A stretch of DNA of 59,594 nucleotides from positions 1 through 59,594 of IMG/VR virus record IMGVR_UViG_3300030055_000360. One strand, written 5' to 3'. Made by a program: the position numbers and the translations under genes. Positions within the stretch are counted from its first letter, which is position 1; each line of letters begins with the position of its first letter. The stretch is from a virus. Taxonomy: Duplodnaviria; Caudoviricetes. The notes under the pieces are model-generated. The model ran no database searches. It saw only the letters and a list, made by a program, of their open reading frames with translations, and was not told the DNA's origin. Shown here in pieces: positions 1 through 59,594 of the stretch.

Positions 1-702
1 CTATCTTTCGGGAGCTCTATAACCAGCTGCTTCTGCTTCTTTAACTGTTTTAAACCATTGTGCAACATTTGTAGTTCTACTATAATAAGTGCTTCCTGGT
101 ACATGGTATATGTGAGTTTTACTTCCTTTTATAAGACCTTTTCCATTTGCATCTACATATTTAGTGGCACCTAAATTATTATCGACAACTGAATTGCTAT
201 TTGTATTTGAAACACTTGTACTCTTTTCTTGCATAGCTCCATTATCTGCTAAATAATAACCATCAACTGTTTTATTAGTTGCCATTGATCCATCAGCATT
301 TAAGTAATACCACTTGCCACTACTTTCTTTCCAACCAGTTTGCATTACTCCAGAATTATCACAATAATAGTCTTTTCCATTGTCTTTAATCCAACCTTTT
401 TGCATAATGCCTGATGAATTTAAATAATAACTTTTATTATTATCTTTAATCCATCCAGTTTGCATCTTACCGTCGCTGTTATAGTAATACGAGTTCCCAT
501 TTTCCTGTATCCATCCTGTTTTTTTAGTTTCTACTTGTTCTGCTTGTTTAGTTTGTACTTGTTCTACTTGTTTACTTCCATTTGTTTCTACTGCAGCTGT
601 ATTATTTTTATTACTAACTTGATTACTACCACCACATGAAATTAATACTATTGAAAATAGTGCAACTAACAGTAGACTAAATATTCTTTTAGTTTTTTTC
701 AT
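1..702 (-). CDS. Lipoprotein with choline/cell-wall-binding repeats and a C-terminal Ada-like/sunset-type domain
   Basis: Lipobox LISC; repeated GW..dngk.YY.n.sG.MqT units; C-terminal IKGSK..IYHVPG..YY...[11 protein letters not shown]. Confidence 0.8.
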
Positions 703-727
703 TATTATTTCCCCTTAAAATCATTCT

Positions 728-1165
728 TTACCAACACTTACTACAACGTTCTTTACCTTTTTTTTCTGCTTCAGCGACTGTAGTTTTTGTTGCCTTACTA
801 GCATTCATGTTTCCACAATTAGGAATACTATGATATTTATCACCTGTTGCTGATAAATATGCAGTTTGGCTTTGTTTATCTGTTGCCCCACTACTATAAG
901 AAGTATTAGTTCCACTAGTTGTCCATGCTCCATTGGAATTCAAATAGCATCCATCAATTGTTGTATCATGCGCCATGTATCCATCAGAATAAAAATAATA
1001 CCAGTTTCCATCAATTTGCTTCCAATTGGTATCATATGAGTTTCCTTCTGTATACCACCAACCAACATTATTACTTTTCCATTCTGCATGTACTGCGATT
1101 GGATTTAATGCTAATAATGTTATTAAAGTAACAAAACTAGCAAGTATTCTTTTAAAGCCTTTCAT
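728..1165 (-). CDS. Secreted cell-wall-binding repeat protein with a C-terminal Zn-binding-like domain
   Basis: Signal peptide ending HA-EW; WKQIDGNWYYF repeat; TGDKYH...C...CSKC. Confidence 0.8.
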   Translation of the reverse strand: MKGFKRILASFVTLITLLALNPIAVHAEWKSNNVGWWYTEGNSYDTNWKQIDGNWYYFYSDGYMAHDTTIDGCYLNSNGAWTTSGTNTSYSSGATDKQSQTAYLSATGDKYHSIPNCGNMNASKATKTTVAEAEKKGKERCSKCW

Positions 1166-1441
1166 TATTACTCCCCCTTATGTAATTTATACTTTAATTG
1201 TATATTATTTGTAACTTTTGTCAAATATACTAAATGTATAAACATTATATATCCCCTGAATATTGTAAAAAGATAGTATTTTAAGTAACTAACCTAAATA
1301 CTATCTCTATTTTTTATGAATTTATTCAATTGAATATTAAATAAATTAGAGTTATGATATTTTTTGCAAAATGGACTAGTGGTAACTTCTATTACTGCCT
1401 TTCTTTTTTTATAAATCTTTTTATGTAACGCTTGTACATAA

Positions 1442-1615
1442 TTAAATTCCAAGTGCCTTTAAAAATATAGGAGTAACAATTTTGCTAAATATATCTGAAA
1501 ATAAAATTAAACCTTTTGCAGCAAATCCTCCAATTTGCTGAGGATACATTATACATATTGCAGCTAAAAAAAATCCTAATGCTGACTTCATTAAACTTGA
1601 TTTTGCTCTACTCAT
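1442..1615 (-). CDS. Unannotated 57-aa hydrophobic/amphipathic small protein
   Basis: ORF MSRAKSSLMKSALGFFLAAICIMYPQQIGGFAAKGLILFSDIFSKIVTPIFLKALGI with SD GAAAGGGTG; below the ORF-track length cutoff. Confidence 0.7.
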   Translation of the reverse strand: MSRAKSSLMKSALGFFLAAICIMYPQQIGGFAAKGLILFSDIFSKIVTPIFLKALGI

Positions 1616-1704
1616 ATTCTCACCCTTTCATAATAAATTGTTTGTATGGTTATATTCGCAAATATATACAATAACTTTCAATTTTTCACAACAAAAATAA
1701 CGAC

Positions 1705-1785
1705 AAAAAATGCAGCCAATTTAATGACTGCATCTTTATATCTATGAGATTATGAGAGATAAGGGGATTGGGTATCTTTTGTATG
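1705..1785 (-). ncRNA. Candidate small RNA (~80 nt) with C/U-rich anti-SD-like segment
   Basis: Extended -10 (TGtTATTAT, -10 at 1791-1796); terminator stem ATGCAGTCA/TGGCTGCAT followed by a U run; no ORF. Confidence 0.4.
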
Positions 1786-1848
1786 TCTATATAATAACAT
1801 AATGCGACAAAATAATCTATATTATTTAATAATATTTCTTTATTATTT

Positions 1849-1855
1849 TTCGACA
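1849..1855 (-). promoter_or_regulatory. Spo0A box (TGTCGAA)
   Basis: Exact TGNCGAA match; partial copies near 1803-1810 and 1699-1706. Confidence 0.4.
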
Positions 1856-1911
1856 AATGAAAGGCAGTAGTTTGAATTTCTCCTAGCTACTGATTGTATT
1901 ATTGTATTAAT

Positions 1912-2592
1912 TTAGTTTTTCTTATATTCTATCCAATCATCTGTTATTTTTTCTATTAATGCTATTGCATCATTAATACCCATTGGATTATTAGGTGCTG
2001 TAGCACTTGTATGTCCATGTCTTGCATCAATTATACCTAATACATTGGGGTCGTTCGCTGTTTGCTTAAAAGTTCTAAGTTCTTTGCTAGTTGCCCAACC
2101 TTTTCTCTCAATATTCGTATCTCTATTTATTACTTCATAGATTTTATATAAATTCTCCCATGTTCTTGGGTATGCTTTACTTAGTAAAGTGACAACCTTT
2201 TTAACATTATCATCTATCAATGACATATCATACAATTTCTTAATCTCTTCGATTTTATCACTAGGAAATACTTGATTAACTTTCATTTTACAATTTAAAT
2301 ATGAAATTGCCTGTCCATGAACTCCGCAAGTAATTATAGGTTGTACTTCTTTTAATTCTGCTGTAATTTTTTGTTTCAACATTGCACTTATAACACATAG
2401 TAATTCATCGATTTTTTCTTTTGCTATATTCTGTGCTTCCTCTATATTTTTAAATTCTATTATTGTTGTAGCCAATACACTATTTTCTTTTTTCATAAAT
2501 TCAAATTCATGTATTTTAACTACATTCGGAAAAGTAATATAACCACTTAACGAAAATGTTATTTTCCATTTTGTAAAACAATTTAAATTCAT
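1912..2592 (-). CDS. Moron protein, possibly ApeA/HEPN-like
   Basis: Stand-alone gene after the lysis cassette with its own SD; C-terminal W..LYKIYE...TAN......ARH motif. Confidence 0.4.
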   Translation of the reverse strand: MNLNCFTKWKITFSLSGYITFPNVVKIHEFEFMKKENSVLATTIIEFKNIEEAQNIAKEKIDELLCVISAMLKQKITAELKEVQPIITCGVHGQAISYLNCKMKVNQVFPSDKIEEIKKLYDMSLIDDNVKKVVTLLSKAYPRTWENLYKIYEVINRDTNIERKGWATSKELRTFKQTANDPNVLGIIDARHGHTSATAPNNPMGINDAIALIEKITDDWIEYKKN

Positions 2593-2738
2593 TAATTATA
2601 TTCCCCCTTGTATAATCTTTTATTATGTATATTGTACACGTATTTACAATTATATCCCACTATTTTATCTAATTTTAGACAAAAAAATAAAGGGTACAGG
2701 ATTAATCCCATACCCTCAAAATACTCTTGCTATTTAAA

Positions 2739-3494
2739 TTATTTTTCTATTGAATAAAACCAACTGCCTAATGCTGATCTTAGTTCATTGCACTTACTCA
2801 TTGGTATATATTCAGTTTCGATCCATATACCCTTAGCATTACCCCTTACGTAAACTTTAACACCATCAAAATATTCAAGTATAGATTTTATGTCAACCCC
2901 ATCATACCCATGGTATACAGCCGGTAAATAAGTTGTAATAACATAATTTTTAGATGTATCAACTCCATCTCCAGAAATGTTAGGATCTATTGATTTACAG
3001 AAAGTAAGGGCCAATTGATCCCATGAGTAATTATTATAGATCTCAATGTCTGTTGCATTATCACAAAAGCACATTTCAAATATTATGTTAGGTGCTGCAA
3101 CGTGGTTCATTTCATAAAGGCCATTATTAGTCTTAACACCTCTATTAGTGAACCCAAGTGCTGCAAAGTTATCACATAACCTTTGTGCTGCTGAATATGC
3201 TTTGCTATTTACAGAACTAACAAGGGCCTCAACGCCATGACCTTGACCATTGGATGCGTTCATGTGTAAGCTGATAAATATATCAACCTTTGCATTGTTT
3301 GCGGCTGCTGCCCCTTGTGATAGTTCAGCACCAGCATTTAATCCATTTGAATTACAATCAATAACAGTGTGGCCCTTTGATCTTAATAATGCAGCCACTA
3401 CCTCATAAAACTTTTGCATTTGGTCATATTCGTTAACTATGCCAACGGCTCCAACACAATTGGAACTGTGGCCACCTCTTAAACCTATAATCAT
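2739..3494 (-). CDS. Endolysin, N-acetylmuramoyl-L-alanine amidase (Amidase_3)
   Basis: GGH...E, ISLHMNA, IFEMCFCDN zinc-amidase motifs; directly downstream of the holins. Confidence 0.93.
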   Translation of the reverse strand: MIIGLRGGHSSNCVGAVGIVNEYDQMQKFYEVVAALLRSKGHTVIDCNSNGLNAGAELSQGAAAANNAKVDIFISLHMNASNGQGHGVEALVSSVNSKAYSAAQRLCDNFAALGFTNRGVKTNNGLYEMNHVAAPNIIFEMCFCDNATDIEIYNNYSWDQLALTFCKSIDPNISGDGVDTSKNYVITTYLPAVYHGYDGVDIKSILEYFDGVKVYVRGNAKGIWIETEYIPMSKCNELRSALGSWFYSIEK

Positions 3495-3721
3495 TATTGT
3501 AACGCCTCCTTATCACTTGTACTATCTGTTAAACCTTTTGTACTATTGTCAACAAGTACACCCAATCCAACTAATGCTCCAATGATTAAATTTAATGTGT
3601 TGGCCCAATCTTCTGGAAAGATCTTAAACCCTAACAATTGAGTTGTTGAAACCACAACGCCACCCATGTAAACCCAAAGGCCCTTATTTCTTAATCTTGC
3701 TTTTAAATCAAAAGTTTTCAT
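3494..3721 (-). CDS. Holin (2-TM, phiLC3/SPP1-like)
   Basis: ARLRNKGLW...LGVLVDNST.GL.DS; start chosen at 3721 from the SD. Confidence 0.85.
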   Translation of the reverse strand: MKTFDLKARLRNKGLWVYMGGVVVSTTQLLGFKIFPEDWANTLNLIIGALVGLGVLVDNSTKGLTDSTSDKEALQ

Positions 3722-3773
3722 TTTAACATACCTCATTTCTAAAATTTTGTATTAAAAAAGAGTAGCTATAAAA

Positions 3774-4175
3774 CTACTCTTTACTTACTGGTAAATCATT
3801 ATTTTTGTTTGTTTTTAATATTTCAAGTCGATCCTTTATTATATCCGGCATATTAACTCCACACGCCGCAAGGTTTTCTAATATACTTCCACCTTCTTTA
3901 ACGATGAAAAGCGACAAGGTTGCCCCGCATAGTACGAAATTCAAACCAAATAACAGATCTAATCCAAGAACGAATAATATTCCAATAAGTTCACCGATCC
4001 ATGTGATTATACCATCACGCATCTTAGAACTTTTATACCCCGTTCCGGTGCTTTTGAGACATTTTAAAATACCGCTTGTAAAATCAAAAAACTTACATGC
4101 AAAGTAAAATAAAAGCATGTAAGTTATCGGCTTTGGTAATAATCTTAATAATCCTGTTTGTAATATAATTTCCAT
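3774..4175 (-). CDS. Holin (phage holin family 4)
   Basis: D..SG.LK...SSKMRDG...EGGSILENL...G..P pattern; start at 4175 from the SD. Confidence 0.85.
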   Translation of the reverse strand: MEIILQTGLLRLLPKPITYMLLFYFACKFFDFTSGILKCLKSTGTGYKSSKMRDGIITWIGELIGILFVLGLDLLFGLNFVLCGATLSLFIVKEGGSILENLAACGVNMPDIIKDRLEILKTNKNNDLPVSKE

Positions 4176-4237
4176 ATTGTACCTACCTTTTTTAAATTTT
4201 TGTATAATAAAAGACACCTACATTCAAGTAAGTGTCT

Positions 4238-5974
4238 TTAAGTAATCTTGTATAATTTAATTTCAAATTTATCAAACTTATCTATCGGTTTAAACGTGTC
4301 AGATCCGCTAGTCATACTGGATAAAATTTTATTTATATCATCGAACCCGAAAGTATCAATATCAATTTTGTTTGGCATTGATCCACCCGTAAGAGTTAGT
4401 GGTAAAAATGAGTGTAATGCTACATCATAATATTTTGGATCAATAGAATAATAATTAGAATCTTTTTTAATTAAGAATTTATCAACTACTAAAGTTTCTA
4501 CTAACAATACTGGCCTAAAACCATTTGAGGCATCTACAAGATTTGTAGCAGTTGTTGGGTATGATGTATTCACTAACGCATATCCTCTAACATTAGTAGT
4601 AGTGGGGCCTGTTCTTGTAGATACTAAACTCGCGGGGCTTGGGTTACTCCAATTCCATACATTATTATCTCCAGCAGTTATGGTTCCACCAAGAGTTGAA
4701 CTGGCAATAATTTTATCCCATTCATTGTCTAAATCTAATGCAGAAGTACCTCCTGTAAGTAATCTTATTGAAAAATTATTTTGTTTTGATTGAGATTCAA
4801 ACATTTCTAACTTATAGATAGCAATATAGGTGTGACCATTATTTGCATTTATGTTCAATCTATATTTTGTATAAGAAATATTATTTGCAATATTAAACTC
4901 TTTGATTGAACCATTATACCAATTAGTTATATTTGTTTGAGTATCTAAAACTACCCATGAACTACCATTCCATCCTTCAAATGTCCACGACTTAGGTGAC
5001 CAAGTTATGGTAGAATAATAATGAGTTAATGTATATTTTTTAATTATTTTTGGTAAATCAAAATCATATTCTAGCCAACCAGTTGCAATGTTATTGCTTA
5101 TCCAACAAGATGAATCTGACCCATCTACCTTATCAAAAGCTTTATATGCATCATAACCAGTCATAGTAGAACTAGCTAAAGCTACTCCAGATGGTGCTAT
5201 ATTGTTGGTCATTTTAGGTATAGCATCAACGTCATTTATATAGGCCAAGGGTAATTCACTACATATCCCAGCACTATTTAAAGTGTCCCAAGAAATACTA
5301 TGCTGTATATTTCTATCAGCAATAAATTTCTTCCTACCTAAGTAGTCTTTGCCTACGTATACCCAATAGAAACTGCCATCAGGTATAGCAGAAGAAGTAG
5401 GGGGAATTAAGGAAGCAATTGTAGTACCTAACTCACTAAATGTTCCCACTTGCCCAGAAATTAAAGTGGTATATCTACATGGAATACAATCGCCAATATT
5501 TTTTATGTCATTAATATTATGAACTTCATTTAAAATTGGATGTATTAAAAACCCATTAGAGTCTATGTCTATGGCATCTAATCTACAATATTTACTGGTA
5601 GAACAATCATCTGAGGTTATTATTGATACTATATGATTTCCTAATGAAAGATTGGTAATTTCAAATACCAAAGCTTGATAAATATTAGATGATGAAGAGT
5701 ATTCAGTATAAGTATATTGTATACCATCTATCATAATTATAGTATCAGTATCTGATACTGAGAATAATTGTGATATTATTCTTAGTTTTGTACCATAAAA
5801 TTTGAATAATACCTTACTTCCCGGAACTGACGAATAGTGCATTAAGTTATTATAGTATGAACTATTACCAGATGATGTTACCCAAGTTCCATTATAAGAT
5901 ATTCTACTATCGGTATCGTCATATCTTTTCCATCCAGTCTCAGGTGCTGTTAAAGCTTGCCCAATTGTAGCCAT
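4238..5974 (-). CDS. Receptor-binding/tail adhesin: N-terminal beta-sandwich, C-type-lectin-like domain with inserted discoidin (F5/8C) domain
   Basis: GWKRYDD N-terminus; IADR.IQ..ISWD.LN; AYKAFD...W.EYDF...PKSWTFEG discoidin; NEWD; GFRPVL. Confidence 0.7.
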   Translation of the reverse strand: MATIGQALTAPETGWKRYDDTDSRISYNGTWVTSSGNSSYYNNLMHYSSVPGSKVLFKFYGTKLRIISQLFSVSDTDTIIMIDGIQYTYTEYSSSSNIYQALVFEITNLSLGNHIVSIITSDDCSTSKYCRLDAIDIDSNGFLIHPILNEVHNINDIKNIGDCIPCRYTTLISGQVGTFSELGTTIASLIPPTSSAIPDGSFYWVYVGKDYLGRKKFIADRNIQHSISWDTLNSAGICSELPLAYINDVDAIPKMTNNIAPSGVALASSTMTGYDAYKAFDKVDGSDSSCWISNNIATGWLEYDFDLPKIIKKYTLTHYYSTITWSPKSWTFEGWNGSSWVVLDTQTNITNWYNGSIKEFNIANNISYTKYRLNINANNGHTYIAIYKLEMFESQSKQNNFSIRLLTGGTSALDLDNEWDKIIASSTLGGTITAGDNNVWNWSNPSPASLVSTRTGPTTTNVRGYALVNTSYPTTATNLVDASNGFRPVLLVETLVVDKFLIKKDSNYYSIDPKYYDVALHSFLPLTLTGGSMPNKIDIDTFGFDDINKILSSMTSGSDTFKPIDKFDKFEIKLYKIT

Positions 5975-7101
5975 TAATAAATCACCTCATTTATTATATT
6001 TGTTTCCACATAATTTAATACAGGTCTAAAACCCAAATTATATGCACTATTAGACGTAGTCCAGTTTACATTATTCCAGCCATCATTTCTATACCCTCTA
6101 AGCATTCTCGATATATTAGAGGCTGTTGTGGAACCACTGGTATTTACCCATATTCCATTTATTGGAGTTTCTCTGCACCAGTTTTGAATGGTAGTTTTAT
6201 GATTCCATACTGTATTGTTATCTTTAGTTATTTTCCCATTTAATGTATTATTAACTATATATTTATCCCATTCATTATTAGTAGGAAAAGCTCCCAAACT
6301 TTTATCAGTTAATGACATATTCCCATTAGCATCCGTATAAGCACATCCACCAGAAAGAGAACGAATTATTTTATTAGAATATATTTCTAATTGAGCTATA
6401 CTAGCATTTATAGTACCAGATTGAGAATTAGTTATATATATTCTATATTTTTTATAAGATGTATTATTTGGAATACTAAATAATCTTCTTTCAGATGTTG
6501 CCCATGTTGCTTGACTAGTTTTTGTATCTAATACCATCCAATCATCTGTATCATTTAAGATATTATTACTACCTTCAAATGTCCAAGTAGTAGGAGAACC
6601 ATCTTGATTTCCACCACTAGCCGAGGTTATGGCATAAGCCTTAGCTATAATAGGGTTCAAAAATTCATAACCTATATATTTAGGTAATGCGTTTGAAAAG
6701 TACCAATAAGTAGAAATATCTAAATCAAATGCTTTATACGCAGGATAAGTTTGTCCTGAATAAAATATTCTACCTAAAGGAAGTACCTCAGATATCATTT
6801 TAGGAATTTCTTGTAAGGGTTTCCCTTCTATAAATCTAGAGGTATTTAATACATCCCAACTAATATTAGTTTGTATTACTCTATCTGCTATTAAAGTTCC
6901 TTTTGCCGTTTTAATAAAATAAAACAATCCATCTGGAGTTGCACTACCAGTAATGGGTATTTCATTGGCAATACATGTACCAAGTTCACTAAAAAATCCA
7001 GCAACACCACTTGTAGTTGCAGTATATCTACATGGAATACAATCTCCCACTAACATAGTATCTAAGCTTGTCTTTATTGTTAATCCCAATGGGCTTGACA
7101 T
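5974..7101 (-). CDS. Receptor-binding/tail adhesin paralog (CLec-like with discoidin insertion)
   Basis: Same GDCIPCRYT, IADR, AYKAFD, NEWDK and GFRPVL motifs as the neighbouring gene. Confidence 0.7.
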   Translation of the reverse strand: MSSPLGLTIKTSLDTMLVGDCIPCRYTATTSGVAGFFSELGTCIANEIPITGSATPDGLFYFIKTAKGTLIADRVIQTNISWDVLNTSRFIEGKPLQEIPKMISEVLPLGRIFYSGQTYPAYKAFDLDISTYWYFSNALPKYIGYEFLNPIIAKAYAITSASGGNQDGSPTTWTFEGSNNILNDTDDWMVLDTKTSQATWATSERRLFSIPNNTSYKKYRIYITNSQSGTINASIAQLEIYSNKIIRSLSGGCAYTDANGNMSLTDKSLGAFPTNNEWDKYIVNNTLNGKITKDNNTVWNHKTTIQNWCRETPINGIWVNTSGSTTASNISRMLRGYRNDGWNNVNWTTSNSAYNLGFRPVLNYVETNIINEVIY

Positions 7102-7114
7102 TTTATCACATCCT

Positions 7115-8350
7115 TTAGTAATTTATTTTTATATCTCCGCCTATATATAATTTAACTTGCATTAAGCTATTAGAAGCATAGATCACATCATACTCAGTGT
7201 TTTTAGCTTCTAACCAGAATCCTTGACCATCATACTGTAATTTTAAATCATCTATTGAATTATCATCTTGCATTAAGTAAGCAAACCTTATCTTGCTTGT
7301 GGTAGCTAATAGGTTCCAATAGTTACTAGTGATGGAGTTAAAATTTGCAAGAGTCATACCTCTAGACTTCACATCAGAGGCAGTTAGGGGTACAGTCTCC
7401 CAATGATCCACATTAAATGATTTATAAGTTGTACCACTATCAACGCTGCAAACAATTCTTAAATTACTACCTATGGCAGTTAGAGTAAACCCATCTATAT
7501 TACTAGCATTTGATAAGTTCATATCACCTTTTGATAATAATAGTCTATCATTAGGGATTGCTTTCATATTTAGTATTTGGTCAGTACCACTTGCTGTCAC
7601 ATTTAAACTAGTTATTGTTTTGAGGTTGCTTTTATCTATAGCCACACTATAAGTCTTATAGGTGTCAATGTTACTTTCTTTAATCATGGTAGATGTGAAG
7701 TCTGTTTTTAAATGAGCAGTACCATCAAATATAATCATATCATCAGATACAAAGTCATTGCCCTCACCATTAGTAAAAGCATTCTTGGTTTTAATTACAT
7801 TTTGATCTCCTAATTGAAATTTGAGTACATTGACTTTAGGTACTTTAAAATCAAGAGTACTTATAGGTATATCCACAATATTAGGGGTAGCAACACTTCC
7901 TGTAGTACCCATCTTACTTATTTGTTTTAAACTTAGTCCGGCTGCTTCTCCCATATCCCCTAAATCAATAGTAGTAAATTTAGTAGTGTCTCCAGAGTAA
8001 ACTACTATCTGCTTATCCTTCTTATTTATCACATCTACATCGGATAGTTCTTCAAACTTAGTAATTCTACTATTTATAATTTGTTCTAATATCTGTTCAC
8101 TTGACCAGGTAGTTAGGCCATTAGTAGTATTGTCATTAATCAACTCTTTTACATGATCTAAGATTTCTTGTGTTATTTTCTCACCTGACCAACTATTAAT
8201 GTCATTTGTTACACTATCATTAATTAATAATGATACTTGAGCTAGTATCTCACTTAGTATCTTCCTACTAGACCATCCCATTCCCAGACTTATAGAGGCA
8301 TCATCAAGTAGTATATCTTTATCTAGTGTTACATTAAAAAATTCACTCAT
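7115..8350 (-). CDS. Tail fibre/baseplate protein with N-terminal WSS..I repeats
   Basis: Three ~28-aa repeats (WSS/WSG..I..EI...V..LIND); position in the tail cluster. Confidence 0.55.
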   Translation of the reverse strand: MSEFFNVTLDKDILLDDASISLGMGWSSRKILSEILAQVSLLINDSVTNDINSWSGEKITQEILDHVKELINDNTTNGLTTWSSEQILEQIINSRITKFEELSDVDVINKKDKQIVVYSGDTTKFTTIDLGDMGEAAGLSLKQISKMGTTGSVATPNIVDIPISTLDFKVPKVNVLKFQLGDQNVIKTKNAFTNGEGNDFVSDDMIIFDGTAHLKTDFTSTMIKESNIDTYKTYSVAIDKSNLKTITSLNVTASGTDQILNMKAIPNDRLLLSKGDMNLSNASNIDGFTLTAIGSNLRIVCSVDSGTTYKSFNVDHWETVPLTASDVKSRGMTLANFNSITSNYWNLLATTSKIRFAYLMQDDNSIDDLKLQYDGQGFWLEAKNTEYDVIYASNSLMQVKLYIGGDIKINY

Positions 8351-8364
8351 TCAATTGTTACCCC

Positions 8365-9366
8365 CTATTCATTAATAATTAATTGAAAATCTCTAACTGA
8401 GAAGTTATGGTTATTCACATTCTTAGTTACTTTTACATAGATATTTTTTTCTTCATTTTGATAAATATCTATGCTTATAGTATTTGCATAAGTGACACCA
8501 TCAAGGCTAAGCTGTACTAGGTCATTTGAACTAGTTTGAGTTCCTATTACTAGTCCAGTGTAATCTTTACTTCCTACATTTTTAATAACCATTAATTCAT
8601 CTAAATCTTGTAATAAAGCGGGGGTAATATCGGAAATTACACTTCCATGATATATGATTTCAAAATTATAAGGACTACACACCCAAACATCTCCATAACC
8701 CAAAACTAAGGGATCGGTATTATTACCTATTATATTTCCCTCTGTGTCTTTAAATGTGAAGTATCCTTCTATATTGTTGTTATCTAAATATATTTTACAT
8801 TTAAAATTATCATCAAATGCTCTAGCAATTAATAAGTTGTTTTCAGTATCATATAATTCACATATAGTACCTGACGGGTAATTTTGTATAGTAAGATAAG
8901 GACAAGTATATACTTTGTAATCATCCAATATAAAATCCTCGGTTCCATATTTCATAAAGCCTTGTTTCGTTATATCCTCCGAAAATTCCATGCCTCCTAT
9001 GTTGATATAATTTACACCATCCTCACTTACATAAGCCTGGATATAATTATCTTGTTTTAATATCTTCCAATAATTATGCTGAGTGTTAAATTCATTGTCC
9101 TTAATACCAAAAGTGTAATCACTATTGCCTAAGTAGATCATTGCATAATTACTAGGGTTAGGGGTTGTAAAATTCTCTTTCTTAACTTCTATCACAAATT
9201 CATTATAAGCAAATGATCTTTCTATCTTATTATCAGATATTAATTTCAATTCACCAGTTGCTATATCTCTGCTTACATTATTACTACCCGCAAAATCACC
9301 AAAAGTAGAGACTAAGAAAAAATTCTCAGCCTCTAATAAACCATTTTTAACTTTTATAAGCTTCAT
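8365..9366 (-). CDS. Baseplate/tail accessory beta-sandwich protein
   Basis: Beta-rich sequence within the distal tail operon. Confidence 0.45.
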   Translation of the reverse strand: MKLIKVKNGLLEAENFFLVSTFGDFAGSNNVSRDIATGELKLISDNKIERSFAYNEFVIEVKKENFTTPNPSNYAMIYLGNSDYTFGIKDNEFNTQHNYWKILKQDNYIQAYVSEDGVNYINIGGMEFSEDITKQGFMKYGTEDFILDDYKVYTCPYLTIQNYPSGTICELYDTENNLLIARAFDDNFKCKIYLDNNNIEGYFTFKDTEGNIIGNNTDPLVLGYGDVWVCSPYNFEIIYHGSVISDITPALLQDLDELMVIKNVGSKDYTGLVIGTQTSSNDLVQLSLDGVTYANTISIDIYQNEEKNIYVKVTKNVNNHNFSVRDFQLIINE

Positions 9367-9377
9367 CTTATCACCTA

Positions 9378-9638
9378 CTAAACTCTAGGTTGAATAACAT
9401 AGTTGTATGGTACAAGCTCTACAACTTGTATATTGGAACTAGAAGTTCCTTGAGCTATTAAATCATGAACCTGTGCTAATACATCAGAATAAGAACTTGT
9501 AACGTAATCTGATATAGCATTACCAGAATCATCGGTTTCGCCTCCATAAGGTAAACTAGTTAGAACCTTACTTTTTAATATACCCCACACCTTTTGTCTT
9601 GGGTCTTTAAAATCTATGTCTCCTATTTTCATACTCAC
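9378..9638 (-). CDS. Hypothetical tail-cluster protein
   Basis: ORF translationally coupled to its neighbours. Confidence 0.5.
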   Translation of the reverse strand: MSMKIGDIDFKDPRQKVWGILKSKVLTSLPYGGETDDSGNAISDYVTSSYSDVLAQVHDLIAQGTSSSNIQVVELVPYNYVIQPRV

Positions 9639-11662
9639 TACCTCCTAAATATATTTATTTTCTCAAAATTTTGAGATTCAATTAAATAGTGTCTATTGCC
9701 TTTGATTTTATCTACTTCTTGCATTAGATCACCATTGGTTGCAATTTTGTTAAAATTTCTACCTTCATCCATGGCACCAGGTTTTTTCCATATGGGTACC
9801 ACATTGAAATGATGATATTTTAAGTAGTCTATTAAATTAGCTACTAATATACCAATAGCCTGTAAACCATTCTTTGTGCTTAAGAAATATACCTTCTCAG
9901 CCTCCCAACGAATCCACCTATAAGCTCTATAATAAGAAGTGCTTGGTGTTGAAGTAGGCATGGAATACCAGTCATAGAGCAACTCCAGTAGTAATTGCAT
10001 AGCTTCTTTACCCGTCACATTAAACCAACCTTGATTGTTTTTGTGCCATATCATAATTATAATATTTACTAAATCCAGCATTATTTCTACTGACACATCA
10101 TAAGTAGGAATACTCCAATCTGTGCCCCAGCTCTTACCCCATTCAATAGGATGATTGCTATAACGTAAATACTCAAAGTTATCATTATTTAATAAGTCAC
10201 CCATTTTGCTATAATCTTTATTAGGTACAATTAGCTTATCCTTTGGGTGGGTATCACTTAACCACCACCATCGCTTGGTCACATTAATAAATTTAGTGTT
10301 TTCTTTATATATCCCATTTACTATATTACTGCATAAGTATCTACTTTCCTCACCGTATAGGTCTATCATTTTTACTTTTAATTTAGACAAATATTTCTCT
10401 AATTCTTTGTATATGTTTATAGTAGTCATATGACTTAGATAAGATTCTGGATTTTTATAAACAGGTATTATTACTTGTTTACCTAGATAATTCTCTTTAT
10501 TCTTAAATACTGAAATTAAGATTTCTTTACTTAAATAATTTTTATGACTCAAGTCAAATATAGGGATAAGGTCTTCTCTATAGAAATACTTTTTGTTTTT
10601 ATCTTTAATCATAGGAATTAATAATTCTCTATAGAAATGCTTCACATTAGGATTTTTAATTAGAGGGTATCTAGCTTCTCTATGAAAATATTTTTTAGTA
10701 CCATCTTTAATTATGCTGGCTATATATTCCCTAGCTGAATACCTTTGACTATTATCTTTAATTATGCCTGTTATAATCTCACTATTTAAAGATAGCGGTT
10801 TATCACTTTTACCCAGGGAATGGGCAATTTCCCTACTTAGATATCCCTCTTTGTTTCTTAATAAATCAATTAAATGTTCTCTATATAAAGGGGTCCTAGT
10901 AACACACTTAACTAAGTTGATAAGACTTTCAGCCTCTAATTGATACTCTGTAAGGGACTTGCTTATCTCTTTTGGGTTAATGTATAAGGATTTTCTATCA
11001 TCAAGGGATATAGATATTTCATCTTTAATTAAGGAATTAATTTCATTTTTTTGGATACCCAAATTATCAGGCCTATTTATTAATTTATAATAATACTTAC
11101 TTAATTCATGATTATTAGTTTCTAGTGAATAGTTTATATATTGACTAATATCATTTTCTAAATCACAAATGTATTTATTCTTAAAGTCTTTACTTATAGG
11201 TGCATATTTATTTTTATAAAGGTTATAGATTTTGGTTTTTTTATCTATATTACTTAGACTCTTATATACATAAATGCCTCTAGATTTACCTATGCTAGGA
11301 TAATAATTATTGGATAATGTTATAGAGTCCCCTATAAACATTTGCCTTACCTCTGATGATATTAATCCCTTACATTTTCGTTTATCTAGTATAATAGTAT
11401 CTCTTTCTACAATATGAGAAGTATTGATCTGAATATGAGTAGAATAGGAACTTAATTCTTTTCCATAATCTTTATTTATTACTTGATCTTCATTATATAT
11501 ATAGATATCCTGGAACTTATCAATTTCAGTCACTTTATCCTTGTTAATTGATTTAGTCTCTGTCTTGCTTATACCTTCATTAATATAATTAAATGAGACA
11601 CTAGAAAGGGTGTCCCTCACATATCTAAAACTACATAAGGGAATTGTTGTATGTGAGAGCAT
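9638..11662 (-). CDS. Large tail-cluster protein with internal ~17-aa repeats
   Basis: Repeats of K.F.RE...P.IK in the central region; Trp-rich C-terminal domain. Confidence 0.5.
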   Translation of the reverse strand: MLSHTTIPLCSFRYVRDTLSSVSFNYINEGISKTETKSINKDKVTEIDKFQDIYIYNEDQVINKDYGKELSSYSTHIQINTSHIVERDTIILDKRKCKGLISSEVRQMFIGDSITLSNNYYPSIGKSRGIYVYKSLSNIDKKTKIYNLYKNKYAPISKDFKNKYICDLENDISQYINYSLETNNHELSKYYYKLINRPDNLGIQKNEINSLIKDEISISLDDRKSLYINPKEISKSLTEYQLEAESLINLVKCVTRTPLYREHLIDLLRNKEGYLSREIAHSLGKSDKPLSLNSEIITGIIKDNSQRYSAREYIASIIKDGTKKYFHREARYPLIKNPNVKHFYRELLIPMIKDKNKKYFYREDLIPIFDLSHKNYLSKEILISVFKNKENYLGKQVIIPVYKNPESYLSHMTTINIYKELEKYLSKLKVKMIDLYGEESRYLCSNIVNGIYKENTKFINVTKRWWWLSDTHPKDKLIVPNKDYSKMGDLLNNDNFEYLRYSNHPIEWGKSWGTDWSIPTYDVSVEIMLDLVNIIIMIWHKNNQGWFNVTGKEAMQLLLELLYDWYSMPTSTPSTSYYRAYRWIRWEAEKVYFLSTKNGLQAIGILVANLIDYLKYHHFNVVPIWKKPGAMDEGRNFNKIATNGDLMQEVDKIKGNRHYLIESQNFEKINIFRR

Positions 11663-11673
11663 TTATACCACCT

Positions 11674-12930
11674 CTATTCTACTGTTTTATAACATCTAAG
11701 AGCTATGCAGTAATTAACCTGAGCACTATTATTTAAAAAGTTATAAGGAGCTGTAATCTTAAACTTCTTATAGTATTCTTCCTCTGCAGTATCTTTCTTG
11801 TAGGCTAGTTTATCCATATCATAGATACTTGAAGCATCCCCTACTAACACATTAATCATTTTTCCTCTTTCCATGTCAATAGGGTGTACTAGAGTAACAT
11901 CACTAAACTGGTGCTTCTTATGATTCCATCTAGAGCCTTCCACATTACATTTATCCATAAAAGGATTAGTGGCATAAAAAGCAGGGTAATGTGGTTGATA
12001 GGGCATACCAATTTTACTAGCTATCATGCAAACATCGGTCACACCAGTAGCAGTTCTTTCACCATATGGTTTTGCATAACTAGGTTCCACATCTGAGCTA
12101 GTTGTTATAGCAAAGTTAAATACATCATCGGTAGTGGCTGAATCTTCAAGGGGTTTTAATGCCCCTATATAAGCATAACTGGTTAGGTAATTTTCATAGG
12201 GTGCGGTATCAGCCGAGGGATCACCTCTTAAAACTAAATTTATACTATCTTTTGTAATATTTAACCAGTATTGTACTGGCAGGAAATCTTTAATAGTTGG
12301 TGGTAGATACTTATACCAAGCTAATTTAAAATTATAAATCTGTTGTAATCCTGTTGCCATGTCTAGGTCATTACCTTCAGTATTTAAGCTACTTGATATC
12401 TGCAATCTTAAATTATTCAGAGCATTACCTTTGGTCATTGCACTTACGTAATCATCGAAGCTAGAGGTGTTACCACTATATACATCAGCCCCCCCTGTAC
12501 CCTTAGTTATACCATACATAAGTTCTAATACTTCAGCATCATTTCTATGAGATATATACCCTGAGCCAGTATTGTAGGTATGATTAGACTCAAAAGCTTT
12601 TATTGCTTTTTTCTCCTCACCTGATAAGTCCGCATGTATTCTATCTATTTTCACATAGAAAGACTCACCATAAGTTGTGGTAGCCTCAATAATACACATG
12701 TCTTTTATATTATTTACTGAGAAAGTTGTAGTACTCACTTTGGTAGTTGTACTCCCATCGGTTATAAGGTCTACTGTTGTTGTTGTAGATACACCAATCT
12801 CATTAATAGAGGATGGATATACCAGGTTCCATTTATATATCCCTGCATTCTCAGTTATCTCTTTTACTAAGTTTTTAACTAGATTTTTTACACTGGTATT
12901 TCCTTCTACATAATAAAAATTATCTGCCAT
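11674..12930 (-). CDS. Virion structural (baseplate-associated) protein
   Basis: Long ORF in the tail operon; start MADNF chosen from the SD. Confidence 0.5.
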   Translation of the reverse strand: MADNFYYVEGNTSVKNLVKNLVKEITENAGIYKWNLVYPSSINEIGVSTTTTVDLITDGSTTTKVSTTTFSVNNIKDMCIIEATTTYGESFYVKIDRIHADLSGEEKKAIKAFESNHTYNTGSGYISHRNDAEVLELMYGITKGTGGADVYSGNTSSFDDYVSAMTKGNALNNLRLQISSSLNTEGNDLDMATGLQQIYNFKLAWYKYLPPTIKDFLPVQYWLNITKDSINLVLRGDPSADTAPYENYLTSYAYIGALKPLEDSATTDDVFNFAITTSSDVEPSYAKPYGERTATGVTDVCMIASKIGMPYQPHYPAFYATNPFMDKCNVEGSRWNHKKHQFSDVTLVHPIDMERGKMINVLVGDASSIYDMDKLAYKKDTAEEEYYKKFKITAPYNFLNNSAQVNYCIALRCYKTVE

Positions 12931-12931
12931 T

Positions 12932-13990
12932 TTAAAGTCCTCCATTCAATGTTTTTATTTTCTTATCTAATCCTATTATTTCTAGAGTGTTTAAATTTAT
13001 GGTACAAACACCTATTAAATAATCACTATTATTTTCTAAAGTAACACTCATTTCTCTAAGTAAATTATTATTACCTAAAGAATCTTTACCATATATTTTT
13101 ATACTTATGGGGTGGGTTAATATTACAGCATTGTAATTATGAACGTATATAGCTAGAGAGCTATTCTTATGCCCCTTCACACTAAGTATCTCAGGGTCGG
13201 TACTTTGCATATGACTTCTACAGTCAAAATTCATATATAAACCTTGATCCGTTAATTGATCTTTGGTACCAAAATATATATGTTTATCACCAATAATGCC
13301 ATGCAAATCTAAATCACCACTAGAATATTCTTCCCAATTCATTACTACAGCCACATCCCATGCATTAATAATATCTTCTATTCCTGGTCCAGTAGGATTT
13401 GGTGTTGGTGGATCAATAGGTGGGGGTAGTGGCTCTGTTCTTTCAATATACTCAAGATCTATCATGGTCTGTCTACTATTACCACTCCTATTATCTAAAG
13501 TGAAATCAATAGGCGTATTAGCATTGACTAAGAAGTAGGTATTAAAATACTTATGCTCTCCTATTTCTTTAATAGTTGCATTATTAATTATTTTTTGTTT
13601 ATTGATTTCTAGAGTATACCTATCATTCTTTTTCCATCCTGTTTGATTGAATTGCAAACCAGTAAGGTATATATCTTTCTCAAATTGGAAGGATTCTTTA
13701 GTAACTCTAATAATAGGAGGCACATCTAATAATCTACCCTCTACCTTCTGTATACCCATAATATCTTGATATACTATATCATTTATGATTATTCTTATTC
13801 TTCTATATTGTTCAGTGGGTAGCAGTTCCTTTATGTCTTCTAACATAGCCTCAAGATTATTTGTGTTAAGTTTGGGGTATTTATTATTTAATTCATTGTT
13901 AATTATTCGCAATAGCTTTTCTTTGAATAATTGGGTCAGTTCGTCAAAGTTAATAACATACTTTGGAAAGCTATCTTGAGTAAGATTCAT
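12932..13990 (-). CDS. Tail-cluster protein with Pro-rich linker and C-terminal YfaP/DUF2135-like domain
   Basis: PPPIDPPTPNP linker followed by W......DLDLH...PE....YVHNY. Confidence 0.55.
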   Translation of the reverse strand: MNLTQDSFPKYVINFDELTQLFKEKLLRIINNELNNKYPKLNTNNLEAMLEDIKELLPTEQYRRIRIIINDIVYQDIMGIQKVEGRLLDVPPIIRVTKESFQFEKDIYLTGLQFNQTGWKKNDRYTLEINKQKIINNATIKEIGEHKYFNTYFLVNANTPIDFTLDNRSGNSRQTMIDLEYIERTEPLPPPIDPPTPNPTGPGIEDIINAWDVAVVMNWEEYSSGDLDLHGIIGDKHIYFGTKDQLTDQGLYMNFDCRSHMQSTDPEILSVKGHKNSSLAIYVHNYNAVILTHPISIKIYGKDSLGNNNLLREMSVTLENNSDYLIGVCTINLNTLEIIGLDKKIKTLNGGL

Positions 13991-14556
13991 TAGACATCCT
14001 CTAGGATATTAAAATCCACCCACAATATCTTACTTGATCCACTAGTATTATTATAATTAAATTTAATTACTTGCCCCCCACTAACAGAATAAAACATATT
14101 AAAAAACTTATGCTCACCATATTCTTTTGTTCTTACTGTACTAAATAATTTAGTATCACCCACAACTAAATCCCAACTATCTTCATAATTCCAGGAACTC
14201 AAACTATAGGTTATACCCGTTATTCTGCCAGTAGATGGAACTGTAAATTCTAAACTTTGTTGACCTTCAATAGATGTAATTTCTAACATCTCACCATAAA
14301 TTTTTTGAACCCCTGTTAGACCTAAGTTACCCCCCAAATCTGATAATTTAGCCCCTAGTTGATTAAGGGCAGTAATTAGTGCATTATAATCTACCCCTTG
14401 TATTTTGCCATCTATCTCAGTTAATAATCTTTCAAGTTCATTTGTAGAAAAGGTTATAGCTCCAACATCTACATTTATATTACTTAACATATCACTAAGT
14501 AAATCTGCTAACTCATCCATATTAACAATATAACTAGGCAATCCCATATCTATCAC
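13990..14556 (-). CDS. Tail-cluster protein, paralogous to the N-terminal half of 12932..13990
   Basis: Shared P.Y..N.DEL and TKE.GEHK.FN motifs. Confidence 0.55.
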   Translation of the reverse strand: MIDMGLPSYIVNMDELADLLSDMLSNINVDVGAITFSTNELERLLTEIDGKIQGVDYNALITALNQLGAKLSDLGGNLGLTGVQKIYGEMLEITSIEGQQSLEFTVPSTGRITGITYSLSSWNYEDSWDLVVGDTKLFSTVRTKEYGEHKFFNMFYSVSGGQVIKFNYNNTSGSSKILWVDFNILEDV

Positions 14557-14562
14557 CTGCCT

Positions 14563-14925
14563 TTATTCTACATTAACTATCTCAACTTTACCTGCACTAT
14601 CCCTATGAAGCACAATATCGAAAGAGCCATCTGGGTTTTCTTGTTTAATATAATCAATTTTACCATCTGAGCCTCTGTGAAGAATCTGCTTCCATATATA
14701 TCCTCGAGCATCTTCACCATATTGGATTTCAGTAACTTTACCGTCTGATCCGCGGATAAGCTTACAAGGATACTCCGGTAAATCCGGATAAAAAGGTGGA
14801 ATTACATCGACACCACTTTTAGATCCATCATTGCCATTTATAACAATTCTTTTATTATTTTGTTGCTGCAACCTTTCAAATATAATTTTTGCCGGCTGCA
14901 TGAAATCCTTAAAATAATTAGCCAC
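14563..14925 (-). CDS. Hypothetical baseplate protein with RgsdGK beta-hairpin repeats
   Basis: Three R.S/D.GK(V/I) repeats. Confidence 0.5.
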   Translation of the reverse strand: MANYFKDFMQPAKIIFERLQQQNNKRIVINGNDGSKSGVDVIPPFYPDLPEYPCKLIRGSDGKVTEIQYGEDARGYIWKQILHRGSDGKIDYIKQENPDGSFDIVLHRDSAGKVEIVNVE

Positions 14926-16456
14926 AACCTTCCAACTCCTTTAATCTCCAACATTCGGGATCTACAACCCCAAAAGCATCATCCATCATGATTATTTTCA
15001 CGAAATACCCTTTATATCGCATTGCGGTCGGTGTCATATTTGATATAACACTACCCCAAACCTCGATAATTTTATTATTTCCAATATAGAAACCCATTTC
15101 ACGTTGATCATTGGGCCATGTTACTATGTCACCCGCTTGTAACTGATCTTTTGCGATTGAATAACACCATTCATTTTTAATAGTGGGTTGCGATGTGGTC
15201 AATGCGTCCGGTGACTTCATTCCAATGTCAATTAGTGTATGCGTAATTAATGCCTCATCCTTCATGCCCCATTCATCTTGATCTTGCCTGTAATACATGT
15301 CAGGGTGAAAAGGTATATTTAAATATTTCATAGCTTGGGCAACTATTGCATCTCTCATGCCTTTACAATCTATCATATCGCCTAAAAATTCAATATCATG
15401 CGGGTGAATACATTCCAATGTTAATCGGTCAATATACCCCTCAGTCTCATTAAATACAGTAGTCATACCAATTACGCGATATACATCGGAATTATCATCG
15501 ATTATTGTTTCTATAACCTTATCTACGTCCATATCGATATTACCGTCAGCGGCAACAATGTCTTGCGTTGTGGCACTTCTCCACATTGTACAAATTCTTT
15601 CATGGGCCATGTTTCGGGCCACATCTTTATTTATTGCTAAATCTGAATCAATAACCTCTACATCGTCCCAACCATTCAAATAATTTAACATTTCCTTATC
15701 GGTGAAAACCCAAGATTTTTTCGCCTTCTCATCACTTTCATTTTTAACTAAAATAGTGGGTTTTAACATCGATGTGGATATAGTTGTTGATGCTGCAGTG
15801 ATGTGATCAACCTCATCATATTTAAAATCAAATCCACTGGTATATTCTAAATATACGGGTTTTACAATCATAGTTCCGTCTTTTTGTGCCATAATAACGG
15901 CATCTAAACTCTGACATAGTTCAACTATGGCATCATATATATTTTGGCCATTTTCTATTGTATATTTTTTCAATAACACGGCTTTTTCAATCACTTTAGG
16001 ATCTAAATTGACCGTAACACCTACAATTCCCGCCAACATTGCAATTACAGTTGTATTATAAACTTCCTTGTATGTTACTTTTGGCATCGGATGGGCGTTT
16101 AATCCCCGTTTTAATAGGATACTATTATCATGCAATGTCAGATCCACTTGCTGATTATCACTAGATATTTTATAGTTAACCAACCAACCAGTGAATTGAA
16201 TTTTCCCATTAATAAATATCTGCATTTTATCCATTGGATCAGTGATTACATTAGCATCATTTGCAACTGATTTTCTAACTAATGGCGTTCCGTTTGAGTA
16301 AGGAATACCATCACATAGCAACTTACATTCATTTATATTGGTTCCGGAACGCCTATCAATATTGATATTAATAATGTATTGTGAAATATCGCTTTGTGAT
16401 GATAATGTTTTATTTCCTGTTTTTCTTTGGCTATACACTATAAAATCGTTTATCAA
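14918..16456 (-). CDS. Baseplate hub/Tal-like protein with degenerate C-terminal NlpC/P60 domain
   Basis: Follows Dit; F.G....; A.KYL.IPF...QAGD.V...GFYIGNNKIIE. Confidence 0.7.
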   Translation of the reverse strand: MINDFIVYSQRKTGNKTLSSQSDISQYIININIDRRSGTNINECKLLCDGIPYSNGTPLVRKSVANDANVITDPMDKMQIFINGKIQFTGWLVNYKISSDNQQVDLTLHDNSILLKRGLNAHPMPKVTYKEVYNTTVIAMLAGIVGVTVNLDPKVIEKAVLLKKYTIENGQNIYDAIVELCQSLDAVIMAQKDGTMIVKPVYLEYTSGFDFKYDEVDHITAASTTISTSMLKPTILVKNESDEKAKKSWVFTDKEMLNYLNGWDDVEVIDSDLAINKDVARNMAHERICTMWRSATTQDIVAADGNIDMDVDKVIETIIDDNSDVYRVIGMTTVFNETEGYIDRLTLECIHPHDIEFLGDMIDCKGMRDAIVAQAMKYLNIPFHPDMYYRQDQDEWGMKDEALITHTLIDIGMKSPDALTTSQPTIKNEWCYSIAKDQLQAGDIVTWPNDQREMGFYIGNNKIIEVWGSVISNMTPTAMRYKGYFVKIIMMDDAFGVVDPECWRLKELEGCG

Positions 16457-16863
16457 GTGCCACTCACCTCACAATTACAAATCATCTCTACACCCACATA
16501 ATAAATATCGCCCTCTATAGGCATGTCCATGGACATATTGTCTTGAATTCTGCCAGTATAGATATAATTCCATTCATCAATAAAGGTGAACAAATCCACA
16601 CCTGCATGTGCTAGGAATTTTTTATAAGAGTCCTTGCCGTGAGTAGATATATCAAATACCACACTAAATTTTATTTTAGTATCATTCTTACCTTTAATGC
16701 TCTGAAATCTAGTATTACCCTTTAGTGGTTTATTCTTTATAAGCTTAAAGGATGGTAAGGCCGGAGTGTAATTAGTGATTACCGCAATGACTTCTGAACC
16801 ATCCTCATATTTTAAAGTAAGACCATCCAAGTAATCTTCGGTAACTCCATAAGAGTTAGACAT
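16453..16863 (-). CDS. Distal tail (Dit-like) protein
   Basis: Small ORF between the TMP and the hub gene. Confidence 0.55.
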   Translation of the reverse strand: MSNSYGVTEDYLDGLTLKYEDGSEVIAVITNYTPALPSFKLIKNKPLKGNTRFQSIKGKNDTKIKFSVVFDISTHGKDSYKKFLAHAGVDLFTFIDEWNYIYTGRIQDNMSMDMPIEGDIYYVGVEMICNCEVSGT

Positions 16864-16879
16864 TAACTATCACTCCTTT

Positions 16880-19800
16880 CTATAGTCTTAATGCATCGGC
16901 CATGAACTCATCAACCATACTGTTTTTTACGGCGTTATGGGCCATGCTCTTTAATTCACTTGTAAGTTGTGCGGTTCCCTTTGCTCCTGTGTCTGCAATT
17001 GATATTTGCATCTTTATATTAGGCGTAAAATTATACTGTTTCGGAACATTGTTTCTTAAGCTGCTACTTGATCCATTGTAATCGCCGGTCAAGGCTGCAT
17101 TACTAAGATTAAAATTAGGTTTAACATTACCAAGATTTTTAATCTTATTACCGAGAGCTCCAAATTTAGAAGTAATTGCAGTATCTTGTGAGTCTAACCC
17201 ATTTACAAGTCCTTCACCAATGAAACCACCATATTCGTGAAATATCTTTGAGGGTGAGTTTATCCCCAATAAACTTTTAAAAGTGTTTTTTATGGTATTA
17301 CCAATAGATTCAATACAATTCTTTATACCTTCAACACCACTTATAATCCCATTTAAAAGCCCATCCACAATATTAGTACCAAACCCCTCAAAAATAGACC
17401 CTAATCCCGAAAATATATTGATTGCAAAATCTCTAATGCCTTCCCATATAGCTTTAAGTTTAGGGCCAATGGAATCCCAATTACTCCATAATAAATAACT
17501 CGCAGCAACAAGAGCCGTAATAGCCAAAACTACAATACCTATAGGACTGGTTAATGCTGCCATAACAGTCGTAAATATAGATGTTGCTAATGATAACGCA
17601 TTAGTAGTTATAGTAGCTATTTTTGAAGCTGCACTCGATGTATTTATTGCACTTGTATACAATTTAAATTTATCAGTTATAGAAGCAACTACACCTACGC
17701 TAGATGACATTTCAATTTTATTTGTTGCCCAATCAATCGCCATTTCTTTTAATTTTGAACCCATTGAGCCAAGTACACTGCTTAATATAGATGCTGCAGG
17801 TACTGGCAAATTCTCAAGCGCCCCATTAATATAAGAAGATATTTTATTTATACCTAATGAAATAACCGGGAAATTATCATCCATAGATCCAATAATAGCG
17901 CTCACGGCCTCACCACTATATGAAGAAACTAATTCCGATGTTGTATCTGAATTAATTACATTTTCAAACCCTTTAGTAATTTTATTAGCAGTATTAGTTG
18001 TGGCATCACCAACGCGATCACTATGAGAATCAATCCCTTGAACAAGTCCTTCACCAATATTAACACCATAACCCCTGAATACTCTTGAAGGTGAGTTTAT
18101 ATCAAATATTTTTTTAAATAATGTTTTAATACCCTCAGCCATGTTTCCAACTTTTTCAAAAACAAAGTCCCAACCTTTTTCAAGGCCACTAATTAATCCT
18201 TCCCAAATCGAAGAGCCAATCCAGCTCATAAAATCCTTGAATCCGTCCCATATTCCTGTCCACTTATCGATTGCATCACTAAACCACTGACCAATTTTAT
18301 CGCATATACTTGCGATATTATTAAATAGATCAGTAAACCATTCTTTTATTTGGCCCCAATGTTCCCATATTTTTATGGGTATAGCTAGAAAAGGAAATAA
18401 AATAGATAAAATGGTTGTACCCCATTGCGAAAAAAAGCTTTTAAGCCATTCCCAAAATCCACTAAATATACCTTTAACCCAATCCCAAAATCCTCCGAAA
18501 TACTCTTTCAGATCGTCCCAATGTTTAATTACCTCATAAACTATAAATCCTATAGCGGCAACTATAGCCACAATTGCTAATACATATGGGTTCATTAATG
18601 CGGGTAATGCTGAAACTATATTAACTATTTTTGTAATTCCCGTAAATACGCTTATAACCGTTCTCACGCTTTCGATTAGTTTAGCCAATATAATTAATAC
18701 TGGACCTACTGCCGCTGCCACCAATGCAATTTTAACGATAAATTCTTGAGTCTCTTTAGGCAATGCACTAAATTTATTTACAAGATCCCCGATATAGTTA
18801 GCACATTGTTTGATCATTGGTGCTAATACATCACCAATTTTAATTGCTGCAGTTTCAAGTGATCCTTTCATTGCCTCAACTGAACCTTTTAAGTTGTCTT
18901 GCATTGTTCCGGCCATTTCCTTTGATGCTCCATCACAACTAGCAAGGGACGTACTTAATTTATTAAGCTTTTCTGGCCCTTGATCTACAAGTGTTAACAT
19001 TCCGGACATGGCCTCTTTACCAAACAAGGTTGCGAAAGCTGATGCCTTTTGCTCTGAGGTTAAATCTACCGTTTTATCTTTTAAAATCGACACAACTTCA
19101 CCCAAAGGTTTCATTTTTCCATTTGCATCAAATGCCTTTATACCTAAATTCTCCATTAATTTTGCGGCTCCATCACTTGGATTTGCAAGATTAATCAAAG
19201 CACCTCTTAAAACAGTTCCGGCTTGGCCTCCTTGAATACCCGCATCAGATAACATACCAATAGCTGCTGAGGTATCTTCCAAACTTATTCCTAATGCCTT
19301 AGAAACCGGAGCGATGTATTTCATCGCCTCACCCGTATCTAAAATACCGGCATTTGTATCTCCGGCAAGTTTAGCAAGTACATCACCAACGTGACCAACT
19401 TTTTCAGCCTCCAACCCGAAACCTCTAAGTGTTGAACCGGCGATACTTGCTGCATCTGAAATACTAACTGCACCCGCTGCCGCTAAATCTAAAACCCCAG
19501 GCATGGCAGTCATTATTTCACTTGTTTTAAATCCGGCTGATGCTAGATCTTCCATACCATTTGCGGCTTCACTAGCACTAAAATTTGTATCGGCTCCAAG
19601 CTGAATTGCCTGGTTCCTTAAACCGTCAAATTCTTCTCCAACCGCACCACTTATCGCCTTAACCTTTGACATTTGGGCCTCGAAATCCATCGATGCTCCA
19701 ACGGCAGCCGCACCAATTCCGGCTATTGGTAATGTTACCTTTTTTGTTAATTCACTACCAACACCACTCATTGCACTTGTTAAACTTTGAATACCGCCAC

Positions 19801-19906
19801 CATTTGCAAAGTTCTTAAGATCTGAACCTGCTGCAGATAATGAATTTTTAAAACCGGACATATCCAGTTCAAGAAAGGCGATAGCGGTTCCGACATTTAT
19901 TGCCAT
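16880..19906 (-). CDS. Tail tape measure protein (TP901 family core)
   Basis: DFEAQMSKVKAIS...FSASEAA...LAAAG; Trp-periodic repeats; 1008 aa. Confidence 0.95.
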   Translation of the reverse strand: MAINVGTAIAFLELDMSGFKNSLSAAGSDLKNFANGGGIQSLTSAMSGVGSELTKKVTLPIAGIGAAAVGASMDFEAQMSKVKAISGAVGEEFDGLRNQAIQLGADTNFSASEAANGMEDLASAGFKTSEIMTAMPGVLDLAAAGAVSISDAASIAGSTLRGFGLEAEKVGHVGDVLAKLAGDTNAGILDTGEAMKYIAPVSKALGISLEDTSAAIGMLSDAGIQGGQAGTVLRGALINLANPSDGAAKLMENLGIKAFDANGKMKPLGEVVSILKDKTVDLTSEQKASAFATLFGKEAMSGMLTLVDQGPEKLNKLSTSLASCDGASKEMAGTMQDNLKGSVEAMKGSLETAAIKIGDVLAPMIKQCANYIGDLVNKFSALPKETQEFIVKIALVAAAVGPVLIILAKLIESVRTVISVFTGITKIVNIVSALPALMNPYVLAIVAIVAAIGFIVYEVIKHWDDLKEYFGGFWDWVKGIFSGFWEWLKSFFSQWGTTILSILFPFLAIPIKIWEHWGQIKEWFTDLFNNIASICDKIGQWFSDAIDKWTGIWDGFKDFMSWIGSSIWEGLISGLEKGWDFVFEKVGNMAEGIKTLFKKIFDINSPSRVFRGYGVNIGEGLVQGIDSHSDRVGDATTNTANKITKGFENVINSDTTSELVSSYSGEAVSAIIGSMDDNFPVISLGINKISSYINGALENLPVPAASILSSVLGSMGSKLKEMAIDWATNKIEMSSSVGVVASITDKFKLYTSAINTSSAASKIATITTNALSLATSIFTTVMAALTSPIGIVVLAITALVAASYLLWSNWDSIGPKLKAIWEGIRDFAINIFSGLGSIFEGFGTNIVDGLLNGIISGVEGIKNCIESIGNTIKNTFKSLLGINSPSKIFHEYGGFIGEGLVNGLDSQDTAITSKFGALGNKIKNLGNVKPNFNLSNAALTGDYNGSSSSLRNNVPKQYNFTPNIKMQISIADTGAKGTAQLTSELKSMAHNAVKNSMVDEFMADALRL

Positions 19907-19951
19907 ACTCTATCTCACCCCCTTTTTGTGCAAAATAAAAAGATCATATTT

Positions 19952-20278
19952 CTATGATCCGTAAAGTTTCTTATATCCTTTTGAAATTTCTAAATTCCTA
20001 TTGTACAACGTGTCATACTTTGATATTAATAGTTTTACTCCTTCATCATCACGTTTTAATTCAGATAAGTCCTTTCTAATGATCTCCATTTCTCTCAAAT
20101 TATTTTTAAATTCTTGATCTTGGTACATGACCACATATTCATGTCTACACTTTGGGCAAGAAAAATAAGATTTTTCAACACTCTCACCAATTTTCTTAAC
20201 TTTCATAATTTTAGATTTTAATTTAAATTTGTGATTACACTTGTCGCAAGTAGCAGATTTATATTGTACTGTGGCCAT
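19952..20278 (-). CDS. Zn-ribbon small protein
   Basis: CDKC...CPKC motifs. Confidence 0.6.
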   Translation of the reverse strand: MATVQYKSATCDKCNHKFKLKSKIMKVKKIGESVEKSYFSCPKCRHEYVVMYQDQEFKNNLREMEIIRKDLSELKRDDEGVKLLISKYDTLYNRNLEISKGYKKLYGS

Positions 20279-20290
20279 TTGATCACGTCC

Positions 20291-20503
20291 TTATCTGTTA
20301 TTAGATTTAAAGTATTCGATCAGATCATCGTTACCATGTTGTGTTTCATCATCAAATCTTGGCTCTTTGGCATCTTCTTTATTAAGTTCATTTAGTATAT
20401 ATGAACATGCCTCATCAAAACAAAAGGCTTCATACTCACTATTTAGATTAATTATCTGACTTGGCCTTATTTTGTAATTTTTCGCCATCGTCAGAACTGA
20501 CAT
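20291..20503 (-). CDS. Tail assembly chaperone, downstream (gpT-like) frame
   Basis: Overlaps the 3' end of the chaperone gene in the +1 frame; upstream of the TMP (one small gene between). Confidence 0.65.
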   Translation of the reverse strand: MSVLTMAKNYKIRPSQIINLNSEYEAFCFDEACSYILNELNKEDAKEPRFDDETQHGNDDLIEYFKSNNR

Positions 20504-20897
20504 TATTCGTTGACTCTTTATGAAACTTCTCTATCCCTTTAAACCCCTCTTGTGTGTAATTAAATAATGCAACTATTTGTGTGTCGGTAAGCTCTAATTC
20601 CAGTTCTTTCATTTGCGCTGCTGTTGGCTCCAATAAAGCTGATTCAGCCATTATGGTCATTACCTTCGTAAGTTCTTTCATGTCTACACTCTTATTATTA
20701 TTCGTGCTTGATTTTCCATAAAATAATTCATTGGCTGCGCCTAACAAAGTATTAGGTATTGTACCTTTTTGAACCAATCCTAGTAGAGATACTCGCTTAA
20801 CTCTTACTGCAAAAGGTTTATTGGCAGTAAAACCAGGCAAAGGTATTACCTCACCTCTAGCAATTTCTCTTAATTCTTCTAAACTCGTTACTTCCAT
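20448..20897 (-). CDS. Tail assembly chaperone (gpG-like)
   Basis: Position between the major tail protein and the TMP; start MEVTS chosen from the SD. Confidence 0.7.
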   Translation of the reverse strand: MEVTSLEELREIARGEVIPLPGFTANKPFAVRVKRVSLLGLVQKGTIPNTLLGAANELFYGKSSTNNNKSVDMKELTKVMTIMAESALLEPTAAQMKELELELTDTQIVALFNYTQEGFKGIEKFHKESTNNVSSDDGEKLQNKAKSDN

Positions 20898-20945
20898 TTG
20901 TATGTCAATCCTTTCATCATATACGCTGCACATGCAACGTATTTA

Positions 20946-21302
20946 TTATAGAGTAGTAAAATCAACACTCATAGGTGTTGTTGATCCGCTGCCATCTAAC
21001 AACCTTACTGCGTTAGCGGTTGCGATATATTCTGTATTTGCAGTAACATCAATAGGTATAAATGTAACGATCTTCTTAGTATCGTCAATAGTTACCGTAC
21101 CAGTTACCACATCACCATCTGATGTTTTTGTAACTGTAAAATGTATTAAATCCACATCATCCTGATCTATAGCATGTGCAAATGTCCACTTGATGTTTGT
21201 GGTAATACTTACACCCACATCTGAATTATTATTTGTTACAGTTCCTCCAACTACACCCGATATTCCTGTTGTCCCACCACCGCTAATGGGTGGCTCATTA
21301 GG
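20946..21302 (-). CDS. Ig-like (Big/SbsA-type) C-terminal extension of the major tail protein, reached by +1 frameshift
   Basis: +1 frame after CCC-TAA reads PNEPPISGGG...I.WTF...ID...F.V......V.G.V.......VTF.P.....NTEY...A...V.......FTT. Confidence 0.8.
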   Translation of the reverse strand, partial: PNEPPISGGGTTGISGVVGGTVTNNNSDVGVSITTNIKWTFAHAIDQDDVDLIHFTVTKTSDGDVVTGTVTIDDTKKIVTFIPIDVTANTEYIATANAVRLLDGSGSTTPMSVDFTTL

Positions 21303-21828
21303 GTGTAGTCGTTCCAGGAAGGGTTGCAACACTATCAATACTAACGGCACTCTCCCCACGGAATGGAATTGACTCAGCCTCAAATTCCGGAATTATGAAA
21401 TCACCGTCTTTAATTTTATATTTAGGAACTTTTCCTTTACAATGTTTCCATTCAAACTTAGTATAGCCAGTTGTTCTGCTATAATCTTTTTCTTCAGCAT
21501 ATGCGGTCAATGTAAATAGGTCTTTTTTAACTACTTGACCTGCCGGAATAGATGTGTACTTATCACCAGTAATAGTTCCGCCATCTACAAGCTGCATCAC
21601 ATCAATATTAAAAGTATTATCCTTTAACTTTAATTTATAACCAATAACTATATCTTCCGTTTCATTAATTCCCAAAATCTTATTTTTAACTCTTAATATA
21701 TCTCTTTTCCCCGCACTTAGTATTGGTTCTACATCTATATCACTTGCAGTATCTCCAATGTCAAATGATATGCCAGTTCTTTCATTTGTAACTAAACATT
21801 TAGCAACATTGACCAATGTTTTTCCCAT
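21298..21828 (-). CDS. Major tail (tube) protein
   Basis: Position after the tail terminator; 176 aa; ends CCC TAA. Confidence 0.8.
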   Translation of the reverse strand: MGKTLVNVAKCLVTNERTGISFDIGDTASDIDVEPILSAGKRDILRVKNKILGINETEDIVIGYKLKLKDNTFNIDVMQLVDGGTITGDKYTSIPAGQVVKKDLFTLTAYAEEKDYSRTTGYTKFEWKHCKGKVPKYKIKDGDFIIPEFEAESIPFRGESAVSIDSVATLPGTTTP

Positions 21829-21832
21829 TATA

Positions 21833-22252
21833 TTACCTCCTCAATTGTTTAAATTGCTGATAAGTTACGCTTGTGGTATATGCTTGTACCTCACTATCAA
21901 TAATTGGAGGCGTTTCATTACCCGTGGGCCGTAACTCATCAATATCTTTTATTGCTTTCTTTATATTTTCCACATAAGGCTCCATAGTTGAGTAAATATC
22001 CATTGGGTGATAGATTATAATGTCAAATAATTTGTATCCGGCTATATTTCCAATCATAGCAACAATGCCATTCTCTTTTATGACCACATAACTAGTTTGA
22101 CATTTATCTCTTTTTTGACCGGCTGAATAGACTTCATAACCAAGCTTTTTCAAATACAAATAGATCTTTTGCCATAAAGTTTGTGCTATTGCATCATTAA
22201 TCAATGAGGTTTCTAAAGTATCACCTGGAACAACATAATTAAAATTACCCAT
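21833..22252 (-). CDS. Tail terminator/completion protein
   Basis: Synteny and size. Confidence 0.6.
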   Translation of the reverse strand: MGNFNYVVPGDTLETSLINDAIAQTLWQKIYLYLKKLGYEVYSAGQKRDKCQTSYVVIKENGIVAMIGNIAGYKLFDIIIYHPMDIYSTMEPYVENIKKAIKDIDELRPTGNETPPIIDSEVQAYTTSVTYQQFKQLRR

Positions 22253-22256
22253 CTAA

Positions 22257-22595
22257 CTACCTCCCTAATAAATTATTCAATCCTCTTAGGATCTCAGGGG
22301 AAAGGGCATCGATGGACGGTTGTAATGTTGCATATTTTTTATCATTGCATAACTCCAAGAACGGCATTTGTTCGGTATTTCCTGCAACATATACCACGCA
22401 TTTGTCACCTTCCATTTGGCTGCCACCTTCAAGGGTTTTTCTACTTAACCCAGTTCGATCCGTCCACTTAGCATTGTTTTTCGCATAAGTTTCAATTTTC
22501 TTTCCGGCAGTATCGCCATATACTTTCATTGCCACCGTGGCTCTTGTACCTAGATCTGCCAATCCATTTAAGACACCTTCAATATCTAGTCTCAT
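22257..22595 (-). CDS. HK97 gp10-like tail completion protein
   Basis: AK.NA.WTDRTG..R motif. Confidence 0.75.
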   Translation of the reverse strand: MRLDIEGVLNGLADLGTRATVAMKVYGDTAGKKIETYAKNNAKWTDRTGLSRKTLEGGSQMEGDKCVVYVAGNTEQMPFLELCNDKKYATLQPSIDALSPEILRGLNNLLGR

Positions 22596-22599
22596 TTGA

Positions 22600-22965
22600 T
22601 CACACCCGTTCTAAAGACATATCAAAGATTATATCTTCAACATTCCCTAAGTCTATTATTTTGTATTTAATATCGTTTAATATGAAATAATCATCTTGTT
22701 TAATTTTCTTACTTTCATCATTAAACGTAACCAACAATTTATCTTCATGACCTCGATTGACTGTTGCTGCATCGCCATTCTTCAATGTCAACTTAAGATT
22801 ACTCTTGTAATAGTAGCTTTTTATAGTGCATACATATAGATCACTAGATTTTTCTTTAAAGGCGTTTTCTCCATTCCTCAGAATATTTATACTTTTCAAC
22901 AATCCTTTTTTCTCAAGTTTTTTATATATTTTTTCACCTATCTTAGTTGTATTTATCACAGCCAT
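22600..22965 (-). CDS. Head closure/head-tail joining protein
   Basis: Synteny; IKQDD......YKI.D.G motif. Confidence 0.6.
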   Translation of the reverse strand: MAVINTTKIGEKIYKKLEKKGLLKSINILRNGENAFKEKSSDLYVCTIKSYYYKSNLKLTLKNGDAATVNRGHEDKLLVTFNDESKKIKQDDYFILNDIKYKIIDLGNVEDIIFDMSLERV

Positions 22966-23285
22966 TAAAATTCGTCTGCCCTTCGCATAGATGTCTTATA
23001 TCCTGTTGTTTGAATTGGATTTAAAGCAGTTTGTTCATCTTCATAATCAGCTTTATATACGGATGCTAAGTTATTCCAATAATCTTTATTACTAGACTTG
23101 AATTCTACTGGTCCAACTTTCATTTCATCATCTGAGGCTGCTTTAAGCAAACAGCCCCTCCAACTAGCTTTCGAAACACTATTTTCATTAACTAATAGTA
23201 ATTTTTGCAAATCATCATCCTGAAAATAAGGGTACTCCTTTTCCTGAAGATTAAGCTTTAATATTTCTAAAAGTGTGAGCTCCAT
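22965..23285 (-). CDS. Head-tail connector protein
   Basis: LKLNL.E...PYF.D.DL motif; synteny. Confidence 0.65.
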   Translation of the reverse strand: MELTLLEILKLNLQEKEYPYFQDDDLQKLLLVNENSVSKASWRGCLLKAASDDEMKVGPVEFKSSNKDYWNNLASVYKADYEDEQTALNPIQTTGYKTSMRRADEF

Positions 23286-23287
23286 GG

Positions 23288-23485
23288 TTATTCACCTTCT
23301 TTACCATCTGAATTTACTGGTGGTATTTCTTCTTCTGGAATTTCTATTTCAGCATAATCACTCAATTCCTTCACCTCTGATTCTTTAACTTTAAATTTCT
23401 CTCCAGGTTCTAAATGTTGTCCACCATATTTAATAAATTCTTTTGATACTGCACTAAAAGTTTTTTCTGTATTGTTTTTAGCCAT
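23288..23485 (-). CDS. Small head-associated protein
   Basis: IKY.G....PGE.F.V motif, often seen after major capsid genes. Confidence 0.5.
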   Translation of the reverse strand: MAKNNTEKTFSAVSKEFIKYGGQHLEPGEKFKVKESEVKELSDYAEIEIPEEEIPPVNSDGKEGE

Positions 23486-23543
23486 GTTTAAATCATCCTT
23501 CCTTAATTAAAATTAAAAGAGTAGCATAATCGACCACTCTAAA

Positions 23544-24593
23544 TTAATATACTGTTGCAAAGAATACTTCATCTGCTCTATCGAAACTTACAATAGGCAT
23601 AACTGAAACTTTTGTATCAACTGTGACTGGATCTTCTTTTACCATAGTTGTAACTGCAGTACCTGTGCCAACCATATAAGTATCTAATTTTGATGAACCT
23701 GATTGTTTATCGAATTCCTCTGGTGTAGTACCATAAACAGTATTACCTAATGAAGCACCACTCATAAGAGTAATTTTACCATCAGCATAATATGGAATAG
23801 CCGCTGCACCTTCTGATGGAATGTAAGTAGTATCTTCTAAGAAAATTACTGTTAATCCTAGCACTTCTTTAGCAAATTGTAAGTAATTTGTTTGAGATAA
23901 GATTAAAGTTGTATTTATGTTACTATTCTTAATATGATTTGTAATTACCGTGTTAATTAAGAATGTATTGTCAAATGTCTTTTCGGTTAACAGTAATATC
24001 GTTGGTTTAGCATATTGATCATCTGTAATAGCTTTTTGAAATTTTCTAACATCTCCAACTATATCAGCGCTAGGATCAATCCATTTATCTGCACTAAGTA
24101 ATGTTTCTCGGTGATTTGCTGGAACTCCATAATCAACTACAATATCACCATCCTTAGATGTGAAATTTAGTACTCCATTTTGAATTACACTAGCTCTCAT
24201 TTTCTTCGCTATTATGTTAGCTCCGTTAATTAAACTAGAATAATCGTCAAAAACTTGTCCTAATAATGCATTTACAAAGTTTTCATTATTAGCACCAATT
24301 GCATTTTGCAAATCTCTTCTTGTAGTTTCATCAATTCCCATACCTTCTTTGAAGAAAGGAATCTCAGTAGACTTTACTGTTAACTCGGCACTTAATGCTC
24401 TCATTTTTGTAGCTGCATCAAATGTGCTCATTCTTAAAGCAACAGATTTCTTTTTAGCACCCTTTGCCATTTCTAATTTGGTTCCTGTCACCTTTTTATC
24501 AGGAAATAATGTTTTATCAACTGTTGATTCTGTTGGTAGCTCCTTAATATAAAGAGCAATGTTTTTTGAGTTAATATAATCACTTAAATTCAT
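23544..24593 (-). CDS. Major capsid protein (lambda gpE-like family)
   Basis: LFP..., P.FKE, VDYG.P..H, W.....DI..D, DPV motifs; 349 aa. Confidence 0.9.
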   Translation of the reverse strand: MNLSDYINSKNIALYIKELPTESTVDKTLFPDKKVTGTKLEMAKGAKKKSVALRMSTFDAATKMRALSAELTVKSTEIPFFKEGMGIDETTRRDLQNAIGANNENFVNALLGQVFDDYSSLINGANIIAKKMRASVIQNGVLNFTSKDGDIVVDYGVPANHRETLLSADKWIDPSADIVGDVRKFQKAITDDQYAKPTILLLTEKTFDNTFLINTVITNHIKNSNINTTLILSQTNYLQFAKEVLGLTVIFLEDTTYIPSEGAAAIPYYADGKITLMSGASLGNTVYGTTPEEFDKQSGSSKLDTYMVGTGTAVTTMVKEDPVTVDTKVSVMPIVSFDRADEVFFATVY

Positions 24594-24612
24594 ATTCTAA
24601 TAGTCCTCCTTC

Positions 24613-25005
24613 TTATTCTCCAAAAATTATTTGCTTAAGAGCAGCCTTTTCTAATGTTTTAATAGCTGTATCTGCATTAAATTTAACTTCTGACTCATAT
24701 AAAACTCCATGAACAAATACTGGTACCACTTCTGTTGCATCATCTGCGTTGGTAGTTGGTGACATTGAACCTTTAAAACTAATATCTTGATATACAACAC
24801 CATAAACATCTGTGCTTGTACTTGTTGAAGTTACTGCCTTTCCATCTTTATTTATTAATGTTCCAGCTAATAGCACCTCATTACTATCTAATAGCGTTTT
24901 TACATCACCTTTTCTCACTTTAACTGGAAGTGAAATAAAGTGATCTCCTGCAATTAATCTTAATTTCTTTTGTTTTGCTCCAATTGTATAACTTGATTGT
25001 CTCAA
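24613..25005 (-). CDS. Head decoration protein
   Basis: AGT......GVVYQD....V..HG; lies between scaffold and capsid. Confidence 0.7.
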   Translation of the reverse strand: MRQSSYTIGAKQKKLRLIAGDHFISLPVKVRKGDVKTLLDSNEVLLAGTLINKDGKAVTSTSTSTDVYGVVYQDISFKGSMSPTTNADDATEVVPVFVHGVLYESEVKFNADTAIKTLEKAALKQIIFGE

Positions 25006-25025
25006 TGTTCATTCCTCCTTATATA

Positions 25026-25643
25026 TTATTTAGCAAAATCAGTTAAACTTTTAGCTTTTAAAGTTTCAGCTCTCTGTTTTCCTAATTCACTAGCAAAATT
25101 AGTCTTTGTTGTTTCTTTTCCATTAGTTCCTCCACTAGTATCAAATGAACCTGTTCCATTAATCGCTTTCTCAAACAGATATTCATGTGACTTTTGAAGT
25201 GGTTCTATTTGTTCTTTAAGTCCTATGATATTATCTCCATCAACTTTAAGATTTTCTTTCTTAAGTAAAGCCATAATTAAAGTTTTGTCCTTAACATTGA
25301 AAGAGCTTAGCCCCTTTTCTAAAGCATTACTGAACGCTATATCATTAAGTTGTTTCTCATAAGTTTCCTTTTGAGTTTGATTAGCTGTTTCAAGCGTTGA
25401 AAGTTTATCCTTAAGACCATCAACATCCTTATATTCTTCTTTTAAATCAATGATTTGTTGATCTCTTTCTCCAACTTGCTTTTTATAGCTCTTAGCCTCA
25501 GTATTAACGTCATCAAACCTCTTTTTAGTGATATAAGCGCCATTCGAAACATCTTCATAGTCCTTGCCCTCATATTCCTTTTGCTGGTCTGCTGATAGCT
25601 GTTTGAATAATTCCTCTCCTATAATATTTTTTAATTTTGCCAT
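25026..25643 (-). CDS. Capsid scaffolding protein (Gp20-like)
   Basis: YI.K.RFD.VN, coiled coil, GL.EQI..L....YLF. Confidence 0.85.
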   Translation of the reverse strand: MAKLKNIIGEELFKQLSADQQKEYEGKDYEDVSNGAYITKKRFDDVNTEAKSYKKQVGERDQQIIDLKEEYKDVDGLKDKLSTLETANQTQKETYEKQLNDIAFSNALEKGLSSFNVKDKTLIMALLKKENLKVDGDNIIGLKEQIEPLQKSHEYLFEKAINGTGSFDTSGGTNGKETTKTNFASELGKQRAETLKAKSLTDFAK

Positions 25644-25779
25644 TGTTATTTTTCCTCCTTAATTAATTAAATTTCTATTTATGTTAAATGACCACGATTA
25701 GATATTTAATTAATCCATTCTTTAATGCCTTATGTATAATCATAAAAGGCGAAAATAAAAAGCCTTATTTTCAAGGCTT

Positions 25780-26712
25780 TTAAACAAATTCATTTCCATA
25801 TTCTCGATACCAATTATCTAATTTAGTATTACTTCCACCATGTAGCCACCCATGCAACTCTGAACCTATATCATCCAGCGATTTATCTATAACTGGCGTG
25901 AAATAACATACTCCATTAGGATGGTCCATTGGCAATTCATCTGGAGTATATTTCTTACCTTCTCTATTTTGGCATACTACACATGGATCTCTATGACTAC
26001 TAGACGTATGCCATTCAATTTTTTCTACAAAGGGATTAGCTTTGCATGATTTTTTCATACTTAATTGATATGCATGTGATATTGATGTTACTGCAAGCCT
26101 AAAAGAATTATATTCTATCTTTTTATTACCTACGTTTGGATAAATTCTTTTAAAATCCCACTCCTTTTTAACACTTGGATTGACATAATCAGCTAAATCA
26201 TTTGCTAAATCATATACACTCTTTTTTTCTGTTAAACCTTTTTGAAGTATGTAATCAAATTCCGTATTAGCTTTATTTTCATTAAACCATATCCTCTTTG
26301 AAAGACCCTTCCCATCTTTATAAAAACCACCATTTATAAGTTCTTTTAGTGCCTCTTCTGGTATTTTAGTGAACATATTTGCAAAATGAGATTTACAGTC
26401 TAAATTATATTTTTCATCCAGCATATAAAAGAAGTTCAACTGTATATTAGAAGCAATTTCAGCGCTTTTACCCATTGATTTTTTTATATCCACTTCTAAT
26501 ATCTTATTCAATATTTTTATATCATTTTTAAATTGTTTTTGATAATCCTTTAACCATCTTTCAGATAAACTATTTTTAGGAGCTTGCTTGATTCTTTTAT
26601 CAAGATCTCTAGCTATATCTCTATATAATTTCCTTATTCTATATGTTTGTTTATGAGTTAATTTCATCCTTTGCTTTTGAGCTTCTGCTACTAATTTTAA
26701 ATACTCATTCAA
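25780..26712 (-). CDS. Minor capsid/head morphogenesis protein (Mu gpF/SPP1 gp7-like)
   Basis: RLA.T....A, C..C and HPNG.C motifs. Confidence 0.8.
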   Translation of the reverse strand: MNEYLKLVAEAQKQRMKLTHKQTYRIRKLYRDIARDLDKRIKQAPKNSLSERWLKDYQKQFKNDIKILNKILEVDIKKSMGKSAEIASNIQLNFFYMLDEKYNLDCKSHFANMFTKIPEEALKELINGGFYKDGKGLSKRIWFNENKANTEFDYILQKGLTEKKSVYDLANDLADYVNPSVKKEWDFKRIYPNVGNKKIEYNSFRLAVTSISHAYQLSMKKSCKANPFVEKIEWHTSSSHRDPCVVCQNREGKKYTPDELPMDHPNGVCYFTPVIDKSLDDIGSELHGWLHGGSNTKLDNWYREYGNEFV

Positions 26713-26718
26713 TGATTA

Positions 26719-28242
26719 TCACTCCTCATTATTATCTAAATTGGAATTGTCTTCATTCTCTTCAGCAGAGTCAAATTGTTCACTCTCTGCAGCTGTTATT
26801 GCTGCCATCTCTTGAAGTATTTCATTCCATTCTTCTTCTGCATCTTCACTGTCTGAGTAATCCTTGATATAAGATTGATGGGATTTTACGCCACGGTCAA
26901 CCTCATTCATTGCAGTTGTTTTCTTTTCTTCTGTGTCACTTGGTAATGGGTAATTATGTCCAAATAAAGTACTATATTTTAATTGATTCCAAAGATTGTT
27001 ATATAATCCTGGATAACAAACAGAACCAACCTCCTTTATAAAGTCTAACAATCCTATAAATGCGGGCATCCAATCATTCCACTTATCATCACACCTTGCA
27101 ATTAGATCATTATATAAATATCCCATAGCCTTAGCACTTGGAATATTGTTTAAATCTTTTAACTGTGGCATATCCATAGTAAAGTTCATATCTGAATCTG
27201 CTCTATCTAAATAAGCCTCAATAGCAGCACTATTGCCCATGTTATATTCTAACCTTTGCATTGATGCTTGTTTCCCGCCATCTAATAACTCATCCCTAGT
27301 TCTAATAGCATGAATTGCATTTGGTGCTATTGTAAGTTTGCTAACATCATCAATATTTCCATCAATAATAGATTCAGCACCAAACATCATAAATCTAATT
27401 GCATCTCTCGTATCACTAATGGTTTTATTATATTGTGTTTGTGTATCCATTAATTCCTCAACATCAGATTCACCAAACGAATCATTTAACTCACCACTAT
27501 TTTTAATCAACCAACATGGAATATTAATAAATCCAGTATCCTGCTCTATTGTTAAATCTTTTTGTATTTCTGCATTAAAATAAGTTTCCTTCTTGTACCA
27601 GGCTTGGCGTTCTTTTTTCTCACTGAACTTATAATAATAAGTGTGCAAATAATAAATCTTTTCTGCATCCGATTCTTTATATACATTCTCTTCATCTTCT
27701 TCAAAGAATACAACATATAAGAGCTTTCCATTTTTCTCTTTATAATAAAAATTCTCTATTGATTCATACTTTATGATCAATGGAGAATTAGGGTTGGCTT
27801 CCACTCTAAGTAGAACTCTCTTTTTAATTGTTGCTTCCAAAAAAGCCTTTTTAGTTGTTGGCCAAAAAGAATTATCATCTAATACATTCTCAATGAACTT
27901 TCTTAGTTCTTCACACTGGTCCTTATACTCTTTGTTGTCTGATTTAAGCTTAATAGTAGGTTCAACTCCAAACATCCATCTAGCTTGTTTTCTAAGAAGC
28001 GGTTTAATCTTATTTCTTATGTCCTGTGTAGGCTTATAATCACATTTATCATTTGTTTCCCAATTCTGACCTAGTAATGCTTTATCTTCGCCTACTTTAT
28101 CTATTGGAACTACGGATTTACCTTTATAAAATATATAGTTTTTTCTAACAACATCCCTTTCATGCTTTTCAGTGTCTGGTAGCTTAAGCAATGTATCTTT
28201 TATACTCTTGCTATTGCTATTATTGTCTATATTAAAATACAT
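26719..28242 (-). CDS. Portal protein (SPP1-like)
   Basis: Follows TerL; FGESD..L..Q..YN..SD motif; 507 aa. Confidence 0.85.
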   Translation of the reverse strand: MYFNIDNNSNSKSIKDTLLKLPDTEKHERDVVRKNYIFYKGKSVVPIDKVGEDKALLGQNWETNDKCDYKPTQDIRNKIKPLLRKQARWMFGVEPTIKLKSDNKEYKDQCEELRKFIENVLDDNSFWPTTKKAFLEATIKKRVLLRVEANPNSPLIIKYESIENFYYKEKNGKLLYVVFFEEDEENVYKESDAEKIYYLHTYYYKFSEKKERQAWYKKETYFNAEIQKDLTIEQDTGFINIPCWLIKNSGELNDSFGESDVEELMDTQTQYNKTISDTRDAIRFMMFGAESIIDGNIDDVSKLTIAPNAIHAIRTRDELLDGGKQASMQRLEYNMGNSAAIEAYLDRADSDMNFTMDMPQLKDLNNIPSAKAMGYLYNDLIARCDDKWNDWMPAFIGLLDFIKEVGSVCYPGLYNNLWNQLKYSTLFGHNYPLPSDTEEKKTTAMNEVDRGVKSHQSYIKDYSDSEDAEEEWNEILQEMAAITAAESEQFDSAEENEDNSNLDNNEE

Positions 28243-29594
28243 TAAAACACTTTACCTCCTCTCTTATAAGGATCACTAGTTGTATTAGCAACACCTTTAC
28301 CTTTTTCATATACAGAATCATCATATTTAGCATCAATATCATATCTTAAAATAGTATAAATAAAATATCTCATAGCATCCATACAATGGTCCTTATCTTT
28401 CAAAACTTCTTCAATTCCATGATCTAATTTTTTTGGATCCCAAATATAAGAACTAAATTCCTTTAATATCTCTTTGCATATATCATTAACGTAAAACAAA
28501 CCAAGATTTAAAGCACTAGCAACGGTTCTTATTCCATCTAGCACATCATTCTTAGCTGGTAGTATATTCTTGAATCCATCTTGCCTTAGCTGAGTAATAA
28601 AACTTGCTGCACTTGGATCCACTATTATTTTTATTGGTATTATATCTCCTAAGAATTTCTTTAATTCCTTAGAATACTGAACATCTGATTTTTGTATACT
28701 TGCATCTCTACCACTATAGTAGAATTCTTTAACTATATACCATTTACCTTGATATAATCCCCATAATAAAAATACAGTAGCGTTTTGAGTTCCATAATCA
28801 ATACTCACATAATATTTCTCATATCTTCTGTTTATAGCATCAACTTTATGAATATCCTCATTGAACATATCATAAATAACCCCTTCAGCAAGACACCACA
28901 AGCCTAAGATATAACGCTTATAGAATATACCTGAATACATCTTCTTATATCTTGCTTTAACTCTTTCACTTAAAGATAAATTATCATCCATAGTGAAATG
29001 TAGATGAACTGCATTTTTATCCTCTAGCTTATCTATGTATTCAACTTTAAACCAATGATATGGACCATCTGGATTACAGTTAAACCACATCTTAGCTCCT
29101 TCAACAGAGCATCTTGCAGTAGCTTGATTAACAAAAGATTGTGGCATTAGAGCTACTTCATCAAATAGAACTCCAGCTAATGTAATACCTTGGATTAGGT
29201 CTTGAGAACCTTCATCTTTACCACCAAATAAATAAAAATCATTACTCACTCCATTTTTTGAAATAGTAAGATAATTTTCATTTGATGATCTATGGTCTTT
29301 GCATTTATATCCTCTACCTTTAAGCATTTTCTTTAATGGTTTTATAACATTTCTTCTTAATGATCCTATTGTTTTACCACATAGAGCAAAATTTTCTCCA
29401 TTAAATGTTTCATTGGCCCACATAATAAAAGACAATGACATTACAACAGTTTTACCAGCTCTAACTGAGCCGTCTGCAATTAATATATCTGCATCTCTTA
29501 CAGGCGATACTTCATTCCACCATGTAAGTACTTGAACTTGTTTATCTGAAAATGGTTGAAACTTAAAAGCTCCTTCCTTTCTCTTCTTACTCAT
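28242..29594 (-). CDS. Terminase large subunit (PBSX family)
   Basis: DGSVRAGKT Walker A; DEVALMP; NCNP; DYG; DPSAASF; DHCMDA. Confidence 0.95.
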   Translation of the reverse strand: MSKKRKEGAFKFQPFSDKQVQVLTWWNEVSPVRDADILIADGSVRAGKTVVMSLSFIMWANETFNGENFALCGKTIGSLRRNVIKPLKKMLKGRGYKCKDHRSSNENYLTISKNGVSNDFYLFGGKDEGSQDLIQGITLAGVLFDEVALMPQSFVNQATARCSVEGAKMWFNCNPDGPYHWFKVEYIDKLEDKNAVHLHFTMDDNLSLSERVKARYKKMYSGIFYKRYILGLWCLAEGVIYDMFNEDIHKVDAINRRYEKYYVSIDYGTQNATVFLLWGLYQGKWYIVKEFYYSGRDASIQKSDVQYSKELKKFLGDIIPIKIIVDPSAASFITQLRQDGFKNILPAKNDVLDGIRTVASALNLGLFYVNDICKEILKEFSSYIWDPKKLDHGIEEVLKDKDHCMDAMRYFIYTILRYDIDAKYDDSVYEKGKGVANTTSDPYKRGGKVF

Positions 29595-30369
29595 TCTTCC
29601 ATACCTCAGCAGTTCTGCCTTTTAATGCTTCTATAAATCCATCTTCTTCAACCTCAGGTTCGTCTTCTCCAGTTATCTTAGTAATTTCTACTCTTAACTT
29701 AGAAATCCTTGCCTTTTGTTCCTCAGTAGCTAAATCCCAATTCTTATGAATCATTTCATCATATTGTTTTATTTGACTTCTTAATTCAGCCATAGCTCTA
29801 CTTTGTGCATTTAAAAATGTAGCTTGTCTATCCCATGCAAATTGAAACTCATATTCTATTTCATTACTTTCACCATTCTCTGAATAATTCTCTTTCTTCT
29901 TTTTGATTTCTTTAATCATTTCATCTTTGCTCTCTACATGCATGATATTTTGAGCTCTTAATATTGCTGCGTACTGAATCTGAATATTTTCCCATATAAT
30001 ATCAAGTGGATCTTTATCATTAATTGCTTTTATTATATCTAGAGTTTCTTTAGGCAAATATTTAGAGAAGAATCCAAACTTCTCCGCTTTATTATTTCCT
30101 ATTGGACCACCTGGACCGCCTTTATTTCCTAGTGCATTTTTACTCCCTTTAGGCGCTCCTCTTTTCCTCTTTTCTTTTGGAGTACTCCGTATTTTTATTT
30201 GGAGTACTCCATTTAATCTTTCATTCCATTTATCTTTAACTTTCCAACCAGAAATAGTTTTTTCAGGAGTATCTAAAATATTAGCAATTTCTCTATTTTG
30301 AATATTTCCATTATGCTCTTTGAAAATTTCATAGGATTTATCTCGATTGGGACTTCTCTGTTTAGCCAT
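29587..30369 (-). CDS. Terminase small subunit (YqaS/XtmA-like)
   Basis: N-terminal HTH W...DKW; GAPKG.KNA.G...GP.GN..A.K.G repeats. Confidence 0.85.
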   Translation of the reverse strand: MAKQRSPNRDKSYEIFKEHNGNIQNREIANILDTPEKTISGWKVKDKWNERLNGVLQIKIRSTPKEKRKRGAPKGSKNALGNKGGPGGPIGNNKAEKFGFFSKYLPKETLDIIKAINDKDPLDIIWENIQIQYAAILRAQNIMHVESKDEMIKEIKKKKENYSENGESNEIEYEFQFAWDRQATFLNAQSRAMAELRSQIKQYDEMIHKNWDLATEEQKARISKLRVEITKITGEDEPEVEEDGFIEALKGRTAEVWKNE

Positions 30370-30390
30370 CTTTCACTTTCACCACCTCGC

Positions 30391-30786
30391 TTATTCGTTA
30401 AAGTTGGTTTTGTAGTTACGCCATTTTTTAGGATTTCTATTTTTTAGCAAAAAAATAATAGCGTTAGTATCTGGTGGAACTTCCTTTTTAATCTTCTTTA
30501 CTCTGGAAGTCTTCCCGTCTTTACTAGCAACTATTTCTGTTTCTTCATATTCATATCCTAAAGCTCTTTTAATCAATGCCTGCTCAATTTTATCATCATA
30601 GTAATCATTATTTTCTTCAATTACTTTCATTAACTCTGGATAAGTTTCTTTCCATTCCTTTAGAGTTTTTATATTTATGTTTAGCCTCTTTGACAATTCA
30701 ATCTCTGTACAACCTTGTTTAGATAGTTCTTTAACTTCTTCTAACTTTTTATCATCAAATATTTCTTTCCCTTTCATCTTTATCAC
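30391..30786 (-). CDS. HTH protein resembling a second small-terminase family
   Basis: HTH followed by AL.KRA.GY...PPDT.AIIF.LKNR.P..W. Confidence 0.65.
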   Translation of the reverse strand: MIKMKGKEIFDDKKLEEVKELSKQGCTEIELSKRLNINIKTLKEWKETYPELMKVIEENNDYYDDKIEQALIKRALGYEYEETEIVASKDGKTSRVKKIKKEVPPDTNAIIFLLKNRNPKKWRNYKTNFNE

Positions 30787-30822
30787 TCCCTAAGGAGTTT
30801 TCTTAGAAATTTCTATGCTTAA

Positions 30823-32055
30823 TTAAACTTCTGAATAAAGAATCTTCTCTCCATCTCTTAGCAAATAAACATCGTCAGAACCATATTGATTAATATATCT
30901 AAGAACAATGACATCAACATATTTCTCATCAAGTTCCATAGTATAGCATATCCTATTAAGTTCAGCTGCAGCCATTAAAGTTGATCCACTTCCTCCAAAT
31001 AAATCTACAACTATATTATTAGGTTTACTACTATTCCTTATTCCTCTTGCACATAAAGCTAATGGTTTCATTGTTGGATGCTCAGCGTTTCTTACTGGCT
31101 TTGGTATTTCCCAAACTGTATCTTGTGTCCTATCATCAATAAAGTAATGTGCCTTTCCTTCTTTCCAGCCATATAATATAGGTTCATGTCTCCAGTGATA
31201 ATCTTGCCTTCCAATAACAAAGCTGTTCTTTACCCATATAATACATTCGGCAAGTTTAAGACCTGCTTCCCTATATGCTCTTCTAAAGTTCTCACCTTGA
31301 CAATCTGCATGGCAAACATAAATAGAAGCTCCCTCTTCCATATTCTCATAATAGTTATTGAATACTTTAGATAGGAACTCGTAAAATTCATTTTGTGACA
31401 TATTATCATTTGCAATAGTAAGTTTATCTGCAGTTGAACCTTCATAGTTTACATTGTATGGTGGATCAGTAAATACTAGATTAGCTTTGTGCCCATTCAT
31501 TAACTTTTCTACATCTTCTTTTAATGTGCTATCTCCACATAATAATCTATTATTTCCTAGCAGCCATATATCACCTCTTTTACTTATTGGCTCTTCTATA
31601 TTCTCCAGCTGCTCTTCAATATTAAAATCTTCATCTTCTTCAATTTCTTTAGGATTATATTTATCCTCTAATTGTTCTAATTCACTTAAATCAAATCCTG
31701 TAAGATCTAAGTTATAATCATCAAGTTCTAATGATTCCATTTCTTTTAGTAATGCTTCATAATTCCAAGTTGCAAATTCTGATGATTTATTGTCCATTAT
31801 CCTGAAGGCTTTAACTTGTTGCTCTGTAAGATCATCAGCTTTTATAACTGGAACAATTTCTAATCCTAAGTTCACAGCTGCTTTATATCTTGTATGGCCA
31901 GCTATAATAATATTATCTTTATCTACTATTATTGGAACCTTGAATCCAAATTCTTTAATACTTTCAGAAACTTTATCTACTGCAGCATCATTATTTCTTG
32001 GATTATTTTCATATTGAATAATTTCACTTAGTTTGATATTTTCTATTGATGTCAT
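30823..32055 (-). CDS. ParB-domain N6/N4 DNA methyltransferase
   Basis: NPR...IAGHTR ParB domain; TDPPY; HPTMKP; DLFGGSGST. Confidence 0.92.
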   Translation of the reverse strand: MTSIENIKLSEIIQYENNPRNNDAAVDKVSESIKEFGFKVPIIVDKDNIIIAGHTRYKAAVNLGLEIVPVIKADDLTEQQVKAFRIMDNKSSEFATWNYEALLKEMESLELDDYNLDLTGFDLSELEQLEDKYNPKEIEEDEDFNIEEQLENIEEPISKRGDIWLLGNNRLLCGDSTLKEDVEKLMNGHKANLVFTDPPYNVNYEGSTADKLTIANDNMSQNEFYEFLSKVFNNYYENMEEGASIYVCHADCQGENFRRAYREAGLKLAECIIWVKNSFVIGRQDYHWRHEPILYGWKEGKAHYFIDDRTQDTVWEIPKPVRNAEHPTMKPLALCARGIRNSSKPNNIVVDLFGGSGSTLMAAAELNRICYTMELDEKYVDVIVLRYINQYGSDDVYLLRDGEKILYSEV

Positions 32056-32058
32056 ATG

Positions 32059-32247
32059 TTATCTTCTCCTTTCATCGTTTGTAAAACATTCTTTTAAATC
32101 TTTATTATTAAATGGATAGTAAAATAGTTCCATTAGCTCACAATACTCTTTGCAGCCATTACATTCTGAAGGAGATCTAGCACATACAACTGCTTCATTT
32201 TTAAACTTTATATTTAATCTTAATTTTCTTCTTTTAGGTTTGTTCAT
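32059..32247 (-). CDS. Small Cys-rich hypothetical protein
   Basis: ORF with SD AGGAG; C..C..C pattern. Confidence 0.5.
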   Translation of the reverse strand: MNKPKRRKLRLNIKFKNEAVVCARSPSECNGCKEYCELMELFYYPFNNKDLKECFTNDERRR

Positions 32248-32354
32248 GTTAAATCTCCTTTCTGTATGAATTCAAAATTAGAGGGTTATTTTTTATTGCA
32301 AAAAAAGAATCCTCTTTATTAGGATTCTTTCTAATGTCACTATTAAATTCATTA

Positions 32355-33005
32355 TCATAAATAATATTTATTTTTTCTCTGTTTATATATTTTTTCTTTT
32401 TTTACTACTATTTTTTTTATTGTTTTTATATCCATGCTATATTGGTCAATATCTTTGCCAAAGCTAATAATATTATTTTTAAATACTAATATCACTATAA
32501 AAAAAGCTAAACTTATTATTAATATACCAATATATATTTTAATGTATCCGTTATTTAAAATTTCACTTAAATTTGTAAAAATTGCAGTAATTACTGTCGT
32601 AATTAAATATAATAATGCTACTATCATCAACATTAATAATATATTAAATAAGAAATAAACTATTTTAAAAAATTTATCCATTACTTTATTAGTATTATTA
32701 ATTATAGTCGGATAATTATCCCAATAATCAACTAATAATAATTTTCTTAATTTTTCTTCATCATCTTGATCTGCTACATAATATATATAACTAGGTATAC
32801 AATATTTCTTAAACTTAAATTTATTAATATATTCTATTGCATTAATATCAGGTCTAACTTTTCTCACCTCATAATACGCAAGTAATATTGTTTTAAAATA
32901 TTCATCTTGAAGTAGTTCTCCTGTTTCCTGCTGTTTATTAAAAGATGTAATGATTGCAAATATAACACTTGCTAACACAGTTATTAACGGTAAGTAATCC
33001 TTCAT
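32355..33005 (-). CDS. Membrane moron protein (~3 TM)
   Basis: Very AT-rich; hydrophobic stretches; flanked by hairpins. Confidence 0.6.
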   Translation of the reverse strand: MKDYLPLITVLASVIFAIITSFNKQQETGELLQDEYFKTILLAYYEVRKVRPDINAIEYINKFKFKKYCIPSYIYYVADQDDEEKLRKLLLVDYWDNYPTIINNTNKVMDKFFKIVYFLFNILLMLMIVALLYLITTVITAIFTNLSEILNNGYIKIYIGILIISLAFFIVILVFKNNIISFGKDIDQYSMDIKTIKKIVVKKEKIYKQRKNKYYL

Positions 33006-33125
33006 ATTTCCTCGCCCTCCTTTTATTATTTTACATTACATTGTAAAAAATAACAATAAAAGACACCTACATTTTTATAGATGCCTCTTTGAAAATGAGT
33101 TCAATAATTTATGAATGCTGCTAAT

Positions 33126-33184
33126 ATCATACTACTATATATATTCAATACATTCCATGGCATTAATTATGCACAAATCATGCA
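33126..33184 (-). promoter_or_regulatory. Putative activator-dependent late promoter
   Basis: -10 TATGAT with no good -35; TGCAT/TGCAT/TGCCA motifs at 11-bp spacing upstream. Confidence 0.45.
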
Positions 33185-33261
33185 TCAAATAAATTTGATT
33201 ATTCTTTAGAACTATGTCCTTATTGATTTCTAAATTTAATGTACCATTTTTAAAAGAATTT

Positions 33262-35070
33262 CTAATTATTTGTTAGTAAAATATGATTTAGATTCTCTAA
33301 TATACTTGTCCATTTTTCATCCAATAAATCATTCTTATCACTATATAACCATTGTCTATCCTTCTCGGCTTCATTTTGCAATTCAATAAAATAACTTCTT
33401 TTTTTATATATTTCACTAATCCAATTAATGTCATCTTTGCTAGATTGATCGTCATTCTGCTTATATACATTTATTCTAAAATTATCATATTCACTTATAG
33501 ACCATTTTAAACTGCTATATTTATCTAAAAAATCTAAATTAAATATATATTCTCTTGGAATATATTCGATTTTTCTAAAAAGTTCATCATAACTTAAGTT
33601 ATTTTCTTCAAAGTCATTATGATATTTCATAGATCTTTCCAACACTGTATATATCTCATATATATTTTCAACTGTGTTTCTATCTAATTTAGCTGATAAT
33701 ATCCTTAATGTATCTCTCCAATCTTTATAGTATACATATCCTCTTCCTATCTGCTTCCAACTTAGTATTAGTTCTACTCTTTCTTCTTTTTCCTTAATAG
33801 GAGATCCATTATAAACTGAATATATTATTAACATTTCTGAAATATCTTTAAAAATTTCCTTTAAATCATTATATATTATAAATGCACTGCTTTTTATTAT
33901 GTTTATATTCTCTTCTTCTTCTCTTTTTATTATTTTATTTTGGATGTCTCTAGTTTGTTTCACTGTAACAACTAGAACAATTACTGATGTCATTGAAACA
34001 AGTATCGCACCCCCAAATGAAGATACAAAATTAAAATAATGCTCTATCTTTAATTCGCTTCCATAATAACTATTTTTAAACAATAGCATAAGTGCCACCG
34101 AAACAATTATTATTGAAATCATGAAAATAATACCATTAAATAAAAATTTGTTTTTATTTCTTAAACTATTTTTGATTTCTATATCTTCTACTTCCCTTTC
34201 ACTTGGTTGTTTAATTTCATTGTTCTCTTTCTCAATTGATTTATTTAACACCTTGTTTATTCTCTTTACTTCTGATCTATTAATATATAATTCTTCTCCA
34301 TTTTGAAATATCATATAATAATCTTTATATTCCAAATAATCGTTAAATTCAATTTCCGCATCCTTTAAGTCTTTAGGTGTTATTTTAAATATATTTTTTT
34401 CCTGCAAAACTTTGCACATTTCTGTTAAATTTATTAATACAATAAGTATAAATAGATTACTGATCCAAAATGTTGATAACCAAATAATCTGCTCCACTGA
34501 TAATTCTAAATAATTAGTGTAAATAAACCCTGAAAAAATAATCAAATATATTTCTGCTAGACCAATAATAATAAATATATATTTTCTATATTTCTTTATC
34601 CTTTTTAATGTTATTCGTGTAATTTCTTTTTTTTCTAACTTTTCAATATATTTTTCTCTGATCCTAGAAAACAAATATATTGTACCTAATACTTGAATAA
34701 CGCATAAAATAAAAACTGTAAAGACAATTGATATTGGTATAATATTAACCAGCGAATTATTAACAATTTTCTCCACCTTATCTAAGTTCTTTTCAGTAAT
34801 AAACTTATAGAAACTAGAAATAGCAGGAATTAAAATTACAAATATAACTCCAACAACATCTAATGCTATAATGATATATAAAATAGCTTTACTCAAAATT
34901 GATATAATAGATTGATTTCCAGGATAATTCCTATATTTAGATTTTATACTTTCTATGAATATATCCTTAGCAATTTTTATAATTACGCTAATAATTGTTG
35001 CTATACTCGTTATTATTAAGCAAATATTTCTTATGTCATCTAAATTAACTAATTTTTTTTCCATGCTCAT
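33262..35070 (-). CDS. Large multi-TM moron protein with C-terminal soluble domain
   Basis: About 7 hydrophobic segments; low GC; inserted after the late activator. Confidence 0.6.
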   Translation of the reverse strand: MSMEKKLVNLDDIRNICLIITSIATIISVIIKIAKDIFIESIKSKYRNYPGNQSIISILSKAILYIIIALDVVGVIFVILIPAISSFYKFITEKNLDKVEKIVNNSLVNIIPISIVFTVFILCVIQVLGTIYLFSRIREKYIEKLEKKEITRITLKRIKKYRKYIFIIIGLAEIYLIIFSGFIYTNYLELSVEQIIWLSTFWISNLFILIVLINLTEMCKVLQEKNIFKITPKDLKDAEIEFNDYLEYKDYYMIFQNGEELYINRSEVKRINKVLNKSIEKENNEIKQPSEREVEDIEIKNSLRNKNKFLFNGIIFMISIIIVSVALMLLFKNSYYGSELKIEHYFNFVSSFGGAILVSMTSVIVLVVTVKQTRDIQNKIIKREEEENINIIKSSAFIIYNDLKEIFKDISEMLIIYSVYNGSPIKEKEERVELILSWKQIGRGYVYYKDWRDTLRILSAKLDRNTVENIYEIYTVLERSMKYHNDFEENNLSYDELFRKIEYIPREYIFNLDFLDKYSSLKWSISEYDNFRINVYKQNDDQSSKDDINWISEIYKKRSYFIELQNEAEKDRQWLYSDKNDLLDEKWTSILENLNHILLTNN

Positions 35071-35188
35071 CCTCCTTTTAATAGTATTCTACATAATTTA
35101 CAAAAAAATAGCAATAAAAGACATTTATTTATTCCATAAATGTCTTTTATAGTATGTAGAACTCACTATCATCATTAAAAAACTTAAA

Positions 35189-35776
35189 TTACGCAAAATC
35201 TCTTATAGACTCAGGAAACAATATAGTAATCAACTTATTCATTAATCTCTTTCTATTCCTAGTAACAGTACTCTGATCCTTCTCTAATTTCTCCGCAATC
35301 TTCTCATCTGTTTCTAACTTGTCTTTTTGCATATTTAAATATTTAAACTGTATAATATCATAGTACTTATCATCTCTAATTTTATTTATTGCATTCTCTA
35401 TTCTAATTAAATCCCTTTGGGTTTCTATTTTTTCCGTCTTATATTTATCTATTAATTGCAGATACCTATCTTCTGGACTTATACCCCCGCCAGATGTTTG
35501 ATACACCACAATAGATCCACTTGATTGAGGTAACCCATATTTCTCTATGTGTTTAATATCTTCGTCTTTTTGCTTTACTGCATCTTTTAGGTTTTCATAA
35601 TTGTAAAGCAGTAATTCTACTCTTTTATAAAAACTCCATTCTCTTTTAATCATATTTTGAACTTTTAATTCCTCTATAATTGCTTTAGCTGTTGCCTTAG
35701 CCGTCTTTTCAATTGTCTTATTTACATTTACAGGAGTCTTTATCTCCTTGTTTGAATTATTATTTACTTTAGACAT
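35189..35776 (-). CDS. ArpU/RinA-like late transcriptional activator
   Basis: E.LLYNY..L...II..KY...IAE.L..D.STV.RNR.RL sigma-R4-like HTH; last gene of the early region. Confidence 0.75.
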   Translation of the reverse strand: MSKVNNNSNKEIKTPVNVNKTIEKTAKATAKAIIEELKVQNMIKREWSFYKRVELLLYNYENLKDAVKQKDEDIKHIEKYGLPQSSGSIVVYQTSGGGISPEDRYLQLIDKYKTEKIETQRDLIRIENAINKIRDDKYYDIIQFKYLNMQKDKLETDEKIAEKLEKDQSTVTRNRKRLMNKLITILFPESIRDFA

Positions 35777-35882
35777 GCTTTCGTTCCTCCTTAAATATAT
35801 TGATAAAACTTTTTAAATCAAATATAATGAATATGGTGTAGGGGAGCGAAAGCTCTCTTTTTTAATTTATTTTTCTAATTCT

Positions 35883-36185
35883 TTAATATCTCTTTTCATT
35901 CAAATCATTTTTAGCTCTTCCAAAAACCATTCTGCTGCTTGTATAAATATTATTTAAAACTCTTAACATTTGCTCTATTCTATCTTTAAGAGCAGGATTC
36001 TTTTTGCTACCTAACTCAGCTTTTCTCACTTCAAAATATATCGCGCTCCATCGATCATATTGGCCAAGTGCTTCTTTATGTAATTGATAGGCTGTAGCAT
36101 AATCATTATCCTGAAGAATATTAAATCTATTTACTATTTCACTAAAACTTTTTATATCTTCATCAAAAATTATTTCATTCTCCAT
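35883..36185 (-). CDS. Hypothetical phage protein
   Basis: ORF coupled to rusA. Confidence 0.55.
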   Translation of the reverse strand: MENEIIFDEDIKSFSEIVNRFNILQDNDYATAYQLHKEALGQYDRWSAIYFEVRKAELGSKKNPALKDRIEQMLRVLNNIYTSSRMVFGRAKNDLNEKRY

Positions 36186-36577
36186 TAGATCTCCTCTAAC
36201 ATAAATTCAACTCTTTCTATTTCTTCAGTAAATCTTTTGCTTATAATTAAATCTGTTATTTGGCTATCATCTTCATATGCAATTTTATTTAAACTATCCA
36301 AAATTATCTTGGCAACATTGTCGGCATCTGGTTTCTTTTGTGGATGTTCTAATCCCTCTCTTATAGCCTGTAACCTTTTCTTTGTATAACTTTTAGGTAC
36401 TTTATAGTAAGCTATTATAGTTGCCTTTATAGAGCCTTTTAACTGCCTTCCTTTTTGCTGTTGATAACAAATCCTTACCCAGTTTTCATAATTCACGCTA
36501 TCTATAGGTGTCATAGCATGTCCATTAAATACTCTAGGTCTTGCTTTCCCTTTTATTTTTCCTTCTACTACTATCAT
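36185..36577 (-). CDS. rusA: RusA family Holliday junction resolvase
   Basis: GKARPR...KKPDADNVAK..LDSLN..AYEDDSQI. Confidence 0.92.
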   Translation of the reverse strand: MIVVEGKIKGKARPRVFNGHAMTPIDSVNYENWVRICYQQQKGRQLKGSIKATIIAYYKVPKSYTKKRLQAIREGLEHPQKKPDADNVAKIILDSLNKIAYEDDSQITDLIISKRFTEEIERVEFMLEEI

Positions 36578-36624
36578 TAAATTCTCCTTTCTTTATGTAA
36601 GTTTGTATTAAAAATTAATAGTTT

Positions 36625-36792
36625 CTATATCAAACCTTTTTCATGGGCTTTATTATATATTTCTGACTCTGAATTCATATCCATAAGATAAATCATTTTC
36701 GCTTTAAGTTTTTGTGCTGTTATATCTATGCCATCTTTCTTTAATTCATCAAGTGCCACTACTGCATATGCTATGGCCTCATAATTATCCAT
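36625..36792 (-). CDS. Small hypothetical protein (55 aa)
   Basis: ORF MDNYEAIAYAVVALDEL... with SD; not in the ORF track. Confidence 0.55.
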   Translation of the reverse strand: MDNYEAIAYAVVALDELKKDGIDITAQKLKAKMIYLMDMNSESEIYNKAHEKGLI

Positions 36793-36864
36793 ATATTCTA
36801 GCCTTCTTTCTTCATAATTATTTAGTATTACGTATAAAATCTTTTATTAAATTAAGTTACTTTT

Positions 36865-36894
36865 GAATAATATTATCTAAAACTAATCATAATA
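36865..36894 (+). promoter_or_regulatory. SigG-type (forespore) promoter
   Basis: GAATA-N18-CATAATA matches GHATR-N18-CATHHTA, ~50 bp upstream of 36946. Confidence 0.55.
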
Positions 36895-36945
36895 ATTATA
36901 GTTTCTTTAATTATCTACTCTAGAGCTATATTGAGGTGATTATAT

Positions 36946-37266
36946 ATGATGAAAAGATTTAGTATTACATTTTTTCTTTTTTTGTTTTTTTTACTTAATA
37001 CTTTTATTGTTTCTTCCTTAGCTAACACAAAACCACTTTCCCAAGGTATCTATACAAATGAACAATTAAATTTATCTCCAAATAAAATTTATAATATAAA
37101 AAACATTTCATCCACTGAATACGTTGTTATACTTATCTCTGACACTAATGAAATCGTTTATGAATCTATTCAATTAGAACCTTTATCAAAAAATTTTTCT
37201 TACCAAACTCCATTTACTAGCTATTTAGTGACTGTCATTGGTAAAGGAGAAGTTATTATATCTTAA
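36946..37266 (+). CDS. Secreted small protein (moron, paralog 1)
   Basis: Signal peptide; SQGIY....L.LSP...Y...N.S motif. Confidence 0.7.
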   Translation: MMKRFSITFFLFLFFLLNTFIVSSLANTKPLSQGIYTNEQLNLSPNKIYNIKNISSTEYVVILISDTNEIVYESIQLEPLSKNFSYQTPFTSYLVTVIGKGEVIIS

Positions 37267-37290
37267 AATATTACTTAAATCTAAAGGGAG

Positions 37291-37623
37291 GTGAGAATAT
37301 TTATGAAAAGGTTCATTTCTGCATTCTTATTTTTTTTATGTTTATTCTTTGCTAATAGCACAATATCTTATGCAGAGATACCCAAAGATGTCAGCCAAGG
37401 TATATATACAATAGATACTTTAAAGTTATCTCCCGATACTGACTATGTTGTTCAAAACAACTCTTTTAACGAACGTGCTTTACTGATTATTTATGACTCT
37501 AAGCCAAATCTAATTCAACTCATACGCTTGACACCGCAATCAAAAAAGCAGAATTTAATACCTCTCAAAAATGACTATACAATTATTATACTAGGTAACG
37601 GAATCTTAAATTTTTCTGAATAG
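37291..37623 (+). CDS. Secreted small protein (moron, paralog 2)
   Basis: Signal peptide; same SQGIY...LSP...Q.I.L.P.S...Y...I.G.G pattern. Confidence 0.7.
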   Translation: MRIFMKRFISAFLFFLCLFFANSTISYAEIPKDVSQGIYTIDTLKLSPDTDYVVQNNSFNERALLIIYDSKPNLIQLIRLTPQSKKQNLIPLKNDYTIIILGNGILNFSE

Positions 37624-37789
37624 GCACTTGGTTAGCGCCTATTCATCATCTTATTACTACACAATTTCTACACATTCTGCACTACTTATAATTTATACAC
37701 TTAGGGGATTTCTCCCCCATATTTAAACTTGCAGTTTCAACCTTAACAATCTGTAATCCCTGTTCGTTAATACTGCAAGATTTTGACTT

Positions 37790-38002
37790 TTAATACCACT
37801 CAACTTCATTTCTTATTCTGTAAACTCTTATCCAGCTTTTATTCTTAAATGAAACTTTAATAGCTGTCCTCCTATCTGAATCTTTAGGAAGTTCTATATC
37901 TTCATCAAGTGGCTCATACCCAATAATCGTTTTTCTAAATTCATTACTTGATAATGCGTAATATTCTTTAAAGATATCATGCATTGCTAATCCAATATCC
38001 AT
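37790..38002 (-). CDS. Hypothetical phage protein
   Basis: ORF with SD AGGAGG. Confidence 0.55.
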   Translation of the reverse strand: MDIGLAMHDIFKEYYALSSNEFRKTIIGYEPLDEDIELPKDSDRRTAIKVSFKNKSWIRVYRIRNEVEWY

Positions 38003-38139
38003 TATTTATTACGCCTCCTTTGAACTTTCTTCATATTTTCAAAGCTATAGCTTTTAGCTTGTCTTTCTCCTTCAGCTCTACGCTTTCTTGTTACAGCTAT
38101 ATCCTTTACCGTTTTATCTCTCCATTCTTGTGGTGTCAT
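38002..38139 (-). CDS. Small basic protein (45 aa)
   Basis: ORF MTPQEWRDK... coupled to both neighbours; not in the ORF track. Confidence 0.5.
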   Translation of the reverse strand: MTPQEWRDKTVKDIAVTRKRRAEGERQAKSYSFENMKKVQRRRNK

Positions 38140-38925
38140 TTATATCACCCCTGCTTTTCTAACATTCTTATAATAAAATGCTGTATGTTTATCATCCCAA
38201 ATCACATTGATCGTTTCACCATTGTTGTAAATGCTATAAATCTTTCCTACTTGAGGACCATCATAATTAAATTCAACTCTATCGCCAACTTCAAGATTTA
38301 CTATTTCTTCCGCCTCATTGTTCTCTGATCTAAAGCTTTCGTTCATACTTTTTGTGGTACTTATATTCATTTCAGTAATTTTATTAGCCAAATTCGTATC
38401 TTCTTTAGCCATTTCTGTAACAAAAAGCTCACTATCGTGATATATAGGTTTTTGCAGATATTCAAGAACCCATCCTCTAGGATTAATAATAATTGATTTC
38501 CCAGGAAATGGAACTATAATATTTGCATCACCTTTACGCTTAATATAGCTTTCAACGTGCATGTCCTTTAATTTTTTAAGCTGCAGATCATTAACTTCTT
38601 TATCTTTATTTACAACTAAAATTTCATCTGCAGGCATCAGCTCCAGGTCTTTTTTCAACTCCAATTCATTTATACCAGCTGAATTAAAATATAATGTCTT
38701 ATCCTCAATTTCCACTAATAACGCTCTGCATACTCGTTTAACGATTCTTGCTGCAGTTAAACTATATCGATTAATGATTTCATTAAATTTATCTTCATAA
38801 TTATCTTTAGGTTTAACTTTAACTAAATGATTTAATTCTTTTTTAGGTTCTTCTGGCTGCGTAAATTCTAAATCGAATATACTAATTTGACCTTCGAAAA
38901 TATCATTCTTATTATTCTTAATCAT
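38140..38925 (-). CDS. Hypothetical early protein with QISIFD (clamp-binding-like) motif and C-terminal SH3/KOW-like domain
   Basis: EGQISIFDL; LEVGDRVEF. Confidence 0.55.
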   Translation of the reverse strand: MIKNNKNDIFEGQISIFDLEFTQPEEPKKELNHLVKVKPKDNYEDKFNEIINRYSLTAARIVKRVCRALLVEIEDKTLYFNSAGINELELKKDLELMPADEILVVNKDKEVNDLQLKKLKDMHVESYIKRKGDANIIVPFPGKSIIINPRGWVLEYLQKPIYHDSELFVTEMAKEDTNLANKITEMNISTTKSMNESFRSENNEAEEIVNLEVGDRVEFNYDGPQVGKIYSIYNNGETINVIWDDKHTAFYYKNVRKAGVI

Positions 38926-39778
38926 GATCCCACCCCAATAACTTTCTCTCTAAATCGTCATAGTCATATTCCCTAGCCTCAAAGTTATTGAATTTTAAAA
39001 CTTTAACATTATCTTTGTTGTAAGTAGGAACATAATTCTTGCCTTTCTCTTTCCAATTCTCTAAAACTCTTTGGACATATTTTAAATTTCTAGCTCCATT
39101 AGTAGTAGCAATTTCAAGTGCCTCTTTAGTCCATTCAAAACTAAAATCATTAACCATTGATTCTAATTGCTCTTTAGTAAAATTATTGATAGTACCAAAA
39201 CCACAATTCTCATAAATCAAAAATATATTATTATCTACTTTACTTTCATTTACTTTATTTTTATTTACTTTACTTTTCTTTGTGTCATTAATCTCAGATT
39301 TATTGGAGTTATTCTCGGATTTATTCGAGTTAATCTCAGATTTATCGGTTTTTAGGTTCACTTTAATAAAGCTTTGTGTCTCATTTTTTTCTAAAAGCCA
39401 AAACTTTGTGATTTCCACAGTTCTTTTTGAAGCTCTAGTTTTAATAGCTTCTTGAAATCTGCGCTGTATTCCGACGGAGGTTAAGACCTTGTCCGACTTG
39501 AAAAGTGTATCGTTAAACAGTGACCGTTCAAGTAAGAAGTTCATAATCTGCCTAATCTTCTCATAACTCATGTTTAAATCGTCTGATATGATATATAGAA
39601 AATCATCATCAGTTTCTAAATAATATCCATTGTTTTTATATATTTCACATAATAGATACATGTATAATGTAATCCCATCTGCTCCATATCGTGATTTTAA
39701 AATTTTGATTTTTTTATCTGAGAAAAAATCTACATCAAAAGGAAAGTAAGATAAGCCTTCTTTTACTGGTCTTGCCAT
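38918..39778 (-). CDS. Replication initiator (DUF4373 N-terminus, DnaD-like C-terminus)
   Basis: MARP.K.GL.YFPFDVDFF.D.K; LTS.GIQRRF; A...GARNLKYV..VL.NW. Confidence 0.88.
   Translation of the reverse strand: MARPVKEGLSYFPFDVDFFSDKKIKILKSRYGADGITLYMYLLCEIYKNNGYYLETDDDFLYIISDDLNMSYEKIRQIMNFLLERSLFNDTLFKSDKVLTSVGIQRRFQEAIKTRASKRTVEITKFWLLEKNETQSFIKVNLKTDKSEINSNKSENNSNKSEINDTKKSKVNKNKVNESKVDNNIFLIYENCGFGTINNFTKEQLESMVNDFSFEWTKEALEIATTNGARNLKYVQRVLENWKEKGKNYVPTYNKDNVKVLKFNNFEAREYDYDDLERKLLGWDHD
39249..39551. repeat. Putative phage replication origin inside the initiator gene (three 21-bp iterons plus AT-rich repeats); copy A of a ~300 bp repeat
   Basis: AATCTCAGATTTATTGGAGTT-like units at 39290, 39311 and 39332; TACTT/TATTT periodic tract; the segment recurs at 46184-46484. 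Confidence 0.75.
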
Positions 39779-39801
39779 AAGCCCACCACCTTATTATCCT
39801 T

Positions 39802-40509
39802 TTAAGTTATTATTAATCCTGGTTCTGCTACATTTGTTTTAATACCTGTGAGATTCTCGATCTCCTCTTTAAACCTTTCAGGTTCTCCATTATCATTACT
39901 TATATGAATTAGTGTTATATCTTTTGTTTTGCATAATTCCCACGTTTTAAGCGTTTCTTTTAATGTCTCCAAGTTCATATGGCTTTTAATTGTTCTAGCC
40001 CTCCACGCGGGCAACTGTGGCAATATATCCTCTGAATAATTACATTCTATTAAAATATGATCTACATCCTTAAATGTAGCTTTTAAATAATAAGTATCTG
40101 TTGCAAATACTATCTTCCCTATCTTAGGATGATATATTAAAAATCCTAAAGGCTCATTTACATCATGTTGCACATCAAATGGAATTATTGTAAACCCAGC
40201 TATATGTTTAGGTATCTTATGCCTTAAATAGTTGAATCTATAGCTATATCTCTCATCTAAAAATTCAATTCCTTTAGCTGTTCCTTCACTCATATAAACA
40301 TCAATGCCAGCTGCTACTATATTATTTATAGATTTACAATGGTCCTTATGTTCATGTGTAACCAAACATCCTTTTACTTTACTTAAATCAAAATCCAATC
40401 CTTGCTTAATTTCTTTAATATTTATTCCACATTCAAGCAAGAGAATGTCTTCTCCTGCTTGAATAATGTAACAATTTCCTGTGCTTCCTGAGGCTAATAC
40501 CTTAATCAT
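39802..40509 (-). CDS. MBL-fold metallohydrolase (phage recombination nuclease)
   Basis: LASGSTGNCY; THEHKDH; HD; ATDT; IECNY; HIS. Confidence 0.9.
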   Translation of the reverse strand: MIKVLASGSTGNCYIIQAGEDILLLECGINIKEIKQGLDFDLSKVKGCLVTHEHKDHCKSINNIVAAGIDVYMSEGTAKGIEFLDERYSYRFNYLRHKIPKHIAGFTIIPFDVQHDVNEPLGFLIYHPKIGKIVFATDTYYLKATFKDVDHILIECNYSEDILPQLPAWRARTIKSHMNLETLKETLKTWELCKTKDITLIHISNDNGEPERFKEEIENLTGIKTNVAEPGLIIT

Positions 40510-41417
40510 TAGAATTCACACATTGCTTGTTGTTCTGCTTTTTCTGTTTTAAGATTATCTTGAATTGGATTCTTAAGGATATTTTCATCAGTTTCTTTTA
40601 CTGGTTTAATTTCAACATCTATGATCTCTTGATTAGCATTTGCTTTGATTTCTTCATGTACTGCATCTTTTACATTTTCAATAATATCTGTTTCATCATA
40701 GTCATCGGTGGTTATTAAACTATCTATTAATACATCACTATCATCTGATGTATTGTAGAATCTTTTACATGCTCTATTTATGACACTCTTCTTTGCCATT
40801 TCTTCTGCAAAATCATTATGTGTGCTTGATTTCCCACTCTTATATGCTATACCCATCCCCCATGATTTTCGTATTTGATCTATGGTCATTACTTCGGTAT
40901 GCAAAATATTATTATCATTGCCTATTATTAATGCAAATGCGCCTTTTATCTTATCTGAATTGATATTTTCAAATTTAGGTTCATAGTTAAATTCAATAGT
41001 GTAGGTATCTTTATTAAATATTGTGTCAAATGTATCTCCCTGATATATTACAAATGATTTAACATCATTTACTCCCTCAATTCTTTTAGTTGCTACTATG
41101 CTTCCCATATAGCTTTTCATAAGAGTTAGCTTATTTCCGTATACTACAAAGTAGCATTGCCTTTTAGCAGGACTCAATCCTTGTAAAACCATATTATATA
41201 GCGTTTCTACTATTGAATTTTTACTACATACATCTAATGCAGGTTTCTTTTCTCTATCTACAACATCCTGAAGCATTAGCCATGCTGAGTTAATTGCATT
41301 CTCTGGTGAATAATTTTTAGGTAATTTAATACCGTTATTCTTTTCAAGTCCTGCTATTTTAGCCATTACATTATTAAATGCATCTTCCTTATTTAAAACC
41401 AATCCTTGTTCACTCAT
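40509..41417 (-). CDS. recT: RecT family single-strand annealing protein
   Basis: C...SI...L...GLSP...QCYFV.YG...SYMG; EMAKK.VI.RACK. Confidence 0.88.
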   Translation of the reverse strand: MSEQGLVLNKEDAFNNVMAKIAGLEKNNGIKLPKNYSPENAINSAWLMLQDVVDREKKPALDVCSKNSIVETLYNMVLQGLSPAKRQCYFVVYGNKLTLMKSYMGSIVATKRIEGVNDVKSFVIYQGDTFDTIFNKDTYTIEFNYEPKFENINSDKIKGAFALIIGNDNNILHTEVMTIDQIRKSWGMGIAYKSGKSSTHNDFAEEMAKKSVINRACKRFYNTSDDSDVLIDSLITTDDYDETDIIENVKDAVHEEIKANANQEIIDVEIKPVKETDENILKNPIQDNLKTEKAEQQAMCEF

Positions 41418-41834
41418 TTATTTTTCCTCCTTCACATAACATCTTGCTTCTTTTAGTACTTTATCAATATCTGATGCTCCGAGATTATAACCTAATGCAT
41501 ACATAACATCATCCATACTTACCTCTTGAAGTCCCCATTTAGGTTTTACGAGTTCATGTACAATTGTTACCTTTACTTTTGGATCCTCTGAAAAGCTTCT
41601 ATAAAAGTCTTCAAAACTGTTTTCATTGGTTTTATTTACTTCACTTATTTTTGAAGTTTCTTCAATAACCCTTGAGTCCACAAACAAATCAACTATTTCC
41701 TCTACTAAAATCTTATATATTTCAGTAGCCTTTTCTTCATGCTCTTTACGCTGCTCTGGTGTACCAAAACATTGAGATTTCTCAGAATTAAAATCAGATA
41801 AATAATTTAATATTGCTAATAACCTATCATTCAT
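41418..41834 (-). CDS. Hypothetical phage protein
   Basis: Coupled ORF. Confidence 0.55.
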   Translation of the reverse strand: MNDRLLAILNYLSDFNSEKSQCFGTPEQRKEHEEKATEIYKILVEEIVDLFVDSRVIEETSKISEVNKTNENSFEDFYRSFSEDPKVKVTIVHELVKPKWGLQEVSMDDVMYALGYNLGASDIDKVLKEARCYVKEEK

Positions 41835-43810
41835 TATTTTTCATTCTCCACTTTTAACTTCTTATCTTTACTTACTATTAAATTGATTATTTGACTATCT
41901 GTTGAAACTATCTGATTAATACTTTCTCTGTTATCTATAAAGATTGGAGCATTTACTTCATAAAATTCTGAAAGGGTATTAATAATCTCTATTCCTGCAT
42001 TTATTTGACTTGCAGTATTTGCATTACTAAATGGAACTCCATCTATTAGGGCCTCGCAACATTCATTAAGTCCACCATTTATTTGTTGGTCAAAAAGTTT
42101 GAATCTTACTGCTTTGAATTTAGAATTTATTCTCTCTTCCAATAATTCAACCTTTGTTCTTATGAACTCCTCACACAAAAAGTCATATCCTTCAAGTTTT
42201 GCAATCTCATTAGCTAGATTACGTTCCTCCTCCTGGAGCTCTTGAATTCTTTTTCTTAAAGTTTCATTAGTATCTTTTTGACCTAATGTCTTATTTATAT
42301 TTTCTAATTCTTTTTCTAAATTTAGTTTTCTATAAGCTAGTTCTGTATTGTCTGTAAATTTAAAGTTTGCTATTTTATCTTTAATTTCATTAATAGAATT
42401 AGTTAATTCCTGTTCGCCAGTAAAAGTTATTGTATTGTTAATATTTAATCTTTGTTTATCATTCTCTAATTGTTCTAGCTCTGATTTAAGCAGCTCCATT
42501 TTGGAGTTATATTCACTTAATTTCTCTTCGTAGTCTATTAGATTTTCACTATTTCCTTTAATTGAAGTCTCAAGTTGTTTTATTTTTTCTCCAAGTTCTT
42601 TACCTTGCTTATTTATTGAATTAATTTTCTTTGATTTTATCTCATCAAAATATCCTTGAGCATTGGCTCTGATTTCTTCTAGCTGTTCAACTTCATATTC
42701 TCTATGACATGTTGGACACAATTTCTCATTTTCATCAAATTCAAATAATATATTATATTCCTGGTTCCATTCTTCCCTTAGGCCTTGCTGCTTCTCCTTA
42801 TTAGTAGTAATTAATTCATTTGAAATTTTTATTGCGTCTTCTGCTTCAAACTTGTCTCTATTTAGGATTTCAACTTTATGTTCTAAGTTACTTATTTCAT
42901 ATTTTTTATCTGAAATCTTTATATTTAGTTCATTAAAAGGCTTATTTGCATTTTCTTTTGCTTGTGATGATTTACTACTATACTCTAATCTTAGATCTGA
43001 TAGTTGCTTTTCTAATTTCATCTTTTCAGAACCATTATCACCTGCAGCTATTTGTTTTGATAACATATCAATGCCACCCTGAATTGTTACTTTTCTAGCC
43101 TCTAAAATTTTAAAATTTTCTTCAACTATGGAATTGTTACATTCATCAATCCTAAAAGGAATTGATTCTTTATCTTTACTATATTTAGATATCTGAGCCT
43201 TTACTTTCTTTCTATAATCTTCTATTGGAGTATTATCTGATAATAGCTGCTCTAATGGCTTTAATTCTTTTTTATAGTTAATTACATTATCTTGATCAAT
43301 ATCACCAATAATCTCTAATAATATCTCCCTTTGCTTTTTCCACTCTATACTGTTAAAATAGAGTGGATTAGATAATAACTTAAAGGCATTATCCGCCAAG
43401 ATATTTGTAACCTTTTCGTTATATTCTTTTTGTTTAGCTGGGACTTGGTTGATATAATAAGTTGTTTCATGACCTGAGAAAACTTTATCTGCTAGTCCTT
43501 TTTTCTTTGTCCATTTCTCTGTAAAAATTCTTTGAAGTGTTATTTCTTCACCATTTACATCTAATACTCCAATTACGCTATGCTCTAATCCATGTAATGC
43601 TTCTCCATCAGGACCTAATGTTTTTATTTCAAAGTCTTTTCTATCTTTACTGTCCTTCCCAAATAGTAACCAACAAAAGCTATCAAATATTGTTGTCTTT
43701 CCTGTTGCATTTTCTCCTAAGATATTTGTTATAGTCTCAAAATCAACTACCAAATCCTTAATACCTTTAAAATTTTTAAGAGTTACTTCTTTTATTAATA
43801 TGTTTTTCAT
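41834..43810 (-). CDS. SMC/Rad50-like ATPase
   Basis: NFKGIK, GENATGKTT, coiled coil with CPTC hook, PIFIDNRES. Confidence 0.88.
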   Translation of the reverse strand: MKNILIKEVTLKNFKGIKDLVVDFETITNILGENATGKTTIFDSFCWLLFGKDSKDRKDFEIKTLGPDGEALHGLEHSVIGVLDVNGEEITLQRIFTEKWTKKKGLADKVFSGHETTYYINQVPAKQKEYNEKVTNILADNAFKLLSNPLYFNSIEWKKQREILLEIIGDIDQDNVINYKKELKPLEQLLSDNTPIEDYRKKVKAQISKYSKDKESIPFRIDECNNSIVEENFKILEARKVTIQGGIDMLSKQIAAGDNGSEKMKLEKQLSDLRLEYSSKSSQAKENANKPFNELNIKISDKKYEISNLEHKVEILNRDKFEAEDAIKISNELITTNKEKQQGLREEWNQEYNILFEFDENEKLCPTCHREYEVEQLEEIRANAQGYFDEIKSKKINSINKQGKELGEKIKQLETSIKGNSENLIDYEEKLSEYNSKMELLKSELEQLENDKQRLNINNTITFTGEQELTNSINEIKDKIANFKFTDNTELAYRKLNLEKELENINKTLGQKDTNETLRKRIQELQEEERNLANEIAKLEGYDFLCEEFIRTKVELLEERINSKFKAVRFKLFDQQINGGLNECCEALIDGVPFSNANTASQINAGIEIINTLSEFYEVNAPIFIDNRESINQIVSTDSQIINLIVSKDKKLKVENEK

Positions 43811-44133
43811 AATATCCCCCTTGCTCTTCTTACTTTTTGAACTTCTTCTTCTATGATTTCTCTTAATGATTTATTAGTTCCAATATCACCTCTTTCAAGC
43901 GTTGCGTTTACTACTCTATCTAATGCATCTAAGGTATTTTGCATATTGGTTGTAACTGTTCTTGAAAATGTCTTTGCACATAAAGCACAAATTCTAATAT
44001 ATTCTTTTAAATTAGTTGTCTTTCCAAAATGAATTCTATTAAATTTGATATCATCATCTGTCATAGTTATTATTTCTGTAAATTCTTCTTTAGTTATTTC
44101 TGATTTAAGTAACTCTAAAAATAAAAGAAACAT
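43807..44133 (-). CDS. Hypothetical early protein
   Basis: Coupled ORF with SD. Confidence 0.55.
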   Translation of the reverse strand: MFLLFLELLKSEITKEEFTEIITMTDDDIKFNRIHFGKTTNLKEYIRICALCAKTFSRTVTTNMQNTLDALDRVVNATLERGDIGTNKSLREIIEEEVQKVRRARGIL

Positions 44134-44143
44134 TTTCTCACCC

Positions 44144-44302
44144 CTACTCTAAATTTAAAAGTCCATCATTACCATATTTAATAAGTGCATCAATTTGATT
44201 GCTTGGATGAATGTTTATTGCATCCTCAACAAGCATGTCCATTAGTTTTCCTTGAATTTCTTTTTCATGTTCTTCATTTTTAAAAATCCAAACTGCTTTC
44301 AT
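44144..44302 (-). CDS. Small hypothetical protein (52 aa)
   Basis: ORF MKAVWIFKNEEHEKEIQ... with SD AGGAGG; not in the ORF track. Confidence 0.55.
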   Translation of the reverse strand: MKAVWIFKNEEHEKEIQGKLMDMLVEDAINIHPSNQIDALIKYGNDGLLNLE

Positions 44303-44808
44303 TAAGTATCCCTCCTACAATTAATTATTAAGTGTTTTTCAGCCCATAGCTTTAATGCTTGTGACTTAGCTGATATTTCATCTAATGTATCTATTATTTC
44401 TTTTAATTTTGGAACCTCATCTTCAGTTATTTGACCATCTTCTGTTATATCAATTAGTGAATCTTTTATTTTATCTATGCTTGTACCATTTAAAACCGAA
44501 AGTATTTGAATCGTTAATCTTTCAATTTCACAAATTTTAATTTGTGGTATTGTTTGTTTTCCTAATGGACATAAGTTTGAACAATAGTAGTTGTTTAGTT
44601 CTGGAGTATTATAAGTATCTGAAATTAAAAGTACTTCTTCAGGATATGGATTCAAACTTCCCAGCTCTATTCGTGCTAGTCTTGTACGATCTATTCCTAT
44701 CTTTTCTGATGCACCTTCTCTACTATTTAAACAATCATTAAACTTTGATGCTTCCATTCGTGCTTGATAAAATACATTATCAATAGCTTTTGTGGCTTTC
44801 CTAGACAT
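44302..44808 (-). CDS. XRE-HTH phage regulatory protein
   Basis: SREGASE.IGI.RTRLARIELG...P.PEEV; YC...CPLG. Confidence 0.75.
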   Translation of the reverse strand: MSRKATKAIDNVFYQARMEASKFNDCLNSREGASEKIGIDRTRLARIELGSLNPYPEEVLLISDTYNTPELNNYYCSNLCPLGKQTIPQIKICEIERLTIQILSVLNGTSIDKIKDSLIDITEDGQITEDEVPKLKEIIDTLDEISAKSQALKLWAEKHLIINCRRDT

Positions 44809-44857
44809 TTATTTCGCCTTCTTTCAATCTTATAATTAATTAGTAAATTATTTTTTG

Positions 44858-45220
44858 TTCTCTATGTGTGAACAACATCTTTAAAAAAAAGATTATCAAT
44901 TGAAGTGTTAAGTAATAATGATATCTTCTTCGCTGCTATTACTGAAACTCCTCTCTTACTGTTTTCAATCATATTATAGGTACTTACTGCAATACCTAAT
45001 TTTTCTGCCATTTGTAATTGTGTTAATCCCACCTTTTCCCTATACTCTTTCATAGCATTATTCATTTAACCTCCTCCTTTCCGTTCTCATATTGTGAACT
45101 TTATGTTTTTATTATAATGTCACATTTCGTGAATGTCAATATAATTTTTCACATTTTGTGAAAACATGTTTATATATACAATATTTTTGGTACAATATAA
45201 TTAATTTCACAAATAGTGAA
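44858..45220. promoter_or_regulatory. Genetic switch: five 15-bp operators (TTCAC-N5-GTGAA type) and divergent promoters
   Basis: Sites at 44858, 45084, 45119, 45148 and 45206; leftward TTGACA-17-TATAAT (45139-45111); rightward TGgTACAAT (45188-45196). Confidence 0.8.
44862..45065 (-). CDS. Cro-like XRE repressor
   Basis: 67-aa HTH (LTQ.QMAEKLGI..STY..IE), divergent from cI. Confidence 0.85.
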   Translation of the reverse strand: MNNAMKEYREKVGLTQLQMAEKLGIAVSTYNMIENSKRGVSVIAAKKISLLLNTSIDNLFFKDVVHT

Positions 45221-45237
45221 AAAGGGGTGAGAAAACT

Positions 45238-45660
45238 GTGAACTTAGGTGAACGATTAAAACAATTAAGATTGCAAAAACAGATTTCACAAACTGACTTA
45301 GCAAGACATTTCAACATCGCTAGAAGCACACTTTCACAATATGAGTCAAATACTAGGACGCCAAGTGATGAAATGAAACTAAAATTCGCTGAATATTATA
45401 ATGTCTCTATCGACTACTTACTTGGTAAAATCGATACTACTGTAAATGAATTAACTGCTAAAGATAAAAAAGACATCCAAAAAGACCTAAAAAACATAAT
45501 GGATGACTACAGAGAACAAAAAGATGGAACAAAATATTACAATGGCGTAGAACTCCAGGATCAAGATTTTGATTACCTAGAGCTTGCCATGCAAGTTGCA
45601 CTCGAAAAAATAAAAGTGAAAAACAAAGAAAAATATACACCGAAGAAATTTAAGAAATAG
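45238..45660 (+). CDS. CI/ImmR-like XRE repressor
   Basis: GERLK.LR....SQ.DLA......STLSQYE...R.P; C-terminal KYTPKK typical of ImmA-paired repressors. Confidence 0.9.
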   Translation: MNLGERLKQLRLQKQISQTDLARHFNIARSTLSQYESNTRTPSDEMKLKFAEYYNVSIDYLLGKIDTTVNELTAKDKKDIQKDLKNIMDDYREQKDGTKYYNGVELQDQDFDYLELAMQVALEKIKVKNKEKYTPKKFKK

Positions 45661-45671
45661 GTGGGATTAAT

Positions 45672-46124
45672 TTGAGTGGGGATTATATAAGAAAAGCTAT
45701 TAAAAAACTAAAGAAGAAATACAATACTTCGTCCCCTTCTGAATTAGCAGAATGCCTAGATATTACTGTAATTATTCAACCTTTGGGTAATGTTTGGGGG
45801 ATGTATAAATATATAAACAGAAACAAAGTCATCTTTATTAATTCACTTTTATCTGAAATTGAAAGACGCTTTGTTTTGACTCATGAAATTGGACATGCAG
45901 TACTGCATCCAAGATCTTCATGCTACTTTATAAATGAACATAATTATGTTAGCAAGATTAAATCGGAATATGAGGCTAATATGTTTGCTGCTGAGTTTTT
46001 GATTGATGATGTATCAGTGGATCAGGTGAAATTGGAAGGATTGTCGTTAGATCAACTAGCTAGTAGCTATTATGTTCCGGTTGAAATTATGAAGTTGAAA
46101 TTTAATAATGGTAATTTAAGCTGA
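45672..46124 (+). CDS. ImmA/IrrE family metallopeptidase (anti-repressor)
   Basis: THEIGHAVLH; EYEANMFAAEFL. Confidence 0.9.
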   Translation: MSGDYIRKAIKKLKKKYNTSSPSELAECLDITVIIQPLGNVWGMYKYINRNKVIFINSLLSEIERRFVLTHEIGHAVLHPRSSCYFINEHNYVSKIKSEYEANMFAAEFLIDDVSVDQVKLEGLSLDQLASSYYVPVEIMKLKFNNGNLS

Positions 46125-46186
46125 TATTATAAAGATTTCAATATATGGACGATTTTTATAATATCAATAGCTTTTTATTTTCTTTT
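46119..46186 (+). terminator. AU-rich hairpin with U tract after immA
   Basis: GATATTATAAAGATT...GATTTTTATAATATC followed by a T-rich run. Confidence 0.4.
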
Positions 46187-46484
46187 ACTTTATTTTTATT
46201 TACTTTACTTTTCTTTGTGTCATTAATCTCAGATTTATCGGAGTTAATCTCGGATTTACTCAAGTTTTTCTCGGATTTATTTATTTTAGAGTTCACTTTA
46301 ACAAAGCTTTGAGTCTAACTTTTTTTAAATTCAAAACTTTGTGATTTCTACAGTTCTTTTTGAAGCTCTATTTTTAATAGCTTCTTGAAATCTGCGCTGT
46401 ATTCCGACGGAGGTTAGAACCTTGTCCGACTTGAAAAGTGTATCGTTAAACAGTGACCGTTCAAATAAGAAGTTCTTAATCTGC
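46184..46484. repeat. Non-coding diverged copy (copy B) of the initiator-gene origin segment 39249-39551
   Basis: Colinear, same orientation, long identical stretches, three iterons retained, 2-nt deletion breaking the frame. Confidence 0.92.
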
Positions 46485-46510
46485 TCAACAACTATATTAA
46501 CATAATTAAC

Positions 46511-46669
46511 CCTGAATATGAAGCTAATTTGCTTGCTGCTGAGTTTTTAATTGATGATATAGCTGTGGATAAGCTTGATTTGGATGGACTTTCTTTGGAG
46601 CAGTTGGCTAGGAGCTATTATGTTCCAGTTGAGATTATGAAGTTAAAATTTAAAAATGTAAATCCTTAA
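46511..46669 (+). pseudogene. Diverged 3' fragment of a second immA
   Basis: PEYEANLLAAEFLIDDIAVDKLDLDGLSLEQLARSYYVPVEIMKLKFK aligns with the ImmA C-terminus; lacks HEXXH. Confidence 0.85.
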
Positions 46670-46729
46670 TAGTTATTCATTTATACTTGTGACACTTTAA
46701 TCAATTTTTATGTTATCCATCACTAATAG

Positions 46730-46771
46730 AAAGGAAAGACTATAGCATTTTTGTGACCTAGCCCTTCCTTT
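46730..46771. terminator. Hairpin between the convergent immunity and defence transcripts
   Basis: AAAGGAAAG...CCTTCCTTT inverted repeat. Confidence 0.45.
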
Positions 46772-46805
46772 AATTTATAATCTATATTATTATGTAACCA
46801 TTTTA

Positions 46806-47594
46806 CTAATTATCCTGTTCTTTTTTTTCTTTTATACTTTTTTTTAATAAAATCATAGCAAGTACATATTCTAATATCTGAACTTTTTGCTTCATTTCTA
46901 AAATCTCTGTTGGACTCACTTCATTTTCTAGACTTGTACCATGTGCTATGGAATTACGTTTCCTTAATAATTCATCAAGAAAAGTTTGGAATAATCCTTT
47001 TTTACCTTTTTTAGCCGATAAATCAATATTAAATTCATTTATATTTATAGAATATGGATATTCTTTACATCCCATTAATAGTTGTTCACTTAAATTACTT
47101 ATTAATTTTTCCGTTTCCTCACTATCATTTTCAAATACAATATTTACTTTTGATTTTTCTATACTTTCAAAAAAATTATTAACTCCAAATTTCAAACACA
47201 TCTTATCTATTACGCTTGGAGATGGATTCTTGTTATTTTCAAACAAAAATGGTTGTAATAAAAATTTTGTATCCAACTCATCCAATACTTTTATTAATTC
47301 ATTAGCTTTCCCACCCTTGTTTTCAATATCTATAAAAGAGCTACAAAAAGTCATTTTTAATTCAGTAGGTGCATTACGAAACTTTGAAAATTTATTTATA
47401 TCATTTAATATAACTTTCACTGCTTCTTTTATAAATCCTTCTAGATTTGCTGAAGTTAATACAACTGCAGATCTACATAAAACATTATAAACTTTTTCAT
47501 TATCTGAATTTTTTTTAGCTTCTTCTGCCAGTATATCTATTTCAGCCCATCTATTAGGAATTGACTGAAAAAAATCATATGCAAATGTATTCAT
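46806..47594 (-). CDS. HEPN nuclease (MAE_28990/MAE_18760, RiboL-PSP-like)
   Basis: RSAVVL..A.LEGFI; KRNSIAHG (Rx4H); coupled to DUF262. Confidence 0.85.
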   Translation of the reverse strand: MNTFAYDFFQSIPNRWAEIDILAEEAKKNSDNEKVYNVLCRSAVVLTSANLEGFIKEAVKVILNDINKFSKFRNAPTELKMTFCSSFIDIENKGGKANELIKVLDELDTKFLLQPFLFENNKNPSPSVIDKMCLKFGVNNFFESIEKSKVNIVFENDSEETEKLISNLSEQLLMGCKEYPYSININEFNIDLSAKKGKKGLFQTFLDELLRKRNSIAHGTSLENEVSPTEILEMKQKVQILEYVLAMILLKKSIKEKKEQDN

Positions 47595-48703
47595 TACTTC
47601 AATGCCTCTTTTGCCATCTGTATCCTAGTTCTGACCTTTTCTTTATCATTTACACTACCATTTATTGATTCAGAAAAAGCTTTATCTGAAAAAAGTTTTT
47701 TGAAATTATCTATTTTAGAATCAGCAATTCTATCTTTTTTTAAATCGATTGTTGTCGCAACTCCAATAGCTAATGAATCGAATACAGCAGCATTAAAATT
47801 TGATACCTTTTTATATTTGCCATCTTCAAATTTATATTTAGCAAATGCTAATTCACCAAAAGAATTATATATTATTCTCATAGTATTTATAAATCTCTTA
47901 CTCATTTGATCTAACTTTGTTTTATTTAGTTTATTGAATTTTTCCATTTCATCGGATAAAAATTTCTTAAATCCTTTCTTTATGTTATCATAATTATCAT
48001 TATCTAAAGAAAAAAATCTTAATACTAATTCTACATCTTCCATTTTTTTCACTTTAGTATTATCATCTGCATTCTTTTCTTTAATATTTAATAGCTTTAT
48101 GAAATTTTTATCAGTTGCTAAAACTTTTATAGTATCGTTAAATTTTCCTCTATATATAGCATTTCTTAGTTCCTGTGCAGTTAATTCAACCGAACCAGAA
48201 TTTAATCTTTCAAAGATATCATATTTTACTAGAGGATCAATTGTTGAATCAATTCTCAAACACTTTATAGTTCGTTCTTCTAATCTTCTTATTAAAAAGG
48301 GCGGTAAATCCTTATATAAACTTCCATTTAAATCTTTTAAAACCTCTAAATCAGTTAATTCAAAATTATTATTCATATATTCACTTATTGCGGTTAGTCT
48401 TTGTTGTCCATCTATCACTGAATATCTTGCAATGTCATCTTGTAGTTCTACATCAACATCCACATCTTCTGATAAATATATAACTGGTATAGGAATATTT
48501 AAAATTAAACTCTCTATTAATTTAGAAGATATTTCTTTTCCCCATCTATGATTTCTTTGATAATCAGGATTTAATTTAATATAACCTTTATTTATTTTTT
48601 TTACTAATGTCTCCAAATCATATTCTATAGTTTGTGTCTTTACAGTTCTTTCTTTTGCAATTTTTTGCAGAACATCTAATTTAAACTTTAATGTCTCAGA
48701 CAT
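47594..48703 (-). CDS. DUF262 (GmrS/ParB-like) protein
   Basis: P.YQR..RW; LIES..LNIPIP; IDGQQRL; IFERLNSG..L..QELRNA. Confidence 0.92.
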   Translation of the reverse strand: MSETLKFKLDVLQKIAKERTVKTQTIEYDLETLVKKINKGYIKLNPDYQRNHRWGKEISSKLIESLILNIPIPVIYLSEDVDVDVELQDDIARYSVIDGQQRLTAISEYMNNNFELTDLEVLKDLNGSLYKDLPPFLIRRLEERTIKCLRIDSTIDPLVKYDIFERLNSGSVELTAQELRNAIYRGKFNDTIKVLATDKNFIKLLNIKEKNADDNTKVKKMEDVELVLRFFSLDNDNYDNIKKGFKKFLSDEMEKFNKLNKTKLDQMSKRFINTMRIIYNSFGELAFAKYKFEDGKYKKVSNFNAAVFDSLAIGVATTIDLKKDRIADSKIDNFKKLFSDKAFSESINGSVNDKEKVRTRIQMAKEALK

Positions 48704-49196
48704 AAAATAACCTCCAAGTATTCATTTACTTTTCCTTAAACAATCTATGACCATTATATTGCTTATAATGACTTTACTTCAATATAAATTATAAATTAAC
48801 TTTATTGAAATTCTCTATTTATTAGTGATACTATTCATCACAGTATATTCTAAACTTTAATAAATTATATATGTACTTTCTCATTATCTGCGCTTAACTT
48901 GCTATTATATACAGATACTGAGTCTATGAAAAATAGACATTTAAACTTTTAGTATTATCATCCAATTTATTTTCTATGCACATTTTTCTGTTCTATGTTG
49001 TTATTTAAGACTCATATGTTTATTGTAAAATAATATCAATAATAAATGGTTTCATAGAACTATCTATTTTAAACATCAAATTGATAATATGAATACCTAT
49101 TTAAATGAGTCTAGCAAATAATCTAGTTAGCTATTGTGATTGATTACAATCTTACCAGATTATATTTTAATCAATTTAAAATTTTTCAGTTAACTA

Positions 49197-50675
49197 TTAT
49201 TCTGAAAAGTAATTTATTATTTCTTTATATTTTTCTATAGCAATTACGGAATTTTCAGGTTTTTCATACCATATTTTATAGAAACTCCCAATAATGTTTT
49301 CTTTAGACTTAGATACGTCCTTGCTTAATTCTTCAAGCCAATCATGTTTATCGTACCCATCTAACAAATTACTAGTAATTAAATATTCCTCCTCTCTCAT
49401 TGAGAAAGATTCACAAAAATGTTGTTTATTCAAATTAAAGCATTTTTTGAAATCTTCTTCAACATTTCTTATTGGTAAATACCCAAATCCGTGATGAAAT
49501 AATTTTTTGTCCTCCTCCTTTACTATTTTTGTTTTATTACTGGTTTGACTATCATCAAACTCCTTAATATCACCATCAAACAAACCAAATATTTTAAAAC
49601 TTCCTACTCTAGGAAACTTTAACGCTATTTTTATATCTTCATCACTATTAGCAATTGAAATTTCAACTTCATCTAAAAAATAATAATTCATCGTTTTTAG
49701 CCAAATCTTTGTAAAAATGCTTGCTGCTATATCTTCTACTAAAATAATTTTATTTCGATTAATATCCATTCCTAAAGTTTTTGCATAACCTATATATGAA
49801 TCAGGTTGAACTATTTTAACCTGATTAGGTCCCTCCCTTAACAATAGTCTTATTTCCTCATAATTTAACTTCCTTAAAATATATGGTGAATGAGTAGATA
49901 ATATAATTTTTATATTCTTTCCTCCATACTTTCGTTCCAAACTATACTTTGCTAAAAGTTCAATTAAGAAATTTTGAGACTTTGGAGATAAAAAATTTTC
50001 TGGCTCTTCAATAAGTATTATTGAGTTCGATTCTGATTGATCTAATAAATAAAACAAATAGAAAATTGAATGTTCACCAAGCCCCATTGTCATAGAAGTA
50101 TATTCTATTCCTTTATAATTAACAAAGAAAAAAGGAACTGATTCTCCTTCTTCAATTTCGACAAAATAGTATTTTGCCGAATCATAATGTCTACAAACGA
50201 CTTTGGAAATATCATTTAATTCACCACTTGTTAATACTCTTGGATCAATACCATTAATTAAACTTTTAATATTGGTTTCTAGCTCTTTTTCATCTACCTC
50301 ATAAAACTTCAAACACTCTGAAATTTTCTCCTTTACAACACTATATCTATGAACATCATGATAATCTAATTTAAATTCATCTACATATTCATTAAGACTC
50401 TTTTCTTCACTTGCTTTCTTAACCACTATCTCTATGCTATCTCTATTAAATTTAGAATCATTCATCTCATTACTAAAGCTATTAGTTAGCAGCTTCATTA
50501 GTGTTGATTTGCCTGAACCATTGCAACCGCAAAAAGCATTTATTCTTGAAGTATTAAATAAAATCTCCCCCTCCCCTAATGTAGGAATATTAGAATATTT
50601 CATAGATTTAATATCTTTATGGCATTTATTTTCTCTCATTCGCCGGAAATTATCACTTACTTCTGCATGCTTCAT
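49197..50675 (-). CDS. ABC-ATPase/TOPRIM fusion (OLD-like ATP-dependent nuclease)
   Basis: GCNGSGKST; MGLGE signature; LIEEPEN; STHSP; TOPRIM LVED...FDGD. Confidence 0.85.
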   Translation of the reverse strand: MKHAEVSDNFRRMRENKCHKDIKSMKYSNIPTLGEGEILFNTSRINAFCGCNGSGKSTLMKLLTNSFSNEMNDSKFNRDSIEIVVKKASEEKSLNEYVDEFKLDYHDVHRYSVVKEKISECLKFYEVDEKELETNIKSLINGIDPRVLTSGELNDISKVVCRHYDSAKYYFVEIEEGESVPFFFVNYKGIEYTSMTMGLGEHSIFYLFYLLDQSESNSIILIEEPENFLSPKSQNFLIELLAKYSLERKYGGKNIKIILSTHSPYILRKLNYEEIRLLLREGPNQVKIVQPDSYIGYAKTLGMDINRNKIILVEDIAASIFTKIWLKTMNYYFLDEVEISIANSDEDIKIALKFPRVGSFKIFGLFDGDIKEFDDSQTSNKTKIVKEEDKKLFHHGFGYLPIRNVEEDFKKCFNLNKQHFCESFSMREEEYLITSNLLDGYDKHDWLEELSKDVSKSKENIIGSFYKIWYEKPENSVIAIEKYKEIINYFSE

Positions 50676-51868
50676 ATTCTTTCACCCCAATTACCTACAT
50701 ACTCATCTAAAAAATCTCCCCAATTAATATTCCTATCGTTATTTATCAAATAATACAGATCTTCTAACTTATTATCACCTATAGTATTTATTTCTGTAAT
50801 AGAGTCATCAATATAGTTAAAGAACATTATCCAAATAATTAGATCTCTAAAAGCAATATTTTTGGAACTAACTTTTTGTTGACTACATAAAAGGTTAAAC
50901 TCACTTAGTAAACTTGTCCTAACTATTTCATTAAATTGTCCATAAGTATTCATATATATTAGATCAATGTTTAGTTCATTTAACCCTTTTCTTCCATTCT
51001 CGAAATGTTCAATAAATGTAGAAGCTTTAAATTGATTCTCTTCACTTTTACCAAATTCTATAGAAGAAAACTTATAACTGAACAATAACCAGTTTAAAAG
51101 AGTGATTTTTGTAAATTTTACATCAAATTCATGATATCCTAATAGTTTCTGAAATTGGCTTATGGTTCTCTTCACTTTATAAATAGTTTCTTCCTCAAAT
51201 GCAATATTACTATAACGATAACTCAAATATTTATTATCAACATTTACGTTAAATTTATTTTCCTCAATATAAGTACATAACTTTGCACAAATATCTTCAT
51301 ATGCCAATCTATCATTCGAAAAACCTATGACATCTTCTGTAAGTCCTAGTTCTTTAAAGTAATCAACTACCTCACTAACTTGATTTTTTGTTTTGCCGTA
51401 TAAAGCATTCCTTTTCTCTGAAGCGGTTAAAGAAACATTGTCATTTAGTCTATAAAACATTTCACTTATTACTTTATCTCTAGATTCTAGTAAAACAATG
51501 CATTCAATACTAAAGCATAAAAACTTCATTTGAATCTCTCTTTCTAACTCACTGAAGTACTTACCACTAGCTCCTTCAATTTCAAAATCAACTGATCCAA
51601 AGTCAAACTTTACGGGAAACTTTTCATTAACAAACATGTCCAGTGCAAGTAACCTTTGCTGCCCATCTAAAACATCATATCTATTATTTCTTTTAATAAG
51701 ATGTATTGGTGGAACATACCATCCCCTAAAAATAGTATCAATTAATTTCTGCATTTTTTGTTTTGACCAGACTCCATTTCTTTGAAAGTTTGGCTGTAAA
51801 TTAATTTCGTTCATTTTAATCAGATTAGTTAATTCACTCAAACTCATCTCTAATATTTCTTTTCTCAC
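50672..51868 (-). CDS. DUF262 (GmrS/ParB-like) protein
   Basis: LQPNFQR..VW; LIDTI..G..VPP; LDGQQRL; FYRLN...L...EKRNA. Confidence 0.9.
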   Translation of the reverse strand: MRKEILEMSLSELTNLIKMNEINLQPNFQRNGVWSKQKMQKLIDTIFRGWYVPPIHLIKRNNRYDVLDGQQRLLALDMFVNEKFPVKFDFGSVDFEIEGASGKYFSELEREIQMKFLCFSIECIVLLESRDKVISEMFYRLNDNVSLTASEKRNALYGKTKNQVSEVVDYFKELGLTEDVIGFSNDRLAYEDICAKLCTYIEENKFNVNVDNKYLSYRYSNIAFEEETIYKVKRTISQFQKLLGYHEFDVKFTKITLLNWLLFSYKFSSIEFGKSEENQFKASTFIEHFENGRKGLNELNIDLIYMNTYGQFNEIVRTSLLSEFNLLCSQQKVSSKNIAFRDLIIWIMFFNYIDDSITEINTIGDNKLEDLYYLINNDRNINWGDFLDEYVGNWGERI

Positions 51869-52415
51869 ATTTATCCTCCTTTTTTAGCTTGTTAATAAAC
51901 CACTACCTATAGTTATTTCACAATAATATTCTATCTAAATAATATTTAAACTACTTATTTATACTTTTAAAAATGTATAAACATTTTCCTAATAGTATCA
52001 CATTTACCTCCTTATTCTTGACCTTGCTCTGGTTTAAAGGAGTTAAAGTAACTATCCATTCAAAGAATTTAATTAAGCCATTAAAAACATACTAAATAGG
52101 TAAAAGCATTCTAAAATATGGAACTAATAATTAGGCAACGTGTGTGTCACCACATGTACTATAAATCAATATGCTTCAGCCCTTTCATTTCATGATTATT
52201 AAAATTATATCTTGATTAAAATTTATTAATTTTCTCATTATAGACATAATTAATATGCAAATTTTATTTCACTTACAAAATTCACTTTCATTATTTGTCT
52301 CTCATTCAGCATTAAACTTTTATTTAAATATATAATGATTAACAATAATTTTCTTTAATCACTTATTCTACATTGGTATGTTCTTATTGTAACATGATTT
52401 ACCAATTTGTTGTTG

Positions 52416-52461
52416 TAAAATAACAAAAATACCACAAACTCATTTCTGAATAATGTGGTAT
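52416..52461 (-). repeat. 46-bp terminator-like direct repeat, copy 1
   Basis: TAAAATAACAAAAATACCACAAACTCATTTCTGAATAATGTGGTAT; ATACCACA/TGTGGTAT stem. Confidence 0.85.
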
Positions 52462-52535
52462 TTTAAAGTCTAATTTTAAATTTTATTATTATCTACACTG
52501 TTATGGATATTTAAGTTATTATTATATTTTCAATT

Positions 52536-54065
52536 CTACGAATTTGCTTCTTGCCACGTTCTGAACTCCTCATTTTGAGATTCAACTTCTTCACTTGTTA
52601 GCATTGATGGCATACTACTAGGTTTGGAAGTGTCAGAACTCATAATAGATACCTTATGCACCACATAGCCTTTTTGAGTAAGCTCAGTATTTATTTTTTC
52701 ACACCACTCATAAAGATTTATTATAGAATTTAAAATTTCCTCATCTGGCATTTGATAATATGCAGCTAAATACTGTTGTCTTGGAATGCCATTATTCAAA
52801 TAATAATTTCTTAAATCTAAAATTCTATTCATACCACTTATAAAATAACTATCTTCTACAAGATAATGTATATACCTAAAAATTTCTGGATCTAGGTATG
52901 CATTATATCGATCTAATATTTTTTCGCCTTTTTCAATATATTCTTGACCGCTACTATTAAAATAATGCCACCATGTTGTTGGTGGTGATATATTAGGTTG
53001 TCCATTTAAATTTAAATATATACCCATTTTATTAAAGCATTCTATTGAAAATAATTCCTTTATAGTGCTAGGTTCACTTTCCGGAACCGAATAATAATGA
53101 ACATCACTCCAAAAACTCACAATTCTTAATAAAAATATTTGTATCTCTCTATACATAGCTACTTTAACTGGAAGCATTTTTTCTTCTTCTTTTTCTTTTT
53201 CAGCTTTACTGATTGAATTACTCATTCTTACGGATAACGAATTTAAAAACAAACCAACTAAAATTACGCCTAAAATCGCCTCAATTGATATTAAGTTTCT
53301 TGCCACTGTAGTTATTGGAACAATATCTCCATATCCTACAGTTGTTATCGTTACAGCACTTAAGTAAAACATCCTTCCAAAATTATCAAGCTTCCCTAGA
53401 CCTGATGGAAAACCATTTTTAGCATTTTTCAAACTAATAATTTTATTAAATAACTCACTATCCATTGTCATTATTAAATTAGGTGAATCTAATCCATTAA
53501 TGTATTTTGAAGGGAATAATGATTTGTTAATATCATGATTTTTATAATCTAAATCTTCCAACGCCTCATCTTTTCGTTCTTCTGATGTTAATGTAAAGTA
53601 ATAAACCATGCTATTACTATTATTTATATTAAAAATTCCTACTTTATTCTCTAATGGGAACATAAATTTTCTTTTTTCTATACTTTCAACTTGTCCATAT
53701 TTAGAATCATCATTTATTACTAATCCGACTTCAAAACTAATCATATTATTATCTTCATATTTAATTGAATTAACAGAAAGTTTATTACCATCAATACTCA
53801 CTTTCTCATTAACTATTATTTTTTCCCCGTCATATTCTTTCTGACTATTAATAATATTGTTCTTAATTTCATTTAAAATGTCATTTATATCATAATTTAA
53901 CGAGCTTTCATATTGAACCGTGGAATGATAAAAGTTATTTGGTAAAGTAGTATAAATGGTCGCAAAAACAAATATTAAAAGAATATATGTTCCTGCATAA
54001 ATCCATTGCGAAACCACACCCGCACAATTTATTATTTTTTTTAATTTTCCCAAAATATGCTTCAT
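52536..54065 (-). CDS. Potassium channel-like protein (2TM/Ion_trans_2) with large loop insertion and C-terminal soluble domain
   Basis: FYLSAVTITTVGYGDIVP selectivity filter between two TM helices; start at 54065 chosen from the SD. Confidence 0.85.
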   Translation of the reverse strand: MKHILGKLKKIINCAGVVSQWIYAGTYILLIFVFATIYTTLPNNFYHSTVQYESSLNYDINDILNEIKNNIINSQKEYDGEKIIVNEKVSIDGNKLSVNSIKYEDNNMISFEVGLVINDDSKYGQVESIEKRKFMFPLENKVGIFNINNSNSMVYYFTLTSEERKDEALEDLDYKNHDINKSLFPSKYINGLDSPNLIMTMDSELFNKIISLKNAKNGFPSGLGKLDNFGRMFYLSAVTITTVGYGDIVPITTVARNLISIEAILGVILVGLFLNSLSVRMSNSISKAEKEKEEEKMLPVKVAMYREIQIFLLRIVSFWSDVHYYSVPESEPSTIKELFSIECFNKMGIYLNLNGQPNISPPTTWWHYFNSSGQEYIEKGEKILDRYNAYLDPEIFRYIHYLVEDSYFISGMNRILDLRNYYLNNGIPRQQYLAAYYQMPDEEILNSIINLYEWCEKINTELTQKGYVVHKVSIMSSDTSKPSSMPSMLTSEEVESQNEEFRTWQEANS

Positions 54066-54150
54066 ATACTTTAACCCTTTCAATAGAATATCTACATGTG
54101 TAAAAAACGAATATTTTCAATCTCAATTATGTGGCTTTGCTAATTTCTCC

Positions 54151-55743
54151 CTAGAAAACTTCAAATTCCCTTACAACTTGAATTAAATTCAATAAATTAT
54201 CCATATATAAAATATTTTCATCAATAGTATCAGGATGACTATATTGATATTTTTTTTCTCCTTCATATACTTCTTCTATATCAAATAAATCACACATTTC
54301 CATTATTGAGTCTTCAAAGCATATATCGAAATTATTTGCTTTAATCCATTTTTTTTCAGTTTCACTAAATTTTAATGCGTAGAAATCATTTAGTTCTCCA
54401 AAAATTTTTGCTAAATCGAATTTTCTCTTTGACTTATTAAGTAACTTTATATTCGCTCCTAATTCATTTTGTATTTCTGTATCTGTTAATCCTTTGCTAT
54501 TTTTATATATACAAGACATAACTAAATAATAAAGCTGTTCTTCTACTAAATCTTTTTCGATACTTTTTCTTTTCACTTGTTGTTGCTTAAAAATAATAGT
54601 TGGATTTTCTCCTGAAACTTTTCTTGTTAATTCATCTGATCCAATAATTTTAACTAAATTAGAAATTTGTTGTGCATATACACTTTTATTACAATAAAAA
54701 ATTGTTGTAATAGTATTTTCATGCTCTATTAATTCTATTAATATATCTTTATCGGTAACATCAAGTGAATGACCAAATATATATATTTCATTTTTATCTT
54801 TTTCGCAAATCCATTTTTTATAGTCTTTTCCAGTTCTCTTATATATTCTTTGAAAATATTTTTTAAATTCTATAAAATCTAATTCATTACTTTTTCTATC
54901 ATCATCAAGATATTCATCAATACCTAATACCATATTATTTTTTTCTTTTCTTCTATTCATATTAGCTTTCCCATGAATATAATCATATTGCTCCGAATCA
55001 TAATCAAAATTCAAACCATATTTTATTTCATATGTATTAGTGTAATTAAAACTTAAAACTTTATCAAAATAAATTCCTTTTATGTCTGGTGAAATATATC
55101 TTATCTCTATTTTCTTAACACAGTCTTCAAGATATATTTCTAAACATCTTATTAAATTCTTCAAATGTTTATTCAATACTTTTATTATCTGTTTAAGATT
55201 AGTATCTATAAGTTCATATCCATTTATTTCAAACTCACTATAATCTAAAATTTTTTGTACTATTTCTTCTTTATAATCATCTATATTTTCTGGCAGTTGA
55301 TAGTACTTTTCATAATACTTACTAATATTTTTCATATAATCAAAACATTTAATCACATTTGAAATTTCAGATTCTAAATCAATCCAGCCTTCTTTTTCAT
55401 AATTCATGTTTTCAATGAAATATTTAATCCAAATATTATTGCCAGCATATTTAACTAATTCTTTTGAAATCTCTTTTTCCTTCCATTTATTAAAAGAGCT
55501 ATAATTTAATAGTTTTTTATCATAAAAATATTTTTTGACATTATCGTCTACTGCATGTTTTACTTCTACTTCTAAATTTACTTCAAAATAACTTTCACTA
55601 ATATCAAACCTTTCTATTATATTTAAATTATTCTCTAAAAAATTAATACATTGCATAAAATCTAAGAAATCTTTATATTTTGTTGGCAGTCCATGTTCTA
55701 AATCAAATCCATTTCCTATAACTAATATCTTCAAATTTATCAC
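54151..55743 (-). CDS. abiH: AbiH family abortive infection protein with C-terminal extension
   Basis: ILVIGNGFDL.HGLPTKY.DF; W.DLE; SFNYT; IHG; LG.D; KYFQRI; FGHSL..TD. Confidence 0.88.
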   Translation of the reverse strand: MINLKILVIGNGFDLEHGLPTKYKDFLDFMQCINFLENNLNIIERFDISESYFEVNLEVEVKHAVDDNVKKYFYDKKLLNYSSFNKWKEKEISKELVKYAGNNIWIKYFIENMNYEKEGWIDLESEISNVIKCFDYMKNISKYYEKYYQLPENIDDYKEEIVQKILDYSEFEINGYELIDTNLKQIIKVLNKHLKNLIRCLEIYLEDCVKKIEIRYISPDIKGIYFDKVLSFNYTNTYEIKYGLNFDYDSEQYDYIHGKANMNRRKEKNNMVLGIDEYLDDDRKSNELDFIEFKKYFQRIYKRTGKDYKKWICEKDKNEIYIFGHSLDVTDKDILIELIEHENTITTIFYCNKSVYAQQISNLVKIIGSDELTRKVSGENPTIIFKQQQVKRKSIEKDLVEEQLYYLVMSCIYKNSKGLTDTEIQNELGANIKLLNKSKRKFDLAKIFGELNDFYALKFSETEKKWIKANNFDICFEDSIMEMCDLFDIEEVYEGEKKYQYSHPDTIDENILYMDNLLNLIQVVREFEVF

Positions 55744-55785
55744 TTCCCCTAATCGATTCTTATAAAAATTTATTTTGCATAAAAA

Positions 55786-56736
55786 TTAATTTTTATATAT
55801 TTTTAAGTATAATAATTCATAAAATTCTAAAATTGTTAATACTGCAAATTTGGCTATTTTTTCTGATGGAACATGACCATGCATTGAAAAATTTCTTATA
55901 GGAGCATGAATTGAATTAATTAACTCAACAAAATCTTTTTCAAAATAATTATTAGTGTTAATTTCATTTATAATTTGTCCTAAATCTCTACTCTTTAATA
56001 ATTGAATATTCTTTAATGCAAAATAATCCCTTAGTAAGCCTTCTACTGTCGGTGCTAGTATCTTATATATATTTGAATAAGTTAGTGATGTTGGAGATTT
56101 TAGAATAACATCAAAACAATTTTTAATATCATTATAATGACGTTTAAATAAATCTTGTTTTATTTTAAATAAAAGAGTTTCAATCTTGTATGACATTTCT
56201 GAAAAATTAGTTCCATAATTAATTACTGCATTTAACATATAAGACAACTTTTCAAACAATGGCTTAGAAATTTTCAAATTTTCTATCTTATAACCTCTTT
56301 CTCTTATAAAAAAATCGGTTAAAACAAATTCCTCATCTATAGCTTTTATATAAAAAACATATGTCAGCTGTTCATTAATTCTAAGTATTTCTTTTATAGG
56401 CATTTCACCAATATTACGCTGTTTCTTTCCTCGTAAATATAGTTTTTTTATATCAAACATTAACCAACGTAAATCTTTATCTTTCACTATAGTTCTGTCA
56501 TTCAAAAACATTTTTTTTAGTATTAAATAAAGAAACATCTCCTCACTTAATATAACATCCTTTTTAACTAATCGCTTATCAAAAAGTTTAGAATTATAAT
56601 TATTAAATGAACTTTTTTCTACTATATATTCATATAAATCAAAATATACATGTGTATCATATTGTTTGATTGAAGCAAATAAATAATAAGCATATTTATT
56701 ATTTATAGCATCATAATAGGCATCATATTTAGCCAT
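55786..56736 (-). CDS. Protein with C-terminal HEPN-like (DUF4145-like) domain
   Basis: VEGLLR...LG.II......IRNFSMHG (Rx4H). Confidence 0.65.
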   Translation of the reverse strand: MAKYDAYYDAINNKYAYYLFASIKQYDTHVYFDLYEYIVEKSSFNNYNSKLFDKRLVKKDVILSEEMFLYLILKKMFLNDRTIVKDKDLRWLMFDIKKLYLRGKKQRNIGEMPIKEILRINEQLTYVFYIKAIDEEFVLTDFFIRERGYKIENLKISKPLFEKLSYMLNAVINYGTNFSEMSYKIETLLFKIKQDLFKRHYNDIKNCFDVILKSPTSLTYSNIYKILAPTVEGLLRDYFALKNIQLLKSRDLGQIINEINTNNYFEKDFVELINSIHAPIRNFSMHGHVPSEKIAKFAVLTILEFYELLYLKIYKN

Positions 56737-56836
56737 ATACTCTTTCTCCTTACTATAAGTAATTTAAATAATATATTTGTAATTTATAATCTTTAAAACC
56801 TTTCTTAATTATACCTCAATTCCCTAAAAATAACTA

Positions 56837-56883
56837 TAAAATAACAAAAATACCACAAATTCATTTACAGAATAATGTGGTAT
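56837..56883 (-). repeat. 47-bp terminator-like direct repeat, copy 2
   Basis: Differs from copy 1 by two substitutions and one indel. Confidence 0.85.
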
Positions 56884-56907
56884 CTTTGATTTTTACTACA
56901 GATTATC

Positions 56908-57810
56908 TTATTGAAAAATACATTTAGCTTCCATTAAATCATTTACTATATTAGTAACACCATCTGCGCCAAAATTTACTTCTGGTACAAAATATCTTGG
57001 AACATTGTCTTTGAATGTATCTACCAAATTATCTAAAAATAATTCTTTATCTTTGCTATTTTCGAACAAATCATTTAAATCTCCATAATGAGTTCTATTA
57101 TTCCTTCTTCCCCATAGATGTATTCCCATTATATTATGTCGTATTTTTTTTATATCTTCAAATGCATCTTTCATTATTTCCATTTTGTCTCTATTTTTAT
57201 TTTCTTCTTGTTCTTCCTCTACTTTAAATAGTTGTGGTATATCTAGTGTAATTTTTAAAGATAGCTTCTTTTTATCTAATATCTCTGATAGTTCCACTAT
57301 TTGTTTTACAGTAGATACTAGAAATTTGCTATCTTTATTTTTTAATGCCGTAGTATTATAGTTAGAGTCATTTCTATTTTCAATAAGAATAATAGTATCC
57401 GGAAAATATAACTTAATTATTTTTTCAAAAACTTCGTAGTTTTGTATAAAATCACTCATATCATCGCAATAATCGCGAAATGGAGGATGTATCTCTATGA
57501 TTTTGGGCTGTTTTTTTTGTGTAAGTTTTATAATAAAATATGCAAATTCAGATGCCCACCTATCTGAAAACCATAATTGTGGTATTCCTTTTATATTGGC
57601 TTTAGATATTTCACCATCGCTTTCAATTATAGGTAAATCTAATCTTCGCTTTCCAAAACTATACTCAGTATGCAAACTATAATTTTTATCTTTGATATTT
57701 AAACTTGTTATATCAAAGTGTCCAGCAACCTCCTTAATACTTGGTGTAATACCGTTTGGATAAGATTTCCCTCTATATTCAATAGGAATTAGTATCATTT
57801 TATTATCCAC
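56908..57810 (-). CDS. TIM-barrel metalloenzyme (xylose isomerase/AP endonuclease 2-like)
   Basis: SLH, IEIHPP, LIENR, LDIPQ, GIHLWG, HYGD, PEV spacing of the AP_endonuc_2 fold; GTG start chosen from the SD. Confidence 0.6.
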   Translation of the reverse strand: MDNKMILIPIEYRGKSYPNGITPSIKEVAGHFDITSLNIKDKNYSLHTEYSFGKRRLDLPIIESDGEISKANIKGIPQLWFSDRWASEFAYFIIKLTQKKQPKIIEIHPPFRDYCDDMSDFIQNYEVFEKIIKLYFPDTIILIENRNDSNYNTTALKNKDSKFLVSTVKQIVELSEILDKKKLSLKITLDIPQLFKVEEEQEENKNRDKMEIMKDAFEDIKKIRHNIMGIHLWGRRNNRTHYGDLNDLFENSKDKELFLDNLVDTFKDNVPRYFVPEVNFGADGVTNIVNDLMEAKCIFQ

Positions 57811-57845
57811 ATATATCAATCCTTTCTAGACATATTTATATTATC

Positions 57846-57890
57846 ATTATATGAAACATGTGTTCGATTTTCAAGTTTTTATGCTATAAT
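57846..57890. promoter_or_regulatory. Divergent promoters with a LexA (Cheo) box at 57853-57866
   Basis: Minus strand CGAACACATGTTTC fits CGAACRNRYGTTYC and lies in the spacer of TTGAAA-17-TATAAT; + strand TGcTATAAT at 57882-57890. Confidence 0.7.
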
Positions 57891-57938
57891 ATTCCTAATA
57901 ACTATAAAAACAAACAATATATTCTTAGGAGTGATGAT

Positions 57939-59594
57939 ATGAAAATTGCTATTTACTCAAGAAAATCTAAACTCACAGGCAAAGGTGATAGTATTGGAAA
58001 TCAAATTCAAATGTGTAAAGACTACATAGAAAATCTAAATAAAAATAAAGAAATTGAATATTCCATTTATGAAGATGAAGGATTCAGTGGTAAAAATACT
58101 AATAGACCTGAATTTCAGAAATTATTGAATGACATAAAGAAAGAAAAATTTGATATCTTGATATGCTATAGGTTAGATCGTATCTCACGTAATGTTGCTG
58201 ATTTCTCCTCTACCCTTGATGAATTACAATCATATGGAGTTGACTTCGTAAGTATAAGAGAGCAATTTGACACAACTAGTCCAATGGGACGTGCTATGAT
58301 TTATATTGCCTCTGTATTTGCACAATTAGAGCGTGAGACAATCGCAGAACGTGTTAGAGATAATATGATGGAGCTTGCAAAGAATGGTCAATGGTTAGGT
58401 GGTTCACCTCCTCTTGGTTATTCAAGAAAAAGAGAAACTTGCTTTGATGAGAATGGAAATGAAAAAGCTATCTCATTTTTAATTCAAGAACCTGAAGAAG
58501 TAAAATTAGTTAAAATAATTTTTGAAACATATTTAAAACAAGGATCTATTCATCAAACTGAAAAATATCTAATGAAAAATAATATAGTACCCGTGTCCGG
58601 AAAATATTTTGCATTAGCAACTCTACATAAAGTTTTGAAAAATCCTCTTTATGTTAAAAGTTCAGATGATATTCTAAAATATCTTGATGATGATGGCATA
58701 AACATTTATGGTACACCTGATGGAATTCATGGAATTTTACAATATAATAGAACTTTCTTAAGCACTAGAGATGGTAAGAAATTAAATCAATTCAGAGATA
58801 AATCTGAATGGATTGCAGCTGTAAGTAAAAGATGTAAAGGCTTCATTGAACCTAATACATGGCTAGAAGTACAAAAGCAGCTTAAAACTAATAAATTCTT
58901 AGCTCCTAACAGCGGTAAAACTAATAAAGCAATACTAACTAGTAAATTAATATGCAGCTCTTGTGGAACTACTATGGGCATAGTACAAGGGCATAGAGAT
59001 AACGATACTGGATTAAAAAAAATTTATTATAAGTGCAATTTAAAAAGACGTAGTAGCGGAAGACTTTGTAATAGTAAAAACTTAATTGGAGAAAAATTAG
59101 AAGAATGTGTATTAGATAGTTTAATTGAAATGGCTAAGAATAAAAAAAACTTTCTTGATAGGATTCGCAAGGTACGAAATGAAAGCAATAAAGTTAAAGA
59201 AGATAAAATCAGAAAATCTAGTATAGAAAAACAAATATTAACTAAGACTAAACAATTAAATGGCCTGCTTGAAAAATTAGCTTTGGCTGATGATCTAACT
59301 GATATCTTTATGAATAAAATAAGAACTCTAAAACCTGAAATCGCTGACTTAGAAAAAGATTTAAACGCTATAAATACTAATGTAGAAAATAACTCGTCTG
59401 AAAATTATGATGCTGAATTTATAAGTGCTCTATTAGATAAATGTATAAATATTAAAAATGAACCTATTGAAAATCAAAGAAGGATTATTAATTACTTAAT
59501 TGAAAAAATAGATTATAATAATGATACTGAAGTATTAACTATACACCCTATTGGCTCAGGTGAATGTAAAAAAAAACAATTCAGAGTTTCTTAA
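57939..59594 (+). CDS. Large serine recombinase (phage integrase)
   Basis: IYSRKS catalytic Ser; DEGFSG..TNRP; YRLDRISR; recombinase domain; CSSCG Zn ribbon; coiled coil; SD AGGAG before 57939. Confidence 0.96.
   Translation: MKIAIYSRKSKLTGKGDSIGNQIQMCKDYIENLNKNKEIEYSIYEDEGFSGKNTNRPEFQKLLNDIKKEKFDILICYRLDRISRNVADFSSTLDELQSYGVDFVSIREQFDTTSPMGRAMIYIASVFAQLERETIAERVRDNMMELAKNGQWLGGSPPLGYSRKRETCFDENGNEKAISFLIQEPEEVKLVKIIFETYLKQGSIHQTEKYLMKNNIVPVSGKYFALATLHKVLKNPLYVKSSDDILKYLDDDGINIYGTPDGIHGILQYNRTFLSTRDGKKLNQFRDKSEWIAAVSKRCKGFIEPNTWLEVQKQLKTNKFLAPNSGKTNKAILTSKLICSSCGTTMGIVQGHRDNDTGLKKIYYKCNLKRRSSGRLCNSKNLIGEKLEECVLDSLIEMAKNKKNFLDRIRKVRNESNKVKEDKIRKSSIEKQILTKTKQLNGLLEKLALADDLTDIFMNKIRTLKPEIADLEKDLNAINTNVENNSSENYDAEFISALLDKCINIKNEPIENQRRIINYLIEKIDYNNDTEVLTIHPIGSGECKKKQFRVS

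Follow-up and report, generated by a model that had tools for sequence, protein, structure and literature searches.

A non-coding cassette with the origin-like core of a Lin1244_N/DnaD-type initiator gene at the border between immunity module and cargo of a Clostridium prophage

Replication origins lie inside lambda O and inside lactococcal rep genes. In a Clostridium prophage, the part of the initiator gene that resembles such an intragenic origin is present twice, once within rep and once as a stray copy behind the immunity genes, which raises the question of how the second copy arose and whether it still acts on replication. We analyzed a 59,594-base provirus record (the window, meaning this whole stretch of DNA), in which rep and the copy are laid out as follows.

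38918 to 39778, minus strand: rep, a replication initiator of 286 aa (open reading frame and Pfam)
39239 to 39551 (gene nt 228–540), minus strand: origin-like core within rep, the source of the copy (alignment, repeats and conservation profile)
46174 to 46484, minus strand: non-coding copy of the origin-like core (alignment, repeats and covariance-model match)
46174 to 46216, minus strand: AT tract of the copy
46223 to 46280, minus strand: 21-bp repeats of the copy, with cores at 46228, 46249 and 46270
about 46314 to 46337, minus strand: disrupted patch of the copy, with a TGA stop and a 2-nt deletion
about 46415 to 46474, minus strand: island-2 block of the copy

The rep product combines an N-terminal Lin1244_N domain (DUF4373, PF14297, E = 2.8e-28) with a C-terminal DnaB_2/DnaD-like domain (PF07261, E = 5e-09) in Pfam. 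The copy is 90% identical to the rep core over 311 nt (BLAST, E = 1e-121) and aligns in two gapless blocks, 39387–39551 with 46320–46484 (94%, 165 nt) and 39239–39390 with 46174–46325 (88%, 152 nt). The block spacings are 6933 and 6935, so the copy carries a 2-nt indel. Read in the rep frame, it yields a near-perfect Rep peptide flanking a small damaged patch; a TGG codon has become a TGA stop, two nucleotides are deleted and the start codon is absent. The original prediction of a colinear copy in the same orientation that is not coding was confirmed in each of these respects, with the two blocks at 88% and 94%. The 59.6-kb provirus holds one such stray copy. A plus-strand open reading frame at 46145–46312 (55 aa) was rejected as a gene, as no ribosome-binding site was seen and its counterpart is absent from the other genome in which we found a full-length copy, that of another Clostridium species (G038).

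The core in rep consists of a conserved block with a helix (island 2), a variable spacer, three 21-bp repeats and an AT tract (island 1). Tandem Repeats Finder reports the 21-bp repeats at 2.8 copies, together with a periodic AT tract, both in the rep core and in the stray copy. The repeat core CTCRGATTTA occurs six times in the whole window, three times per copy, while 0.19 occurrences are expected and none of 100 shuffles reaches six. All three cores of the window copy are intact, and the five private changes of that segment all fall outside them. The GC content is 15–20% in the AT tract and 45% in the block. The predicted retention of origin-like features, namely the repeats, the periodic AT tract, the three cores and the GC-richer block, therefore agrees with what we found. 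The two TCCGAC motifs of the block are spaced 22 bp start to start, as had been claimed, but they are direct repeats on the same strand and not oppositely oriented. The segment is a non-coding cassette with the complete origin-like core of a Lin1244_N/DnaD-type rep gene, arranged in rep-sense order as a conserved block (a covarying stem-loop and a pair of CGGTCA boxes), a variable spacer, three 21-bp repeats and an AT tract.

The cassette is flanked by the following features.

45238 to 45660, plus strand: cI-like HTH repressor (open reading frame; Pfam HTH_3 and Phage_CI_repr)
45672 to 46124, plus strand: intact immA, an ImmA/IrrE-type metallopeptidase (Peptidase_M78; open reading frame; Pfam PF06114, E = 8e-22)
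46118 to 46172, plus strand: AT-rich hairpin followed by a U-run, left border of the cassette (fold against shuffles)
46490 to 46669, plus strand: stranded 3′ third of another immA allele, an open frame with no start, fused directly to the rep fragment
46806 to 48703, minus strand: cargo operon 1, a HEPN protein (46806–47594) and an NsnA-like DUF262/GmrSD_N protein (47594–48703) (Pfam; PADLOC)
49197 to 51868, minus strand: cargo operon 2, a HEC-04-like AAA_21 ATPase (E = 4.6e-24) and a second NsnA-like protein (E = 7.8e-30)
52381 to 52490, no strand assigned: cargo-array repeat element, copy 1, with the hyphenated palindrome ATACCACA...TGTGGTAT
56802 to 56912, no strand assigned: cargo-array repeat element, copy 2
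57858 to 59594, plus strand: large serine recombinase (integrase), at the end of the provirus record (open reading frame; an 89% identical protein at the same position in another prophage, G021)

On the left, the hairpin at 46118–46172 has a folding energy of −17.9 kcal/mol (z = −3.59), and one of 200 shuffles folds as well. It is probably the terminator of immA; a terminator consensus scan, which requires G+C-rich stems, made no call there. G038 has an equivalent hairpin at the same place (z = −2.28, 7 of 200 shuffles), and the hairpin that had been proposed between immA and the copy (z = −3.6, with a U-run) thus exists at both loci. On the right, about 11 kb of minus-strand cargo extends from the junction to the integrase. 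Cargo operon 1 is transcribed towards the cassette, and its NsnA match has an E-value of 3.7e-84 in PADLOC; the HEPN protein had no relative among the viral contigs searched. The cargo also includes a weak AbiH-like protein, among others. With cI and immA on the left and defense-type cargo on the right, the copy lies precisely where the immunity module ends and the cargo begins.

The stranded immA fragment proposed to follow the copy lies at 46490–46669, and its positions 46490–46663 are 79% identical to the end of the intact immA (45942–46115). Its differences are mostly synonymous, with a dN/dS of 0.15–0.19 against two intact alleles, compared with 0.10 between those alleles. The domain-coding part of the rep fragment differs from the resident gene by three synonymous and three non-synonymous changes, a dN/dS of 0.27, and real alleles range from 0.13 to 0.35. 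Thus, the tail and the rep fragment both look like pieces of once-working alleles. Together they keep the order and orientation of the native genome, minus 39552–45941.

We searched the genus for the composite using 130 genomes, one per species, of which 127 were scored, with three candidates scored per genome. Among the matches scored, one contiguous match (77%), in G038, spans both the rep fragment and the immA tail. Base-by-base alignment showed that the right joint, rep fragment to immA tail, is the same in both, and that the left side is also common to both loci: a short degenerate immA 3′ remnant and a hairpin-like spacer precede the fragment. The two stray copies have four common changes at positions that are invariant in five real rep alleles, including TGG to TGA, and an indel at the same T-run. 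The common joints, the four derived changes and the indel at the same spot point to one ancestor that was already non-coding. Consequently, we consider it very probable that the cassette was born by recombination and has a single ancestry. In the proposed event, illegitimate recombination would once have joined rep nt 228–540 between the flank of the immA terminator and the last third of immA. The G038 copy is eroded: its AT tract is interrupted by 26 inserted nucleotides, only one of its three repeat cores is free of mutations, and it contains indels. The full composite is known in two instances, one of them decayed.

Other searches gave the same picture of a rare structure. A covariance model run over 184 sources (2.8 Mb) found one match in nearly every rep locus, and full-length stray copies only in the window (46391–46492, minus strand, 94.9 bits) and in G038. 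Positions 45200–46800 had no blastn match in the GenBank phage collection, and an exact 40-mer had no match in metagenome contigs. The first 30-mer occurred at one viral locus and at no genome locus. One 215-nt contig of run X2 covers 46116–46330 without differences, and no alternative joint was present among the contigs of runs X2, X3, X5 and X6, which yielded short fragments only. Early-gene fragments behind immA were found at none of the 16 examinable loci (17 in total) of other ImmA-bearing phages, and the idea that such phages commonly carry them there was discarded.

We mapped the region between immA and the integrase in four prophages, all in one orientation, with the following order of parts (integrase identities are to that of the window).

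Window: immA, rep fragment, tail, cargo, element, cargo, element, cargo, integrase
G021: immA, gene for a 279-aa membrane protein, tail, cargo, element, element, integrase (89% identical)
G038: tail, insertion sequence and 279-aa gene, tail, rep fragment, tail, cargo, element with tail, cargo, element, integrase (36% identical)
G001: immA, cargo with five elements and one element with tail, integrase (37% identical)

The element is a repeat of 50–110 nt with a hyphenated palindrome, present in 11 copies across the four prophages. The arrays of the window and of G021 each resemble the G038 array minus one cassette. G038 is a prophage remnant, its immA cut by an insertion sequence and its early genes gone, in which the cargo genes and the integrase remain intact open reading frames. 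Stranded immA tails recur in these four related prophages, in keeping with the predicted arrival of the copy by recombination at immA. Because stranded tails separate the cassettes, recombination within them could add, drop or move cassettes between phages. Whatever the function of the copy, a Clostridium prophage family whose cargo is built from cassettes separated by tails and palindromes would offer a concrete and testable mechanism of exchange.

We then asked whether the copy travels with the type of initiator. The lineage is sparsely sampled: among close relatives, the rep gene is carried by four viral and two genome sources, with L005/L084/G001 and L007 as the informative cases. These relatives have the same rep, and the second copy is absent from all of them; in the whole G001 genome, the single match to the conserved block lies inside rep. 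Conversely, no Rep of the Lin1244_N type is present anywhere in the G038 genome, where only short C-terminal DnaD-like matches occur elsewhere. The G021 prophage has a different rep. Its DNA is syntenic with the window to the left and right of the rep slot but unrelated within it, and no copy of its own rep-slot region lies behind immA. The insert between its immA and the tail was considered as a copy of the G021 replication region and rejected, as there is no self-match in 33 kb and the insert is the intact 279-aa membrane-protein gene. The copy and the rep type are not coupled. A rep-origin copy downstream of immA thus recurs beyond this genome but, contrary to what had been expected, does not travel with the rep allele.

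To see which parts of the core are conserved, we compared rep with distant alleles (L011, L087 and L090). The similarity peaks at nt ~235–295 (island 2, up to 100%) and at nt ~478–540 (island 1), and collapses beyond nt ~540, where the C-terminal domains differ. The ends of the copy (nt 228–540) correspond to the outer edge of island 2 and the end of island 1. A comparison of the two non-coding copies shows the rep fragment to be 72% identical, the tail 63% and the spacer 56%. Their best 60-column window (46415–46474) has 56 of 60 positions identical, compared with 47 of 60 for the best window in the immA tail, and only 4 of 20000 shuffles reach 56. The decay is uneven and spares the structured element of the copy. 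Of the marks of a neutral scar, the broken frame and the illegitimate joints are present, while even decay along the length is not. The expectation of recurrence with unevenly spread changes was therefore upheld, with the composite in G038, the iteron cores spared in the window copy and one block nearly invariant.

Island 2 contains a helix, present at two places in the window.

39496 to 39533, minus strand (rep-sense): 7-bp helix in rep, arms 39527–39533 and 39496–39502, with a 24-nt loop containing a CGGTCAC box (covariation)
46429 to 46466, minus strand: the same helix in the copy, arms 46460–46466 and 46429–46435, with all seven pairs kept, one as G.U

Family-wide, the seven positions ahead of the CGGTCAC box form pairs with another seven that lie 24 nt downstream. 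Among the cells of 60 distinct sequences free of gaps, 65% are Watson–Crick pairs and 83% are pairs when G.T is included, a level reached by none of 5,000 shuffles, while shifted registers of the same sequences give only 19–33% and 27–51%, respectively. A formal count on 50 of the 60 sequences found 86.3% of the cells paired versus 63.6% in shuffles (0 of 500), with slid controls at 26–52%. Across these 50 rep genes, each of the seven helix pairs shows changes in both partners; doubly changed cells number 79 where 29.6 are expected, and the helix covariation is 0.70, compared with 0.28 in shuffles and at most 0.18 when slid; kinship among the sequences inflates all of these shuffle-based statistics. 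The paired codons (residues 83/84 with 94/93) specify unrelated residue pairs, and since these pairs have no chemical logic, the pairing drives the code. Because G.U pairs are frequent, the helix is assigned to the rep-sense strand, in RNA or in single-stranded DNA. A CGGTCA box is found again after the 3′ arm, in another reading frame. Comparisons of codons inside and outside island 2 showed an excess of identical codons within it for L087 (15/17 vs 29/64, P = 0.0013), L011/L088 (17/21 vs 30/59, P = 0.014) and L090 (13/15 vs 30/58, P = 0.013), where the sequences are related and the P-values uncorrected; the excess is absent in several lineages, including L008, L012 and L015 (P > 0.2).

Both stray copies retain all seven pairs of the helix, with G.U as the only kind of non-Watson–Crick pair, and both substitutions in the helix arms of the G038 copy preserve pairing. 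The predicted folds of the rep gene and the window copy contain the helix with a stability not above that of shuffles (z = −0.76 and 0.13), and the minimum-energy fold of the G038 copy lacks it. A search of Rfam 15 gave no match at gathering score in 38500–59594. The distant rep of L090 (58% protein identity) has, in the intergenic DNA upstream of the gene, a 65-nt non-coding copy of just the island-2 block (88% identity), in which two base pairs have changed compensatorily and the flanking inverted repeat TTAGC/GCTAA has become GCAGC/GCTGC. Its fold (z = −2.1) is the only case with significant thermodynamic support, and by its changes the L090 copy is best read as an independent case. Second copies of rep parts were otherwise rare: they occur at 1 of 80 viral loci (L072, an adjacent repeat) and at 3 of 80 genome loci, and concern the core only in L090. 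The pattern of covariation indicates that island 2 is a structured nucleic-acid element and not protein code alone. Whatever the copy does, Lin1244_N (DUF4373) initiator genes hold a covarying stem-loop that dictates codons on both arms, which singles it out as a candidate for an origin or a regulatory element in a large rep family that is still uncharacterised. Our literature search found no paper joining DUF4373 with phage and replication.

The copy has also undergone gene conversion. In the 89 nt next to island 2, the window copy differs from the resident rep at five sites, compared with 9–19 for other alleles and 21 for the G038 copy, while in the repeat segment it is equally far (12–14 of 75) from all alleles. 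Where rep alleles are polymorphic, the states of the window copy are those of the resident rep and L004, and the G038 copy has those of L005/L085 at five sites. As the two copies have a common ancestor yet different allele states, a rep allele must since have overwritten one of them or both, and these states indicate that gene conversion demonstrably acts on the copy. Gene conversion could therefore keep the islands conserved without selection. The co-variation with rep alleles that the original prediction had asked for is seen in these allele-group states; neutral conversion between 300-bp repeats would give the same pattern equally.

From what has been conserved, we judge the chances to be evenly balanced that the copy is still a cis-acting site recognized by the initiator or the replication machinery. 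It would then be an accessory, second origin-like site for phages with this rep type, and it could act on the Rep of incoming or induced relatives, either by titration or by firing or stalling replication at the cargo end. Since the copy is dispensable in relatives and persists in a cargo island without rep, an action on the Rep of relatives is favored over an essential role in the phage's own replication. Against a present function, one additional copy in the chromosome, next to the resident origin, titrates only weakly. Also weighing against it are the absence of the copy from the two informative close relatives with the same rep, the erosion in G038, a helix stability no higher than that of shuffles in the rep gene and the window copy, and the gene conversion described above.

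The main rival, an inert recombination relic, would explain much of the same data, and we give this reading substantial weight while leaning against it. The copy would be left over from whatever event gave rise to the first stranded immA tail, such as a duplication or the joining of two phage genomes with a later internal deletion of about 6.4 kb, and it would persist since the cargo region tolerates junk, with its likeness to rep renewed by occasional gene conversion. The disrupted frame, with its stop and its indel placed identically in the two copies, fits such an origin, as do the colinearity of fragment and tail with the native genome minus 39552–45941, a divergence like that of functional alleles (0.27 within 0.13–0.35; tail 0.15–0.19 vs 0.10), and the persistence in four prophages of adjoining immA tails that have no function. 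A relic is likewise consistent with the absence of the copy from close relatives with the same rep, the partial erosion in G038, the lack of anything similar at other ImmA-bearing phage loci (0 of 16) and the signature of gene conversion; if conversion starts only in invariant islands, the islands would stay intact. It sits less well with the strongly uneven decay (56/60 vs 47/60; 4 of 20000) in a genome that now has no donor rep, where both helix-arm substitutions nonetheless keep pairing. Also in conflict with inert debris are the match between the ends of the copy and the outer edges of two conserved islands, the sparing of the repeat cores in the window copy, and the separate non-coding island-2 copy of L090 with its compensatory changes.

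Two further readings give the copy a different function. As a silent donor cassette, it would be a reservoir that exchanges sequence with rep to diversify or repair the specificity of the repeats and origin. The mosaic pattern invites this reading (5 vs 9–19 differences in 89 nt, 12–14 of 75 in the repeats, and another allele group in the G038 copy), but the data do not reveal the direction of transfer, any 300-bp repeat within a replicon should show one such signature of conversion, and no relative's rep allele carries the private changes of the copy; we therefore find it improbable. Antisense control is, in our assessment, highly improbable. Read-through from cI-immA would produce a plus-strand RNA that silences leaky or incoming rep, and the orientation is right, with about 90% complementarity to the resident rep mRNA over 311 nt and an invariant island that would pair with every allele of this rep type; moreover, in the part of the lambda literature considered here, the inhibition phenotype needs antisense RNA as well as iterons (PMC3349717). 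However, a terminator-like hairpin with a U-run precedes the copy and has a kept equivalent in G038, promoter-like matches in the area are at chance (17 vs 13.6, standard deviation 3.5), the strand on which the conserved helix forms, given its G.U pairs, is the rep-sense and not the antisense one, and close relatives lack the copy. The hairpin between immA and the copy thus weakens the antisense role that the original prediction had entertained.

Returning to the copy as a cis-acting site, a bolder form of this reading, which we consider unlikely, is a portable anti-phage cassette that mimics the part of rep that rivals cannot change. The mimicked part would be a structured origin element that overlaps coding sequence and is conserved from Firmicutes to Bacteroidetes phages. 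Placed among defense genes and shuffled at the immA-tail repeats, such a cassette could capture or misfire the initiator of infecting relatives, and it might do so even in a domesticated island without phage replication genes, as in G038.

Among known systems, the closest documented one appears to be the oriL/oriR pair of SPP1, which we take as the nearest precedent. According to the portions of the SPP1 source drawn on here, oriL lies inside gene 38, the non-coding oriR lies among moron genes, gp38 binds both, and replication from oriL was shown in vitro (PMC6316719). The arrangement is alike in that an origin lies within the initiator gene and a second non-coding site of the same build, direct repeats with an AT-rich unwinding tract, lies kilobases away in a segment that holds moron genes; as in an SPP1-type dual origin, the second locus of the window has the repeats and the AT-rich tract of the intragenic origin. 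There are also differences. Binding of gp38 was shown in SPP1, whereas the window copy is known from its sequence alone; the spacing is 6.9 kb here and ~13 kb in that description of SPP1. The window copy is a recognizable pseudogene fragment with a stop codon, and copies of its type are not a stable part of the phage type, being absent from close relatives and present in a genome without rep.

The decoy function that had been proposed by analogy with Per fares less well. In the sections of the Per report used here, resistance comes from a cloned phage origin (the 302-bp element of Sfi21), is copy-number dependent and is conferred from plasmids (PMC6356513). Both cases involve an origin-bearing fragment of ~300 bp that is in trans to an infecting phage and would engage its replication proteins, but Per needs a high copy number, while here a single chromosomal copy lies next to the prophage's own origin, which weakens the analogy. 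The lambda inhibition phenotype, as set out in the part of its source considered here, needs iterons, transcription of the oop antisense RNA and plasmid copy number (PMC3349717). There, too, extra copies of part of an intragenic origin, the iterons, inhibit phages of the same rep type; in the window, the copy lies behind a terminator-like hairpin and has no conspicuous promoter. We therefore treat Per and lambda inhibition as functional analogies that would fit a single-copy, terminator-shielded segment less well than SPP1 does.

Should Rep prove to bind the copy, two phenomena known from the laboratory, Per resistance and the lambda inhibition phenotype, would have a natural equivalent on a chromosome. 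SPP1 would then also be joined by a second phage in which an intragenic origin has a non-coding twin, the twin in this case being a mobile cassette in an array of defense genes.

Second clusters of initiator-binding repeats that lie apart from the origin, and control replication or are required for it, are found in the incA iteron array of P1 and in the ori/crr pair of P4. Those clusters are conserved and are required or regulatory in plasmid-like replicons, whereas the window copy is sporadic and lies in a prophage cargo array. With respect to its location, the array resembles the cargo and defense hotspots of prophages, which, in the portion of the source considered here, are described as a variable block of defense genes at a fixed place in related prophages (10.1101/2021.01.21.427644). 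Compared with that description, the block in the window is punctuated by stranded immA 3′ tails and a palindromic element, and one of its cassettes is an origin core and not a gene.

The window's replication-initiator gene, rep (38918-39778, minus strand), contains a conserved structural element within its coding sequence:

39496-39533, minus strand: 7-bp helix that shows covariation and encloses 24 nt of loop, inside the rep coding sequence

About 150 rep loci carry the same element, and their host genes are Lin1244_N (DUF4373) replication initiators from phages of Firmicutes and Bacteroidetes. The two arms of the helix are reverse-complementary codons, and therefore the pairing dictates the identities of residues 83/84 and 93/94. 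Rfam has no family that matches it, and among the papers searched none dealt with DUF4373 together with phage replication.

Just upstream of a distant rep gene (start at 10001 of locus L090, from a rep-bearing prophage in a Ruminococcus sp. MAG) lies a non-coding 65-nt copy (9897-9961; 88%) that covers the helix block only. Compensatory change is found at two of its base pairs. The copy may serve in autoregulation or as part of an origin.

The rep family genes are themselves mosaics, divided in the window into 38918-39239 versus 39239-39778 (gene nt 540). Three loci with distant rep alleles (L011, L087 and L090) have the N-terminal 540 nt of rep in common, while their C-terminal parts are unrelated, and the mosaic break coincides precisely with the point where the AT tract ends. 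At L203 11099-12194, the related prophage of genome G021 matches the window at 82-90% identity to either side of rep, but its rep slot is filled by unrelated DNA, which is a clean replication-module replacement.

Between immA (the ImmA/IrrE-type peptidase gene) and the serine recombinase, the four related prophages (the window and those of G021, G038 and G001) carry an array of cargo cassettes, interspersed with a repeat element and stranded immA ends:

52381-52490 and 56802-56912, window: repeat element; also in L200 (G021), L199 (G038) and L213 (G001)
45942-46669, window; 5381-6836, L200; also in L199 and L213: stranded immA 3' tails
5852-6691, L200; 12618-13457, L199: conserved gene for a 279-aa membrane protein

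The repeat element, present in 11 copies over the four prophages, is positioned upstream of cargo operons, contains the hyphenated palindrome ATACCACA...TGTGGTAT and, on the strand that encodes the cargo, a TATAAT-like box. Its probable role is that of a promoter/operator common to the cargo cassettes or of an anchor for their recombination. Three of the immA tails begin at the same position (immA nt 306-307) in differing contexts, following the 279-aa gene in G021 and, in G038 and G001, coming straight after the repeat element, with no gap. The common start may point to a favoured site of recombination or to some site-specific mechanism.

In both G021 and G038 the 279-aa gene fills the first cassette position after immA. 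Its product had no Pfam-independent PADLOC match, and the gene is a candidate for superinfection exclusion. The window's cargo at 46806-51868 includes two NsnA-like DUF262 proteins. The partner of one is a HEPN protein of RiboL-PSP type, that of the second a HEC-04-like AAA_21 ATPase; these gene pairs are candidate defence operons.
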